DNA of 63,985 nucleotides, taken from positions 677,863 to 741,847 of the forward strand of contig MNCI01000472.1 in assembly GCA_015680685.1 (NCBI GenBank), in the 5' to 3' direction. The notes beneath the pieces are model-generated. The model was not told where the DNA came from. It saw only the letters and a list, made by a program, of their open reading frames with translations, and did no database searches. The stretch comes from Gnetum montanum. Taxonomy: Eukaryota > Plantae > Gnetophyta. The position numbers and the translations under genes are program-made. This document shows positions 1 through 63,985 of the stretch, in pieces; the first letter of the stretch is position 1, and each line of letters starts with the position of its first letter.

Positions 1-675
1 AAATACCAGCCATTGGCCACAGGATAGAATCCCAAGGGAACTCGATAAAAAGATGGTGTGTCACTCCACCACCCCACTACACATGAGGCAAGTGTCATCA
101 GTGATAAGATGTCTCCCCCTCATCATGGCACTAATGAGGATCCTCTCCCTCCATGCCAACTATATCATTTATTAGTTGTTACATGTTAGTGGAAGTTTAG
201 CCCTTATTATTAAAGTTGAAATAAATTATGGTGAATTTTTAGTGCTTGGTTGGATCCTACAATTTCTAACTCTTATTATACGTAAGACTGAAGCAAATTC
301 TTTATTCTTTAAAATGATGTAACAATTATAGAAAACTACATTACAAATCACAGCATTTCATAAACAATTGTTCAAAAGGTTGAGTAACGTGCCAACTAGA
401 AAAAGAGAAAGTTTAACGGTGATCATTGAAAACATCGTTGCAAGCGAAACCATCGTTGTCCATACAGCATAATTGTATTATATGAAAGGACAGCATTTGT
501 AAAAAGTTATGAAACATCATATTATTTCAATACTAAATTCCTAGCAAGAATAAATTTATGCTTATAATCCATGCCTATAACCAAAAATATCGTTTAAGTT
601 GATTTCATAGTGGGGGCCCCCAAAAAATAACATTACTATTCTCTGCAGCAAGAGACAATTATAGACCATATGTAC

Positions 676-739
676 CTCCAAAATTCCATCTGCTGATGGA
701 TGGTGATATTGACTAACTCCAATAGCAACAAACTCATCT
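676..739 (-). CDS. ZGRF1: ZGRF1-like exon 14 (RDEFVAIGVSQYHHPSADGILE)
   Basis: tag| acceptor, |gtacat donor, phase 2->0. Confidence 0.8.
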
Positions 740-3700
740 CTATAGCCAAAGTAAGTGTTAAGAGAAAATGATCAAAATGTAGTTTATGCCCAGTAGAGTC
801 TTAAAGCATATTCATTCAGTAAAAGTTTGTTTTTACCTTTCCTCGCTTCTAAATCTGAGATTTGAACTAACAATCCAAAGGTCACCTCTGAGATGGGAAA
901 GTAAACAAGTTCAGTATTCTTTTTGTGCTTCAGATTATTACATGTTAAAATAATGAAGTGGAATCTTACATAACTAAGCAAGCAAATAAGCAATCACATA
1001 ATATGCAATATTGAATTATTGCATGAAACGCCTCAAAAGGAATTAGAATGCTATAACAATTTTCACCAGTACAGCGAAAAGAATAAGATAAATAATGAAT
1101 CCAAAGATCAGAATCTTTCACATGCAAAAAATCTAAATGAATTTTTCACAATTTTATGTCTGGAGAAATAAAATTTTATTTGTATTTTAATTTAACAGGT
1201 TAATATTTAGAAAACAGAATGTTATTAGCACAGATATGAAAACACTAATATATTGGATAACAAACCCGCACATTATCAATTGAGCTATCACAACATTGTC
1301 ATACAATTAATGGCATTTATGAGATATGTCAGGACACTTGTTCTATTCTTTTGTATGGGTTGTAAACCAATACATTAGAAGGGCTTGGTGAAGGGATTTC
1401 AATTATCATTGTTTGTTCATTGCAGCATTAGCTTTTTAGGGCTAAAAGTACGAGCTGTAAAGGTACTTGGTGCAATTTACATTTGGATAGCCAAAGGATC
1501 TTTAATTGAATGAAATCTTAGTTTGAAAATACAGATCAAAGAGCCTATACTTATTTGCTATTGTTATGGATGAATTAACAAATGAAATGCATAATGAAAT
1601 CCCTTAATGTATGCTGACTTAATCCTTCAAAGGATTTCAGAACTATTTAAAACCCGATTGATTGTGAAAAGGGGCAATTCATTAAGTATGACTACCACAT
1701 CAGCTTGTACAATAGCTCATAAAACCAAAATTGGCTCTACAAAATAGTTTACTCAAGTTAGCTTCACAAGATTAAAGCATGAGGAAAGATTATAAAATCT
1801 TCCTAGTATATCAATCCTATGTGATACATAAGCTATGTTATGAAGAAGGTTACTAGAATCATAAACTAGTTCTACAATTAGGAGTGAAAGCAGTCCTACA
1901 TGTCACACCATTACTCAAAGAATGAGCTTGAAATTAAGCATTGTTTGTAGAACCGAAATATGGTTCCATTAGCAAGCGTATAAGCAATTCTGCCAAGTCA
2001 ACTTAATTCAAATCAGAAGATTCAGAGTGGAAAATTGGTTCTACTGAAAATACATTTTTTAACCTCCACCATGTCAGCTCATTGTTTGGTACAAGTTCAT
2101 GGAACTTAAAAAGGGTTTTACGAAAAGACTATATAAACAACCTCCTAAGAAACACAAGATACTCACCTACACATTGCCAGGTCAAATATTTTGGTAAAAA
2201 AACATAGAACAAAATTTGGCTCTACAAAGAAAATCAAAGATGGTTGTACAAATTATGCTATCATAAAGTGAGTTTGTATGTAGAACCAAAATCCAACTCA
2301 CAAGCAATCTCATTTCTTGCTTTGACAAGTCAGCAATCAAAGTGATGTCATATGTCGTAATATGGAAGTTTGAGTTACGTGGTTCATAAAACTAAAATTA
2401 GATTCTTTGAGCAAATATAAAATTGGCTCTGCCATGTCAACTCCTATATAGAATGATTCTACAAAACCCAGATTTGGCTCTACAAACATGCTTAAAATCA
2501 GTTCTACAGACTACATCATTAGAACGCAGTAAAATAAGCTCATTTAAAGAATCAAACTTCGACTCTACAAGAAATACCATTTTTACCTTTGCCTAGTCAA
2601 CATTTGAAGTGGTGATAAGAGGAATTAAAGTATGTGGTTCTTAGAACATGAATTAGGCTTCACAAAAAGCTTCCGAAGTAGTTCTACCACATCAGCTTTA
2701 GAAAAAGGGCATCGCTTGTAGAGCTAAACTTTGGTTCTACAACTGAGCACAAAAATAGTTCTACCACATCGGCTTATTCATAGAATCAATTTATACAACT
2801 AAAACTTGGTCCTACAAAGCAACTTAAAATTAGTTCTACCACGTCTGCTCTAGAGAAAGGGTACCGCTCGTAGAGTTAAAATTTGGTTCTACAAGCGAAC
2901 GCAAAAACGGGTCTACCACGTTGCCTCATTCGTAGAATCAATTTATAGAGACGAAACTCAACCTTATAGAGACGAAACTCAACCTTAAAAAATAGATTTT
3001 GGGCGGCAACAGGAGCGACCACCGCAACAGGAGCGACCACGGCGGCAACAGAAGCGGCCACGGCGGCAACAGGAGCGACCACGGCGGCAACAACTGGGAC
3101 AGGAGTGCCCGCCGCCACCATAGCCGACGGTCGAGGGACAGAGAAACCCGATGGCGCCATAACGGCCCACTCCCTGCATCTGCGCATTCACCAACCCCCT
3201 CCCGAGGGCGTCCGCACGATGGAACGCAACCTCATTGGCCAGTTCATATCCCAAGGGGGACGCCCGAGGCTAGACCTTATTCGCCGATGGACAAAGGAGC
3301 AATGGAAAATCGAGGACGTGGATGTCCGGAGCCTCTCAAAGGACCTACTCCTTTTCATCCTCCCCTCCCTACAGGCCCAAGACTCCATTCTGCTCGAAGG
3401 CCCATGGTTCTATGGGGCCCAGGGCCTCGCCTTGACCCCGTGGCGCCCCGGGGCCCACAGAGAGGCCGACCTGTTCACCCGGGCCCCGGTCTGGGTACGG
3501 GTGGCTAGCATCCCATGGGAATTCTGGAACCTTGAGTTCCTGATGGAGGTCGCGGGATACTTCGGCGACTTCATTGCCTTCGACCGTGTCACACGGTCGA
3601 TGGAGAGGATGGGCTTTGCCCGGTTTTGCGTCTAGAGGAGCCTCTCGGTGACCGACCTCGTCCAGGAGGTCATACTGGAACTCCCCAGGGGGGAGGAATC

Positions 3701-6700
3701 CCTCCAGGTTACCTTCGAGAACCTGGCCATGGAAACCAACAAGATGCACAGTGCCGGCAACCAAACGGGTCGGCCGAACGGATGCGGGTGCTGCGGAAAG
3801 CCTGGACACCTGGAGGCAGAATGTCGGTTTCGTAGATCGCGACCGAGAGACCCGGCTCGCCAACTTTTCGAGGGAGGCAACTAGGTAACCATGGGACGTA
3901 AGGGACGACTGCGCCCCCCGTCCGACCAACCGGCCTCAGCTGCTAACCNNNNNNNNNNNNNNNNNNNNNNNNNNNNNNNNNNNNNNNNNNNNNNNNNNNN
4001 NNNNNNNNNNNNNNNNNNNNNNNNNNNNNNNNNNNNNNNNNNNNNNNNNNNNNNNNNNNNNNNNNNNNNNNNNNNNNNNNNNNNNNNNNNNNNNNNNNNN
4101 NNNNNNNNNNNNNNNNNNNNNNNNNNNNNNNNNNNNNNNNNNGCTTTGGTTTTGTCGCTAGAGTTGTTTTGATTAATGTGGGGGTCCTCCCCTCTCATGG
4201 TGGGGCCATTCCTGATGGCCCCCACTTGTAATCTCTTGTACCATATTTTGTGTTTCTAAGTAATTTAATCCCTACTACTTTCTCAAAAAAAACAAGAGGA
4301 TTCAAAAAGGAAGTTATAAGCTATCCCACATATTGGCTCAAACAATTTTATAAACAAAACCTTCAAATTTTAAGAGCACCACATCAATAGAAGTAGAATC
4401 AAAATGAATTCTTCTAAATAGATGAGTATCCATTTAAATTAAGCCCTAGATATGCTAAATAAGAGCTAAGTTGGCTAAAATAAGGATGGGGTAATGAGAT
4501 TAAAGCTTTTAATGGAGTAGCTCAGCAAAATCAAAGCTTGTGACATGTGTCAAGAACTAAGTTGAACAGCCTATCTAAAGTGAGAATATTAAAGAACAAA
4601 GCCCTAAATATTAATAAGCAAAATCAAGGCAAATTTCAAATGCACAACCATTAAGAAGTAGAGCCAAGAACTGAAATAGAGCTCAGAGCTTAGACAAAGC
4701 TATCATTGAAGCACAAAGGAGTATCTCCAAAGGTCTCACAAAATTCATTAGAAAAATAACCAACAGGTCTCGCAAAGAGAAGGAAGAGACATCTCAAAAA
4801 TTTCAGGACATTGATACCTTTGCTTTCTGTAAGTACTTGCAACAATTCAACCTAAATATTTATCAGCTTTGACAATGGATTAAAGTTGCACAGTTAGTGC
4901 TAGAAGTGGAAAAGGTGAACTTATTCAGCTTTGACAAAGATCGTGATCTAATAGAAAAATCAAGCCTTTAGTCTACAAAGTCAATGAAAGAATGGTGGGA
5001 AATATCTAAGAACACAAGGCTCCACAAGCTTGGCTTCAAGTCCAAGGCAAACCTCATTAGAGATGCCCTAAATCACCTAATAGTAGAAATAGTGTAAGAA
5101 AAAAACAAGCTATGATTCAGGGGAAATATGAAACACTATATGGAATTCTATAGCCAAATATTACAAAGATAGAAGCTCATCAATTCAATAAGGAAGTGCT
5201 AAGCAGTAAATTCTGGGGCCATCCTCAATCTAGGAAAATCATCAAGCTGCCACTGGCTAATCTAGCAAAGGCCCAAGGATACAGGAATGCCATTTCAAAG
5301 GCTTCAGAGCTCAAGTTCCCTCATAGAATTTTTATTTCAGCTTTAAATTTTTGTTCAGGCTGCAAGATTAATTCAATTGCTAATTATCGTGTTTGGGCCA
5401 AGGTAGCTCTAGAAAATAAGAGACATTTCTTTCCCGTTCAATATATGAATGATGCATTTCAGCATAACCTTTCAAAGATGCATAAACAAGGGGTTCAAAT
5501 GAGTCTTAGCTCAATTTTATCAGATCGTCTATTAAATGAAGTTCCTGAACCTAAGAGGATGGCCCTGATTTTTACTGATTACGCATCACAAAGGAGAGCT
5601 CGTCTAGAAGACCCTTGTTATGATTTCTTCCCAACTGTCTACCAAAGGAGCTACTTTGATGCACAAGCTTTAGGGTTCTTGATGAATTGTGTTTATCCTC
5701 ATTTGATAAAGTTAATTTTGGGAGTTTTCCCACCAAGAGTTGACCAACAAGTCATCAATTAAATAAGGGAAAAATGTCATGGGGTTGTCTTTCTACATGC
5801 TTGGTACACTCAAATTCTCATAGCAGGTTTTGAAGGAAAGGCCTTCAAGTAACCAAGATTTGTTGCTCCTTAATTGGCAACCCTAGAGGTTGGGCATCAG
5901 ATGTGGGAAAGTCCTCTATGGCATGACTATAAGCATACAGAAGTTTTCCATCTAAAATTCAGCCTTTGGGAATTTATCACCTCAAGGCATTTAAAAGCAA
6001 TGGCCAAAAGAAACAAAGAACAATGTAGCTTTCCTCTAGCTCCAAGGAGAATATACTCAACTACTAAGACTAGAAAAGTCTATCAGCCAAATGAAACAGA
6101 TGTAGTCTATCTTAAGACAACTGACAGGGAAGTAAATCAAGCCAAAGATGAAGCTCTAGCATAGCTAAAAAAGAGCCTATCAATGAAATTATTGGCCATA
6201 TCCTGTGATGCTCCAGTTATCAAAGTATGCAAATGGATGGAAGACAAGGATCACCCATTGGCAAGAGACTTCTCAAAAGAACACTTGGCTCAAATGACAA
6301 AAAATTATTTTTCCTAGAAGCTACTGGAACCAGAGCATGCAATGCCTAATGAAAGGTTTTCCCTTGACAGAGTTGAGTATGCAAGAGTTAGAGCCATGAT
6401 GAAAACAAGGGCCAAGCAAGCAAGGGCCAAAAAAGAGCTATAGCAACAACACTGCTACAGAAACAATGGTTGGAAGAGCTACAGCACCAACGGTTACAGC
6501 AATAACAAGGAGAAGGAGGAAGCTCATCCTTAGCCCTCAATTTTCAAAGTAAAAGAAAAAGAAGGATGTACCATCCTTAGCCAAAAGCTACCCACAATGT
6601 CGAAGACAGAAGCTAGTATTATCTTTCAATATAAAGAAGATGATCCACAAACTCAAAAACAAAAGCTGGTGATGTCTCATCAAGATATGTCAGAGATTGT

Positions 6701-9700
6701 AGCTATTCTGATTAAAGAAATAGCCAATAATCAAATAGCTAAGCTTAAAGAATTTCTTGAGAAAAAGGAACATAAGACATCAAAATTGCAGGATGAATTG
6801 AAAAGCTCTAGAGAAGAAAACAAGCAGCTCAAAGCAATGATTACTATCAAGGAATCATTGCTAAAAAATAAAGAGCAAGAAGCAGCTCAGATTGAAGAAA
6901 GCCTAGCTATGGTAAGCTCAGAATTAGAGCAGGTCAGGAAAGGTAAGGCTTCAGATTATTCACACCTAGCCCTACCAGGTTTCATTGAAATAATCACTAA
7001 AATAAATTATAGCAAGGAATGGATGAAGGATTGCGATGAGCGGGAAAATGAAGGCTGCTAGGCATGTGGATGGGGAAGCCTTGGGGCTCGACGAAGGTGG
7101 CAATGTCGTTGGGCACAGAGACCAAATGTCTAGTGCAGCTACACAAGGCCCAAGCAAGGGGATGTTTGGGGAGAGAATGGAAGTTGGAGAGGGAACAAGA
7201 GACAGTGGGGTTGGGAACGAGAACAGACCAACAATTAGGGTTCAGGTACAGATGGATGGAGAGGAAGATTTCAAGGCCTACTCAAGAGAGGGGACCACTA
7301 TGCAGCTCAAGGTGGGACACCCACTTGAGGAGGTGGTAAAAACCCTAGGGAGGAGCCTGTTGGGTAAATTCATGTCAGAAGGAGCATGCCTGCGAATGGA
7401 TCTTAATCAAGCAATGTGTCAAGGTGGCATGGGGTTTGGAGAATGTGAGGGTGCAAAGCCTCATAGATGATAGGTTGCTCTTCATTTTCTAGATGGAGGC
7501 TGATCAGGAGAGGGTGCTATTGGGGGGGAGGCGGGCCATGGTTTTACAAAGCCCATGGTTTGGCTCTGGCACCTTGGAGGCTGAGAGCTCACCGAGATGC
7601 AAGCTTGTTTGATCGAGCATCGATGTGGGATCGGATCTTGGACTTGCCCCTGGAGTACTGGGCATTGGAATTTTTGAAATCATTTGCTGGCCTATTCGGA
7701 GAACTCATAACATTTGATGCTTTCACTGCATTGATGGATAGGATGGGAGTGGAACTTGCACCTAGTTAATTAAGACACTATTGCTCAGCCCTGAGAGGTA
7801 GGGGGTTAGGAGTAATGAAGTTTGAAGATTTAGTTCTAATGGGTTACCAGACTCTGGTCAATCATATTACCCAGCTAAGGCATAACCAAGCACAATGGAT
7901 ATAGATCATCAAATCAAAATATACACAATGGGCAGCTGACCGTAGAGACTCACTCATTTGGAGAACAATATGTGCACATGTTATGAGTATGAATGCAATA
8001 GGAATGATGGGGGAGTCACCCCAAGATCTCATTAGATGGAAGTTCCCGACGATGAGAGGATGGTGTCATGTGGAAAGGTCGCTTGCCCGAAAAGATTGAA
8101 ATCTTTTTGTGGGTGATTAATCACAATGCATTGCCCGTGCATGCTATTTTGTAGGGTCAGGACCTTGGCATGATGGACACATGTCCGCTTTGCATGCAAG
8201 CCTCGAAAACCATTCAGCACTTCGTGTACAAGTGTATTTATCAAATTTAGGTCTAGTAGGAGTTAGCACGTTTGCATACTCTGCATATGCAGGATCTCAA
8301 TGGGGATTCAATGAGTGCTGCAATGCTTTTGAGTGCTGCAATGCTTTTGGGTGACCTAGAAGGGCCGAAACACGTTGATTTTTCATGGTCAACAGCTATC
8401 GACTCCGTTACAACTAGTGAGTCGAGGGAGTAGGCTTTGGTGTGAGGCAACAACTACAATGGGGCAGACACCCACATTCGAACCCACTTGTGAGGGGTTT
8501 CAGCAAAATGCAAAGTTATGGGAGCTAGTTCGAAGAGTCAGTTAGGCAAATGTGCTGCAACTGTTACGGGGGAACCCTAAGCTAGCTGATGACACATTTT
8601 TTTGTAACTAGCAAAGAGACGCCACAACATTCAAACAGGTCCACATCACGCTAACAAAAGCAACGCTAGTTGATTGTCTGGGTGTGTCGACGTCGAGGGA
8701 AATTACTCTCCCTCATGGTCAGGGTTTCTAGGACGCGTAGGTGTTTTCTATGAGGGCTATCCTAAAAATGGTGAGCAAGCAAATCCCGAGATCGACGCTA
8801 CATAGTTTTTGGCAAGAAGCAGTGGATTTGGTGGACCGCTACTTCGTCCAATTTGAAAATGTGTTGAAGTTGTAAAAGGTTCACTTTGCCTTTTTGAATT
8901 ATTTGAAATTTTGTCAACAAGTCAATTTGTCGAGGTTTTTCTGGTTGCATTAAGATTGTAGCATCATGGTCGGCATTCTAGATTAATTATTGCCCTTTGG
9001 AGATCAGCGACCCTGCTTGTGCTAAGGCCCCCCACGACCAAAGCCACAATTCACCTAGAGTTGGCATAGGGGAGTTGCAGTGGTGGATGTGGGGGTTTCG
9101 TCTACGACAAGGGATGAGGGGCCACAAAGGGGGTCTGGTGGACCGATGCCAGAGGAAGTACGAACAACCCAAGAGGGGCTGCAGGTTGCTCAGGCACAAA
9201 TTCAACATTTGGAGGCACAAAAAGTGCTATAGGAAATGGAGGCCGACCTTTCCAGGGAAAGCATGCATGTTTCAAAGGCCAAGGCAGTTGAAGAGGTAGC
9301 AAAGGCAGCCAAGCAGGCAAATAGGTACACTTGGGAAGCCAAGTGGAAGGCTCGAGAGCAAGAGTTTTCCTGACAACTCAACACGGTGGAGCACACACTC
9401 GTAAAGCATGTAAAAGAGATGTAGCGTGCATGGGATCTCAAGGAGTCGATGTTGAGGGCTACCCTAGAGGATTCTCTGCAAGAACAAGTTAGGGTGGAGC
9501 TGTTGCAAGCTAAGAAACATAATGCAAAAAGGGAGGAGTCCGACCTGGAGGAACGTGAGCAAGAATGGCAAGAGGCAACAGAGCTTCAGCGCCAAATCAA
9601 TTGTGTGCATGAGACTAGGGCTTAGATGTGGCTACACGAGGGGAAGTGTCCATACAAAGTTATGGATATTTGCAGTCAAACATCATGGGAGGTGCTCTGT

Positions 9701-12700
9701 CAACACATTCAACAAGCTACTACTAGGTTGCATCCGAATGGGAAAGATGCAACTGCGGAGCAAACACAGAAGGCTGAGGCTGCTAAAGAGTTTCAACAAG
9801 TTGCAACATTTGTTGATACTGAGCAACACTGGATGGCACTAGATAATATCCATGCCCAAGAATCGACTAGATGTCCTTGCAAGCGATTGCCTAAGTGGCT
9901 CTAGCTTTGGTTTGGGGAGTGGTAGTATAGTCATTGGGTGGGATACAAGGCTACCGTTGGCTCCATGACCTCTGTGTCCAATCTTGTGTATAGGGTGTTT
10001 GGGCTAGCATTGTGCATGTGCTAGTCTAGTTAACGATCATCGGTTACTGTAAGTATGGGGGTTTTGTTGTTGGGGAGTTGTTATTGCCAAGGGTGTTTGG
10101 TTTGGGGTGTGTTTGTGTTCATGGGTGGAAGGCAGGGAGTTTTACCTCCACCGTGATGAGATGGTTTTTCCACTTTTGTACATCTCACTATTTTGTTTTC
10201 ATTTTAATGCAAATTTTTCCTGACCTCTTCTCAAAACGATAAATTTTGAGGAAAATTCTCTATTGTTAAAAATATTCAATCACATTAAACTCAATTGTAC
10301 CAGCAAAAGCTATTTCGAGAAGTCCATGCCTTGATGGTACTGCAGACTAGCAACCACCTAAAATGAGTAATCATTAAGTGTGGTTTCTTGTAGTAGGGTC
10401 ATTCCCCTGTTCCAACAACAACTAAATCTTCACATCAACTATCCCCTAGGAGGATGCCACCCAACACTTGATAAGATCGAGTCTAGGGTGAGCCCCTACA
10501 GACAAAAACTTGTCAATCAAGCTCCTCTGCATAGTCTCCAAACCCTCAGACAAAAACCCTAGATTCAAGTGAAGGCATATTTGCGCTAGGCCACATCAAT
10601 ACCCCCTACCCCATGGTGCCAAACCCCAAAACCTATTGATCCTTCACCAGAGTCCTAGGATCACCCCATTTGAAAATGTTGTTCTTTACAACAACTGGTT
10701 CTCCTCTTACATCCATCCCTCCTACAGTAGTGTCGCAAGGTGCCCCCATGTAGGTGTTCTATCTTTTTGCTCATCACCATCATGCAAAGTGTCTTTTCCA
10801 CTCCCATTTGCACCTTTCCTAGCCACTCCAATTGCACTCACTAAACCATCCCGGTACAACTCACCATTCACCGAGCCACCCTCATTACTACCCTTGTTCA
10901 TTGTTCTACCCCCATTAGCACCACTAGTTGTCGTGTCACTCACCAAGCCACCCCCACCCACTACACAGTTCACCGACCCCTCTCCTAATGTTGTGTTGTG
11001 TTTTGGTGACATTTGGAAAAAAATTCTATGATGAGTATAACATTCTAAGCTAGTAAATTCACACTTTGTATTTCGATTGTTGGTAACTTCATTCTCTATA
11101 TTCTAGTTTGCTAGTAAATTCATACAATGAATCATATATGATTGAGCTACAAATATAGAAATGGTTATCATTATTGCGACACACACCTATGTTGTAGTAG
11201 TCAAGTTGTGTTTGATATAACAAAGTTATATATGATTTGTGCATGTGATGTGATGAGTGCAGGTATGATGTTGTTACCAAAGTGCATGTATTGTTAAGGC
11301 TTAAGCCAACCTAGTATTGTGCCTTGTTGTCTGGCTTTACAACAATGCATATAGCACTAGTTGCTTGTGATCAGTCAGCAGGTAGAGATAGCATGAGCTA
11401 TGTGGACCAGTTGGTGGTGAGGCACCCTAAAGGTGGTACAAGATTTACCCCCATTGTGATGCATCAGTGAGGCTCTTGTCTCAAGCCTCATCCTAGGAGT
11501 GGGAGAGCATAGGTGTACCTATCCCTACAACCGGTATGTGGCATAGGTGTGTTCATCTCTATGGCCAATCCTCCAAAAGGCTAGCAGTTGCAGATCATAG
11601 GTTGATGAACCCTAGTACTAATTGAGAAAATAAAAGACAAGTGCTTGTTAACAAATCCTCATGACAACTGATGCATAGATATGCTAGTTGTCACATGCAT
11701 TATGTATGCATGCTATGATGGTTATATCTAGTATTTATGTTCAAGCATATGAGTGGGTGTTATTGGAGTGTAATATGTGTGAGTCTATTGGTATTGATGT
11801 ATGATGTACTGATTATTGCCCATACTTGACGTGTTTGTGTTACGCTGATTGTTGCCATGCTTGATGTGTTTGTATTGTGATATGGAACACATTAGCATGA
11901 CTAACCTTTGATGCAAGATGCTCTTTATCCCCCTTTCTCTTCTCCAACTCAACATCAATCAACCATCAGGTAGGGGAAGTATAAAGGTTTCCACTTAGTT
12001 TATACTAACGATGTTTTATACAAGTAATGAAGTTGGAGACACCAATGAGCATTAGGGCTGATCAAGGGTATGGAGCTTGAATTTCCATGTATTTATGTAC
12101 ATTCATGTATATTCCAGCTTATGAGATGAGCATATTTGAATGTCTTTAGTAGGGGCAACTATGAAGTTGGACCCATAGGAAGTTGTAGCTTGATGAGATA
12201 ACATTTGTGAAATTATAGTTTTCTTTCATATGATGACTAGGTGTCCTAATCATGTTTTGAGAATTGTTTTAATTTATGTTTCTTCCTTTGTCTATTAATC
12301 GCCAATGTTTATGATTATTCATTAATCCAATCATTCATTAGTCAATTCTAGGCGCAACACCATCTTAGTTTTCAGGTACTAGGTGAGGTCTAATAAGAGC
12401 CAAGTAAGACGACTTGCTAACGCTTAACACAGACTAGACAATTATTGTTAGAAGGCATTTCATAATCTAAGTAGAAGAAAACAAAAGGAAGGGTTGACAA
12501 AATACAGCCTAGGATGAAATAGTTAACAAATGCATGATAGATTACAAAGTGACGAACATTCTAATCTCGGATCAACATAAATGATGACGTATTCTGTACT
12601 TTATTGTTTATATTTAATAGATAGCCCAAATTTTCTCAAAAAAAATCTTGGATTAACAAAAATGATGTAAGAGAATACTTTAAGGCTAACCCAACAATAA

Positions 12701-15700
12701 ATGGTTTAAGGTAATATGATAATGATTGAGGTCATGTGAACAATGATGCACACCAAAATATTCTTGTTTATCACCAAACCAAAGAAACCCAGCTCACAGA
12801 TTATTCATTTCCTCAAAAGAAAATAGTTGGACCACCTTCAATGTGAGTTGCAACCTTCTTTTTTTTTGGTGAAAAATGATCAAGCAATATTATTCCAAAA
12901 AAATAATGTACAAATGTACACAAAAGATCATCGACCGGAGTCAACATAACCCATCCATGTGACCCAACAATCACTTGCAACGTACCACATAATCACCTAC
13001 ACGCCTGCACAGTGCATCCCTCTCACACTGCCCGATGACCCTCACCCCAGATAGTCAACCCCTCTTCCCAAGAGTAGTATACATACATGACACATACACC
13101 CTAGGATACCCAAGACTCCAACACTACCTGTCCACATTTGTCCCCAAACTACTACATCCTACAATCTTGGCAAATTGCATCCTAGATCCCTGACTCTCAA
13201 CCCTAGCCGAGGCCTCTAAGGCATCAGTGCCAACCGTAGTCTGTTGTCCAGTCGATCCCAATCCAAGCACCATTCGCTAGTTCTCTACTCTAAGCTGCGC
13301 CAATCTCATCTAGTGCTCTAAAATCACCATCACCATCCACCTAAGGTCCTGCAGGCGTGATTCATTCGCTTCTCTTCAAGACTCCTGTTGCATGTTCTCC
13401 CACATGAGCTACCATAGTACCGGCTCCTCCCACTATGCCTACTCAACCGCCAAGCGACACTCTTCCAACAATTGTTCGTCCATGGCTGTAGATGTTTTTG
13501 CTCCCATGCCCTTCACCTCAAGGCCCTAGTTGTGTTGCACCTATGCCCTGGCAAACTGCCCTTGGCACTGCCTTCTTTCGTACACGATCGTTAGCGCCGG
13601 GTGAATGATCAGTACACCCCCATGCCATAGCACGAGGATCACTCTAGGGTGCTACCCCAACCACCTCCTACGTAGAGATTCCCAAAAAAAATGGGTCAAA
13701 TTTATCGGGGAGCCCTACCGAAGGTGCTTGAGAAAAGTGAAATGAACCCTCAACAATTTGTCAAGGTACCCGGATTGCACAAAATACCTCTCCACCAGGA
13801 GCGCTGCATCTCTCCAAACCCCTTGTAATCCAAACTTCTGGATGTACCTGCTAGCAATCCTGGGAATGTGTCCTATGAAGAACTCCCTCACATCATCCTA
13901 GGCCCTCACAACCAACACCACAATTTCCCTTGCATCCTCCACCCCCAACACAGCAACCAACATCTGCACCGTAATTTCAATCCTCTTGCCCATGTATTGT
14001 GTAGTGTCTCCCACCTAGTTGTCGTAGAACTGCTGAGTAGGCAAGTTCGGCTCTCCCTCCATGCACTTGAGCATCTCCACCCACCCCATCCATTCAACCA
14101 ACGCCCATAATTCAGGCAATCTAGAAAATTCTGTCCATGATGGTTCAAAAAGTAGGTGTTGCTCCATGGCCTCCTTCCACAGCCCACACACCTCTCTCAC
14201 CATTGTCGTGGCTGTAGGAAGTGGCTGAAACCTTCTATTTTAACAGCACAATTGGCTCCTTCCCTTCAAGGCCACTCAATGTTCCCCAAAGTAGAAAATT
14301 AATTTGTCCAATGGAAAACATAGAAAAAATGCAACTGACATATCATACTCAAATAGTTTTCTCATTTCTTAGCATTTCATGTAAGAGCCTTGAGTAAATC
14401 TTCATGAGTGATAAGTATGCTAATAGATCTATTACAGGTGTATAGCTTTGTTTAGGCATTTCTTAAGTCGTTAATGTTAATGATTGTTACACATAGGTAA
14501 GTCTGTAGCATGCTAAGTTAGTTGCCAGATAGGTTTGGAGTTTTTAAGCCATGGAATTCTTACCAAAAAATAGAAATCAAAAAACAAAAAACATTACTTC
14601 ATTGTATGAGAAAGATCAACATTATTTGAAATCGGAATGTAAGAAACTATACTTGGCGTGACAGTAATAAAATGTGCAATCAATGAGACATAAATAACTC
14701 AACTTTGAATGGTTTGATTTATGTCGAATCTTGGATGAACAGAGTCTTAGATGCCTAGACATTATCCCAGAATTCACTATCTCAACCTCATCCTCTCTTC
14801 TCCTTTTTTTGGAAAATGTTCCAGTTGCTTGCCTAGATATAAACAGGTAACTGACAGTTATCACTTTATAACAAGACTAAAAAATGGAACACATCGAACT
14901 GAAAATAAATACCTTAAGAAAACTTCACAGTCAGCATAAATGTCAACATCGAAGCAACTGAACTCCTGCTCTAATTCATTACTTAACAGAGCAAGAAGTC
15001 CACAGTTCTCTAACAGGAAAGAAACAAGCATGACATCGTTAAACAACACCATTCAAAGATGTATCATGACAATTTTTTATATTGCTGTATAGTAAAGACT
15101 CCGAAAATCACTGTTTCATGTTGCACACAATGACTACCATACCTCCAACATGACTAGTATCAGCCCAGACAAACAAGCATGCTTTTACTTGAGATGAACA
15201 TCCATAAAACAGTCGTCCCTTATTGAGCCCATCCTGGAAAAAAAATGAATCTTGAGCTAGCAAAGAAACATTAATGAATGCCTTTTGACTTCAATAAATA
15301 ATTACCATCCTACCTTTTTAACCAGTTGCAACTTTGCCAGTCCATGCTTGCAAGATGGCCTCTTTCTGTGAAGATGTGAGAGTAGACAGCTTGCTCTGTG
15401 GTACTCATCAGCTATATTGTATAACTAAATAAAGGAAACATACATGTTATCACTAGTAATAACACAAAGATATATCGTATAACAGATTATGCTTCTTCAG
15501 TAGCCAATATCTCCTCTCCGAAATTTTCATAACCAAAAAATGAAAAATAAAAACCATGCAAGTATTTTCATTCCAGTTTGCTTTCTTTTACTATGGCAGA
15601 AAATCAGAACCTTCAATTGCAAAATGAGGTACAACGTTTTATGCTTTGAAATCACCATCAATGTCTTTACAAAGACTTAGAACAAATTTTGGAGTATACA

Positions 15701-18700
15701 TGAACAATAAACACAAGAGAAAGTTTGTGAAGCTATTTATTGGAGTTCACATATCCATGTGCCATCAAGTAGATAGCTAGCCATAGAAAATAATCATCAA
15801 ATCCTTTGCGTACTCTAATAGTCAGCCCATATAGATGGGATAAAGGCACCAAGATGATGACAATATATGTATGAGGCAAAACGTAATGTGCCTATTAATG
15901 CAAATTGTTGTTTGGCTTTAAAGAAAAGGTAAAATTTTAAATAATATTTCTAAGGTTCTCACAATGAAAATTGTAAAATCATTATACAAAGACTTCTAAT
16001 CAAAATAGCAGTTGTAATCCTACAAATGCCTAAACTCTTACAAAGATCTGTGCTAGGAGAGGGGTGTTGTGTAGTGGGGAGGCAAAGTGATTTGGGGTTA
16101 GATGGTGTGAGGCTTTGTGCTAACATTTGGACTATAATCTAAATGTAATAGATGAACAACATGTATTATCAGAATGTTGTGAAATAGATTTCTTTACAAG
16201 AAAATGGTATATCTCTAGTCAGCCTTTATATGAACTATTTAAGAGACCAATGTTGATTCTAAGGAATTATAAGAATAAGTGCTCACATTACATGAGTATT
16301 GTACATATCTGTAGTACTCAAAATTTGTTGATATTAATGTATTTTGTATAACCTAATTTGTTTGACATATCCTTTGTGTCCATATAGATGTAATAAAATT
16401 TTAGTTTTGGTTTCAATAAATGCTCATATTGGATTAAATTTCATTTTCTATTTCAAGTATTTTATTTTCAAAATTGTATTGAATTTTAAATGCTAGCTTG
16501 GTGGGAAAATATGCTTAATGTACATTGTACAATGACTAAGAAAAACATGTATATGTAAATATTTGCTATTTTATTTCAATTTTTAGGTCTTGAGAAAAGC
16601 CTTATAAAGGATCATCACCTGGAGCTATAGCACTCATTCTGCTAAACAGGGCCCCAAGAGTACTAGTAGATAAGCAAAAACCTAACCCTTTTGAGTGGTT
16701 GCACCCAAGCTGAAACCCAGGTCTTTGACTTAAGAAAAACTTTATGATAAGCCTAAATTGGCTAGAACAATTATGTTTTGCTAATAAATGAAATTACCAA
16801 GGGTCAAGGGTCATCATCTGTAGGCTCAATGCTCTTCCGACCAAGTAGGGCCTCAGGAGGATCAATGGAAGAGCAAAAGCCTAATCTCTTTTCAAGTGGG
16901 TGTGTCATTGAAACACAAGTCTTACTACCTAAGAAATGAGCACCTTACTATCATTCCAAATGATGGTCCTTTAATAAATGAAATTACCAAACATGATAAA
17001 AAATTAAGAAAAATATATCTAGTGTTCTAGGAATTGTGGTGAAAGAACCATACCCATGAATCAAGATTGTTATGTATATCATAGTCATGTTATTTTCAAT
17101 TATGAAGGTATAAAATTCTATATTTAATTTGTGGTATATTTTTTTAGTTTTATTAAATAATAAAATATAAGTATCTCCTCCAAAGCTAAAGAATGATTAC
17201 TAGATAACCTTTCTAGGCTATAACATAATGTATGCAATAAGACATTTAGCCTACTGTTTCATAAGAAATTTGACCCTTGGATTTGAATCATGATTAATTT
17301 GTGTATCTTCTTAAGCCTGACTCATTTCTCTTTTTTTTCTTTTTTTTTCTTTTTTGAGAAAGTAGTCGGGATTATATTAATGAAAAACTCAAAATATGTT
17401 ACAAGAGATTACAAGTGGTGGGCCATCAGGAATGGCCCCTCCGAGAGAGGGGATGATCCCCAAATTATGCAATACCGTGCCCAAGACAGCAAAAACAACA
17501 GGGGGAGCCCCCCCAGTAAGCGAGGGGGCACCCCCAGGGACAAGGGAGGGTGCACCCCCACCCGCAGGAAGAGCCAAAACCAGTGAAGAAGACCGGGGGG
17601 CACCAACCCGATAGAGGACCACCCACTAAGGGTTCGTCGGCAGTCGTTGGCAGGCGCAGTTGGGGTGCTCCAGCTCATGGAGGATATCCAGAGTGTTCCA
17701 ATGATCCTCTATGTCCATGAAACTGGCCACCTATTGGATGCCCTGCATGGCCGACTCCCGTCTACTCCTGTCCACCTGTGAAGCTCCTGCATCTGGGTGG
17801 TAGCGCGCCGAAGTTCGGCGGATATGTCGTCTAAGTTCCGCCCAGGAGCTCTCACAGCTGATGCCAAGAATGAGGTACGGGCATCGCCCCTCTCTTAGCC
17901 ATTGTCGGGCGTTATGCCCGTGGGCGCGGTCAAGTTGTCTCTATCGTTGGTCCTCCTCCTCCTGAAGCCGCTCCTGCTCCGCCCGCTCCGCCCACTCACA
18001 TCGTCTCTGGGCCTCCTCCTCTTGGGTTAATTCTTCCCACACTTGGGCCTTGATTTCGTCAATGAGGTGAGCCCTTGCAGCCTCAACCATGAGCTCCTGC
18101 TGCCTAACCCGTTCCTGCTCGTGCTCAGTGACCTGGGCTTCCAGGTCAGCCCGAGCCTGCGCGAGGGTTTCATTCCATTTGGCTTCCCATTCTTTCCTCT
18201 CTACCTCCCGGGCTTCGTCTACCGCCTTCTGCGTGGCCTACCGAAGCTCCTCATTCCAGTTCCTCTAGCCAGATGTCTCTGGTGGGGGGGAAGCCGATTT
18301 GGCAGGACGTTCAGGGGAGCGCTGCTCCCGCGGGGTCCTCTGACCCCGTGTAACGGAGAAACCCCAATGGGGCCAATCGCCCCCCCGCCCGGGCACCACC
18401 GTAGTGTCCTGTGGCCTAGCCGAGGGGGGGCATTCCAAAGAGACCCCCCACAGGGGGGCAGAGGACGAGGTGTGATGCCCCCCCTTTGCCCCCTGCCACA
18501 GTGCCAAAATTAAACCAAAGTGGCGGCCGCGGCGCTTGAGCTTAAGGGCCTCCTTAAAAAAGTGGGGGAGGTTGACCTAGCTACCCAACTTGAGGCAGCA
18601 TAGGAAAGCGAAGTGTAGGCCCTGCAATTTGGAGCCGTTGCTAGACTAGACGAAGAATCGGTCCACCAGATCTGCACCCCGGGCCCATAGGTGTGGCAGG

Positions 18701-21700
18701 GAAGATTTGGGTACTTGTCTGCTCTTGGTTCAAGGAACAGGCCCATCAAAGAACATTTCAACATCCTGGAGGCCACAGGTGGAGGGCAAAATGATCTATC
18801 CAGCAATCGAGGCCCCCAAACAGCTGGCAATCGAAGATTCTGTAATCCAGATTTCACGCCCACGAAAGAAGGTACAATCGTTGACCCAATTAGAGAAAAA
18901 CGCGGCGTCTGCCAAATTTGGATCCCCGACCAGCCGTTGCAGAGGGTCAGACCAACCGCACTGGGCCACCATCTGCCAGAGCGCCTCGTCCTCCTGGAAC
19001 ACGGCGCAGTCCAACTCGAAAGTGGGCGTGATTCCCATCGTCGTCTCGATTTCCTTCCACGCGGTGAGAGCCTGGGAGACCAGCCGCTGCAGAGGGGGGC
19101 GCTGTTGCTGCCGGAAAACAGTGTTATTCCATGCCTTCCACGCTACTCATAAAAGTAGTGTGGCCCAAGAGTCACCCGTGAGGCGCCTCAAGGGGGGCAT
19201 CGCCGCCACACGCCACATGGCGCGCATGCAAGGGCAATCAACCGCGAAGTGCTGCACCGTTTCAACAGCAGCATCACATGTAGGACACGTGTTGCTGTTT
19301 AGTATTCCGCGCCGCTGCAGCAAGGCCCGTACGGGCAATGCATCGCGCTTAAACAGCCACAGGAAGATTTTGATTTTTTCAGGCAACCGCCCCTGCCAGA
19401 TCCGCAGCCAACCATCAAGTTGGGGGTATTTGGCCATCAGAAGGGCTCGTGGCTCGAGGCCCCCCATCCCAAGGCCTGCATCACACGTGTGTGCCGGCAC
19501 AATGCCTGCCAGGGCCTAGAGTCCCGCGCCCCCGTTTCCTAGCGTAGATATTTGGCATTCATGATGCGGATCCATGGGATCGGTTCTCTATGTGGGCACG
19601 AAAACCGAAGCACTAACCGTTGTTATCCCATCATCAGCTCGTCCTCGAATGACGTGATGCCCAACCCACCCGTGCTTCGGGGGCGCACCACCCGTTCCCA
19701 ACGGACCAAATGGAATTTGTGCCCCCCCTTGCCCCCCTCCCAGACGAAGCTACGGATCAGCGTGTTAACCGCATTCATGACCACGTTTGGGGGGGTGGCA
19801 ACGGCAACCACGAAACGAGCAATTGGAAAAATCTAAGGTGTTAATCCATTGTTGTATAAAAAGGTAATCACCTGAAGACTCAATGCAATCCATTGCTATA
19901 TAACTATAGGATTAATGTTAGTTCTATGTCTAATATGTTTGGCATTTTATTAATTGCTAGTGTTGTACTTCATCTCATTTTTCTTTTTTCTTTTTTTTTT
20001 GTAAGAAAAGGTCAAGAATATATTACAAGCAAAAAATAATTCTAAGCATTGAAGGAAAAGGATCCCCAAACATTAGGGGGTGGGGCTGGGGCTGGGGGAC
20101 AAAAGACACCCTCTTGAACAAAGGGGAAGATTCCCAAAGACAAAAAAGTGGAGAAGGACCCTTATCCATTCACAAATACAATAGAGGAAACAAAAATTGG
20201 CCCGTCCCAAGGCCCCATGCATACAAAGCTCAATTTCAAAACCAAAACATAAAAACCCAAAACAACAAACAAGGCATACATGCTTGAACCAAAGGTAGAT
20301 AGTCATTATCCTCCCTTTGGATGACCCGCTAGATGGGGATAGTGATAGGGGAGGAGACCCTGCACTACCCATCCCCACGCCCCCCTCCCCCACCCCCCAA
20401 CCCCTGAAAAGATTTCCAACTAGAACCACTATAGGACCTCCACAATCGCCTATGGTTCATGGACCACAATCCCCCCATCAGAGATACAGGGGATCATTTT
20501 GACATCTTTTGCAACATTTCCCATAGCAAAAAAGAATTTTGTATTCTTATCCCCATCCTTCAACAATTTGGCCCATGACCTTTCCTTCCAATATGACTCT
20601 TCTTCCCTTGAAAGCTCCTAGAGCTAGACCAACAATTCATGTTCCTCCTCCTCCAAAGGTTCCCCTTGTTCCTACCTTCTCTGTATGTGCAACAATGTTT
20701 ATTGCAAAATTGAGCAGCTCACTTTGAAAGAGTACTTGTCCTCTTTACGAATCTTTCAAATCCCATGTTTAAGCAAGGACAAGCCACACTTAAGAAAGTC
20801 ATGTGGGTCTTCCTATGTTGGGTAGTAGCCCCAAATATCCCTCACAAGTTTATGCAGCCAACCTTTTGTTAGCCATGTGCACTCAAATCTAAACTAGGAC
20901 GAGGCAATTTCAAATGTGTGTTGGAAAGAACAAAGTAGGGCTCTATGATCAAATGCTCTAGCTGAAACAAACTTGTCAATAAGACTTACCTACATTGTTT
21001 GTATCCCCTCCGACAAGGCCCTATCCATCTAAAGATAGAGCTTCCCTGAAACATGAGAAACTGCCTCAATGCCTACCATCTGAACAAGCCAACTGGTCGA
21101 ACCAGCTAAGAGTTGCCCACCCAACAAGACCCCACGCCACCTATGGTCATGCCCTCTTTATGCACATGGCCAACAACCTTCTTCTAGTCCTCTACTCCTC
21201 CCACTTCCTCCACATTATCCCTCATCTTTGCTGCCCTAGTGGGCTTTGCATCGCTACCACCCTTCCCACTAGTGCCGCCTCCCTTACCATTGTTGACACT
21301 AGTCAAACCAAACCCATCACACCCACAACTCATCTTTTTGAATGGGTTTAGGCTAATGTTCATATTATCACCTTGGCTAATGCATTTTTCATTACAGTAG
21401 ATATGTTTAGATGATTTGTATTGGTAATGTTGCTAGGAAATATAGAATCTTAATTCACTATTGAATAAATATACAATCAATGTTTGAAATGTTTCATATC
21501 TCATCCAACAAGCTCTTCATTTGAACAAGTCTGTTCATAAACATTATGTAATTTTTTATTCAATAACTGAACCATGATCATTGTATCATTAATAATGTTA
21601 TTGTGAATAGAGGTGTAGACGACACCACAATTATTATATTTTCTTTGTATTCCAATTTGCAATTATCTAGCTTATGAAGAATGTGCTTTTCTACATTTTG

Positions 21701-24700
21701 ATCTTCTAAATGGTTGTTTATGTATTGCTCTACATGCCTCAAAAATTGGCCCGAGTTTATTTCATTTTACATTTATTGTGCACCTTGGATGCATAGTGAA
21801 TTTTGTTACATTTATTGTGCACCTTGGATGCATAGTGAATTCTATGATGTGTCGATTGTCATATTGGAAAACTTTCCAAGCAAAATCCTTAGACACCTGT
21901 TTGAATGTTGTACCATTTTATGCTTATAATTACTTAGGCCAAAATTAATTGTTGCTAATGTTAGTTTGATTGCATTATCACTATGACATTATTAAACATT
22001 TGCATAAGTGCATTTGAACTTATAAAAAGAAAATGTTGTTTCTTTCTAGAAGGATTTTAAATATGCAAAACAACAAAATGCTCTCAGCATCTTAACCAAG
22101 CTAATCCTCACTAGTAGTCAGCAACCATGCATTCACTACACAGCTCATTATAGTTCCCCTATGAAAAAACATGAGTATGGAGGTCTTCCCATGACTCCTA
22201 AGAACTTCGTATCTGTCAAGCATGCATTCTTGGAAAATTAAGAAAACAAATCCTTTCAACAAGCACATGACTTTGAATCACAAATAAAATTTCCTACATG
22301 TAAAGTCATGATACAATCTTCCATTTAATAGGTTGAAAAAATAAATTTTATTTTTTACGTAGAAGATCTGTCCCTATGAACAATCATTTTTTTGAGAGAA
22401 TATTCGGGAGTATATTATTGAGAAAGAAAAAATATAGTACAGGAGATTACAAATCATGGGTCATCAGCAATGGCCCTCAATAGATGGGGGAAAAAGCCCC
22501 TAAGTCACAAAATTTTAGCACCCCAACAACCATGCTAACCTCAAGAAACAGAACCAAAAAACAAACCAAAAACGAGGGGGGGCCAACCCCCCCCCCCCCC
22601 GGGGGGGCCCCCCCCCCCCCAGCCCAAGGGGAGGGGGCACCAGAAACAAGGGAAAATAACAGGGCGGGGGGCGGGGGGCAAAAGGACGAGGAAAGCGGTG
22701 ACGTCCAGGGGAAGCAAGCGTCGTCCACCCTCCAAGACACCCCCTCCTAGGGGTTCATCGACAGCCGACGGTAGGCATAGTGTGGGTGCTCCAGCTCATG
22801 GAGAAGGTCCAACGTGTTACGGTGGTCTTCCGTGTCCATGAAACTAGCAACCTGCTGGATACCCTGCATTGCCGACTCCCGCCTATTCCGGTCCATCGGC
22901 GAAGCTCCCCCATCAAGGTGAAAATGCACCGAGGTTTGGCAAATATGGTGCCTGAGCTCCCCCCAGAAGCTTTCGCAACTGATTCCTAGGATGAGGTACG
23001 GGCAATGCCCCCCTCTAAGCCATTGTCGAGCACTGTGCTCGTGTGCCCTATCAAGCTACCATTACCGTTGCTCCTCCTCCTCCTGTAAGCGTTCATGCTC
23101 CGCTCGCTTCGCCTCTTTGCGTTCTCTTTGGGCCGCATCCTTCTGCAGCAGTTCTTCCCGTACTTGGGCCCGAATTTCATCCACTAACCGGGCCCGGGCA
23201 GCATCGGCCATGAGATCGTATTGCCTCACCCACTCATGCTCCCGCTCGTGAAACTGGGCCTCCAAATCAACCCGGGCCTATGCAAGGGCTTCATTCCATT
23301 TGGCCTCCCACTCCCGTCTTTTAGCTTCACATGCCTCGACAACGGCTCTCTGTGTGGCCTCCCGCAGCTCTTCGTGCCAGTTCATGCTGCGGTCGAAGGT
23401 TTCTGATGGGGATGAAACTGATTTGCCGAGGCCAGCGGGGGGGCACCGTTCCCATTGAGTCCGCTGCCCTGCGTGAAGGTTGTAGCCGATAGGGTCCAAC
23501 GGTTCCCCTGGCTAGACAAGACCGTAGGGCCTGGGGGGTTAGCAGGGGGGCAAGCAAGGGGGCCCCCGCGGGGGGCAAATGACAATGGGTGTTGCCCCCC
23601 CCCCCTCTACCCCCCACCACAATGCTAAAATTAACCCTGAATGGCAGCCTCGCCTTTTAAGCAGGAGGGCTTCCAAGAAAAAGAGAAGGAGGTTAACCTG
23701 GCAGCCCAATTTTAGGCAACGCAGAAACACAAAATGTAGGCCCTAGAGCTTGGATCCGTTGCCAGACTAGACAAAAAATCTGTCCACCAAATCTGCTGCC
23801 CGAGCCCAGAGACAAGGAAGAGAAGATCGGGGCACCTGTCGACTTCGTGTACGTGGCACAGGCCCTTCGGAAAATAGTTCTGCATCCTGCAGACCACAGG
23901 TAGACAACAGGATGACCTCACCGATGACCTGGACCCCCAGACAGCTGGCGATTGAGGATTCTATGATGAGAATCTCGCACCCTCGAAAAAAGGTCCGGTC
24001 GTTGCTCCATTTGGTAAAGAAAGCGTCGTTTGCCAAATCTGGGTCCCCGACCAACCGCTGTAGAGGGTCACACCAGCCGCACTATGTCACCATCTGCCAA
24101 AGCTCCTCGTCATCCTGAAACGCAATGCAATCCAGTTCAAATGTTGGCGTGATTCCCATTGCCGCCTCAATTTCTTTCCACACACAGAGAGCTTGGAAAA
24201 CTAGCCGAGGGTGGAGCCTTTCCTAATGAAACACAATGTGGTTTCTTGCTTTCCACACTACCCATAAAAGTAGCGTGGCCCAAGAATCGCCGATGAGGCG
24301 CATCGAGGGGGTTGCCACCACCACAAGCCACGTGGCACGCATGTATGTACATTCATGAGTGAAGTGTTGAACTGTCTCGGGCTCGACGCCACAACAGGGA
24401 TAGGTGTCGTTCTGCATGAGCCCGCGCCAACATAGGAACTTGCGCACAGGCAACACGTTCATCTGTATCAACCAGAGGAAGATCTTCATCTTCTTAGGGA
24501 GCCACCCCCTCCAAATCTGCTACCAACCAACCACCTAGGGATACTTGGCTATCAGTAGATTGCATGACTCGAGATTCAACCACCCCTGGGTCTACATCGC
24601 CCATGCGTGCCAGCAAAGCGCTTGCCAGGGTCTAGAATCCCGCACCTCCGCCTCCCAACGTTGATACTTTGCATTCATGATACGAATCCACTGGATCGGT

Positions 24701-27700
24701 TCCCCGTGCAGGCGCATAAACCGAAGTATCAACCGTTGTTGTCCCAGCATCAATTCGTCCTTGAAGGATGTGATGCCCAACCCCCCCCCCCCCCCCCCCC
24801 CCCCCCCCNNNNNNNNNNNNNNNNNNNNNNNNNNNNNNNNNNNNNNNNNNNNNNNNNNNNNNNNNNNNNNNNNNNNNNNNNNNNNNNNNNNNNNNNNNNN
24901 NNNNNNNNNNNNNNNNNNNNNNNNNNNNNNNNNNNNNNNNNNNNNNNNNNNNNNNNNNNNNNNNNNNTTTGCAACTCAAGAAACGATTTGCCCAATGGCC
25001 CATCCTTCTCTCAACTTTCTCCATCAGTGACCCCCACGAAATGTTCCACCCCCATTGGTAGAGTGGAATGCCCAGGTAAGTGTCTTTGCCTATCCCGAGC
25101 AAGATATTCAGGATTTGCACCACCCAGCCTTTAACCTGCTCATCAACATTAATGAAATGTGCTGAAGATTTAGTCTGATTAATCTCCAACCCCAACTCAG
25201 CTGCCAAACAGGACAGAGCGATGTTGATGCATCGTGCCTGTGGGACCGCTGCCCGACTAAGCAACATTGTGTCATCCGCATAGTGTTCAACCCAACATGC
25301 CACCCCCACAATGTCCAAGCCATCCACCCCGAATGTGCTGCAATAGTTTTGCATTAGGCCCATAGCAATGATAAAAAGTAGGGGCAAAAGCGGGTCCCCC
25401 TTTCGTAGCCCCCTTCCTGGGGAGGATAGACCCCACAGTCACCCCCCCCCCACGTCAAAAGAGAAACCGGCTAAAGACTGCATGTGAATGCAAAGCTGGA
25501 TGAACTGCTAGTCAAAGCCCTTCTGTTGCATGATGGACTTCAAGGCTTCCCAGCTACATGAGCTGAACCAGGTGGCAACCTTGGTGCCAAACCATCCATC
25601 ATGGATAGTTGTAGGAGACTTTAACCAACGCCTTCACACTTGGGAGAAGTCTGGGGGGCTACCCCCCCCCCCCTCCACCTGATACGCAAGAGTTCGAAAA
25701 CTTTCTGGCAACCTACTCCCTGGTGGACTTACCCATTGAGAACTGCCAATTCACATGGAGCAATCAAAGGAAAGGCTCGAACCATGTCCTTTCCCGAATT
25801 GATCGGGTCTGCATCAGCTCCGACCTCCTCCTCCATTCCATCGTCCATGTTTCGGGGCAGGAGAGAGTCACCTCGGACCACTGCTTGCTGGTCTGTTTGC
25901 TTGGGCCAGAAAAGCCCCAGGCCCCACGGTCTTTCCGCTTTGAGGCCACCTGGTTAGCCAAGCCATGGTTGAGGCCGTTGGTTGAGGATATTTGGGCAAA
26001 TTACCGGCCTGGCCAAGGTGATCCCCGAAACTTCCTTAAGGAAGCTTTGCTTCGACTAAAGTGGGCCATCCGGGCGCTCCCAGTGGAGGATAAATTTTCC
26101 TTTAGGACGGGTCAGAAGACACTCAGGGATCAGCTTGGTCGAATCCAGGCCCAATAGGAGGCTGGGGAAGACTTACACAAGGAGGAACAGCACATTTTAC
26201 GTCAACTTCAAAGCCTTGACTTAGAAGAAGAGACATATTGGCGGCAACGCTCCCAGGTCAGATGGCTCTAGGAAGTGGACACGCAAACAAGATTTTTCTT
26301 TGCCATGGCTAAGACACGTGGGGGGGGGGGGGCCAACCACGCTGTCTATGCAACCAGGAGGGAGAGATCATTGACGACCCGCAGAAAATCGCAAACAAGC
26401 TATCGCAGTACTGGGGGAGGATCTTGGCCAAATGATCCACCAGGCCCATCTCGATCCACGTGGCACAGGTGCTGAACAAGGGGGACAACATGCAGCTGCT
26501 GGCCCCCTTTTCGTGGCAGGAACTCACGACCACTATCAACAGCATGCTGGGAGGAAAGGTGCCTGGTCCTGACAGCTGGAGCCTTGAGTTCTTTAAGACA
26601 TTCATGGATATTGTGGAACCCAATATCCTAGATGCGTTCAATCTCATGTTGGCCAAGAGGCAGGTCCAGAGGGAGCTCAACTGCTCCTGCATTGTGTGCA
26701 TCCCAAAACAATCAGACGCACACTGCCCTGAACACTTCCACCCTATCGAAGTGTGCAACGTGCTTATTCGGCTCTTCTCCAAACTACTGGTGCATAGGCT
26801 AGTGCCACTCATGCCCAAACTTGTGGGAATAAACCAGGCTGGCTTTATGCAGGGCTGGACCCTTCAGGACCAACTTCTCCTCGTGCAAGAGGTCCTTCAT
26901 TCACTTCGAACTTCGGGTTTCCCTGGGCTTTGCCTCAAACTATGAACAATCATTAAGATCATTGAATATTTACAATAAGCAAGGACCCTATATATGTCAA
27001 AAAATAATAGATAGTGGAGGAGGGGGGAGGTAGCCATGCATCGGTGGGTGGGGGTGGGGCGTGGGGAGGTAAGGGATACGCAACGAGGGCTATTGGAGGG
27101 GGGTGCAAGGGGTGAGACGTCTCAACTCCATGAGCTGCAAGGGGTGAGACTCGACAGGATTTGGGGGGGTGGGTGCCATTGCTAGGCGGGCCACATAGCT
27201 AGAGCTTTGGGAGGAACAATGGCACCAATGGAAGGAAGAGTTCCACTAGGAGTAGGAGCTTTGGGAGGAAAGATGGCACCAATGGGAGGAAAAGTTCCAC
27301 TAGGAGCAGGAGCTTTGGGAGTAGCAACAAGCACACTCCGTCCGTGAGGTGATGAGGGAGGAGCAGATACGACAAGACCTTGAGAAGGCAATGGCATAGC
27401 AAGAGATTAAGGTGGAGCTCCGGAAGTAAGTCAAGGAGGAGTTGTAGGAAGAGGCCAAGCAACGGGAAGAGGAGGAGTGAGAGGCTGAGGTGTGCCGACT
27501 GCCTACACCTTAGGAAGAGGAGGAGGAGGCCTAGATCAAGCAACAATTGGATCAGGCACATGCTGATGGGGTGCGGGCCTAGTTGTGCCAAGGTCGTCAC
27601 CCCTACGTTATTCTAAATATCAACCGGAATGTGCCTTGGTTGATGCTGCGGCAACACATTCGCAAGGAGGGGAAGAAGTTGCACCCTATTGGGATGCCAC

Positions 27701-30700
27701 GCTAAAGGCAAAAGCCTTCAAGAACTTTCAATAGGCAATGGCTTTTGTGGACTCTAAACAACACAGGGCTATTCTTGATGCCATTCATAGACAGGAAAGG
27801 ACACTCTAGCCATGTACAAGGCTGCCATACCGACTCTGAGCAATAGGGGTGGCAAGGTCCCTTGGGGACTGTTGATTTTTGTCTCCCCCTCTCTATAGGG
27901 AGGCCTTTGGTGTTTGTGTTTTCTGTTTGTCTTGGCCTTGTCTCCCCCTTTCTGGAGGGGGATTTTTGTTGGTGGACATGGGGGATTTCATGGCCGGTTT
28001 TGCAGGGTTGTTTAGTTGGGGTGTTTTTTCTTTGGGCGGTGGAACGCTCCCTCCCCTCTCCTTTTTTTCTGGGAGGAAGCTCAATTGTAAATTTTTGTAA
28101 AATTTTGATTTAATATATCCCAAATTTCTCCAAAAAAAAGTAATAGAAGAGATTAGCATTATCATTGATTTTGATGGCTTATACAATGGAACTTTCATCA
28201 TGTCTCTTGGTTGATGTTTGCAATCCCCAGAAAATTTCAAATGAACTTTAAATTTTATCTCATAATATTTTTTTTCTTTTTTTACCCTTCAAAAGAAATA
28301 GAAAGGAAAGAACAACTTCTTTAACAGAAATAGCATTCACTTCAGCATATAAAAGTTATATGAGAATTCAGTTTATAAAACCTTTTAACAAGATAAATAC
28401 GAACGTACAATTAGATTTATTTCTTCATAGATTGCTGAAATCATAATGTTCCGATAAGAAGAAAAAGAAGAAAACTTGTTGGGAATAAGAACTGTCCGCA
28501 GCTTCTGTGATGAAAAACCAACAGGAAAAGAAAGGTGTTTCTCAAAATGATTGAAGTCCATTTTTGGTGGTTGAAACCGTGCCATCTTTCCCGCGCCTTT
28601 TCTTAGAATATTACAGGCAACAACACTTTTACAGTTTCCTTCATTGCATGCAAAAACGGTAGCCTCTGTCGTGTTGCATTCTGTAATAGTAACTCTCTGG
28701 ATTAAAATGTTGGGGATTAAAGCCATCTTTTCATGAGTTACAACCAACATTCAACAATGATACTATCCATGCAAATCATCCACTTACCACTTTCTTTCAT
28801 GAGCGGTTGTCTACTTTCATTTATTGCATCCTCCAATTTTGAAATACTTGTATCTAAATCACCAGTTTCTATTTCAGCAATGGTTGGTCTTCTTAAATTT
28901 GTAAGAATTTGATTCACTGTCAAGAAACAGGTGATGGTAGCACAATTGAATCCTTTTATCCGAGTAAAAACTCTTGGAAATTAAGTTTTAAAGTTACAAT
29001 CATTTGTTTTTTCAATGTAAATTTCAAAATAAAGGAAAGTAAAGCTATAAAGCCATAAGAATTAAAATCAAACACATCAAATATTTGAAATTAAAGATAC
29101 GTAGCTTAATTTTGAATTTTGCATGTATAAATGTGAAAGGCGATTCAGATGAATTATGTAAGCCTCGTTGAAATCTCATAGGATGACAAGACATTCGAAG
29201 GACATCCAACATCATATAAGAAATGATGTATTTTATATAATATTTTAAAGGCCATTGAATGGATACAGAGACAACTGAAAAGTACTGAGCATTATCCTTT
29301 AAACTTTGGAGATTCCAGTTTAAAAGTAGTGGCTGCACTAATGCCAACCTCTGGCTAAGCATTTACAGTAAAAGGTAAAGCTTTGAGTACGAATGTTTCA
29401 CCTGCACTTAAATATCACTTATATTATTTTCAGAGAGAATTTCAGGAAGGTTTATTATAATGCTGAGAAGTTACAAGGACACCAATAAAAAAAGCTAATC
29501 CCCAGGATCAATTTTGGAGGAGACCCTGCAGAGTCACAGGAGTAGGTCCACACAAACGGGCCATAGCACTTTCACAATTCAAGTACATCGTCCCAACCCC
29601 TGCCCCTTGTCCAGAATCATCAGTTTAAGAAGTACCCCAAATGCTATTAATGGTCCCCCAGTATCCCTGGGCTAGAGTTGCAGGCTACTATCGTTATTTA
29701 AGTTTTAGCTTTCCCTTGTTGATCGATGCTATCATTTATCTCTATGACAAGAATGCGACCTGTTCCTCAGACATTAGGCAAGTCAAGGAAGAGAAAACTC
29801 CACATTTTTATACATACTATGGGAAGAACTATTGCTAGCTTTATTTGTCATTATATTCATGAAATTATAAAGATAGAAGAAATAAGATTGAGGCAGGATG
29901 GTCAAAATGAAGACAAACTAGTATTGTGCTATGTCATAAAAAAATCCCAATAAAACTGAAGGGAAAATTTTACAAGAAAATAATAAAGTATGCTATCTTA
30001 TAACATGTTGAATGTTGGGTAGTACAAAAGAGGCATGAACAAGAAGTCAATATGGCAGAAATCCCAATGCTTAGACAGATTTTAAAATATTAAAAGAAGA
30101 GATAAAATGCACAATATACACATTCAAATAAGACTTGGAGTGGCTTTTATTTTAGATACATTGTAGGAATAGCATCATAGATGGCTTGGGCATGTGCAAA
30201 GAAAATCATATAATGAGCCTATAAAAAAATGTTGCTACCATACTGTTCTAGGAAAGCCACAGAAATAAAGACTAGAAAAGAGATGGGAAAAAACAATTCA
30301 TGAGGATATGAAAAAATTGCAAATAAACAAAGATCTAGCTCTTCATAGACATGAATGGCAAAAAAGAACTCATAGAGCCAACCCCATTTGGTTGGATCAA
30401 CGCTAGGATGATGATGATGATGACTATTCCTCAATGCTTAGAGTCCAAGGGAGACAATTTCAAATTTTGTACATACCATGGGAGGACCATCTCTGTTTTT
30501 TTCCTGAATGAGAGGATCCTGCCAATTTTTGTATTATTGTAATTGTGCTTTTAAATTTCATATATAAGATAATATCCCAGCCTTTCCCCCAAGAAAAGAG
30601 TTTGATAACTTTCTTTATTTATGTAATTTTCCTAGCCTAAAATTGTATTTATTTATTTTTAAAAAATTTTGTATGGGGTAAATGTAAACGCAAGTTGATG

Positions 30701-33700
30701 TAGCCCAACTGCTAAGGGGAATTATTATTGTTGTTATTAAAAATAATTTGTTGTTTACATTTCTTGATTTTCAATTCATTCATTTTGAATAAACCAATGG
30801 AGAATCCTCTTTAGCCTACAGGCTTTTTATCTTCCTAATGTTCCCAGTTCTAAAGTACACAAATACCTGCAGGGAACTACAAATTCCAAAAGCAGCAACT
30901 AATGGCACCCTATGCTTTTACCAAAAGCTGAGAATAATCCAATAAAACACTAATTCACAATCAGGGCAGAGGAGTGTGGCAGAAGGGAACACGAGGACAA
31001 CCTACACCAGCAAGTGGAGGAGCTTTGCCACCAGGCAAAGGCCGTTAGGATGAACACCAAAGAAAAATCCGGGAGGCTACACTTCACAACTCCCTGGAAC
31101 TCCCTGGAGGAACAACTTTTAATGCAAATTAGAGAAGAGCTTCACAGAGAGGAGCAGCAGCAGCAGCTCAGGGAGGAGCACCTTCAAGAGGAGGAGCAGC
31201 TGTGTGAACGCCAACAGTCCATGCATGAATTTAATGCTTGGCACTAGTTTATGGCTGGCAAGTGCCCCTCCGTTGTGATGGGGATCAATAGAAACACCTC
31301 CTGGTCTGGGCTGCATAAGCATATCAAGATCCAATCAAGTGGCCTCCACCCTAATAAAGCCAAACACCTGGGTACAGAGGCCCTGGCCCAACAAGAGGAT
31401 AAGTATAAAGAAATTTAGGAGGATGCAGCTTTTGTCTAATCTAAGGCTTACCCGAACATTTTGGATTCCAACCACATATGGGAAAAGCCTGTTTGTACCT
31501 ACACTAAATCACTAATGAATTGCCTCTGTACCTAGTATAAACCTGCCATCTACCCTGAAAAAAGTCTATGTGAACAGAAGGTTGCACTCTTATTGTAATG
31601 AACCACTCCTTGAATTTTAATATTGATGATTACAAGTGTTTGTGTGTCTGTTTGGTAGATGTGCTTTGCTATTGACATTGGATTGCAGTATAAGTGATTA
31701 ATTAGAACATTATTAAATTTTGAATGTTGGCTTGTTTTTCATATATTTTATCTCTATATCATGTTTAAAAGTTTAAATGCTTGTTGTATGAGAAATATGC
31801 TAAAAAATGCATGCTGCAAATGCTTAATAAAATATATACATGGAAAAGAAAATATTTTCTAATCTACTTCAGCAAGAAGGACCGGAAAATAAAAGAGATA
31901 AACAAAGATACTCTATGGTAGGCTGCAATATAAATGATTTAAAAAGAAAATGAAAAATACTCATTATTGAGGAACTTGACCTATGAATAAATGTAGTGCC
32001 CCACATTTGTACATGTAACCCTAGTACCCTATTAAACACTTAAGACTTTTAATTCTTTTAAAGCTTATATATATTTGTAGATGTGCCTAATACTTCTTAG
32101 TAATATGAAGACTTCTGTTTCAGTGACGTGACATAAGCAAGATTACTATTTATTTCTCATTTATGTCTAATTTTTTATTATTTATATATATAGACAAATG
32201 AGCATAGCAAAGTCTAACATTATTTTAGAATAATATTAGGAAATTAATGTGATGTGGATCTATGGTTTATTTTAATCTTTAGTTAGAATTTTTAAATTAT
32301 TGAATATTTAATTAATTAAAACACCTAGAGTATAGATCTACAATTAGTCTTTCAATTGGAAATTGAATGCTAGATTTTGAGATTTTAATGTTAAAGGATT
32401 AAAATAGCACCCAAGAGGTTTACAAAAGCGGTCTTTAAGTAGACCATGAAGATTTTGTCATGGAATTGCAAAGGACAAGGTACCCCATACAAACAAAGTA
32501 TCCTTAAAGAATTAGTGCAAAGTAAAGATTGCACAATAGTTTGTCTACAAGAAACTAAGCTTCATTTGGGGAATTGTTCGACACTACACTAGGCAAAATG
32601 GTTCTCGCAGTTTATGGATTGTTGTGGGCAGGCTGGAGGCTTGGCTACCAATTCTCGCCTTCCCCATGAGCTAGTGCACTCCTCCGCTTGGAGTATCACA
32701 GTGTTTTTTCCTTCACACAACCTATGGCTTACAAATTTTATGGTTCGCAATGCTAGGATGAACACATACAAGAGTTGCAAAGGATTGCTAGCTGCATTCC
32801 TAATGAGCGTGCTTGGGTTTTAATCAAGGACTTTAATACGCAAGTATATGCTTTGGATAAGACTAGGCAGGCCATGCAAAGGGCTGCAGACGAGGCATGG
32901 GAGGCTAAGCAGCGGGAGTGGGAGGCCAAGTGGCATGAAGCCCTTGCGCAGGCCCGGGCCGACTTGGAGGCCCAATTTTCTGAGCAGGAACAAGAGCGGG
33001 TGAGGCAGCAAGACCTCATGGCCGAAGCTGCCAGGGCCTGTTTAATTGACAAAATTTGGGCCCAAGTGAGGGATGAGTTGGCTCAGGAGGAAGCGGCCCA
33101 GAGAAAGCAGGAGCAAGTAGAGTAGGAGCGGCTTCAAGAGGAGGAAGAGCAGCGACAACGGCAACTCAATCGGGCTCACGAGCACAACGCCTGCCAGTGG
33201 CTCAGAGGGGGGCGGTGCCCGTACCTCATCCTGGGCATCAGCTCTGAGTGCTCCTGGGGTGAGCTCAAGCACCATATCCGCCGAACTTCAACGCGTTTCC
33301 ATCTTGATGCAGGCGCCTCGCAGGCAAGAGTCAACCATGCAGGGTATCCAGCAAGCAGCCAGTTTCATGGACACAAAAGACCACCGAAACACTCTGGACT
33401 TTCTCCATGAGCTGGAGCACCCTCACTGTGCCTGCCGACGAACCCCTGGGGGGGTTGGCTCCAAGTCATGAGCGACATTTGCCCCCCCTTGGGCCAAGGT
33501 CATTTCCGCGTCCCTCCCCCCCCCCCAGTGCTGTCGTTCAATGCTTTCCCTCGATTTCTTGGGGCTGATCTTTTGTCTTTGCACGGCTTTTTGGGTGCTG
33601 ATCTTTTTGGCCTTGGGGATCTTTCCCCTCCTTGGCAAGCCATTGCTGATGGCCCACCTTTTGTAATCTCTTGTACTATAATCCGTCTTCATAGTAATAT

Positions 33701-36700
33701 ATTCCCGACTACTTTCTCAAAAAAAAAAAACTAGGCAAGAAACTAATCCACCACCAAGGCACTTGCACTTCCATCAATTTCTGGATACACCCGATCTAGT
33801 AGACATCAGGCTTACAAGTTGCCTCTACACTTGGAGCAACAGAAGGAGGGGGGCTAATCGGGTTACGTCCAAAATCGACAAGGTGTGGGTAAGTGCCGAG
33901 ATCCTTATTTCACATGAAATATTCTCCAGGGGCAAGAAAGGACAGCATTAGATCATCAGGTTCTCATATGTACAATCCAAAAACCATACAGACGTAGAAT
34001 TCTCCCCTTTCGTTTCAAAAAATCCTGGATCTCAAAGTCATGGCTACAAAGTTTGCTTACAGAGATCTGAGCTAAGTACCCTAACACCGTTGACCTTCAA
34101 GATTTTTTGAAATATGGGATGTCTATGCTCAAGTGCAAGATTTGGAACATTCAAACCTTTGAAAAGTATTCTTTCGAGGCCTCTCAAGCTGCCAAGCAAC
34201 AAGCTCTAATGGACGTCTAGGCCAAACAGAAAGCTAGAGAATAGCTAGTTGAGGAAGAGCATAGACTATTGGTGGAGCTTCAACAATTGGCAGAAGAGGA
34301 AAAACCGTACTGGAAACAAAGATCCAAGGTCAAATGGCTTTGAGAGGGGGGGCATAATATGCACTTCTTCTTTGCTACTGCAAAAGCACACAATGACTCC
34401 AAGAAAATTCACCGATTGATCCATAGGGAATGTACCTTACACCATCTGTATGAGATTGCTTAGGCCATGCAATAGTACTAGTTGGACATATGGAAAAGAG
34501 GAGATTCTGCACCTATGTCAGCTACGATCCAAAGGGTGGTTGGCACAAATGAAAACCAAAGGTTCATTGCAACCATTACAAAGCAAGAGCTGTCAGAGGT
34601 CATGACAACCCTAAAAAGTGATAACACTTTAAGGCCTAACAGGTGGCCCATCGAATTATTTCGAGAGTTCACTGATATTCTAGGGGACAACATCCTTGAT
34701 GCCTTCAACCTCATGTTGCAAAGGCAGCAAGTGAGACACGAGATTAGTTGTTCAAGAATTGCCCTTATCCCAATAACGGAGAATCCCACAAAGCTATCTC
34801 ACTTTAGGCCTATTGAAGTGTGTAACACACTCCTCTGACTTTTTACAAAAATTCTAGTTAAGCACTTACAATCTTTGATGCCAACCTTGGTTGGGCCACA
34901 ACAGGTGGGGTTCATCAAAGAAAGATATATTCGAAATCAGATCCTTCTCTTGCAAGAACTCATGCATTTTGTGCACAGAGCCAAATTCTTGGGAATGTGT
35001 GTCAAGCTTGACATCACAAAAGCATACAATATCGTACACTGGACTACTCTCCATAATATAATGCTCAAAAAGGGAATTCACCCACAATTTGTCAACCTTT
35101 GCATCAACATCCAAGCAATGGGAGCATACTCTTTTAACATTAACAGGCATCTTTGGGGCTTTTCCTCCCTCAGTAGAAGGCTGCAAAAAAGAGATCCTTT
35201 ATCACCATACATGCTTATTATTGCAATGGACACCATGAAGTTGTATTGTAGGATGGAAGGGGTCAAAGGCCTAAACATCGAAGATGTTACATGCAACATT
35301 GAACATTATGTTGATGACACAATTTTAAGAACTCGGGCTGCAGTTCAACAAGCACAAGCTATCAATGAGACTTTTGAAAAAATGGCCAAAGAGATTGGCT
35401 TGGAGCTCAACAAGGGAAAATCCTCTATCTACTTCTTCCACATTGAGAATGTGGTGAAAAGGCAAGTCTACCAAGAGCTCAAGATTCTGTAGGGTAAGGT
35501 AGGGGACTCCTATCTTGGAATTCCAATGTTTGCATGGAATAGAAAGACATCATGGTCCTAGATTATTCAAAGACTCTAATCGTATGTTGGCCATTGGACT
35601 ACACATTTCCTCACAAGGAAAGGCACAATCATTTTGGCCACTTGTGTTCTTTCCGCCATGGCTCGCTACATTGCTTTTGTCGCCAGTCACCCAAGAGGGG
35701 TTATTGAGAAGATATATCAAATTATTAGGAAATTCATGTGATCAGGGAAAAAGCAGGAGAACCTCGTTAGCTAGGAAAAGGTGGCAAAACCAAAGCTTGT
35801 CAGAGGGTTGGAGTGCTAAAGTTTGAGGATGCCATATTAATGGGGCACCAAAACATTTTGAATCTATTTATGCAATAAGATGGCTACCATGTGCAATAGG
35901 TAAACATCCTTTAGAATAAATATCAACCTTGGTTTGCAAACGCTCAAGACTCTCATATATGACGTAACCTCTGCTCCCATGCTAGTAAGGTAAGCCAATG
36001 GGGGTTGATGGGTGCACGACCTAGGGACATCATCAAATTTAAATATCTTGTCACACGTGGGTGGTTGGCCACCTGGAAGGGGCATCTACCCAAAAAAATT
36101 AAATGCTCTTTGTGGCTTTTGAATCGAGGATCCTCCCAATAAGGGCGGTGCTAAGAATGTGAGGGCGACAAATTGAAGACACCCATCCACTTTGTGGCAC
36201 CGCTATAGAAACAATTTACCACTTTGTGATTTTCTACCCCTTCACTGTCAAAGTGTGGAAGGAGCCAAAGCTTTAGCAACCTCTACATCTACACAATGAC
36301 GCACCTACAACTGTTGTACTATAGTGTGTCTGACGCCATCGAAATGAGCAGGTTTTTTGGTCTACTCGGCCACTACCGCTTGCATAGGTTGCAAGTCTCA
36401 ATGCCCTACTCTAGCATGAGGTGACCGCAACCATGGAAGTCATGCCTACCTTTAAACTAGAGTGTAGGACTTTTCACTCCAACATGCAACTTTGGGGCTT
36501 GGTGGTTTATGTTGGCTGGGAAGACCTCCTCCCCCAGCTTGTGGGTGATCCAAACCTGCCAAATGAGGCCTTCTTTAGGCATTATAGGGGGAGGCAATGA
36601 TATTCCGAGGTGGAAGAACATGCCACAAGGGAAGAGTTGCAACAAAAGATGGAGCAGGAGTGCAAGGAGTGGGTTGAGCAAGAGGAGCAACATAGATAGG

Positions 36701-39700
36701 AAGCAAACAAGGAGGTCATGTGCTAGTGGAAGCTAAGAGAAGCTACCCTCAGAAGTGAGCTCAAGGACATCTTGTGCCTTCAAAGTCTCAAAGACTTGCT
36801 CAAGGAGCAAGAATGGAAAAGAAGAGCCACTAAAGAGGCAAAGCAGCAGGCTAGGGAGCTCGAAGAAGAGCTATAGATGTAGCGCAAGCAAAACAAAGCG
36901 CATGAAACAAACGCTCATCGCTGATTGCAATAGGGTCATTGCCCATACATTATCATGAAGGCAAACCACATTGTAGCTTGGCACACCTCGTGCAAATTTA
37001 TCAATGTTACCTCCAGTAGGTTGCACCCAGATAGTGCCAAATCACAGGTCACATGCCACCAATGTGAGGAAGAGTACAAGAAATTTCAAGAGGCAATGGC
37101 TTTTATCTCCTCAAAACAACAATAGGCCATCCTAGATGCAATTCATGTGCAGGAAAGACCCCGTTGCCATTGTAATCAACTTCCTAATCCTACTTCGGGT
37201 GGGCCTCAAGGTTCTTAGGTTGCCCCAATGGAAAATTTTGCTTGCACTTACTAGGGGATTCTTCACCCATTGATGTTTCCAAATGGTGATGTTTCCTAGG
37301 GAAGAGCAACCTTCCTATTTTGGGGGGTTTCCTCTCCTCCTTTCTTCTAGCTTGTACATATATGTTTTATTCTCGCTTAATATTAACCTAACCTTTTCTC
37401 ACAAAAAAACACATCCAAACAAATCCCCATTAACCTTGGAACCCCCTAAACTCATCAAAATAAGCTCCAAACATACCAAAACACCTCGGAATCATCACCA
37501 ACAAGGCCAACATAAGAAGACACACATACACATAAAAATACATGTGATGCCTTCTATCAATAGCCTATGGACTCCCTCAACTCTACAATAGTTGTTCATC
37601 AAGTCCATAGATATGATAAATAGATAGGGTGAGAAGGGATCCCCTTGTCAAAGCCCTCTCTATGGAGAAGAAAAGCCCATAAGCTAACCTTCAAAACTAA
37701 AGGAGAAAGCTCCTACCCATTGAATGCATATGCATAACTAGACAAATCTCTAATTGAAGCCAGCATAATATGTTGTAGAGTTGACCATTCTAGAAACTCA
37801 TATGCCTTAGAAATGTCTAGTTTCATAAACATGCCTTAGAAAAAAAAAGGCTTCTTTGACTTAAGGAAAAGCTATCTTTTTCCCTGCATGCCTCTATAAT
37901 CCTTCCCTCTTCAACGACTTTGGACACCAGCTTCTACCATCCAGGTCCTCCTTCTGAGCCACCAAGGTTGCCCTCTAGACTACCACTATCACAATCACAT
38001 CCACTACAACCACCATCTTAAGCCTTGTCTTTGCCACCCCCATAGTCTTCAACTCTATTGTGTCCACTATTAATGCCCACTACCACCCTCTCTCATTCCA
38101 TTGCTCCCACTATTGCATCCATCGGTACCCCCTCTAGAAAACCCATCATCTCTCCTATTGTTACACCCACCTTTGCATCCACCATCACCATTGCGCTTCT
38201 CATAGTTTTCTTGTATTGCAAATCACTTATTTTATGAATACTATGATTTATAGTTGTACTCTTTGTGTTACTACTTATATTTGGTTACGCATAATTTAAA
38301 ACTGCTAAGGTGAATTGGTTGAGTTAATTTGCTTATAGTTGAACAAGAAGGCTATAGATATGATTTCAAGTTTAATTGTCTAGACATTTGTATTATACTT
38401 GGAAGCATATTGTATAATGAGAGATGTCAATTGTCACCTTGGCATTCTCTTCCTAATAGATCCTTGGATTATTGTTTGCATTATATAATTTTCTGTGTTT
38501 ATAATTTACCTTTTTTATGCTAAAATGATTGTTGTAAATGCTAGTCTAATTTCTATTTAAAAAAATTCATCCTTGCATTTTTCAACTAGCATTTTGGGAA
38601 GTTTGGGTTTTAACTCTTGCTCCCTACCAATGAGTGTTACACTTTTAACCATTAACAATAATAACTCTAGTTTGTCACTCCTAAGTTGCATCTCAAGCGT
38701 TACTATCCTATAACTAGTCATTGATCCATCTCATAACAAGTAAATCCATGCAATGTGAAAAAGTAATTGATACTTACCAAAAACATCATCCACTAGTTAC
38801 TAAAAAATAATTAAGAATTCATGCTCAAAATCCATGTCCATGCTAGAGGTAAACACCAATTGAATTAGTACAAACGGCTCCAAAAATGAGCTTGAGCAAA
38901 AATTCAAAGCTTTGGTCACTTTCAAGGATACACTATGAACTTGGTGCCTCTCTTCCTCAGGTTCGCCAATCATCTGGCATCAAGCAGCCTTGTGTTGACT
39001 TAAAAATCATGAAATTTTGAAATTTTTGAAGAATTTCAGACATCATGTCTTTGCCTAATGTGTAAAGTTCAGTGCAAAAACCATTTACTCAAGTCAAAAA
39101 TGAACTATGATTTTGGACAAGACTATGCTCTATGATAGTAAGCATGAGCTGATAGGCCAGTGGTAATGCCCACAGGCCTTGCAACCAAGGCTGCCAGGCA
39201 CAAATCCCTCCAGCCATGTTAGAGCCCACCAACATTAGAACCCATATTCTCATATCCAAGGCAGAAAATGCAGTTAAGCAATCACTATAGTTTGTCCAGT
39301 TCTGACTAGAAATTAGATATTCTCTTCACAAAAAATAAAAATTAAAAAAATTTGTGTCGGTATAATGTAAGAACAATTTAGAGACTATTTCCAAATAAAA
39401 GCCGTGTGGTATATACTTCGAGTAGCATACAATAATGTAGAGCTCCAAACACATAACATTATGAACTCATAACAATCAATTGTCCACAGATTTTGCAGCT
39501 ATGTAATCAACAAAAAGAAAAAGGTTTGATTGCAAAAAAATGAACACACCATCTCGATGAATTTTAGTAGGAACATTTGAAGAGTCTTCCATCCCATTGG
39601 AGTTTTCTGCATCCTGTTTTTCAATATCTTTATGGCCTGAACCATAAAGTTCACTATCGGACCTTTTATTTAAGGAAACGTTGAGTGCTGGAATCCTAGG

Positions 39701-42700
39701 CTTAGAGAAATCTGCAGACAATCAGATTTAAAGAACAAAAAATTACTACAAATGTTTTGTTTTTAGCTTATAGTTTTTACAACACGTTGCTATCAAGAAT
39801 AAAGTCTCACTACACAATACATTCTTCATTAGAACTTGTATGTCTGCCACTATCATCTGTGAGGATTTCATCACGATTCAATGGTGTTTCAGCTATTTTG
39901 GGATACAAAACTTCTATAATATACCGCCGTAGTTGAATTGTACTATCAGCTCTGATATCCTCATTACAATCTTTCTTTTCCAAAATATTTCCATCTTCAC
40001 TTGAAAGAATTACCTATACCAGGTACAGAAACAGTTAAGCCAATTAGTTTTATAGTAAAACCATGAAAAACTGAAATAAAAAACTTTGTAAAATTTGGTA
40101 ATGCAATGATGAAAACGAAATACATAATATGTCACCTATTCAAAAATCCACAAGTTGTTGAATTTAGGATAAAAAAATTTAAACAAAAATGTATGACTTG
40201 GCCTAATTCTGTAGATTTAAAATTCATCATATACACTCAAATCATAAATCACCCAGAGAAAAGAATGCTAACTTTGCCACCGAAAAAAATTCAACATTGT
40301 GGGAATCCACTCAACAAAAGGTGTTTTCAGAGGGATGAAATTTTCTAAATGATTATGTTTTTCAAAAATCCAAACAATTCTATTGTCTGCATTCTACTTC
40401 AACACTTTCTAGTGCTCCACATTTGCACATGTGACCTTAGTACTCTATTAGGTACTTAGACTTTAACTAGCTTATGAATATTTTTCTATATGTGTCTAAT
40501 ACTTTTAAGTAATATAAATATTTTTGTTTGGATGACATAAGTAAGCTTACAATTTATTTCTAACTTTTTCAATTATTTATTATTTCAAGTTTTATATATA
40601 TATTTGTTGACGAATGAGCATGACAAAGTCTAACATTATTTTAGAGCAATAATAGGATTTAATGCAATTCGGTCCATGATTTATTTTGACATTTAGTTAG
40701 AATTTTTAATTTATTTTATATTTAATTAATTAAAATACATCAAAAATCTAAATTTGTTGGATCAAGCTCAAATTTGGGGGACTAACTCAATTCTATACCT
40801 AGAGTAGATATCTCCAAGTAGTTTTTCAATTTTAGTCCTAGATTCTAAGATTTTGGTTTGGTTTGGTTTGGTTAAAATATCTTGTGGACCTATAGTTTCT
40901 TTGGTTTGGTTAAAATATAATGCACAACTATATGATCGAACATTGATGTGGGAATGTAATGCACATTGCATGGGCAAAGTTGTTAGAAACTATACATTTT
41001 GATTCCCGGCCATTGTTAAAAGCCTATTATAGATTGAATGATTTGATTTGGCAAAAACATTGTGGAGTATTAGGAATAAATCCAACCACATCCATTGATG
41101 TTTCTTAAAAATCAAAACTTGGAAACAAGTGAGTCACATAATTGTTTGATGTTTTCTAGCTTCCTAAGTAATGGGAAGTGTTAGCTATGGCCTTGCCAAA
41201 GGTATCAGAGAAAACTACCCGTTTTATGGATTTAAACAAGATACAATTTAATACTCTTTGTTTTAGGTGATCAGCCAGGTGTTTGAAAATAACAAATAGT
41301 TATGAGCCCAAAATCATTGGTTGTATTCATTGATAGATATCAAAATACTAATAAGCAAATGATGTATCAATTCTTAGGTTTATGAAAAGTAGCATGGTCT
41401 CTCATCAACAACCTAAGCTACGAAGGGAATGAGGTATGTAGGCCTTGTAGTCAACCCATCATTATATGTGTCACAGCCTTATGAGTTGCTAGTGTAAGTA
41501 TAGCCTCATGTAAATTAAAAAAAATTGCACTAAATTTTAAAGGGTGATTACTAGGGGTCCTACACACTTCAGCATCACTGTCAGAAAAATATAGGCAAGT
41601 CATAAATTCACTTCAACCTCAAGACTACAAGATATGTCACAAATTGGGTGCTCAATCTTAGGTATCGTTTCCATTTCTGGCCTTCAAAATCAGGGTTCAA
41701 GTGGCTAATGACAGGTCTAGATATTTAATTCCTTCTCCAAACACAAGCAGGGTGATACTCACTCAACATTATTATAGTGAAAATTTAGATAGAGGTTAGT
41801 TATTAGGGGTCCTACAATATGCTACCCTCCCATTGCCAAGCACGGCACCCACATCATTGTATCACACTTCTGCAACTACCATGTTCAAACACATCCTTCC
41901 CGCTTATGTTGGCAATCTTCACAATCATGAGCAAGCACAGCACGTCTTCATGGTATCTCCATATCCTCAAGCAAAACATGGTTTGCATTAATACCACTTA
42001 TAGCATCCCATTCCCAACTGTCATGGAAAGACTAAACTTTGATAATAAAGGACAAAACACAAGAAACTTTATAAATGAAGAATTGATAACAATAAATTTT
42101 TTTTATCAGGTTTCTTAAGGATGTCTTCATTTAGCATCTAGCCCTTAGAGACAATTCAGCATTACCACCAGAGTTGAGTCAATTAACCTCAAGATAAAGA
42201 ATGGCACAATTCATCTCTATTTAACTTCACCAACTATGTCACTCGCCTCCTTTAACTCCACCATCTCAGTGTTAACAATATGACTAGTAAAAGTAACCAA
42301 GCTAGTCCTAAACTTGGAGAGCTTGTTGAATATTCTAATAGATTGATAAGCCCGTTGGCATCAACCACTTTCATTAAAAGCCAATCTTTTAAAATATTAT
42401 AGTGAAAGCTGACAACAGATTGGAAAATGAATAATAAAAAAAGACTTAGCTTTTCCCTCATTCTGGAAAGAACTAAATTTTGCAATGAAGAGAAACCAAG
42501 GAACTATCAAATTCTTTCAGTCCATGCATTCATAAAAATTCATCTTCCTACATTATTGAACTGCACATATTCAAATAATAAAAACCTGGTTCTGCTTTTC
42601 TTTTAAAACAAGTTTAAGGATTCCATCATGATATTTCTTCAACTTTTTATTTTTCTGAGTTGTATAGAGGACATGCCACTCTGAAATACATCAAACCCAT

Positions 42701-45700
42701 GAGGTAAAAAATTGTTAGAATAGTGCATAACGTTTCAAAAATTACAGTTAATAAAAGCAAGTTAACTGAAATCCAATAAAAATTAAATTTTGTGAAGATA
42801 ATACTTTAGGGATAAACGTGGGACCTTTAGTGCCCGAATTTTTAGCATTGACTTTGATGTCAAGAGGTGCAAGGTTGCCTTTCCCTCTCTCTTCAAGCTT
42901 TGTACCTGTACAAGCGACAATGATTAAAATTTGAAACATAAAAATAACACAGATAATGAAGGACAAAAAAAAAATATGTACAAGAGTATCTTGCACAATC
43001 CCCCTAGAATCTGCAAATGCGTAACATACACCAAATTACCACCTTGACCAAATCCTTTACATTTAGCATATTGCCTGAAGGATAACTCCTTATATGATGA
43101 TGCTGTCCTTCCATCACCATTGCTACTTCCCATACAGTTATTCTCAGTTTTGATAGGATCCCCGATATCAACAAAGGCACTGTCAAACTCCAAGACTTCT
43201 CCACATTTTACTGTCTCATGTTTTCCGAGGAACCTGCTATCTAAGAGCTGTCTGGAGTCATCATAAAGCAAAACCTGTGAAGCAAATCATGAAAAATACA
43301 ATATCAAAGATTAAATATTACTCAGTTGATGTCATTTCTTGAACCCTAATCCTGCTATCTAAGAGCTGTCTGGAGTTATCCTTAAAATAACTGCAAAACA
43401 AATTAGGAAAAACAGAACATCAAAAATTAAATTTGACTCAGTTTGTCATTTTTTTGATCCCTAATTTCGCAAATATTAAGCATATAGAAAACTATATTTT
43501 AAGTGAATTTTTTAAAAGGAAAAAATATGTTTGGAAAAGCATTATTTATAGAATAAACAAAATGATAGTTTTCATGACAAGTAACCAAAAAGAAAAAAGC
43601 AAAATGAAGACAAAAGGACAAATTTGCATCAATATACTCTGGGAAAAGCTTATAAAAACCCCAGAGAAAAAGCTCATTGTTAGAGATAGTGTGATATCGC
43701 AAAGTGAGAAGTCCAAGGTTCAAGTCTCATTTTGTTTAGTTTGCCTTGTGACTTAGGGACAACGCCATGTAATTTTATTTTCACCGTTTTATTGAAGTCA
43801 CAAATAGGACAAAACTAGTTTAGCTAATATATTTATTATATATATCTATTATTTGACCAAGATAATGTTTTCTCTTTTCAAATTAATTAAATCCTAGAAT
43901 TGATTCACTGGTTATTAATTTTCATGTTGGAAAAAAAAAACAAAACTGCTGTTAAACAATTCTTGCCATGGTAATTGTTGAGCCTTAAATTTTGTGTTGA
44001 TAATTGATGTAGCCGTTACATACCCATAATAATTCCTGTAAAAAAGTTCATCTGTTGGCCTAGCTTGATGACAATCATTATGTGTTTTTTGTGACAAAGT
44101 TCAATTGCTGAGCCTTAAATTTTGTGTTGGCAATTAATAGAGCTAATACATACCCATAATAATTCCTGTGAAAAAGTTAATTTCTTGGCTCAACGTTATG
44201 TCAAGATTATTTATTTTCTATGACAAAGTCCAACCAATTGGTTATTGACCTCTAGGCCAAAATCTCAGCCAAAAATAATAATTCCCATGCAAATGCTTAT
44301 CTCTTGGCCCAATGTTATTATGATAATTATTTATTTTCCACAAAAAAGTCCAGCCAACAACCCCTCAAGTCTTTTCAAATTTCATAACTTAACAAATAAT
44401 GGGAAACTCCTTTCCCATCATGGGTAATGTTGGATCCTTCTTTCCCTATAAATACATGGGCCATTCATCATGTAAACAATAATTCGGCAATTGAATCATT
44501 CACCAATCCAAATTTCTCTTCATTATTCAACAATCTCAACAGTTTCATTCATCATTCAACAGCTCATCAATATCAGCAATTATCAACATCATCAACATTT
44601 CTTTTCATCATCTCACCAATTTATCAATCAATTACTATTCATCACTGAGTCCTTATTTCACCAATTAATCTTCATTCAATATAGAAGATGCAAACATTTA
44701 ACCATTTCAAATTCAAATCAATTTGACCAAGAATCAAGGTGTTGTAATCATTCAAATTCATTCAAGGAAGCCAAACATGTAGTTTTTCAGGGGCTTTTCT
44801 TTTTCTTTTTTTGGAGCCCAATTTGACCAACCAAACAACATTCAATAGATGTCAGATTTTACAAGCAGATAATTTTTCCCAAGAACTTTCAAACAGGCCC
44901 AGGATCAACTCAAAACTCCAAGTAACAAAGAAGTTATGGCCTTCACAAGTTCGCAGAAAAACAGTAAACATCTACATAGACATCTTTCAAAAATTGGTAG
45001 ATGTCTTTCCCAAAAGTTTGTCAAGAAAAAATAGACATATTTCATCTTCATAAGCACCTTTTAAAAATCAGTGGACATCTCTCAACCCAATAGATGTTGA
45101 TCCCAGGGGTTTGCTAAAAAACAGTAGATGTCTTTAGAAATAGTGTACATCTATCTAGAATCAGTAGACGTCTCTAGTAACAATAGAGGTCTACCCCATG
45201 AACAAGGCAAAGTAAAGAAAAAAATCAAGATCATCATCCACTGCCACATCACCAACACTCATGGACCTCCTCAAGTTTTGACATTTGAAAATTTTAATTT
45301 TATTTATATTGCCAAAGGTTTAGTTTATATGGAGTCTATTCTTTTACATGGAATATGTAGTAGAGACAATGATCACAAGCCTAATGTACCCTCAAACCTC
45401 TCAAGAAAGGGATCCCCCTCAATCCCCCCATCAGTTTCCACTCTAGTATGGGTTCCCATGTTTGCAATTATTTATCACAAGCACAATGCCACTAGTCTAT
45501 CTACTTTGGATACCCATACATGCATCTTCGTGCATCTAGATCAAGATCAAGGCAGAAATTGTTCTAAAGGTTAATATCAAATGTTTGAATAGGAGATATG
45601 TACATATGTATATTCAAAAATCTTTCCAATACATGAAAACTCCACATGCATGAGGAGCAGTCCTCCATTTTCCTACATAAACCAACCAAATTCCTTGAGA

Positions 45701-48322
45701 CCCAATAAACGACTGCAATAGATGAAGCTCTTGCCCCTGACACTACCACAATCAATGAGTAATCAAGCCATTAATGAAGACAACGTATCAGACAACAAGT
45801 GCATCATCAAGACATTGGATGAACTAGTTAATACTTTCACTCTCCCAAAACTCTCCTAACAAGATGTTAGAGATGTCCACACACCAATACCTAACAAGTA
45901 AACCGAATGCACCAAGATCCATGGAAGATCCAAATATTATTAAAGTTTTTAAAAATAAACGTATGCAACAAAACTCACCAGACAAAAACCAAGCTTCAAG
46001 TAATAACAGATGTGTTAGACAAATAGAACATTAATGTAACAACACTATCCCTAGACTAGGTTCGCACCACCAAGAATCCATGATACAAGATGGAAACTAA
46101 GTGGGTTACATCTCACAACTAATAAGTTCCTTTCCCATGATAAAGTAGAGCACATCATCATAAACAAGCTAGTACTATCAATCAAACATTGTCATACATG
46201 CGCATACACACTCAAACAAACAATACAATTGCAACCAAGTTAGCATTTAAGTCACTCTAGCATAGCCAACCCAAATACACAAAAGGTTGATGTAGACATA
46301 ACACAATTAATTACGCATACAGCACACAAAACCACAACACCTATTATTCAAAAAACATCTAGAAGTTGTACCAATGCATATAAAGGAAACCACAAGGTAA
46401 AACACCCATAACACCTTGGGAACTACTCCCTAAACTATTCATGATTTGTTACATAGGAGTAGTAGGAAACCACACCATTTCTAACTACCTAGATCATTAT
46501 TTGGGCACTTCTATCTTATCTATGATAGGCTGACCATTAAGGTTGGCAAAGGATTTGATGATAACCCACTATGGCCAATTATCTACCTAATGCCATAGTT
46601 CCTAAACATATAATTTTTACCATGCCTCTAAGAGGTTCATGTGAAATTGTGACTTGTCAACGATAAGCCACACACTCAAACCAAGTGAGCAATGCCTCAC
46701 TAACTCAAACTACCTACATATCCTTACAAAATCAGATCCTTGTATAGTTCTGCCTAGATGGCAAGATTTAGCATGTTGCCCATACCAAGCATCCACGTTC
46801 CTCCACTGCCAAACAAAAAGGAAATAAGCTTGAACCACCAAAAAGGCATACCAAAGGAGAGTAGCCTTTGATCCACCAACAAGGGACACCATGTACATAT
46901 GAGAAACTAAATACTTCCTAGATGCAAATATCCAAGCTATAGCTCCCAATTACAAGGCCTAAATGAACCAATCTATCAGCAACATAGGCAAGCAAAGCTC
47001 TATGCAAGTTGATGCAGCCTAATAACTCTTGCCAAGATGAGTTAACCCTTGTTTATCAAGAAAAAAAAATGGATGCCTTATTCAGGAATTGAGGAATGAC
47101 TAGATGAACTCCCCAATCAATGATAAACATGGAGAAGGATGACTTCCTAGGCAACAAACCAATAGAAAGTACGAAATGGGGCTATAATAAATTGCTACCT
47201 CTCTAGTAAGAACTTTTGGAGAACAAGGTATCCTACCTAAGAATGATCGCCCTAATTTCTCCTCTCAAGTATTCCAACCTACACTATGTTGTATGAAGAC
47301 TATCAATAAACTGTATACAAGTCCTTTTCTTTTGGCATTAAAGTCAGGTCATAAGTAAAAAAAATTTAAATACAAAAAGAAGAAGCCTTGGAGAATATGG
47401 CTTCCAAACCCCAAGAAGTAGTTCAGTTAATTACAAAATGGGCTTATCACAGTACAGAAATAGCACCGGTCTATAATGAAAAATCCCAATCCAACTAACA
47501 AACGACACATTTCACATATGATAACATGCATTAAAACAACACAGAAACAAAAGGACCGCAAAACACCAAGCTTTGACATCCATCCAACATGGAAGGGTAA
47601 GGAAAGCATGATAAACATTTAAGATACTTTCTATCATGTAGGCTCGCAACAAGCCTTTTGTTTTCCTTACACTTGAGGAATTCATATATTGTTCTTAAGG
47701 CATTTATCCCATCAATAATGCATTTAGAATATAATGGAAATGTATATATTAAAAACAAAGTTCTCACAAACAAAGAAACAACTAAGTTCTGTAGCAGATA
47801 AGTCACCTTACATGAAAATTCAAAAAAAAAAAGGAAAAAAAAAACTTAGAATGCTATGGAAAATAAATGTTGGTAAAAGATGCTCAGACAGCAATCCATG
47901 ACTATGTAAACAATGGAAATACTTTTTCTGACGAGAAATTCCCTAGTATCATGGGTCGCTGAACAGCAATTTCACAGTGCATGTGACCAGCGACCGTTGA
48001 GCTACCAGCTTTTGCTTGACCATGGAACTACCTTTTAGGAGACATTTTTTGTAGTCTATGGTTAAAATTTTATTTTTACAATTTAGACAAGAAGATACTA
48101 TTTATTAAAACACATGAAGGACAATACCGCACACTTGAAAACAATACTTGTAATGTTAAAATAAAAGTGGGCTTCCTTGTATAAAGGTAAAAACTGTAAT
48201 GTACCAACCTTTTTTTGATTTGAATTACAATTCTGAACTCCAAGAATTCCATCATGGTAAGTTTTTCTCTTTTGTGTCTTGTGCCTCGTATATGCTACCA
48301 CCCATTCAGAATTTTCAGCCAT
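676..48322 (-). CDS. ZGRF1: ZGRF1-like protein (2x DUF2439 + GRF zinc finger; helicase part expected beyond left edge), 14 coding exons, 3'-partial
   Basis: Exons 48322-48209, 43274-43040, 42905-42825, 42680-42586, 40013-39821, 39711-39550, 28916-28788, 28680-28409, 15424-15314, 15233-15143, 15009-14913, 14832-14704, 887-837, 739-676. All have GT-AG borders with matching phases (1824 nt, 608 codons, no stops). Motifs: EWVVAYTRHKTQKRKTYHDGIL and EWHVLYTTQKNKKLKKYHDGIL (DUF2439), CKHGLAKLQLVKKDGLNKGRLFYGC..C.FVWAD (zf-GRF), KGDLWIVSS. Confidence 0.88.
837..887 (-). CDS. ZGRF1: ZGRF1-like exon 13 (KGDLWIVSSNLRFRSEE)
   Basis: cag| acceptor, |gtaaaa donor; DLWIVS motif typical of ZGRF1. Confidence 0.85.
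1540..1618 (+). mobile_element. RTE-clade LINE RT remnant
   Basis: Translates to ..YLFAIVMDELTNEMHNEIP*CML, resembling the plant RTE RT motif SPYLFALVMDELT..IQ.EVPWCMLFADD. Confidence 0.55.
1690..2985. repeat. Degenerate tandem array (~76-bp unit, ~152-bp dimer), probably the non-coding region of an LTR retrotransposon
   Basis: GTTCTACCAC-type motif at 2681, 2758, 2833, ~2910. Motifs ttggttctaca/gtagaacc/acatcagct recur back to ~1690. Exact 21-bp duplication at 2943-2985. Confidence 0.65.
2999..4292 (+). mobile_element. L1-clade LINE: 5' repeats + ORF1 (DUF4283 + zinc knuckle) and family 3' tail, body hidden in N-gap
   Basis: 3105-3884 encodes GPWFYGAQGLALTPW..PVWVRVASIPWEFW..FARFCV* then CGCCGKPGHLEAEC. 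After the gap (3949-4142) comes the family 3'UTR ending ctttctcaaaaaaaa. Confidence 0.85.
4600..7008 (+). pseudogene. Degenerate TE accessory ORF (aminotransferase-like/plant-mobile-domain-like segment + coiled coil), probably LTR-retrotransposon derived
   Basis: Stop-interrupted, intronless coding frames 5196-5762, 5874-6164, 6597-7008. Segment VYPHLIKLILGVFPPRV..YTQILIAGFEGKAFK*PRFVAP*LATLEV followed by an E/K-rich coiled coil. Lies antisense within a host intron. Confidence 0.4.
7009..10238 (+). mobile_element. Old J-domain LINE with large internal deletion (ORF1 N-half joined to post-RT ORF2)
   Basis: DUF4283 remnant 7340-7747 joins HLVN*DTIAQP*EVGGLG, zf-RVT and the accessory domain. 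J-domain at 9626-9904 (CPYKVMDI..RLHPN..AKEFQQVATFVD). Tail ttctcaaaa; possible 7-bp TSD ataaatt at 7002/10239. Confidence 0.8.
10380..12359 (+). mobile_element. Possible Tekay/Del-type solo-LTR remnant
   Basis: Non-coding, TG-rich composition, ends ..aggcgcaaca like chromovirus LTR termini. Left border uncertain. Confidence 0.3.
12587..12645 (+). mobile_element. Extremely 5'-truncated LINE tail with ~24-bp TSD, inside an RTE remnant
   Basis: ttttctcaaaaaaaa tail. Flanks aatctcggatcaacataaatgatg (12563-12586) and aatcttggattaacaaaaatgatg (12644-12667). Confidence 0.6.
12860..14228 (-). mobile_element. 5'-truncated LINE relative with accessory domain and short coiled coil but no recognisable J-domain
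   Basis: LWALVEWMGWVEML..GEPNLPTQQFYDN..LVERYFVQSG..HFTFLKHL. PolyA at ~12860; TSD-like aaccttct at 12852/14229. Confidence 0.75.
14704..14832 (-). CDS. ZGRF1: ZGRF1-like exon 12 (includes KKRRR NLS-like motif)
   Basis: tag| acceptor, |gttgag donor, phase 2->2. Confidence 0.8.
14913..15009 (-). CDS. ZGRF1: ZGRF1-like exon 11
   Basis: tag| acceptor, |gtattt donor, phase 1->2. Confidence 0.8.
15143..15233 (-). CDS. ZGRF1: ZGRF1-like exon 10 (GRF zinc finger C-half)
   Basis: DGLNKGRLFYGCSSQVKACLFVWAD; cag| acceptor, |gtatgg donor. Confidence 0.9.
15314..15424 (-). CDS. ZGRF1: ZGRF1-like exon 9 (GRF zinc finger N-half)
   Basis: LYNIADEYH..PSCKHGLAKLQLVKK; tag| acceptor, |gtagga donor. Confidence 0.9.
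16801..16971 (-). mobile_element. tRNA-derived SINE-like element with 19-bp TSD; a diverged sister copy lies at ~16610-16770
   Basis: taataaatgaaattaccaa at 16782-16800 and 16972-16990; degenerate A/B-box-like motifs on the minus strand. Confidence 0.6.
17337..19822 (-). mobile_element. 5'-truncated J-domain LINE (young, GC-rich)
   Basis: One frame ~19465->17626 runs zf-RVT, accessory domain, Pro-rich linker, coiled coil, CPYLILGI..RYHPD..; family 3'UTR and polyA. Confidence 0.92.
19981..21350 (-). mobile_element. Degraded, internally deleted L1-like LINE
   Basis: PolyA tail at 19981-20000; endonuclease-end remnant DHRALLCS..FRFECTWL.K.WL at ~20860-20950. Confidence 0.6.
21767..21841. repeat. 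39-bp tandem duplication
   Basis: ttacatttattgtgcaccttggatgcatagtgaatt at 21767 and 21806. Confidence 0.9.
22389..26939 (-). mobile_element. J-domain LINE with twin-priming 5' inversion and 15-bp TSD
   Basis: Minus segment 22389-25555 (RT C-half to J-domain). Plus segment 25556-26939 (endonuclease GDFN/SDH to RT ..LCLKL). ctatgaacaatcatt at 22374-22388 and 26940-26954. Confidence 0.92.
27013..28140 (+). mobile_element. J-domain LINE 3' fragment (older subfamily)
   Basis: Coiled coil, then PYVILNI..KKLHP..AFKNFQ*AMAFVDSKQHRAILD. Tail ttctccaaaaaaaa; 54-bp tandem duplication ~27202-27320. Confidence 0.8.
28409..28680 (-). CDS. ZGRF1: ZGRF1-like exon 8
   Basis: ..LSFP..LRTVLIPNKFSSFSSYRNIMISAIYEEINLI; cag| acceptor, |gtacgt donor. 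Confidence 0.85.
28788..28916 (-). CDS. ZGRF1: ZGRF1-like exon 7
   Basis: VNQILTNLRRP..; cag| acceptor, |gtaagt donor, phase 1->1. Confidence 0.8.
29890..30424 (+). mobile_element. RTE-clade LINE 3' fragment
   Basis: ECWVVQKRHEQEVNMAE..MLR, RWLGHVQRK, HEDMKKLQINKDLALHRHEWQKRTHRANP, (GAT)n tail. Confidence 0.8.
30960..31560 (+). mobile_element. J-domain LINE 3' fragment (divergent)
   Basis: E/Q coiled coil, then KCPSVVMGINRNTSWSGLHKHIKIQSSGLHPNKAK..QEDKYKEI*EDAAFV. Confidence 0.75.
31992..32400 (+). repeat. Dispersed repeat (LTR 5'-end-like, tgtagtgcccc..), second copy at ~40409-40860
   Basis: Co-linear similarity, e.g. ccacatttg.acatgt.acc.tagtac.ctatt and aaagtctaacattattttaga in both copies. 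Confidence 0.65.
32446..37410 (+). mobile_element. Old near-complete ORF2 of the J-domain LINE (EN-RT-zfRVT-accessory-coiled coil-J), many stops
   Basis: MKILSWNCKG..CLQETK; KLDITKAY; DPLSPY; HYVDD. J-domain CPYIIM..RLHPD..EEEYKKFQEAMAFISSKQQ*AILD at ~36940-37140. Tail ttctcacaaaaaaa. Confidence 0.9.
32870..33730 (+). mobile_element. Young J-domain LINE 3' fragment nested in the older copy
   Basis: Coiled coil + CPYLILGI..RFHLD.., family 3'UTR, polyA; TSD actaggca at 32862/33730. Confidence 0.88.
37411..38200 (-). mobile_element. Degraded L1-like LINE RT fragment
   Basis: MKLDISKAY and GDPFSPYLFIISMDLMNNYC on the minus strand. Confidence 0.7.
39550..39711 (-). CDS. ZGRF1: ZGRF1-like exon 6
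   Basis: cag| acceptor, |gtgtgt donor, phase 1->1. Confidence 0.8.
39821..40013 (-). CDS. ZGRF1: ZGRF1-like exon 5 (second DUF2439 C-half)
   Basis: VILSSEDGNILEKK..IQLRRYIIEV; tag| acceptor, |gtattg donor. Confidence 0.82.
42586..42680 (-). CDS. ZGRF1: ZGRF1-like exon 4 (second DUF2439 N-half)
   Basis: EWHVLYTTQKNKKLKKYHDGILKL; cag| acceptor, |gttttt donor. Confidence 0.9.
42825..42905 (-). CDS. ZGRF1: ZGRF1-like exon 3
   Basis: cag| acceptor, |gtccca donor, phase 1->1. Confidence 0.7.
43040..43274 (-). CDS. ZGRF1: ZGRF1-like exon 2 (first DUF2439 C-half)
   Basis: VLLYDDSRQLLDSRFL..VKCGEVLEFDSAFVDIGD; cag| acceptor, |gtaatt donor. Confidence 0.9.
43233..43466. repeat. ~118-bp tandem duplication spanning the exon 2 acceptor
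   Basis: cctgctatctaagagctgtctggagt at 43233 and 43351, both followed by similar intron sequence. Confidence 0.85.
43975..44233. repeat. 130-bp tandem dimer within a probable LTR-derived segment (~43690-45450)
   Basis: agccttaaattttgtgttg at 43981 and 44111; acatacccataataattcctgt in both units. Confidence 0.8.
48209..48322 (-). CDS. ZGRF1: ZGRF1-like first coding exon (first DUF2439 N-half)
   Basis: MAENSEWVVAYTRHKTQKRKTYHDGILGVQNCNSNQKK|gttggt; upstream acceptor at 48366-48367. Confidence 0.9.
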
Positions 48323-48599
48323 GTTTGGTATAGTGAAAATTTTCAATTGTGTTATTGTATTGTGACTAACAACAAAGAAAAACATCAGATAAAAATTTTA
48401 GTTATCACTTCCAAAAATATAAGAGACAGTATTGTAGGTGCTAAACCTAAACATATAACAAAATCCAGATCATATCTTAAGAGAAATAAAGGTATAAAAA
48501 CATGAACTGTAAATTTTCAGGATGCAATGAAAACAATTGGCATTTATGTTTATGCGCTAGAACAATAAATTAGGTAATAGCACTACCACAATTACATAA

Positions 48600-51500
48600 A
48601 TTAAAATTTTGCATTAACAAATTTAATGACTACAATACACAAAAGAGAGTCCCACAAGGGAAATTATGGCTAGTTTTTTAGCTCTTAGAGGATTCAAATA
48701 TAAATGGATATTCAAAGCTTAGAGATGTAATTTGTAGAAGAACTAAATTACTAAATTTGTATGAAAAAGTTATATTCAAGCTCCAAAATAGTAAATCAAA
48801 GAATAATTTTAAATTTTGGAGCAAAAATTAAAGTGAAACAAGGGTGTCCTTGATCTCCAACTCTCTTTGGTCTCTTCATTGACAAGTTGCAGGATTAGTT
48901 ATGCAATAGAACATAGACATGCTGTAAAAAGAGGTTCTCAAGAAGTGAACCTACTTCTTTATGCAGATGATGCTACTTTGATATCTGCATCTAAAAAAGG
49001 TATGTCTACTATGTTGCAAATTTTAGAAAAATTTTGCATTTCTTATGGATTGCACATCAATATAGATAAAACTATAAAAATGGTATAAAGCATGAGAAAC
49101 ACATGGTATAACTTTAAATTTGGTGATCAGAGTGTACAAATCATGGACTCTTTAAAATCCTTGGATCTTCAACATGTGAATAAGTATATATGGGATAAAT
49201 CCATTAAGAACAAAATAGCTAGAGGAAAAAAAGTTCTCTATGCAATTAAAAACAAATGTAAGGCTCTAAGAATTTGGGCTTAGAAGGTCAGAAAATAAAT
49301 TTTTAAAACAATCAGTTATCCTATTGTATTATAAAGATACAAAGTTTGGGGACCATATCTTACTGCCAAAAATTGGAAGGCTATTTAAAGAATACAAAAA
49401 ATATTGTTACTTGATGAATTAAAGATAAAGGTACAAAAACCTTGTTCCCTACTCCTATTAGGATATAATCTACTTCATCTACAAGCAAAAGCTATTTGTC
49501 AATTTATTGCATATACTAAAAAAATTGGCAAAAATAGAACAGATCAAATTTTCTAAAGTTATTCTTGAAGACACAAAGGAGAAAGGATGGTATTTCCAAG
49601 CACTACAATGGTTAAACACTTAAGATATCATACTGTAGGAGATACAAAGTAATTTAAAGGACATTTTTAAGTTAGTTATGCAATGGATGCTAACAAAGTT
49701 ATGGTCAAATATAGAAGACAAGAATAAGTTTCATTTGGAATGCATAAGTGATAACCAATTAAATTCAAAAGTTTGCTATCTATTAGTTGTACTCTCAATC
49801 AGATGTCACATATTTTTTTTTTTTGAGAAAGTATTCGGGATTCTATTACGGAAAGATCAAAAATATGTTACAGGAGATTACAACAGGGGGGTCACCAACG
49901 GTGGCCACACCGAGGGGGAAGGATCCCCCAAACGATCACGGCATCTCACCCAGGCTGGCCGGCTGGGGGGCAAGATCCACGAAAAGACATCAAAAAACAT
50001 CAATCCCAAAGGGAGATAGTGGGGGGGCGCCCCCGCAGCCGAAGGACAAAAACTCCTCACCCCCTTAGGGGTTCGTAGGAAGCTGCCTGCAAGCACAATC
50101 AAGGCGAATCAGCTCATGCAGAAGATTTAGAGTATTTTGGTGCTCCTCCGTGTCCATGAAACTGGCCGCCTGCTAGATACCTTGCATGGCCGCCTGCCTG
50201 TTATTTCTGTCTTCCTGGGAGGTGCCTGCGTCGGGGTGGCAGTGCGCCGAGGTTCGGCGGATGTATCTACGAAGTTCGCCCCATGAACTCTCGCAGTTGA
50301 TACCTAACGTGAGGTTTGGGCACCGACCCCCACGCAGCCATTGTCTAGCGTCATGCTCGTGGGCACGATCCAGCTACCGCTATCTTTGCTCTTCCTCCTC
50401 CATAAGTCGGGCCCACTCCTCCTGTTCCGCCTACTGTCTCTGTCTCCGGGACTCATCCTCCTGCACGAGCTCCTCCCGCACTTGGGCTCTGATTTCATCG
50501 ATGAGCCGAGCCCTGGCGGCGTCTGCCATGATGTCCTGCTATCTAGCCCGCTCCTGCTCCCTCGCCCGGAACTAGGCCTCTAACTCGTTGCGGGCCTGGG
50601 CGAGGGCCTCCGTCCACTTCGCCTCCCACTCCTTTCTTTCTGCCTCTCTGGCTTCATCCACCACCCGCCTTCGTTGCTCCTCACTCCAGGCTGAGGTTGT
50701 AGGGGGGCTGGAGGTTTTTGGGGGGGCGAGGGTCAACCTGTCTTGCCGAGCGGGGGGGCGCTGCTCCCTCGGGGTCCTGCGGCCCCGCGTGACGCCAACG
50801 TCCCAAGGGCTCGAGCTCTCCGCCCCCCCTGGGGGCCTGGGGGCGCCGCTCCCCCGAGGTCTTGGGGGGGCATCTCGACGAGACCCCCCGGGGGGGCAGA
50901 GGAGGAGGGTTGCTACCCCCCCTCCGCCCCCGACCACAGAGCCAGAATTACGCTCAAATGCCGACCCCGGTGCTTGAGGCGGAGGGCCTCCTTAAAATAG
51001 AGGGGGAGGTTGACCTGGCAGCCCGTCTTGAGGCAGCGCAGAAAGGTGAAGTGCAGGCCCTGCAGCTTGGACCCGTTGCCAGACTGGACAAAGTACCTGT
51101 CGACCAGGTCCACACCACGCGCCCAGAGGCAGGGGAGGGCAAATCTAGGCACCTGCTTGCTCTTTGTCCTGGGGATAGGTCCGTTAAAGAACAGCTCTGC
51201 GTCCTGGAGGCCGTGGGTTGAGGGTAAGATGGTCTCCCCAGCGATGGGGGCCCCCAGACAGTTGGCAATTGCTGCCTCCGTGACCCAAATCTCCCACCCT
51301 CTGAAGAAGGTACAGTCGTTGACCCAATTTGAGAAGAAAGCATCATCTGCCAACTCTGGGTCCCCCACCAGTCGCTGCAAAGGAACAGCCCATCCACATT
51401 GGACCACCAACCACCAAAGCTCCTCGAATTCCTGAAAGGCGATGCAATCTAGCTCGAATGTGGGCATGGTTCCCATGGTGCTTTCAATTTCTTTCCACGC

Positions 51501-53430
51501 GAGAGATGCCTGCCAAACCAGCTGCTGTGGAGGGGGGTGCCGCTGCTGCCGAAAAATGAAATTATTTCTAACTTTCCACGCGATCCAAAGAAGTAGGGAA
51601 GCCCATGAATCGCTGGTCAAACGCCTCGGGGGGGCACTGCCGCCACGCGTCGCGCATGCGCGGGCAATCACGGGCGAAATGGATGGTAGTTTCTACCGCA
51701 CCCCCGCATGTCAAACACGTGTCCGCATCGAGCATCCCACGCCGCCTCAACAAAGTTCTGACAAGCAGCGCGTCATGCTGCAACAACCAAATGAAGAATT
51801 TAATTTTTTCCAGCAACCTTCCTCTCCAAATCTGCCGCCAAGTGTTGCAGCGCGGGTACTTTTCCACCATGATGGCTCTGGGCTCGAGGTTTGCCCAACC
51901 CGAGGCCTGCATGTCGCACGCGTGTCTGGCCATGGTCTGCCAAGACTTGGAGTCTCGTGCCGTCGCCTCCCAGCGGACATATTTATTGCGAATAATATTA
52001 ATCCATGGGACCGGGTCCCAATGCAGCCGCCAGAGCCGGAGAGCGAGCCGTTGCCGCCCAAGCATCAACTCATCCTTGAACGTCATGATGCCCAGGCCGC
52101 CCACGCCACGTGGGCGCGCCACTTGCTCCCAATGGACCAAGTGCAGCTTGCTCCCCCCTCTNNNNNNNNNNNNNNNNNNNNNNNNNNNNNNNNNNNNNNN
52201 NNNNNNNNNNNNNNNNNNNNNNNNNNNNNNNNNNNNNNNNNNNNNNNNNNNNNNNNNNNNNNNNNNNNNNNNCGCCCCTTGTGGCTCAGGAATCTGTTAG
52301 CCCAATGGCTCGCCCTTCACTCCATCTTTTCCAGTAGATGGCCCCATGCCGTAGTCCTTCCCCACCGGAAAAGGGGGATGCCCAGGTACATGTCGTTGGG
52401 GGTCCCTGGTTGAATGGCGAGGGTTTGCGTCACCCTTGCTTTGATCTACTCATCTACATTAACGAAGTAGGCCGCGGACTTGGCTCTGTTGACTTCCAAC
52501 CCCAGTTCGGCGGCCAACCGAGATAACGCCAAATTTATGCATCGGGCCTGTGGGACCGCCGCCCTGCTAAGCAACATCGTGTCATTCGCATAATGTTCCG
52601 CCCGGCACATCACCCCTGCGATGCTAAGCCCGTCCACCCCGGAGGTACTGCAGTAATGTTGCATTAGATCCATGGCAATAATGAAGAGGAGGGGGGAGAG
52701 TGGGTCCCCTTGCCTCAACCCCCTCCCGGGGGATGCGAGGCCCCACAACCACCCCCCCACATCAAAGGAGAACCCCGCCAAGGATTGTAGGTGAATGCAC
52801 AATCGGGTGAACTGCGGGTCGAAGCCTTTCTGCTGCATGATGGTCTGCAAAGCCTCCCAACTTAGGGTGTCGTACGCTTTCGTGATGTCCAGCTTGAGGC
52901 AGAGGCCAAGGAAGCCCGAGGTCCCAAGCAAGTGGATCACCTCCTGCATGAGGAGGATCTGGTCCTGGATGACCCATCCCTGCACAAAGCCTGCCTGGTT
53001 CTTTCCCACTAGCTTGGGCATGAGCGGCGAAAGCCTATGCACCAACAATTTGGAGAAGATTCGGAGTATCACGTTGCACACTCCGATAGGGCGAAACTGC
53101 TCAAGGAGATGTCACATATTCATTAACAAGCTTCATTTGAGTTCGCATCATTTTAGGATAGAAAGCAGAAGATGGATGCAACTTTTTAGAGAAGAACGCA
53201 CACATAGACTATGTGGGTCAAGAGATCTTGAGAACGAGCCTCACATTTTTTTTAGTTTCCCTCAGACTAAACATTTGAGACAAAAATATAATATTGCAAC
53301 AAAAGGTTTATATGATCTTTTCTTGTTGCATCTAACATTAGTCAATCACTTTGATGACTCAATATTTAACTTTCATGAATTAAATGTAATGCATGTCTAA
53401 TAGATCATTTCGGTCTTTAGATGTAATAAA
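48600..53430 (+). mobile_element. Degraded non-L1 LINE (RTEX/L2-like), split by a J-domain LINE
   Basis: QGCP*SPTLFGLFID, LLLYADD at 48840-48970. After the insertion: LSSHHFRIESRRW..REER..RLCG..ENEPH (53130-53290). Confidence 0.75.
49815..53106 (-). mobile_element. 5'-truncated young J-domain LINE with 14-bp TSD
   Basis: RT 52446-53081, zf-RVT, ORF 50913-51671 (WIAWKVRN continuing into the accessory domain), coiled coil, J-domain CHPD at 50230-50238. agatgtcacatatt at 49801-49814 and 53107-53120. Confidence 0.93.
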
Positions 53431-54061
53431 AACTCCATTTCAATTTCAGTTTCAATTTCAATATTGAGTGAAAACCACAAAATTTATTTTCCATTTCAAA
53501 GCAACTCGAAACAAAATTTAAAAGCCATGAAGAGAAAATAAACTTTGAAAATCACAAAAAGTATAAAAATGGCAGGAGGGGCTTGAGAAAATGGAAAAAA
53601 AATGATATGGCACAAAAGACCAGCAATTTAAAACAGCACAATGATCTTTCAGGTGCAAAATGCCCAGAGCAAACAGTAAAACACATAGTTCATCAACTTG
53701 AATCAAGTCAAACAAACTACAGCAAATCCTTCTTATTATTTGTTTCAAATGTGTGAATCTACATTATTGATTGTTTTACTACTACAAATGTTATGCTATC
53801 AATAAATCCAGCATTATAAAAATATTCATTTGAACAACCCTTTTTTATACTTTGATTTTACAATTTCCAAATTATAATATGGAGACCACTACACAAATAT
53901 TTGCAATGCTTCTTGTGGTAATGAATACTGTACATATCACAAAACAACATCAATGGTTACATCTATTTCAAAGGTGCTTGAGGAATGATCACATATTTAA
54001 ATATTTTTGAAGTGTCTACCAATTTGGTAAACAAGTGACTTGGTTTTCAATGTGTCAATGA

Positions 54062-54135
54062 AGCATTGCTCAGTTGATTACAACATGCAGCTTGTGGTTT
54101 GTAAGTCATAAGTTCAATTCTGACCAGCATGCTGA
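54062..54135 (+). pseudogene. Degenerate tRNA-like/SINE head
   Basis: A-box-like tgctcagttgatta, B-box-like agttcaattct, terminal agcat/atgct complementarity. Confidence 0.3.
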
Positions 54136-55439
54136 TCTAACACACCATTATGTTTAATGAAAGCATTGTAAAAGTTTCATGTTGACCATATATCCTTGAT
54201 TACATATAGTCATCTAGTTCCAGTTCTAACACAACTCCAACATTTTGATTAATTGTTTAATCAAATTGTTGAATATTACACCCTTTACAGCTCATGCAAT
54301 GCAGTGAATTACAACCCTCGAAGTTTGCCTTTAGGAAGATTAAAAGGTAAGGCTGCTTGACATTTTCCTACAGAGAATATCAAGAAAGTTAATAGCTGGA
54401 ATTCTCTTAAATACATAGTTCACATACTCTTTATGTTTCTGGAAAATGATATTTACAATTCCAAAATCATCGCATTGGCTCCAGAAAAGCTATATTCTTT
54501 AAATGAACAAAAAAATTAGTTTAAAAAAAAAAGCACGAAGTGACATCAGATTGCAATGTTGAGATTTTTATCTCGCTCACTCCATCCTTCCCTTCCTTTC
54601 CAAGGGTATGTCAAGTCAATCAAGATCAAATATATACTGATCTTCTAGAATCTGAGCTACTTTTCTTTTTATTTTTTTAATTTCTTTTTTATTTTAAAAA
54701 CTCCATCCAAGATTACAAGGTCTATGACCTAGCTAAATAGGATCAAGAGGTGCATGAAATTCAGAACTGACCTAAAACTGCCCTGAATAGGTTTAATTCT
54801 TCATCGCTGAGCACGAATACGCTAAATTATCGATGTGTATGGTTACGTTCAGCCCCCTTTCAGCTCAAACCTGATTGTAACATATGTAAAGAAGTTCAGA
54901 TTACTATCATTAATTTCCGGTATTGTTTGAAAGTTTTATTGAGAATAATGTATACATGCTATTCTTTGTAGCTCAAATGCAGCCATTCGATGTTTCTACG
55001 AAGAAGCTATGCTATTTAGTTAAAAGAACCACCATTTCTAGTTCATAACAGCCAATAACAAATTACTTCCATTCGCAATTGTCCTATGCATGTATGCAGC
55101 AATCATTTTCCGCTCTAATCCATCACCAAAACATATGAACCCTCAACTTTACTAGAAAGCAACCAAGCCATGCAGTTTGCACACAAATAGCCGCAGAAGT
55201 AGCTCAACTACATTTTTGCCAGGGAAAATGTAAGACGAGAAAGAGGCCTAGAGCGTCAACGCTAGGTGATCTCATACGTTCCATTAGACGCATCCAAAAA
55301 GACAGAATTCGAATTTGCAGGAACCATGCGAACAAGTAACTTTGGGGTTTACGGACAATGTTGAAATATTATACTAGGCAAAGCAACAACTGTGTTAACT
55401 ATGATGCTAAAGCTCCAACGATGACAATGTTGAATCAGA

Positions 55440-55810
55440 AATTACCGTGAGATGCAGAAATCGTGATGAAATGAAACCGGTATGATAACGTAGACGTGGT
55501 AGTGGCTTATGAAATCACGCTCTGGAATTGTGAGAGAAAACCAGACCGAAAACAGGATGTGCTTTTGTACTGACTACTGAGAGGGTCAAAAAATGACTTC
55601 TTGCATGGATGTACCGGCACAACGAGTGCTGGGAATTTTAGCGGGAACTTTCAAAACCGTATCTGTTTCCAATTTTCAGGTAAATGACATTTTTGTTTAT
55701 CGAGAACACTGGATTACGTCATCAGTGCTCCTCAAGTAAAACCCAATACCTCTACGTGGAGGCTCTGAGCGCACCAATTTAGTTACACCCAGCGCTCAAG
55801 CAAATGACGT
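55440..55810 (-). promoter_or_regulatory. Probable promoter/5'UTR exon of the ZGRF1-like gene
   Basis: CpG-retaining non-repeat island. Minus-strand donor cacg|gtaatt at ~55445, E2F-like TTCCCGC at 55641-55647, ACGTCA and ACGTGG motifs. Confidence 0.45.
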
Positions 55811-58336
55811 TTTAATATGGAATCTCAAAAGCGTTTATGAATAAAAAAAATATTAAAATTAGACCAGGTTCCTTAGCAAAATGAGCAAGAGGCCAAAACC
55901 AGATCAAAAGGCCATTCATATGGAGGCGAGGTGGATTAGATAGAATCAAAAGGCCATCGAGATGGAAGACTATTCAAGACAAGGGTGTCAATTAAAAATA
56001 AGTAAATAATAATATTTTAAAAAATTCCAAGTACATCAAATCATAGAAGAAGAGAGGGTTTAAAAAAAAGCCCAACAGTTTTGGATATGCTTTTTCAAGT
56101 TTTCATCCTTACAACCAATCTTTAAAAACTGCCCCTCTAGAGAAAAATGTGGCCTTACCCTTATTCAAAAGCACCCGAGTTATCATATCTTACTTAATAG
56201 TTTTCTATAAAAAGAAGGAGAAACTCTCTCTAAAGTCAAAAAAATACATCAATCAAAAATAATGAAAAACTAACAACAAAAGCTAAAAGCTTTTCATCTT
56301 TGAACCTCCAAAACAAAAAGAAATTAATACTATAAAAAATAAATTAATTGTTGAACATATTAGGCAATAATGCTGCTATCATTAATGTGGCAAGCACAAT
56401 TTAATTTTCAATGAGGGCAAACAAATAGAAGAACCAAAGGGCTAGTCAATGATGAGGGCGTCATCATTAAGACTATCCAATAAAGAGCTATCAGGTTGAG
56501 CATGTTACCTATAATGTTTGCAAGCTAGGGCCTCATCAAGTCAAAGGAGTACACTAATTTGATCAGCAACAATGGTAAGGCATAGGAGGAGGTTTATGGA
56601 GTAAGGGGGATGGTATGAATCAAAAGTGTTATGGTGACACCCATAAGAGCACTGCACAAGACCATCCTTAAGCCTTGAAATCACTAAGGAATGGAGTGTA
56701 GACTCAAGATTGATTATGCCTTAATAATCACTGATCCTACAAGCACAAACAAAAGACACGACACCTGTTAGAGCATGGTTAGGAGCATAGCATGTACACC
56801 TAAGGTAACACATAAACAAGGAACTATGAAATACACATGTAATACACATGAGCACAAACATCCATGCATATGAAACCACAACCTTAGATAGCTAGGGTGC
56901 ATCTCTATACTACATGCATCTAGTCATAAGCTCCTTCTCCAAAAAGCAAGGGAGGTGCCCCCAATCCATGTGGTTATAAAGAGAAAAAAATGATGGTTAA
57001 GATAGCATGGAACTTGTAAGGATCTCCATGCTCCTCTAAAGGAAAATGACCTTGAAACCATCAATAGGGCATGTTTTCTTACACTATACCCTATTTGAAA
57101 GAAGCAATATCCTTGGAGCTTATGTTGTTGTTCATATACTTCCCAGTCATGGAAAGTAAGATGGATATCAAAGGACACGAACAAAGGCTTAGAGGCATTT
57201 GCACAACCCATGTTAAGAAATAAAAACTTTGTTATTTTTCATGCAAACTATGTTTAATTTTGTGACAAAACAATCACAGTGTCCAAGGAAATTAGGAACT
57301 ATGCATGTTGACTTAGACCAGTAAAGAAGTAGTAATAGTTTGGTCATGCTATGGAACTTAGTTCTTCCTATGTGTTAAGTAATATAAGTACCCTCGAAGT
57401 ATAAAACTTAGGATAAGATCTATATACTAACAATCAACTAATCTTAGAAATGTATATGCATGTATGCTTAAGTATGGAGATAAGAATTATATATGTAGTT
57501 TTGAGAAAACTATCATGTTGGTTAGAGAAATAGACATGATGAATAGTCAACGATAATTAATAAAAGTTAAGAAAAATAATTTAATCAATAAACCAATTGT
57601 TTAAAATATAAAATATAACATATCATTGTAATGATGTAAATTAAAGTTCATAATGTTAATGGATATAGACTTTATTTTGAATGTTGAGTTTGCTAAAACA
57701 CATCAAATGTTTAACATTGCTCTTCAAGCTTAATATTTGAAATTACAATGTGCTTAACTATCTAATCACCATTTCACGACTCTTAAATATAAGTGAAAAA
57801 TAATCAAGTTATCACTTTTCAACATTGTCCACCATATAACATAGATTAAGGATTTACTTCACCATCAATGATTGTAGAGTAAAAGCTCTATTAAAATTCC
57901 ATAAAAATGATAATTTCAATGAGCATTGCTAGATTAAATGGAACATCATCATTTATTAGTAAACCAATAATTACTAAAAGTTAAATGACAATGAACATAT
58001 TCCTTTTTAAAAATTTACATTATAAATTATTTTGACCTTTAAGTTCTTTTAAAATGCAAGAAGGAACAACTAGAGATATTAGGAGTGTAATCTCTTTCAA
58101 GCCATATTATAATACAAATAAAATATGATGGTTATGGAAAGTAAATAAATTTATAAATTTGCCATCAAATATAAAGGTATGATACCTTATAATTACAAGC
58201 AAGAAATGTTTCAAATCAATAACATTAAACAGTAAATGAGTTCATACTGGCATTCAACAAGTTATTAAAAATATTGACAAATGATTCTCCTTTTGACTTG
58301 AAAGTTGTGTCTTTTACTATGAATTCTAAATGTTGT

Positions 58337-60333
58337 TGATGAGTGGCGAGGTACCCCTACACTCAACCATACGAATACGAGTGTTTCATGCGTGATCCGG
58401 TCGAACTCCAAGGACTAAATGCTTACGCGCCTTAATGGAACACTCAAGGTTAATCAATCATTGTCTTCCCAAACTTACTTGTATTGTCACAGTTGTATGG
58501 TTAAGTAAGCTCGAGGTATATGATTTTTTATAGCTTTTATCTTTTTAATGTCTTATGCTAATAGGGGAAGGTAAGGAGAACTAAGTGACTAACTTACATT
58601 AACTATCCACTAACTAAGTTCTAATTGTTCCTAACACCAGTATCTATTCCCACTTGACACACACATCCTAAACTAGTGCAACATTGCTGGGATTACCAAA
58701 CGCTAATCATTACTGGGTTACCAAGCGCTACACACATGCTCAAAGTGGTTGTACTAAGTGTACTTAACTAGGAGAGTCAAAGGTTTAGAGAGAGATTAAT
58801 TAACTAGGAAAGCATTTAAACATTTAGCAATAATTAATTACTATTTAGCTTAATCTGTATGCTGCAAGGTTTATCATAAAGTTCNGTCTAACTCACCTGA
58901 ACAAGGGAAGCCGCCTCTTATTTATAGAAGATGAGGCAAGATGCGATATTGCATGGCTGATGTGATATTGCGGCTCATCATACCCCCATGACTGAATGAA
59001 AACTCATCCTCAAGTTCCTTACAAAATATTGGGAAGGTATGGGATTATTGACTTGAATGACAGTAATGGTGAATGGGGTGACATGTAAACGGATCATCAT
59101 TACAATACATGGCAATATTAGTATTCATGACCACAAGAGTGAACAATATACACATTTTACATCCAGCCTTATTTGGTAGCTGAGAGAGAAGAGAGAGAAA
59201 AGAAGAAGATGTGTTGTTGCCAACGCCAAAATTGTGCCTTTCGTTGTCCATCCATAACCACGTCATCAATCTTGTTCCTTGCATGACTATTCTAGCACTA
59301 GTCCATCCTAAGTGTTTTCTCTAACTCCAGTCCATTGTTGTATGATTGCCATCTTCACACACAACACAGTTTCATATTAGCAAGGATAAATAAATCACAA
59401 TGTAGTTGATACCTTGCCTCGATGTACGGTCCATTGGCTGAGTTGTGATATGGCTAATACGGATTCTGGAGATATAACACTAGTGACTACCCAAGGTGTA
59501 GGGGTTAGGAGAAAATTGAAAAAATTGGACTAGGAGCCCCATGACTAAGAGCAATCCTCTAGTAGTGATAGAATGGAAAAAGATAAGGAATAAGAAAGAT
59601 GCAGAAAAAGAAACAATGGCAATGGCAATAAAATGGATGTCAGAGGGGGTAACGAACAAAAACAATGTTAATTGCGGAAATGTTTAAGGGAAAGAAGTTA
59701 ACTGATGCACCAAATATGAATGCTAGTGGGTCCTCCCCAAAGTAGGCTCATGCCCTTTATGCCCTGACAATCCCACATTCAAAGAGTCCGTAGGCTCTGG
59801 AAATGTCATTTGGAAGCAAGAGTTAAAGTCTTAACCACAAGAATTTACCAAAAAGACAACAATGCATCAACCAACATATAGACTACTGATACAACNTTAT
59901 GGTTAATGTGACTTAGTAGATCCTATTCCAAATTTAGCCTCAAATAATCCACATTAAGTGACTTTGCATTAATACATTTGGCCAATCCATCCACTTGAAG
60001 TAACAAGAATGCTTTCGCCAAAGAGTCACCACCATTCCGAGGAAATGAGAAAGGAAAAAGTAGGAAGCGAGAGAGGGCCTTAGTTAGAGGGAACACGTTT
60101 GTTTAGTTCCATAACTAGTGCTTGTAGCCTGGAGGATTATTTTGTCTAAGGGGGTGTGCTTTGAATTCTCACTTTTTTCACTCCTTTTTTTTTTGCGTGA
60201 GAATTACACCATGCAAAGACTTATTATTTTTATTAGCTCAACTTCCCGATAATGGAGCAATGTTGGAATGGTAAGGAAAACTCAAGAAGAAAACATCCAA
60301 GCACCCAAGAGAATGGCCAGCACAAATGCATCA
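58337..60333 (-). repeat. Putative 3' LTR of the Athila element
   Basis: Termini TGATG..CATCA, preceded on the minus strand by purine-rich aaggggatt; TATA-like ctataaata at 58919-58927. Confidence 0.5.
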
Positions 60334-60760
60334 AATCCCCTTGAAGTCACACCCTTTTCAGACCTTGAGTCCTTTCTCAGTTTGAGAACTGCCCAGTCAC
60401 CAATTCGTTAATAGTTTTATTATTAACAAAGGGACCATAAAATTCCAAGCCAAGAGAGACCATAGAAATTTATAAATGCATGGATGATGTGGACTCATTG
60501 TCTGCTATATCAAAAGAACCATACCTTAGTATCAACATTATAACTCCAAGGTAAAAACCAAACATTAGCAATCAATGGAATACATTTCATACCACTGTCA
60601 GGAGCACTTATTAGGTGACGAACCTAACAACACGAACAACACAAAGAAATGAAAAAGTATGAACGATGTTGCAAAATAAAAAACAAGAAAAGTTAAAGAA
60701 ATTTGTAAAACAAAAATGTGTGAAACAAAAACTTAAAAAAGAACTGAGGACCTCAATTGA

Positions 60761-63666
60761 TCAGTAGAGGTGGCCATCTCCCCCATGACTGAGTTGGAAG
60801 GAGGAGATCTGAAATAATGAGCAGGTTTGTCCCTTCTCAAAGGTATTATGGGCATTAGCCATTCTAAGTTCATGGAAGGGTTTGGTCTGTTGCACATTGA
60901 CTAGTAATCTATTATTAGGGCTCTCAGGTTTGTATATGGTAATGGCCCCTGAAGGAAAGGTTGTTTGAATAATGTAAGGTCCTTCCCACAGTGTTTGAAA
61001 TTTTGTGCGTTGTGGCACATGTGTGGGGTTCCAATAGAGAAACTTATCTCCTGGTTGATACTTAACCTTTTGAATTTTCAAGTCATGAAATTGCTTATTA
61101 TATGCCTTGCGTAACTCATTTGATGACAGGGCAGCTAATCGGCTTTCGTCTAGCACATTTAAAGTTGCCAACCTTTGTTTTTGTGTTGGATCAAGGTCTA
61201 GGTGGAGGTCAAAAGCCATGAATAGTGTACGGAGCTCGATTTGAATCAGAAGCTTTGGAAGTTTTCTGTACACTAACTCATAGGGAGAGTAGCCTATAGG
61301 GAGTTTCCAAGTGGAGTAGTATGCCCAAAGAGCAACATTCAGTTTAGTGCTCCAATCTCACCTATACTTGCTAATTTTCCTTGTCAATATTTTAGTGATC
61401 TTCTTATTGGTGACCTCGGCTTGTTCATTAGCTTGGGGGTGATAAGGTGTAGTCAATTTAGGTTCAACCCCTAAGCATTGCATTAACTTCCGAAAAGTTG
61501 CACCTGTGAAGTGTGTTCCTTTATTCGAGATAAGTGCACATGGCACACCAAACCTATTTATGATTTGTTGTTGCACAAATCATGTAGCTGTAGATGATGT
61601 GCAGTCTGTAACAGCTGCTGCTTGAGCCCATTTCATTAGATAGTCAACGGCAACAGTGATGTAAGCTTTTCCATTGGACATTGGTGTAATGGGCCCCATA
61701 AAGTCTATTCCCCAAATGTCGAAGGGTTCTAAAGCTTGAATCCATTGTTGCATACCCTCCATTCTAGCAGTCATTCCCCCATCACATTGACAGCGCTCAC
61801 AAGATTGGACAAATTGATGGGCATCCTAAAATAATGTTGGTCAGTAATGTCCTACAAGCAGGATCTTAATAGCTGTTCGTCTCCTTGCATAGTGACCCCC
61901 ACAAGGGCCCTCATGAGCATCTTGGAGAACTCATAGTTGGTCTACCTTAGGCATGCACCATTGAACCAAGCCATCAGAACACACTTTGTAAAGTTTTCTG
62001 TTGATCTCCATGAAGTACTTGGCTCTATGAAGAAACTATTTTTTCTTCCTAAATTCTAGCTCCTATGGTGTTTGTTGGGTAAGGAGATACGTGAGAATGC
62101 TACTATACCAATTCGTCTCCATGGGTTGGTTATTCACTACACCAGCAAAGAGGGCTTCATCAGGAAAATGATCAAACATTACATATTCATCCTCTTTGCT
62201 GTCCCAGCGCAACTGAGATAAATGACCTGCAACTATGTTCTCGATGCCCTTTCGATCGATCATCGTTAGATCGAACTCCTGTAGGATTACCAGCCATTGT
62301 ATAATACGAGGGCTAACCGTTGGCTTGTTCATGAGGAACCAGATTGCACTATGATCCATATGGATGAACACTTTGTAACCTAACACATAGTGCCTAATCT
62401 TATCTAGTGCAAACACTACAGCCATTAATTCTTTTTCTGTAGTTGTGTAGTTAAGTTGTGCACCGATGATACTCCTACTTGCATAGTGGATGTAGTAAGA
62501 ATGTTTTTGGTCATCTAACTATGTAAGTATAGCTCCTAAGTCATAATTGGACACGTTAGTCATTATATGGAATGGTTTGGACCAATTAGGAGCTTGTAGA
62601 ATGGGAGTTTCTACAAGCTTTTGTTTCAGAGTTTGGAATGCTTGTTCACATTCCCTGGTCCAGTCAAATGGTACATCCTTCTTTGTTAGCTCTACCAACG
62701 GTTTGGAAATCTTGGAGAAGTTCTCAATAAGTCTCCTATAGTAGCCAGTGTGTCCAAGGAATGATCGAATGTCTTTAACAATTTTCGGTAGACAGGTAAT
62801 TCCTTGGATGATCCTAACCTTATCTAGGTGTACCTTTATTCCTGGATGTGAAACCTTATGCCCAAGTACTACACCTTCTTGGACCATTAAATGGATTTTC
62901 TACCAATTGAGCCTTAAGTTGGTTTCTACACATCTTTTCAACACTTGCTCTAATTGGTCCAAGGCTTGATCAAAACTTGTTCCATAAGTGGAGAAGCCGT
63001 CCATAAAGACTTCCACTCTGTTTCCTATCTGCTGTTGGAATATGCTTAGAACTAGTGTGGTAGGAGCATTGCACAAGCTAAACAGCATTTGTTTATATGC
63101 AAACATTCCTGAAGGACTGGTGAACATTGTCTTAACTTGATCTTTTGGGGTTATCCGTATTTGGTTGTATCCACTATAGCCATCTAGAAAACTATAATAG
63201 CGATGCCCTGCTATGGTGTTGAAGACATAGTCAACGAATGGCAACGGAAAGTAATCCTTAAATGTTGCCATGTTAAATAGCCTAAAATCTATGCACACCC
63301 TCCATTTACTTCATTTTTTGGCACGATCACCAGAGGGCTAACCCATTCGCTATCAACAATGGGATATATGAACCCAACCTTAAGAAGTTGTTCTATTTCT
63401 TCTTTTATTACTTGCTTCAATTTTGGGTTCAATCGCCTCTATTGTTGTTTTAGAGATTTCATGGAGGGGTTGGTGTAAATCCTATGTTGGCATATCCTAG
63501 GATCTATTCCAGTTAATTCAGGGTATGACCAGGCAAAGGCTTTTGACCACTTGTTTATCACTTTCAACACTCTTTCTTTTTGTTTGGGAACAAGTTTTGC
63601 GTTGATGATCACTGGTTTTCCATTTTCAAGGATCATATATTCCAGACCGGTGGGCAATGGTTTCAA
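60761..63666 (-). pseudogene. Athila pol (RT-RNaseH-integrase), fragmented by stops/frameshifts
   Basis: ORF fragments 63439-63666, 62900-63298, 62519-62887, 62063-62425, 61580-61774, 61358-61576, 60761-61273. Confidence 0.9.
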
Positions 63667-63985
63667 ATATAGGGGCTCTTATTTAAATCTTTCAGGAATT
63701 TCCAACTTTCCCCAGTTGATGTTTTTAAGGTTAAGGCTTGGAATTTGGCAACAAACTTGCTCTAGTATATCTATGCTTTCAATGTAAGCACTAGTTATTC
63801 CCTCAGTTAGTTCCATGCACATTAGTGAGTTGCTCTCTTGATCAGCCATTAGCCACTGGGTGTCTTCTTGTCATGTGGCTGCTGCATACAGGCACTTTTG
63901 TATATTAATGTCTTGTGCACATCGATTACATGTAGGCAATGCTAAACTTTGCATAACCCATGATCTCTGCACGCAATTACACCCT

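Follow-up and report, generated by a model that had tools for sequence, protein, structure and literature searches.

A LINE family in Gnetum montanum whose ORF2 probably ends in an in-frame J-domain, with a proposed co-chaperone role

We find that a plant LINE family represented by several copies in the 63,985-nucleotide stretch of Gnetum montanum DNA analyzed here (the window) probably carries, at the C-terminal end of ORF2 and in the same frame, a J-domain, which in other proteins activates Hsp70 chaperones, and we propose that it serves the element as a co-chaperone. What is shown is the architecture, reading frame, homology, purifying selection, high copy number and transcription in sense. 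ORF2 of the living family would run past the zf-RVT domain in frame through four more parts: an accessory domain of ∼215 amino acids, a variable Pro-rich linker, a charged helical segment of ∼105 amino acids, and a genuine but divergent J-domain with four helices, an HPD loop, and a C-x-C tail. A stop codon, a 3′UTR of ∼250 to 340 nucleotides and poly(A) would follow directly.

The copy from which this architecture was read, copy A (17326 to ∼19825, minus strand), is most likely a dead, 5′-truncated insertion of a plant L1-type LINE. Its features, in the order of translation, are as follows.

19501..19825, minus strand: remnant between RT and zf-RVT, with the 5′ truncation at ∼19825
19213..19437, minus strand: zf-RVT, zinc-binding domain of LINE ORF2 (PF13966)
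18496..19146, minus strand: accessory domain, fold not assigned (tblastn and alignment)
18268..18495, minus strand: Pro/Gly/Ser-rich variable linker, the least conserved part
17944..18264, minus strand: highly charged E/R/K/Q-rich helical segment, defined by composition and conserved in copies A to D
17941..17943, minus strand: in-frame TAG immediately preceding the J part, a decay product
17629..17883, minus strand: J-domain, helices I to IV, plus a short C-terminal tail with C-x-C (Pfam DnaJ, profiles, fold)
17791..17799, minus strand: His-Pro-Asp codons (CAC CCA GAT), II-III loop of the J-domain
17626..17628, minus strand: TAG, terminal stop of the extended ORF2
17326..17625, minus strand: 3′UTR with the family terminal motif, then an A-rich tail (17326-17355)

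A sequence-only reading of this DNA had described one minus-strand frame running from zf-RVT to the TAG at 17626-17628 with only stops interrupting it, and our translation agrees. The minus-strand translation of 17626-19500 was identical at every residue to the peptide given in that reading, including the part that runs from CPYLILGIS through ARYHPDAGAS to QRLPTNP and the stop. There are no frameshifts over these 1875 bases and nine internal stops, and the stops at 19147, 18796, 18265 and 17626 are spaced by 351, 531 and 639 bases, all multiples of three. The frame had been started at ∼19465; the frame itself is real, but its phase fits 19500 and 19464, not 19465. An ORF at 19623-19811 lies in a different frame, so that one frameshift must be placed upstream of this range. 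The 5′ edge of the copy is visible in the reads, with DNA word depth dropping from ∼2500-3600 to ∼25-34 past 19822 and many reads and contigs continuing at 19825 with sequence unlike the window.

The zf-RVT domain was matched by PF13966 at residues 22-96 of the 19150-19500 piece, with an E value of 1.8e-17. The accessory domain is common to copies A, B, C, E, F, and I by tblastn and alignment; it gave no Pfam match and no relatives in protein searches. Indels between copies fall in the Pro/Gly/Ser-rich linker, and the charged segment that follows may, from its composition, form a coiled coil. One TAG (17731-17733) interrupts the J-domain of copy A. Copies A, B and C terminate at the same aligned codon, which in copy A is followed by ∼270 bases of 3′UTR and the A-rich tail; the terminal motif of the 3′UTR, TCTCAAAA, ends copies B and C identically and copy E similarly.

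The J-like tail is no accident of one copy: it was found by tblastn seven more times in the window, each time as the last coding part before the 3′UTR, and these tails fall into at least three deeply diverged sublineages.

22750..23055, minus strand: copy B J tail, 102 amino acids, uninterrupted, HLD replacing HPD; sequence used for fold prediction
50068..50373, minus strand: copy C J tail, HPD; zf-RVT and RT (52449-53111) likewise retained in this copy
33126..33447, plus strand: copy D charged helix running into the J tail with no stop between them; HLD, and a frameshift after the loop
9626..9901, plus strand: copy E J tail, 92 amino acids, uninterrupted, HPN; diverged sublineage, ∼33% identical to copy A
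36934..37200, plus strand: copy F J tail, HPD, with a helix III typical-looking for J-domains; diverged sublineage (DnaJ E 0.064, profile positions 26-57)
27583..27702, plus strand: copy G short J fragment, HPI
31248..31499, plus strand: copy H J fragment, HPN

The identification of the element as a LINE holds, given the zf-RVT before the tail, RVT_1 in sister copies, and plant LINE reverse transcriptases as the closest relatives; the RT is only 30 to 43% identical to the nearest plant LINE fragments in the databases. The proposed continuation of ORF2 into the J part is likewise borne out by several copies. A single frame connects zf-RVT to the end of the tail in copies A (1875 nucleotides) and B (1743 nucleotides), and the accessory domain to the J tail in copies E (8360-9901) and F (36415-37200), while the junction is stop-free in copy D. 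The window holds no intact copy, endonuclease or ORF1.

The sequence-only reading had named a conserved stop or frameshift between ORF2 and the J part in intact copies as the mark of a separate ORF3. Copies A, B, C and F do share a stop at one aligned codon (TAG in A and C, TAA in B), which lies 20 residues upstream of the CPY Cys; the swap between TAG and TAA is the pattern that a conserved stop would show, and every copy but D has at least one stop inside the 22 codons preceding the J part. If this stop were ancestral and functional, the J part would be a separate ORF3 or would be reached by read-through or reinitiation. We consider this quite unlikely. The same codon is CAA in copies D and E, Lys in G and Cys in H. 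For the A-like subfamily, 41 of 42 RNA reads and ∼90% of the DNA depth show A>G at position 17943, so that the codon is CAG instead of TAG. A Gln codon is also especially prone to C-to-T decay: 42 codons are susceptible, 12 to 17% of them are hit per copy, and ∼0.1 triple hits on a CAG/CAA codon would be expected by chance, and 2.0 double hits against the 2 observed. Moreover, none of the copies in the window has a conserved Met or ATG ahead of the J part, and the J part shares the frame of ORF2 in every copy without an indel. The stop common to copies A, B and C is decay; the family majority in both DNA and RNA reads carries CAG.

The other stops of copy A can be read in the same way. In DNA contigs and RNA reads the family majority has TGG at 19147 and GAG at 18798; at 18579, 18267, 18240 and 17943, the leading T of the stop codon is replaced by C. 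The stops of copy A would then be private C-to-T decay, mostly CAG to TAG, and such changes are expected of methylated plant repeats.

That the tail is a J-domain, as had been proposed from the sequence, is well supported, though by no one strong match; Pfam, tail profiles, hhalign and fold searches all point to J-domains. The Pfam DnaJ model (PF00226) matched the copy A piece 17734-17940 with an E value of 9.3e-5 over profile positions 2-37 of 63. At 22.9 bits this is the best score of any single copy, all of which are decayed, and none reaches the gathering score of 27.8 bits. Four tails out of eight matched DnaJ and no other Pfam model (E values of 9.3e-5, 0.064, 0.072 and 0.19), whereas the uninterrupted tails of copies B and E gave no DnaJ match by themselves. 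When a profile of the tail was run against 1.84 billion proteins, exactly two matches were obtained at an E value of ≤1e-3 (1.4e-4 and 7.3e-4), both of them DnaJ proteins by Pfam (1e-121 and 1e-14). No relatives of the LINE tail itself were found in the protein libraries searched, these 1.84 billion proteins included, and the test thus rests on the eight decayed copies and on read pile-ups. Against PDB sequences, J-domains took 28 of the 30 top places of the tail profile, with E values of 0.04 to 1. Alignment of the tail with a J-domain partner by hhalign gave a probability of 96.6%, the 65 aligned columns extending through helices III and IV; the partner had been picked by the same tail profile, and the result is therefore not independent.

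The structural comparison gave a similar picture. The AF2 model of the copy B tail (pLDDT 72) has helices at residues 19-23, 31-47, 54-73 and 76-89; the H-x-D loop connects helix II to helix III. J-domains made up ∼40 of the 50 Foldseek rows listed for this model, but nothing was found at an E value of ≤1e-3, all values being 0.3 or more. In a VIA search of 48,161 chains, the top match was the J-domain 1wjz, with 85 residues aligned and a Z of 6.3; for helical models, a Z of 5 to 6 lies within the noise range. An ESM-Atlas feature search gave no J-domain lead.

The tail could instead be a lineage-specific helical C-terminal domain that resembles a J-domain by chance or has diverged too far to work with Hsp70. 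All of the sequence matches are weak (below the gathering score in Pfam, 0.04 or more in the PDB, 0.3 or more in Foldseek), small helical bundles reach middling Z scores with many folds, the ESM-Atlas search was silent, HPD is missing in five of the eight copies, and the tail has extras outside the J-domain canon, namely a Cys ahead of helix I, a Trp within helix II and the C-x-C tail. Nevertheless, we regard this as unlikely, given that the unbiased profile search returned only J-domain proteins, that J-domains make up nearly all of the PDB sequence and Foldseek lists, and that the alignment spans all four helices with H-P-D precisely in the II-III loop.

The fate of the loop also weighs against a chance resemblance. 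HPD is retained in copies A, C and F and lost in B and D (CTT, Leu for Pro), E and H (AAT) and G (ATT). These losses are single transitions in B, D, E and H and two changes in G, all in dead copies, and with about four susceptible sites, each hit at roughly 13%, a loss in ∼40% of copies is expected. Copies A and F kept HPD although their lineages are only ∼25% identical. The CTT codon common to B and D could reflect a lineage that was active without the Pro.

The tail evolved as a protein under purifying selection. Ka/Ks values were 0.09 to 0.14 for the J part, 0.07 to 0.11 for the accessory domain and 0.05 to 0.16 for the charged segment (copies A to D), and 0.34 to 0.51 for the variable linker. 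In the J region, pN was 0.13 to 0.21 and pS 0.59 to 0.78, and identity at codon positions 1, 2, and 3 was ∼0.8, ∼0.8, and ∼0.5, respectively (chi-square P of 1e-4 to 6e-8).

The family is also high-copy and transcribed in sense. Its DNA word depth is 10^3 to 10^4, with the maximum over the J part, a 3′ bias of the kind usual for LINEs. The entire tail is spanned by oligo-dT RNA-seq reads, and a strand-specific, 3′-biased library (run X15) showed only the sense orientation over 17300-17995, with a pile-up in the 3′UTR.

We infer that the domain binds Hsp70 and has a role in retrotransposition. ATP-bound Hsp70 of the host cytosol would be engaged by helix II and the HPD of the J-domain, ATP hydrolysis would be triggered, and Hsp70 would then clamp onto the J-bearing ORF2 protein or its RNP. 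Such a built-in co-chaperone may assist the large RT protein in cis as it folds, loads RNA or is remodelled. Plant J-proteins also occur in methyl-DNA reader complexes, and the fused domain might, as the sequence-only reading suggested, act against host silencing, either by engaging or mimicking the J-proteins that partner methyl-DNA readers or by using Hsp70 to dismantle a host restriction complex; the long charged helix and the accessory domain adjoining the J part could bind such partners. This seems to us highly improbable, as the sequence has no SUVH- or MBD-binding-like parts, the accessory domain has no detectable relatives, and the most straightforward client for such a cis-fused J-domain is its own carrier protein.

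Among cellular proteins, the closest parallel is with class III (DNAJC-type) J-proteins, whose attached domains specify clients. Like them, the LINE tail has a lone HPD J-domain on unrelated domains, with no G/F or zinc-finger region; unlike them, it is joined to LINE parts, no class III protein having an endonuclease, RT or zf-RVT, and it has conserved extras of its own in the Cys before helix I and the C-x-C tail. No donor gene for the LINE J-domain was identified.

The literature searched contained no described LINE with a J-domain tail, in line with the sequence-only reading, to which no described LINE of this architecture was known, and the word DnaJ is absent from a 503-genome survey of L1 elements (PMC5203782). 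In its RVT_1 followed by zf-RVT, its poly(A) end and its 5′-truncated copies, the family resembles plant L1-clade LINEs. Some of these, as cited in that survey, have RNase H as an additional domain following the RT (Smyshlyaev et al. 2013), likewise gained modularly at the C-terminal end of ORF2; going by that citation, the added module here differs in consisting of an accessory domain, a charged helix and a J-domain. In PMC4686597 and PMC5563155, the ORF2 of insect R1 and TRAS LINEs is described as having gained a C-terminal viral SF1 helicase domain. As described there, these too are non-LTR elements with a foreign domain captured at the ORF2 C terminus and kept through the evolution of the family, but with a helicase in place of an Hsp70 co-chaperone module and in another host kingdom and another LINE clade.

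Selfish elements encoding their own J-domain are known from polyomaviruses. The J-domain of SV40 T antigen works with Hsp70, and its mutation in polyomavirus large and small T antigens abolishes the link to Hsp70 (PMC7356129). Host Hsp70 is used there, as we infer for the LINE; the T antigen J-domain is N-terminal, belongs to an animal DNA virus and acts on Rb-E2F complexes, whereas that of the LINE is C-terminal on the RT protein of a plant retrotransposon. The mechanism proposed here is modelled on the hepadnaviral RT, which, according to studies listed in PMC7356129 (Stahl et al. 2007; Beck and Nassal 2003), requires Hsc70/Hsp40 to bind its RNA. As these listed studies have it, the polymerase is remodelled by the Hsp70 system before it binds the template RNA, with the J-protein supplied by the host in trans, whereas in the LINE family it would be an integral part of the RT protein.

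Translation of copy A, the dead, 5′-truncated LINE copy under study (17326 to ~19825, minus strand), from 19500 to 17626 returned the peptide predicted by the sequence-only reading without a single difference, with nine internal stops and no frameshifts over 1,875 bases. The stops quoted in that reading are in phase, with spacings of 351, 531, and 639 bases, all codon multiples, and the single frame does run through to 17626, but the start assigned to it at 19465 is out of phase, the in-phase positions being 19500 and 19464. The piece at 19150-19500 matches zf-RVT (Pfam PF13966, E 1.8e-17), and the copy ends in a TAG at 17626-17628, followed by a 3′ untranslated region (UTR) and an A-rich tail at 17326-17355. 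At the 5′ break, at ~19825, DNA depth collapses and the reads continue unlike the window.

Searching with copy A pieces (tblastn) showed the J-like tail, which ends in a candidate J-domain (the J part), to be present eight times in the window:

17629-17940, minus strand: J tail of copy A, the copy under study (tblastn)
22750-23055, minus strand: J tail of copy B, 102 amino acids without a stop
50068-50373, minus strand: J tail of copy C (tblastn)
33126-33447, plus strand: J tail of copy D (tblastn)
9626-9901, plus strand: J tail of copy E, 92 amino acids without a stop
36934-37200, plus strand: J tail of copy F (tblastn)
27583-27702, plus strand: J tail of copy G (tblastn)
31248-31499, plus strand: J tail of copy H (tblastn)

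These eight decayed copies, together with the read pile-ups, are the evidence base, and the copies were compared one by one, in pieces between stops, using natural sequences only. Protein identity among copies A to D is ∼70 to 75%, and copies E to H are only 25 to 45% identical to copy A. In copies with upstream remnants, the order of the parts is constant: zf-RVT, an accessory domain, a Pro-rich linker, a charged helical segment, and the J part. Upstream of the tails, Pfam RVT_1 is matched in copies C (4.5e-19) and F (3.4e-14), and zf-RVT is matched in copy C too (1e-13).

The window as a whole is a LINE graveyard, with at least nine 5′-truncated J-tailed copies from at least three deeply diverged sublineages within 64 kb and on both strands. 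The copies stand out as GC-rich islands (50 to 60% GC) against surroundings of ∼32 to 36% GC. Runs of N lie between the reverse transcriptase (RT) and zf-RVT at 24809-24967 (copy B) and 52162-52272 (copy C), and these gaps suggest that the assembler collapsed or broke at the repeat. In copy F, neither the Pro-rich linker nor the C-terminal half of the accessory domain is present (36601-36696), and the reading frame goes from the first accessory block almost straight on to the charged helix; this short form is either a deletion variant or the architecture of a shorter sublineage.

The J-domain match proposed from the sequence alone stood as homology, but the decayed copies do not reach the Pfam gathering score as single sequences. 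The J piece of copy A, which contains the residues from CPYLILGIS to RYHPD and is truncated by a stop in helix III, matched positions 2 to 37 of the 63 in DnaJ (PF00226) with an E of 9.3e-5 and 22.9 bits, the gathering score being 27.8 bits. DnaJ is the sole Pfam family matched by four of the eight tails (9.3e-5, 0.064, 0.072, and 0.19), and they match different halves of the profile, copies A, C, and D covering helices I and II with the His-Pro-Asp (HPD) of the helix II/III loop and copy F covering HPD and helix III. Counting against a J-domain, the uninterrupted tails of copies B (HLD) and E (HPN) gave no DnaJ match singly in Pfam. When a profile of the eight tails was run against PDB sequences, J-domains made up 28 of the top 30 matches, with E-values of 0.04 to 1. 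A 12-row tail profile, which includes C-terminal pieces, gave two matches at a library-wide E of ≤1e-3 among 1.84 billion protein representatives (1.4e-4 and 7.3e-4). Both are DnaJ proteins by Pfam (1e-121 and 1e-14), their domain contents being six DnaJ domains and DnaJ plus thioredoxin; a LINE-J protein was absent from the representatives covered by this search. Aligned to the matched J-domains with hhalign, the tail profile gave a probability of 96.6% over 65 columns, reaching helix IV, a result that is not independent since the same profile selected its partners.

The AF2 model of tail B (pLDDT 72) has four helices in the order short, long, long, short, with an H-L-D loop between the two long ones (31-47 and 54-73). 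This helix order is that of the J-domain fold with its long antiparallel helix II/III hairpin. Foldseek returned nothing for this model at an E of ≤1e-3, with J-domains making up ∼40 of the 50 rows. Among 48,161 chains searched independently of Foldseek, the best match was the J-domain 1wjz (Z 6.3, rmsd 3.7, 85 residues); the 6rzy J-domain followed the model over 69 of 70 residues (Z 5.7), and HscB, P58IPK, RAC/zuotin, and other J-domains were also within the top ten, a Z of 5 to 6 being inside the noise range for helical models. Because of the Foldseek result, the fold evidence is consistent with a J-domain but not decisive. ESM Atlas gave no lead for the J tail (best 0.88, unnamed clusters). 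No single one of these J-domain tests is strong, but all agree and none points to another fold, and we are highly confident that the tail is homologous to J-domains.

HPD is present in copies A, C, and F and is replaced by HLD in B and D (CTT), HPN in E and H (AAT), and HPI in G, so that B, D, E, and H are one transition away from it and G two changes away. The codons CAC CCN GAY contain ∼4 transition-sensitive nonsynonymous sites, and ∼13% of such sites are hit per dead copy; HPD loss is therefore expected in ∼40% of copies. Its survival in lineages that are merely ∼25% identical argues that HPD was the ancestral state of the tail. Copies B and D share the CTT leucine at the equivalent of 17791-17799, yet ∼59% of their J-region synonymous sites differ, and the shared codon reflects either two independent C-to-T changes or a sublineage active with HLD. 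Two further positions carry cysteines. A cysteine immediately before helix I (G-x-C-P-Y; 17881-17883 in copy A) is found in seven of the eight copies, and a C-x-C follows helix IV (17629-17670 in copy A), reading CAC in copies A, C, and D, CPC in E, and CHC in F, with YAY in copy B through G-to-A decay. Since the ends of a J-domain adjoin each other, the helix I cysteine and the C-x-C may form a lineage-specific zinc or disulfide clamp.

The frame is continuous from zf-RVT to the end in copies A and B, from 8360 to 9901 in copy E, and from 36415 to 37200 in copy F, while copy C has a frameshift within the linker. A conserved methionine ahead of the J part was found in none of the window copies. 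Directly upstream of the J part, copies A (TAG, 17941-17943), B (TAA), C (TAG), and F have a stop at one and the same aligned codon, as might be expected if the J part were a separate open reading frame (an ORF3) or one reached by read-through. The sister copies argue against this, as the codon is CAA in D and E, Lys in G, and Cys in H. The internal stops are almost all TAG opposite CAG in sister copies, and C-to-T change at methylated CHG sites is expected in plants. Across copies A, B, and C, 42 codons are stop-prone in all three and 12 to 17% are hit per copy; double hits at these codons occur as often as predicted (2 observed, 2.0 expected), with one triple hit observed against 0.1 expected. 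In the reads, the base of position 17943 that makes CAG is carried by 41 of 42 RNA reads and ∼90% of the DNA depth (at 85% likeness). The family majority likewise differs from the other copy A stops, with TGG at 19147, GAG at 18798, and a C at the first codon base at 18579, 18267, and 18240. The check set by the sequence-only reading, a conserved stop separating the J part from ORF2, thus came out in favor of fusion in the decayed copies and the reads, since the junction stop is not family-wide and the majority is CAG in both DNA and RNA. Given the sister codons, the CAG-to-TAG pattern, the hit counts, and the read majority, we read the junction stop as decay and reject a conserved stop at 17941-17943. 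The J part is very likely fused in frame to ORF2, and a separate or read-through frame is improbable.

Selection was assessed on a DNA alignment of copies A to D in the copy A frame, using the Nei-Gojobori method with our own script. In the J region, pN was 0.13 to 0.21 and pS 0.59 to 0.78, a ratio of ∼0.09 to 0.14, compared to 0.18 to 0.29 for zf-RVT, 0.05 to 0.16 for the charged helix, and 0.34 to 0.51 for the linker, the loosest part. The accessory domain was the most constrained (Ka/Ks 0.07 to 0.11), and the J region is constrained to a similar or greater degree than the other parts. Identity in the J region was ∼0.77 to 0.89, 0.78 to 0.83, and 0.49 to 0.58 at the first, second, and third codon positions, respectively (third versus first and second, chi-square P of 1e-4 to 6e-8). 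These patterns indicate that the sublineages diverged to synonymous saturation while active, with the J part kept as protein.

The accessory domain, between zf-RVT and the linker, is conserved in copies A, B, C, E, F, and I, copy I being one besides the eight with J tails, and was placed as follows in five of them:

18496-19146, minus strand: accessory domain of copy A
50916-51671: accessory domain of copy C
8360-8950: accessory domain of copy E
13718-14239: accessory domain of copy I
36415-36597: accessory domain of copy F

Pieces from copies A, B, C, E, and F gave no Pfam match even at an E of ≤10, and neither a 252-amino-acid single query nor a 12-row profile found relatives in the protein libraries. 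The AF2 model (pLDDT 47) was of too low quality for a fold search. Identification as Transposase_32 (PF20167), PMD, or ATHILA ORF-1-like (PF03078) was without Pfam support, the one pointer being an ESM-Atlas score of 0.80, at chance level, to land-plant Transposase_32 and ATHILA ORF-1 clusters.

Upstream of the tail, the named RT matches in the protein search include plant LINE fragments from Brassica, Vitis ("TX1-like"), Gossypium, Linum, and others. RT identity across all matches was 30 to 43%, and the best-scoring ones were unnamed metagenome or assembly fragments. The copies carry a non-LTR RT followed by zf-RVT, as in an L1-clade plant LINE, and the zf-RVT fits plant L1 elements. Every copy in the window is 5′-truncated, with copy C breaking inside the RT at ~53111, and neither an endonuclease nor an ORF1 of the J-tailed family could be assigned within it; L1-clade membership is therefore only partly supported.

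The 3′UTR that follows the J-part stop measures roughly 250 to 340 nucleotides in copies A, B, C, and E. Its terminal motif, TCTCAAAA, is identical in copies A, B, and C, which have an A-rich tail beyond it, and copy E has a similar motif and no clear A-run. A poly(A) 3′UTR with variable 5′ truncation is a LINE-type end, as produced in target-primed reverse transcription. The middle of the 3′UTR is hypervariable and rich in G/C homopolymers (17474-17560 in copy A; 22580-22650 in copy B, with runs of 13 to 14 G and 7 C), and DNA word depth in this part of copy A is ∼45, against thousands on either side. Copies A, B, and C agree well over the final ∼60 bases, possibly the end that the RT recognizes. 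Parts of the stretch are present in related species too.

DNA word depth across the tail is in the thousands, with its maximum over the J part, a rise toward the 3′ end such as LINEs typically show. Oligo-dT RNA-seq covered the whole tail at a depth of roughly 5 to 50 per strand class, with lower depth over the variable linker and the 3′UTR, from source copies 85 to 95% like copy A. A strand-specific, 3′-biased transcriptomic library covered only 17300-17995, and only in the sense-RNA orientation. The family is therefore abundant, and its polyadenylated sense transcripts include the J coding part; the reads derive from copies of this transcribed family and not necessarily from an intact element.

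The ORF2 proteins of LINEs are large, present in small amounts, and difficult to fold, and to our knowledge work on their chaperone dependence has so far dealt only with trans-acting host factors. By analogy with other J-domains, the tail would bind Hsp70 in its ATP form through helix II and HPD and set off ATP hydrolysis, after which Hsp70 would close around an adjacent client. With the J-domain fused in cis, the obvious client would be the roughly 1,500-amino-acid ORF2 protein or its ribonucleoprotein (RNP). That the J-domain is held under purifying selection in deeply diverged sublineages and is transcribed points to a probable use of Hsp70 by the element itself. More tentatively, it is possible that the J-domain is essential and cis-acting in retrotransposition, loading Hsp70 on the nascent RT or RNP or on a host silencing or restriction complex. 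A counter-silencing role had also been suggested from the sequence alone, and we found nothing in its support. If the cis-acting role is true, the success of this LINE lineage, with its thousands of copies, depends on a hijacked host chaperone cycle, and a co-chaperone encoded by a retrotransposon would be without known precedent. The chaperone dependence of LINEs becomes directly testable through the J-tailed family. For annotation, a DnaJ-like match in the Gnetum montanum genome may come from a LINE tail instead of a gene.

The sequence-only reading knew of no described LINE with this architecture, and a J-domain was not reported for any retrotransposon, LINE or otherwise, in the full-text literature searched. 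Neither the tail nor the accessory domain had relatives in the protein libraries searched. In a survey of L1 elements in 503 genomes, RNase H is the sole extra ORF2 domain in plants and DnaJ is never mentioned (PMC5203782). The J-domain would be a new module beside the known non-LTR captures (RNase H, helicase, esterase, and others), and the nearest precedent for C-terminal domain capture is the captured helicase of insect LINEs (PMC4686597, PMC5563155). Among viruses, the hepadnaviral RT is reported to require Hsc70/Hsp40 prior to RNA binding, and the simian virus 40 (SV40) T antigens have their own J-domain, which acts through Hsp70, according to a review and the work it cites (PMC7356129). 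The J-domains of polyomaviruses are the viral parallel, of which the J-tailed LINE would be the plant counterpart.

Follow-up and report, generated by a model that had tools for sequence, protein, structure and literature searches.

The window analysed here, a stretch of 63,985 nucleotides from Gnetum montanum, raises the question of what stands behind the zf-RVT domain in the ORF2 of its LINEs, and what this segment might do. A first-pass annotation had read there an accessory domain in place of RNase H and likened it to accessory domains of other classes of transposable elements (TEs). We found that the segment (domain X) is indeed a TE accessory domain that sits in an L1 ORF2 and lacks RNase H features, and that it opens a module of X, coiled coil and J-like domain, which is a real feature of this L1 family.

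The L1 family and its extended ORF2

Reverse transcriptase (RT) and zf-RVT, exact target-site duplications, an A-tail, a twin-priming-like inversion and a DUF4283 ORF1 identify the family as a plant L1 LINE; its plant type is inferred from DUF4283, the Ginkgo homologues and the decay at CHG sites. The copy in which X was noticed (the 50913 copy) has an insert body of 3.3 kb (49815-53106) with an A-tail at its end and an exact 14-bp duplication on both sides. DNA contigs and four RNA reads passed over the whole insertion at 49775-53125, and thus an empty form of the site, or a paralogous flank, exists. Summed DNA-contig depth was thousands-fold over the element versus about 7-20 in the quietest inter-copy stretches, a depth that is not a copy number. 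Poly(A) RNA reads from related copies spanned RT to J (2,011 and 1,093 reads, most <95% alike); since the strand of those runs is not given, intron read-through may explain them.

At least ten copies of the X-bearing family, of very different ages, lie within the 64 kb; they could be clustered through targeted insertion, or because a large intron or repeat-rich region tolerates them. Exact target-site duplications (14 and 15 bp) were present in two of the seven copies tested, and one more was short and imperfect; the two clear ones were AT-rich, otherwise without obvious common motif. In the 22374-26954 copy, the outer inversion end is sequence-adjacent to the start of the sense part, which we take to be the twin-priming pattern of L1. 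Its region 25600-25900, presumably endonuclease by the motifs GDFN, SRIDR and SDH, matched the second lineage described below (locus L001; tblastn E 5e-22), and no Pfam endonuclease match was obtained on the partial, broken pieces. The 2970-4295 element is probably a full-length copy collapsed in assembly; a target-site duplication was looked for there and none was found. Directly upstream of its ORF1, 2676-2987 holds 77-bp (3.2 copies) and 21-bp tandem repeats, within which a word like GTTCTAC(A/C)A recurs several times; these repeats might represent monomers of the 5' UTR or a motif array of the VANC kind, or else belong to unrelated flanking DNA. Two more remnants, at 27100-28140 (with a 54-bp tandem repeat at 27202-27321) and at 30900-31520, carry J and a diverged coiled coil but lack an upstream X.

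Other contents of the window include a broken LTR-retrotransposon pol remnant at 60761-63787 (minus strand) with Pfam RT and RNase H matches, an ORF which we take to resemble an integrase C-terminus, and no X homologue beside it. A 175-codon Lys/Glu-rich coiled-coil-like open frame of no clear family lies just upstream of the 7-kb copy (6534-7061, plus strand), and a zf-RVT-like fragment of another LINE runs off the window start (64-141, minus strand). Tandem and dispersed repeats unrelated to the L1 family occupy 43233-44561, 31994-32324/40410-40738 and 15760-15860/46494-46595.

X is contained in the minus-strand stop-to-stop frame 50913-51692, in which, according to the open reading frame list and translation, LLWIAWKVRNNFIF (51593-51552) leads into LWWLVVQCGW, GDPELADDAFF and LSVILALW, exactly as had been quoted. 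The frame is thus real, but what had been called an ORF is only a remnant in this copy: the ~25 codons at its start belong to zf-RVT read out of frame, with a frame change near 51640, and its downstream stop is private (Table 1). ORF2 does not end with X but continues past it, because the linker, the coiled coil and the J-like domain follow; in the 18-kb copy, all of them share the frame of zf-RVT and X. The Trp codons flanking the linker are 240 nt apart, in frame, in two of three comparable copies (18-kb and 23-kb) and 248 nt apart in the 50913 copy. At the upstream joint, the KxRN-to-PTF spacing is 38-40 residues in all five window copies keeping the junction, and in L001 X is likewise fused in frame, at a fixed distance behind the WxxWKxRN motif.

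All five other X segments announced for the window were recovered at their places (Table 1), with tblastn identities of 36-71% (E 2e-14 to 4e-112); an X profile run over the window gave nothing else below E 0.5 besides these six sites. The Met at the start of X is present in six of six window copies, and the invariant columns of the alignment are E8, G38, L114, W118, K137, L138, L146 and N156.

The coiled coil and J module that had been placed next to X also proved real in window copies, the coiled coil by composition. A profile located the J-like domain at eight places; against PDB, 21 of its 22 matches were DnaJ/Hsp40 chains, all weak (best E 0.016). Four of the eight window copies matched Pfam PF00226, with a best E of 8.4e-5 and 21.7 bits, under the cut-off of 27.8. 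The loop reads HPD in three copies, HPN in two, HLD in two and HPI in one. In the oldest copy (12860-14233), which keeps X, the profile found no J.

Among the three closest copies, pN/pS of X was 0.21, 0.26 and 0.20 (bootstrap upper bounds 0.27-0.34), and all 10 pairs fell between 0.20 and 0.56; neighbouring regions gave 0.17 (RT), 0.21-0.31 (coiled coil) and 0.21-0.26 (J). The low ratios therefore indicate that X was a working protein domain. In four regions, 28 of 31 stops were TAG, mostly opposite CAG, CAA or TGG, and C-to-T change was highest at CHG (51/207) and CG (40/201), against 108/1,161 at CHH. This pattern indicates that the copies decayed under methylation once inserted.

Table 1. 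Positions of the features of the X-bearing L1 family (window coordinates unless L001 is named)
Feature	Position	Strand	Basis or remark
Whole 5'-truncated L1 insertion, including both target-site duplication copies	49801-53120	-	DNA contigs and four RNA reads join across about 49800-53110
Target-site duplication, 5' copy	53107-53120	-	14 bp, 14/14 identical
Reverse transcriptase and thumb, 5' end truncated	52273-53106	-	Pfam RVT_1 E 2e-22; assembly gap 52162-52272 next
zf-RVT (CCHC) domain	51643-51870	-	Pfam PF13966 E 1e-13
End of ORF2 C-terminal domain (WxxWKxRN motif and following helix)	51477-51593	-	in frame with X
Accessory domain X	50925-51476	-	184 codons, starts at Met of MGxxPTFE; helical fold of VANC/DUF1985/PMD type predicted, including one beta hairpin
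TAG private to the 50913 copy	50913-50915	-	aligned codon CAT / CAA in 18-kb / 23-kb sister copies
Ser/Pro/Gly-rich linker	50689-50912	-	small indels in G/C runs in the 50913 copy
Glu/Arg-rich coiled-coil-like region	50380-50688	-	about 100 codons; assigned by composition
J-like domain with HPD, then short CxC tail and family stop codon	50065-50379	-	profile and alignment
3' UTR ending TTTCTC and A-tail (49815-49824)	49815-50064	-	sequence
Target-site duplication, 3' copy	49801-49814	-	14 bp
DUF4283 ORF1 (2970-3935), assembly gap (3949-4142), family 3' UTR and A-tail	2970-4295	+
Older copy: ORF1 fragment, internal deletion, zf-RVT, X (8459-9006), coiled coil, J	7250-10240	+	ORF1 joined to post-RT region
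Oldest copy: X (13616-14167), coiled-coil-like region, A-tail	12860-14233	-	no J detected
Sister copy (18-kb): zf-RVT, X (18487-19038), linker, coiled coil, J in one frame	17330-19825	-	point stops only
Sister copy (23-kb): X 23608-24159, exact 15-bp target-site duplication	22374-26954	-	endonuclease and RT start inverted on + at 25600-26942
Short 5'-truncated copy: coiled coil, J, 3' UTR only	32860-33740	+	short imperfect duplication
Copy with endonuclease end, RT, zf-RVT, first ~51 codons of X (36433-36591), deletion, coiled coil, J	33850-37410	+	X start joined to coiled coil
Spacer before canonical-looking DnaJ domain	L001 5902-7794		545 codons, charged, low complexity

Relatives and predicted fold of domain X

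A phmmer search with X gave three matches, one of them a repeat artefact; the other two were Ginkgo Gb_11572 (E 2e-6) and P0003 (E 2e-5). The locus of P0003 (L001) contains an L1 that is full-length but decayed and comprises DUF4283, endonuclease, RT, zf-RVT, X, spacer and DnaJ. Its RT is 37-45% identical to the window RTs, its X was found by a window-only profile (E 7e-26), and its TTTCTC-A tail is that of the window family. The order of X, then J, is the same in this distant L1 lineage. The DnaJ domain of L001 lies above the PF00226 cut-off (37.3 bits, E 3e-9); because it matches the window J poorly and its loop reads YLD, two separate J captures are possible. The spacer frame of L001 differs from its X frame, in a copy with many breaks.

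Profile searches with X retrieved 16 and 57 proteins, nearly all of them Ginkgo gene models (53 of 57 rows in the larger set). These belong to a multicopy ORF family of Ginkgo biloba (Gb_11572, Gb_15585, Gb_23349 and others) that is homologous to X over the whole domain: window-only and Ginkgo-only profiles aligned with a probability of 96.5% (hhalign, E 7e-10), the Ginkgo-only profile matched only X copies in the window, and a LINE-only profile scored up to 55.9 bits on Ginkgo-type proteins versus 4.5 for 1,344 controls. Since profiles built from separate sets recover each other, the link is independent of how the relatives were retrieved. Many Ginkgo ORFs start with MGGDPVTTEP, which aligns with MGxxPTFE of X, so the LINE appears to have taken up a whole ORF from its start codon. 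The many decayed paralogues suggest a TE origin of the Ginkgo family. Dozens of Ginkgo gene models (P0002, P0005-P0068) represent degraded copies belonging to a single family that lacks annotation and has, besides this domain, a conserved C-terminal helical hairpin. They could serve to define a new Pfam-type family, and their silence towards the Pfam families tested suggests that the fold occurs much more widely than Pfam records.

The absence of a DEDD pattern, reported earlier for X, held up on alignment, in which no D-E-D-D set is conserved: eight columns are acidic in at least 80% of six LINE rows, and only E8 and E81 are also mostly acidic in five Ginkgo-type rows. Neither RVT_3 (PF13456) nor RNase H (PF00075) of Pfam matched the window ORF, seven aligned members or L001. 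The RNase H fold is a mixed five-stranded sheet, and an RNase H fold had been named as the outcome that would overturn the annotation; both predicted models of X type are helical with a single two-stranded hairpin.

With regard to the families to which X had been related, PF20167, PF03078 and PF10536, no Pfam match, even weak, was found in any X member scanned, and DUF1985, DUF287 and VANC21 gave no sequence match in X members; what stands of the proposed relation is a PMD-like fold, reached in three links. X and the Ginkgo family are connected by profile. The predicted model of a Ginkgo homologue superposes on residues ~300-542 of VANC21 over 193-198 residues at 7-10% identity, and two aligners, which compared 350,542 and 48,161 chains, both gave VANC21 the top rank, with matches extending along the entire domain; this top match is a double-stranded-DNA complex (PDB 9lnj, 9lnk), and no RNA-binding fold was among the structures retrieved. 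Finally, DUF1985 of VANC resembles the PMD of MAIN/MAIL1 according to a published predicted-structure comparison. Thus, X probably has a VANC/DUF1985/PMD-type fold as far as the models indicate, and its predicted link to the Plant mobile domain PF10536 would be indirect, through VANC21.

What the module may do

We give a probability of about one half to the reading that the module is a self-encoded, DNA-binding anti-silencing factor. X would recognise a DNA motif within cognate copies of the element, the coiled coil would dimerise or space the module, and J would recruit Hsp70 and chromatin complexes, resulting in lower methylation or Polycomb silencing there; the proposed module would unite in one chain what SUVH1/3-DNAJ1/2 do as separate proteins. 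The conserved Met with which X begins might also permit, at slightly less than even odds, a free X-coil-J protein, in keeping with action in trans. More tentatively, an old plant L1 lineage may have carried a sequence-specific anti-silencing machine, composed of a VANC/PMD-fold reader, a coil and an Hsp70-recruiting J, both as the ORF2p tail and as a free protein from a conserved internal start. Several observations speak against the anti-silencing mechanism: no motif array or short repeated target motif was found in eight 3' UTRs of the family, HPD is often lost, the copies are methylation-decayed, and J partners also silence, according to the literature.

An unlikely alternative is that X, as a DNA- or chromatin-binding fold, acts in cis on ORF2p and steers target-primed insertion to particular sequences or chromatin, a task that chromodomains perform in chromoviruses. 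ORF2p is active where insertion takes place, and both the in-frame fusion of X and the local abundance of copies would agree with such steering, but the two clear duplications have nothing in common beyond AT-richness, stand-alone Ginkgo homologues exist without fused RT, and the best structural relative of X is an anti-silencing protein. Less likely still, X would bind the element's RNA or the RNA:DNA hybrid and J would supply Hsp70 for the folding or activation of ORF2p, which is very long, on the model of the hepadnaviral polymerase, which Hsp40/Hsp70 activate. It is established that J domains recruit Hsp70, and the conserved basic residues of X suit RNA as well as DNA; the structural matches, however, point to double-stranded DNA, and one old copy has X without detectable J. 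The position of the module favours this reading, and the position of X after zf-RVT favours also that of a degenerate RNase H, since the aRNH of Ta11-type L1 lies in the same slot, after the CCHC motif (PMC5348765).

It is improbable that the helical likeness to VANC21 is coincidental and that X is a TE domain of other descent, such as a protein-interaction module sequestering a host restriction factor, given that both aligners placed one and the same plant-transposon protein at the top, along the full length of the domain, and that this class had been predicted beforehand. We see very little room for X as a degenerate RNase H or as a neutral passenger from 3' transduction: the former is largely refuted by the lack of Pfam matches and of an acidic tetrad and by the helical models, the latter by strong purifying selection and by retention in two distant lineages.

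If an old L1 lineage did encode such an anti-silencing machine, the VANC/PMD fold would be a counter-defence weapon common to Mutator, Gypsy and LINE elements, all three big plant TE classes, predating flowering plants. A LINE with a VANC-type fold and a J domain like the effectors of plant chromatin readers would extend anti-silencing to non-LTR retrotransposons, and would offer a one-chain, testable model for the action of anti-silencing factors.

Comparison with known systems

In the literature covered, which includes PMC11728184 and PMC5203782 and lies outside subscription journals and Repbase, we found no LINE described as bearing either a J domain or one of PMD/VANC-like type. The window family resembles plant L1-clade LINEs in its DUF4283 ORF1, endonuclease, RT, zf-RVT, A-tail, target-site duplications and 5' truncation/inversion. 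Unlike Ta11-type L1 (RVT_3, PF13456), it has no RNase H, its likeness to them at the aRNH slot is of position only, and its ORF2 is about 450 codons longer (X, linker, coiled coil and J), and more in L001.

VANDAL DNA transposons are an established case of TEs that encode anti-silencing factors; for PMD-bearing Gypsy and MULE elements, the sources consulted only speculate about such a function. X shares with VANC of VANDAL Mutator-like transposons (VANC21; DUF1985, PF09331) the nature of a TE-encoded accessory protein and the predicted fold, whereas it differs in its LINE host, its fusion to ORF2 and J, the low identity and the lack of DUF1985/DUF287 Pfam matches. The PMD (PF10536) occurs in several TE classes and in MAIN/MAIL1/MAIL2, Gypsy PMD-A and MULE-fused PMD-C, with transposase fusion in some MULEs; the consulted accounts describe it from angiosperm genes and Gypsy and MULE elements, not from LINEs, and X has no PF10536 match. 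The additional ORFs of LTR retrotransposons, Transposase_32 (PF20167) and ATHILA ORF1 (PF03078), are of similar size, about 180 residues (PMC11728184), and share the residue pattern on which the first-pass annotation had drawn, yet gave no HMM match in any X member. The Ginkgo ORFs share the Met-Gly-x-x-Pro..Glu start motif, but are stand-alone, with a disordered linker and C-terminal helical hairpin, and have neither J nor RT.

Recent (2026) preprints concern J proteins in plant chromatin remodelling. In Arabidopsis, SUVH1/3-DNAJ1/2 (PMC11694752) and MBD5/6-SILENZIO-Hsp70 resemble the module proposed here in coupling a DNA-binding module to a J domain. However, these are host-encoded, separate polypeptides, whereas the window module is one TE-encoded chain, so the likeness is one of analogy only.
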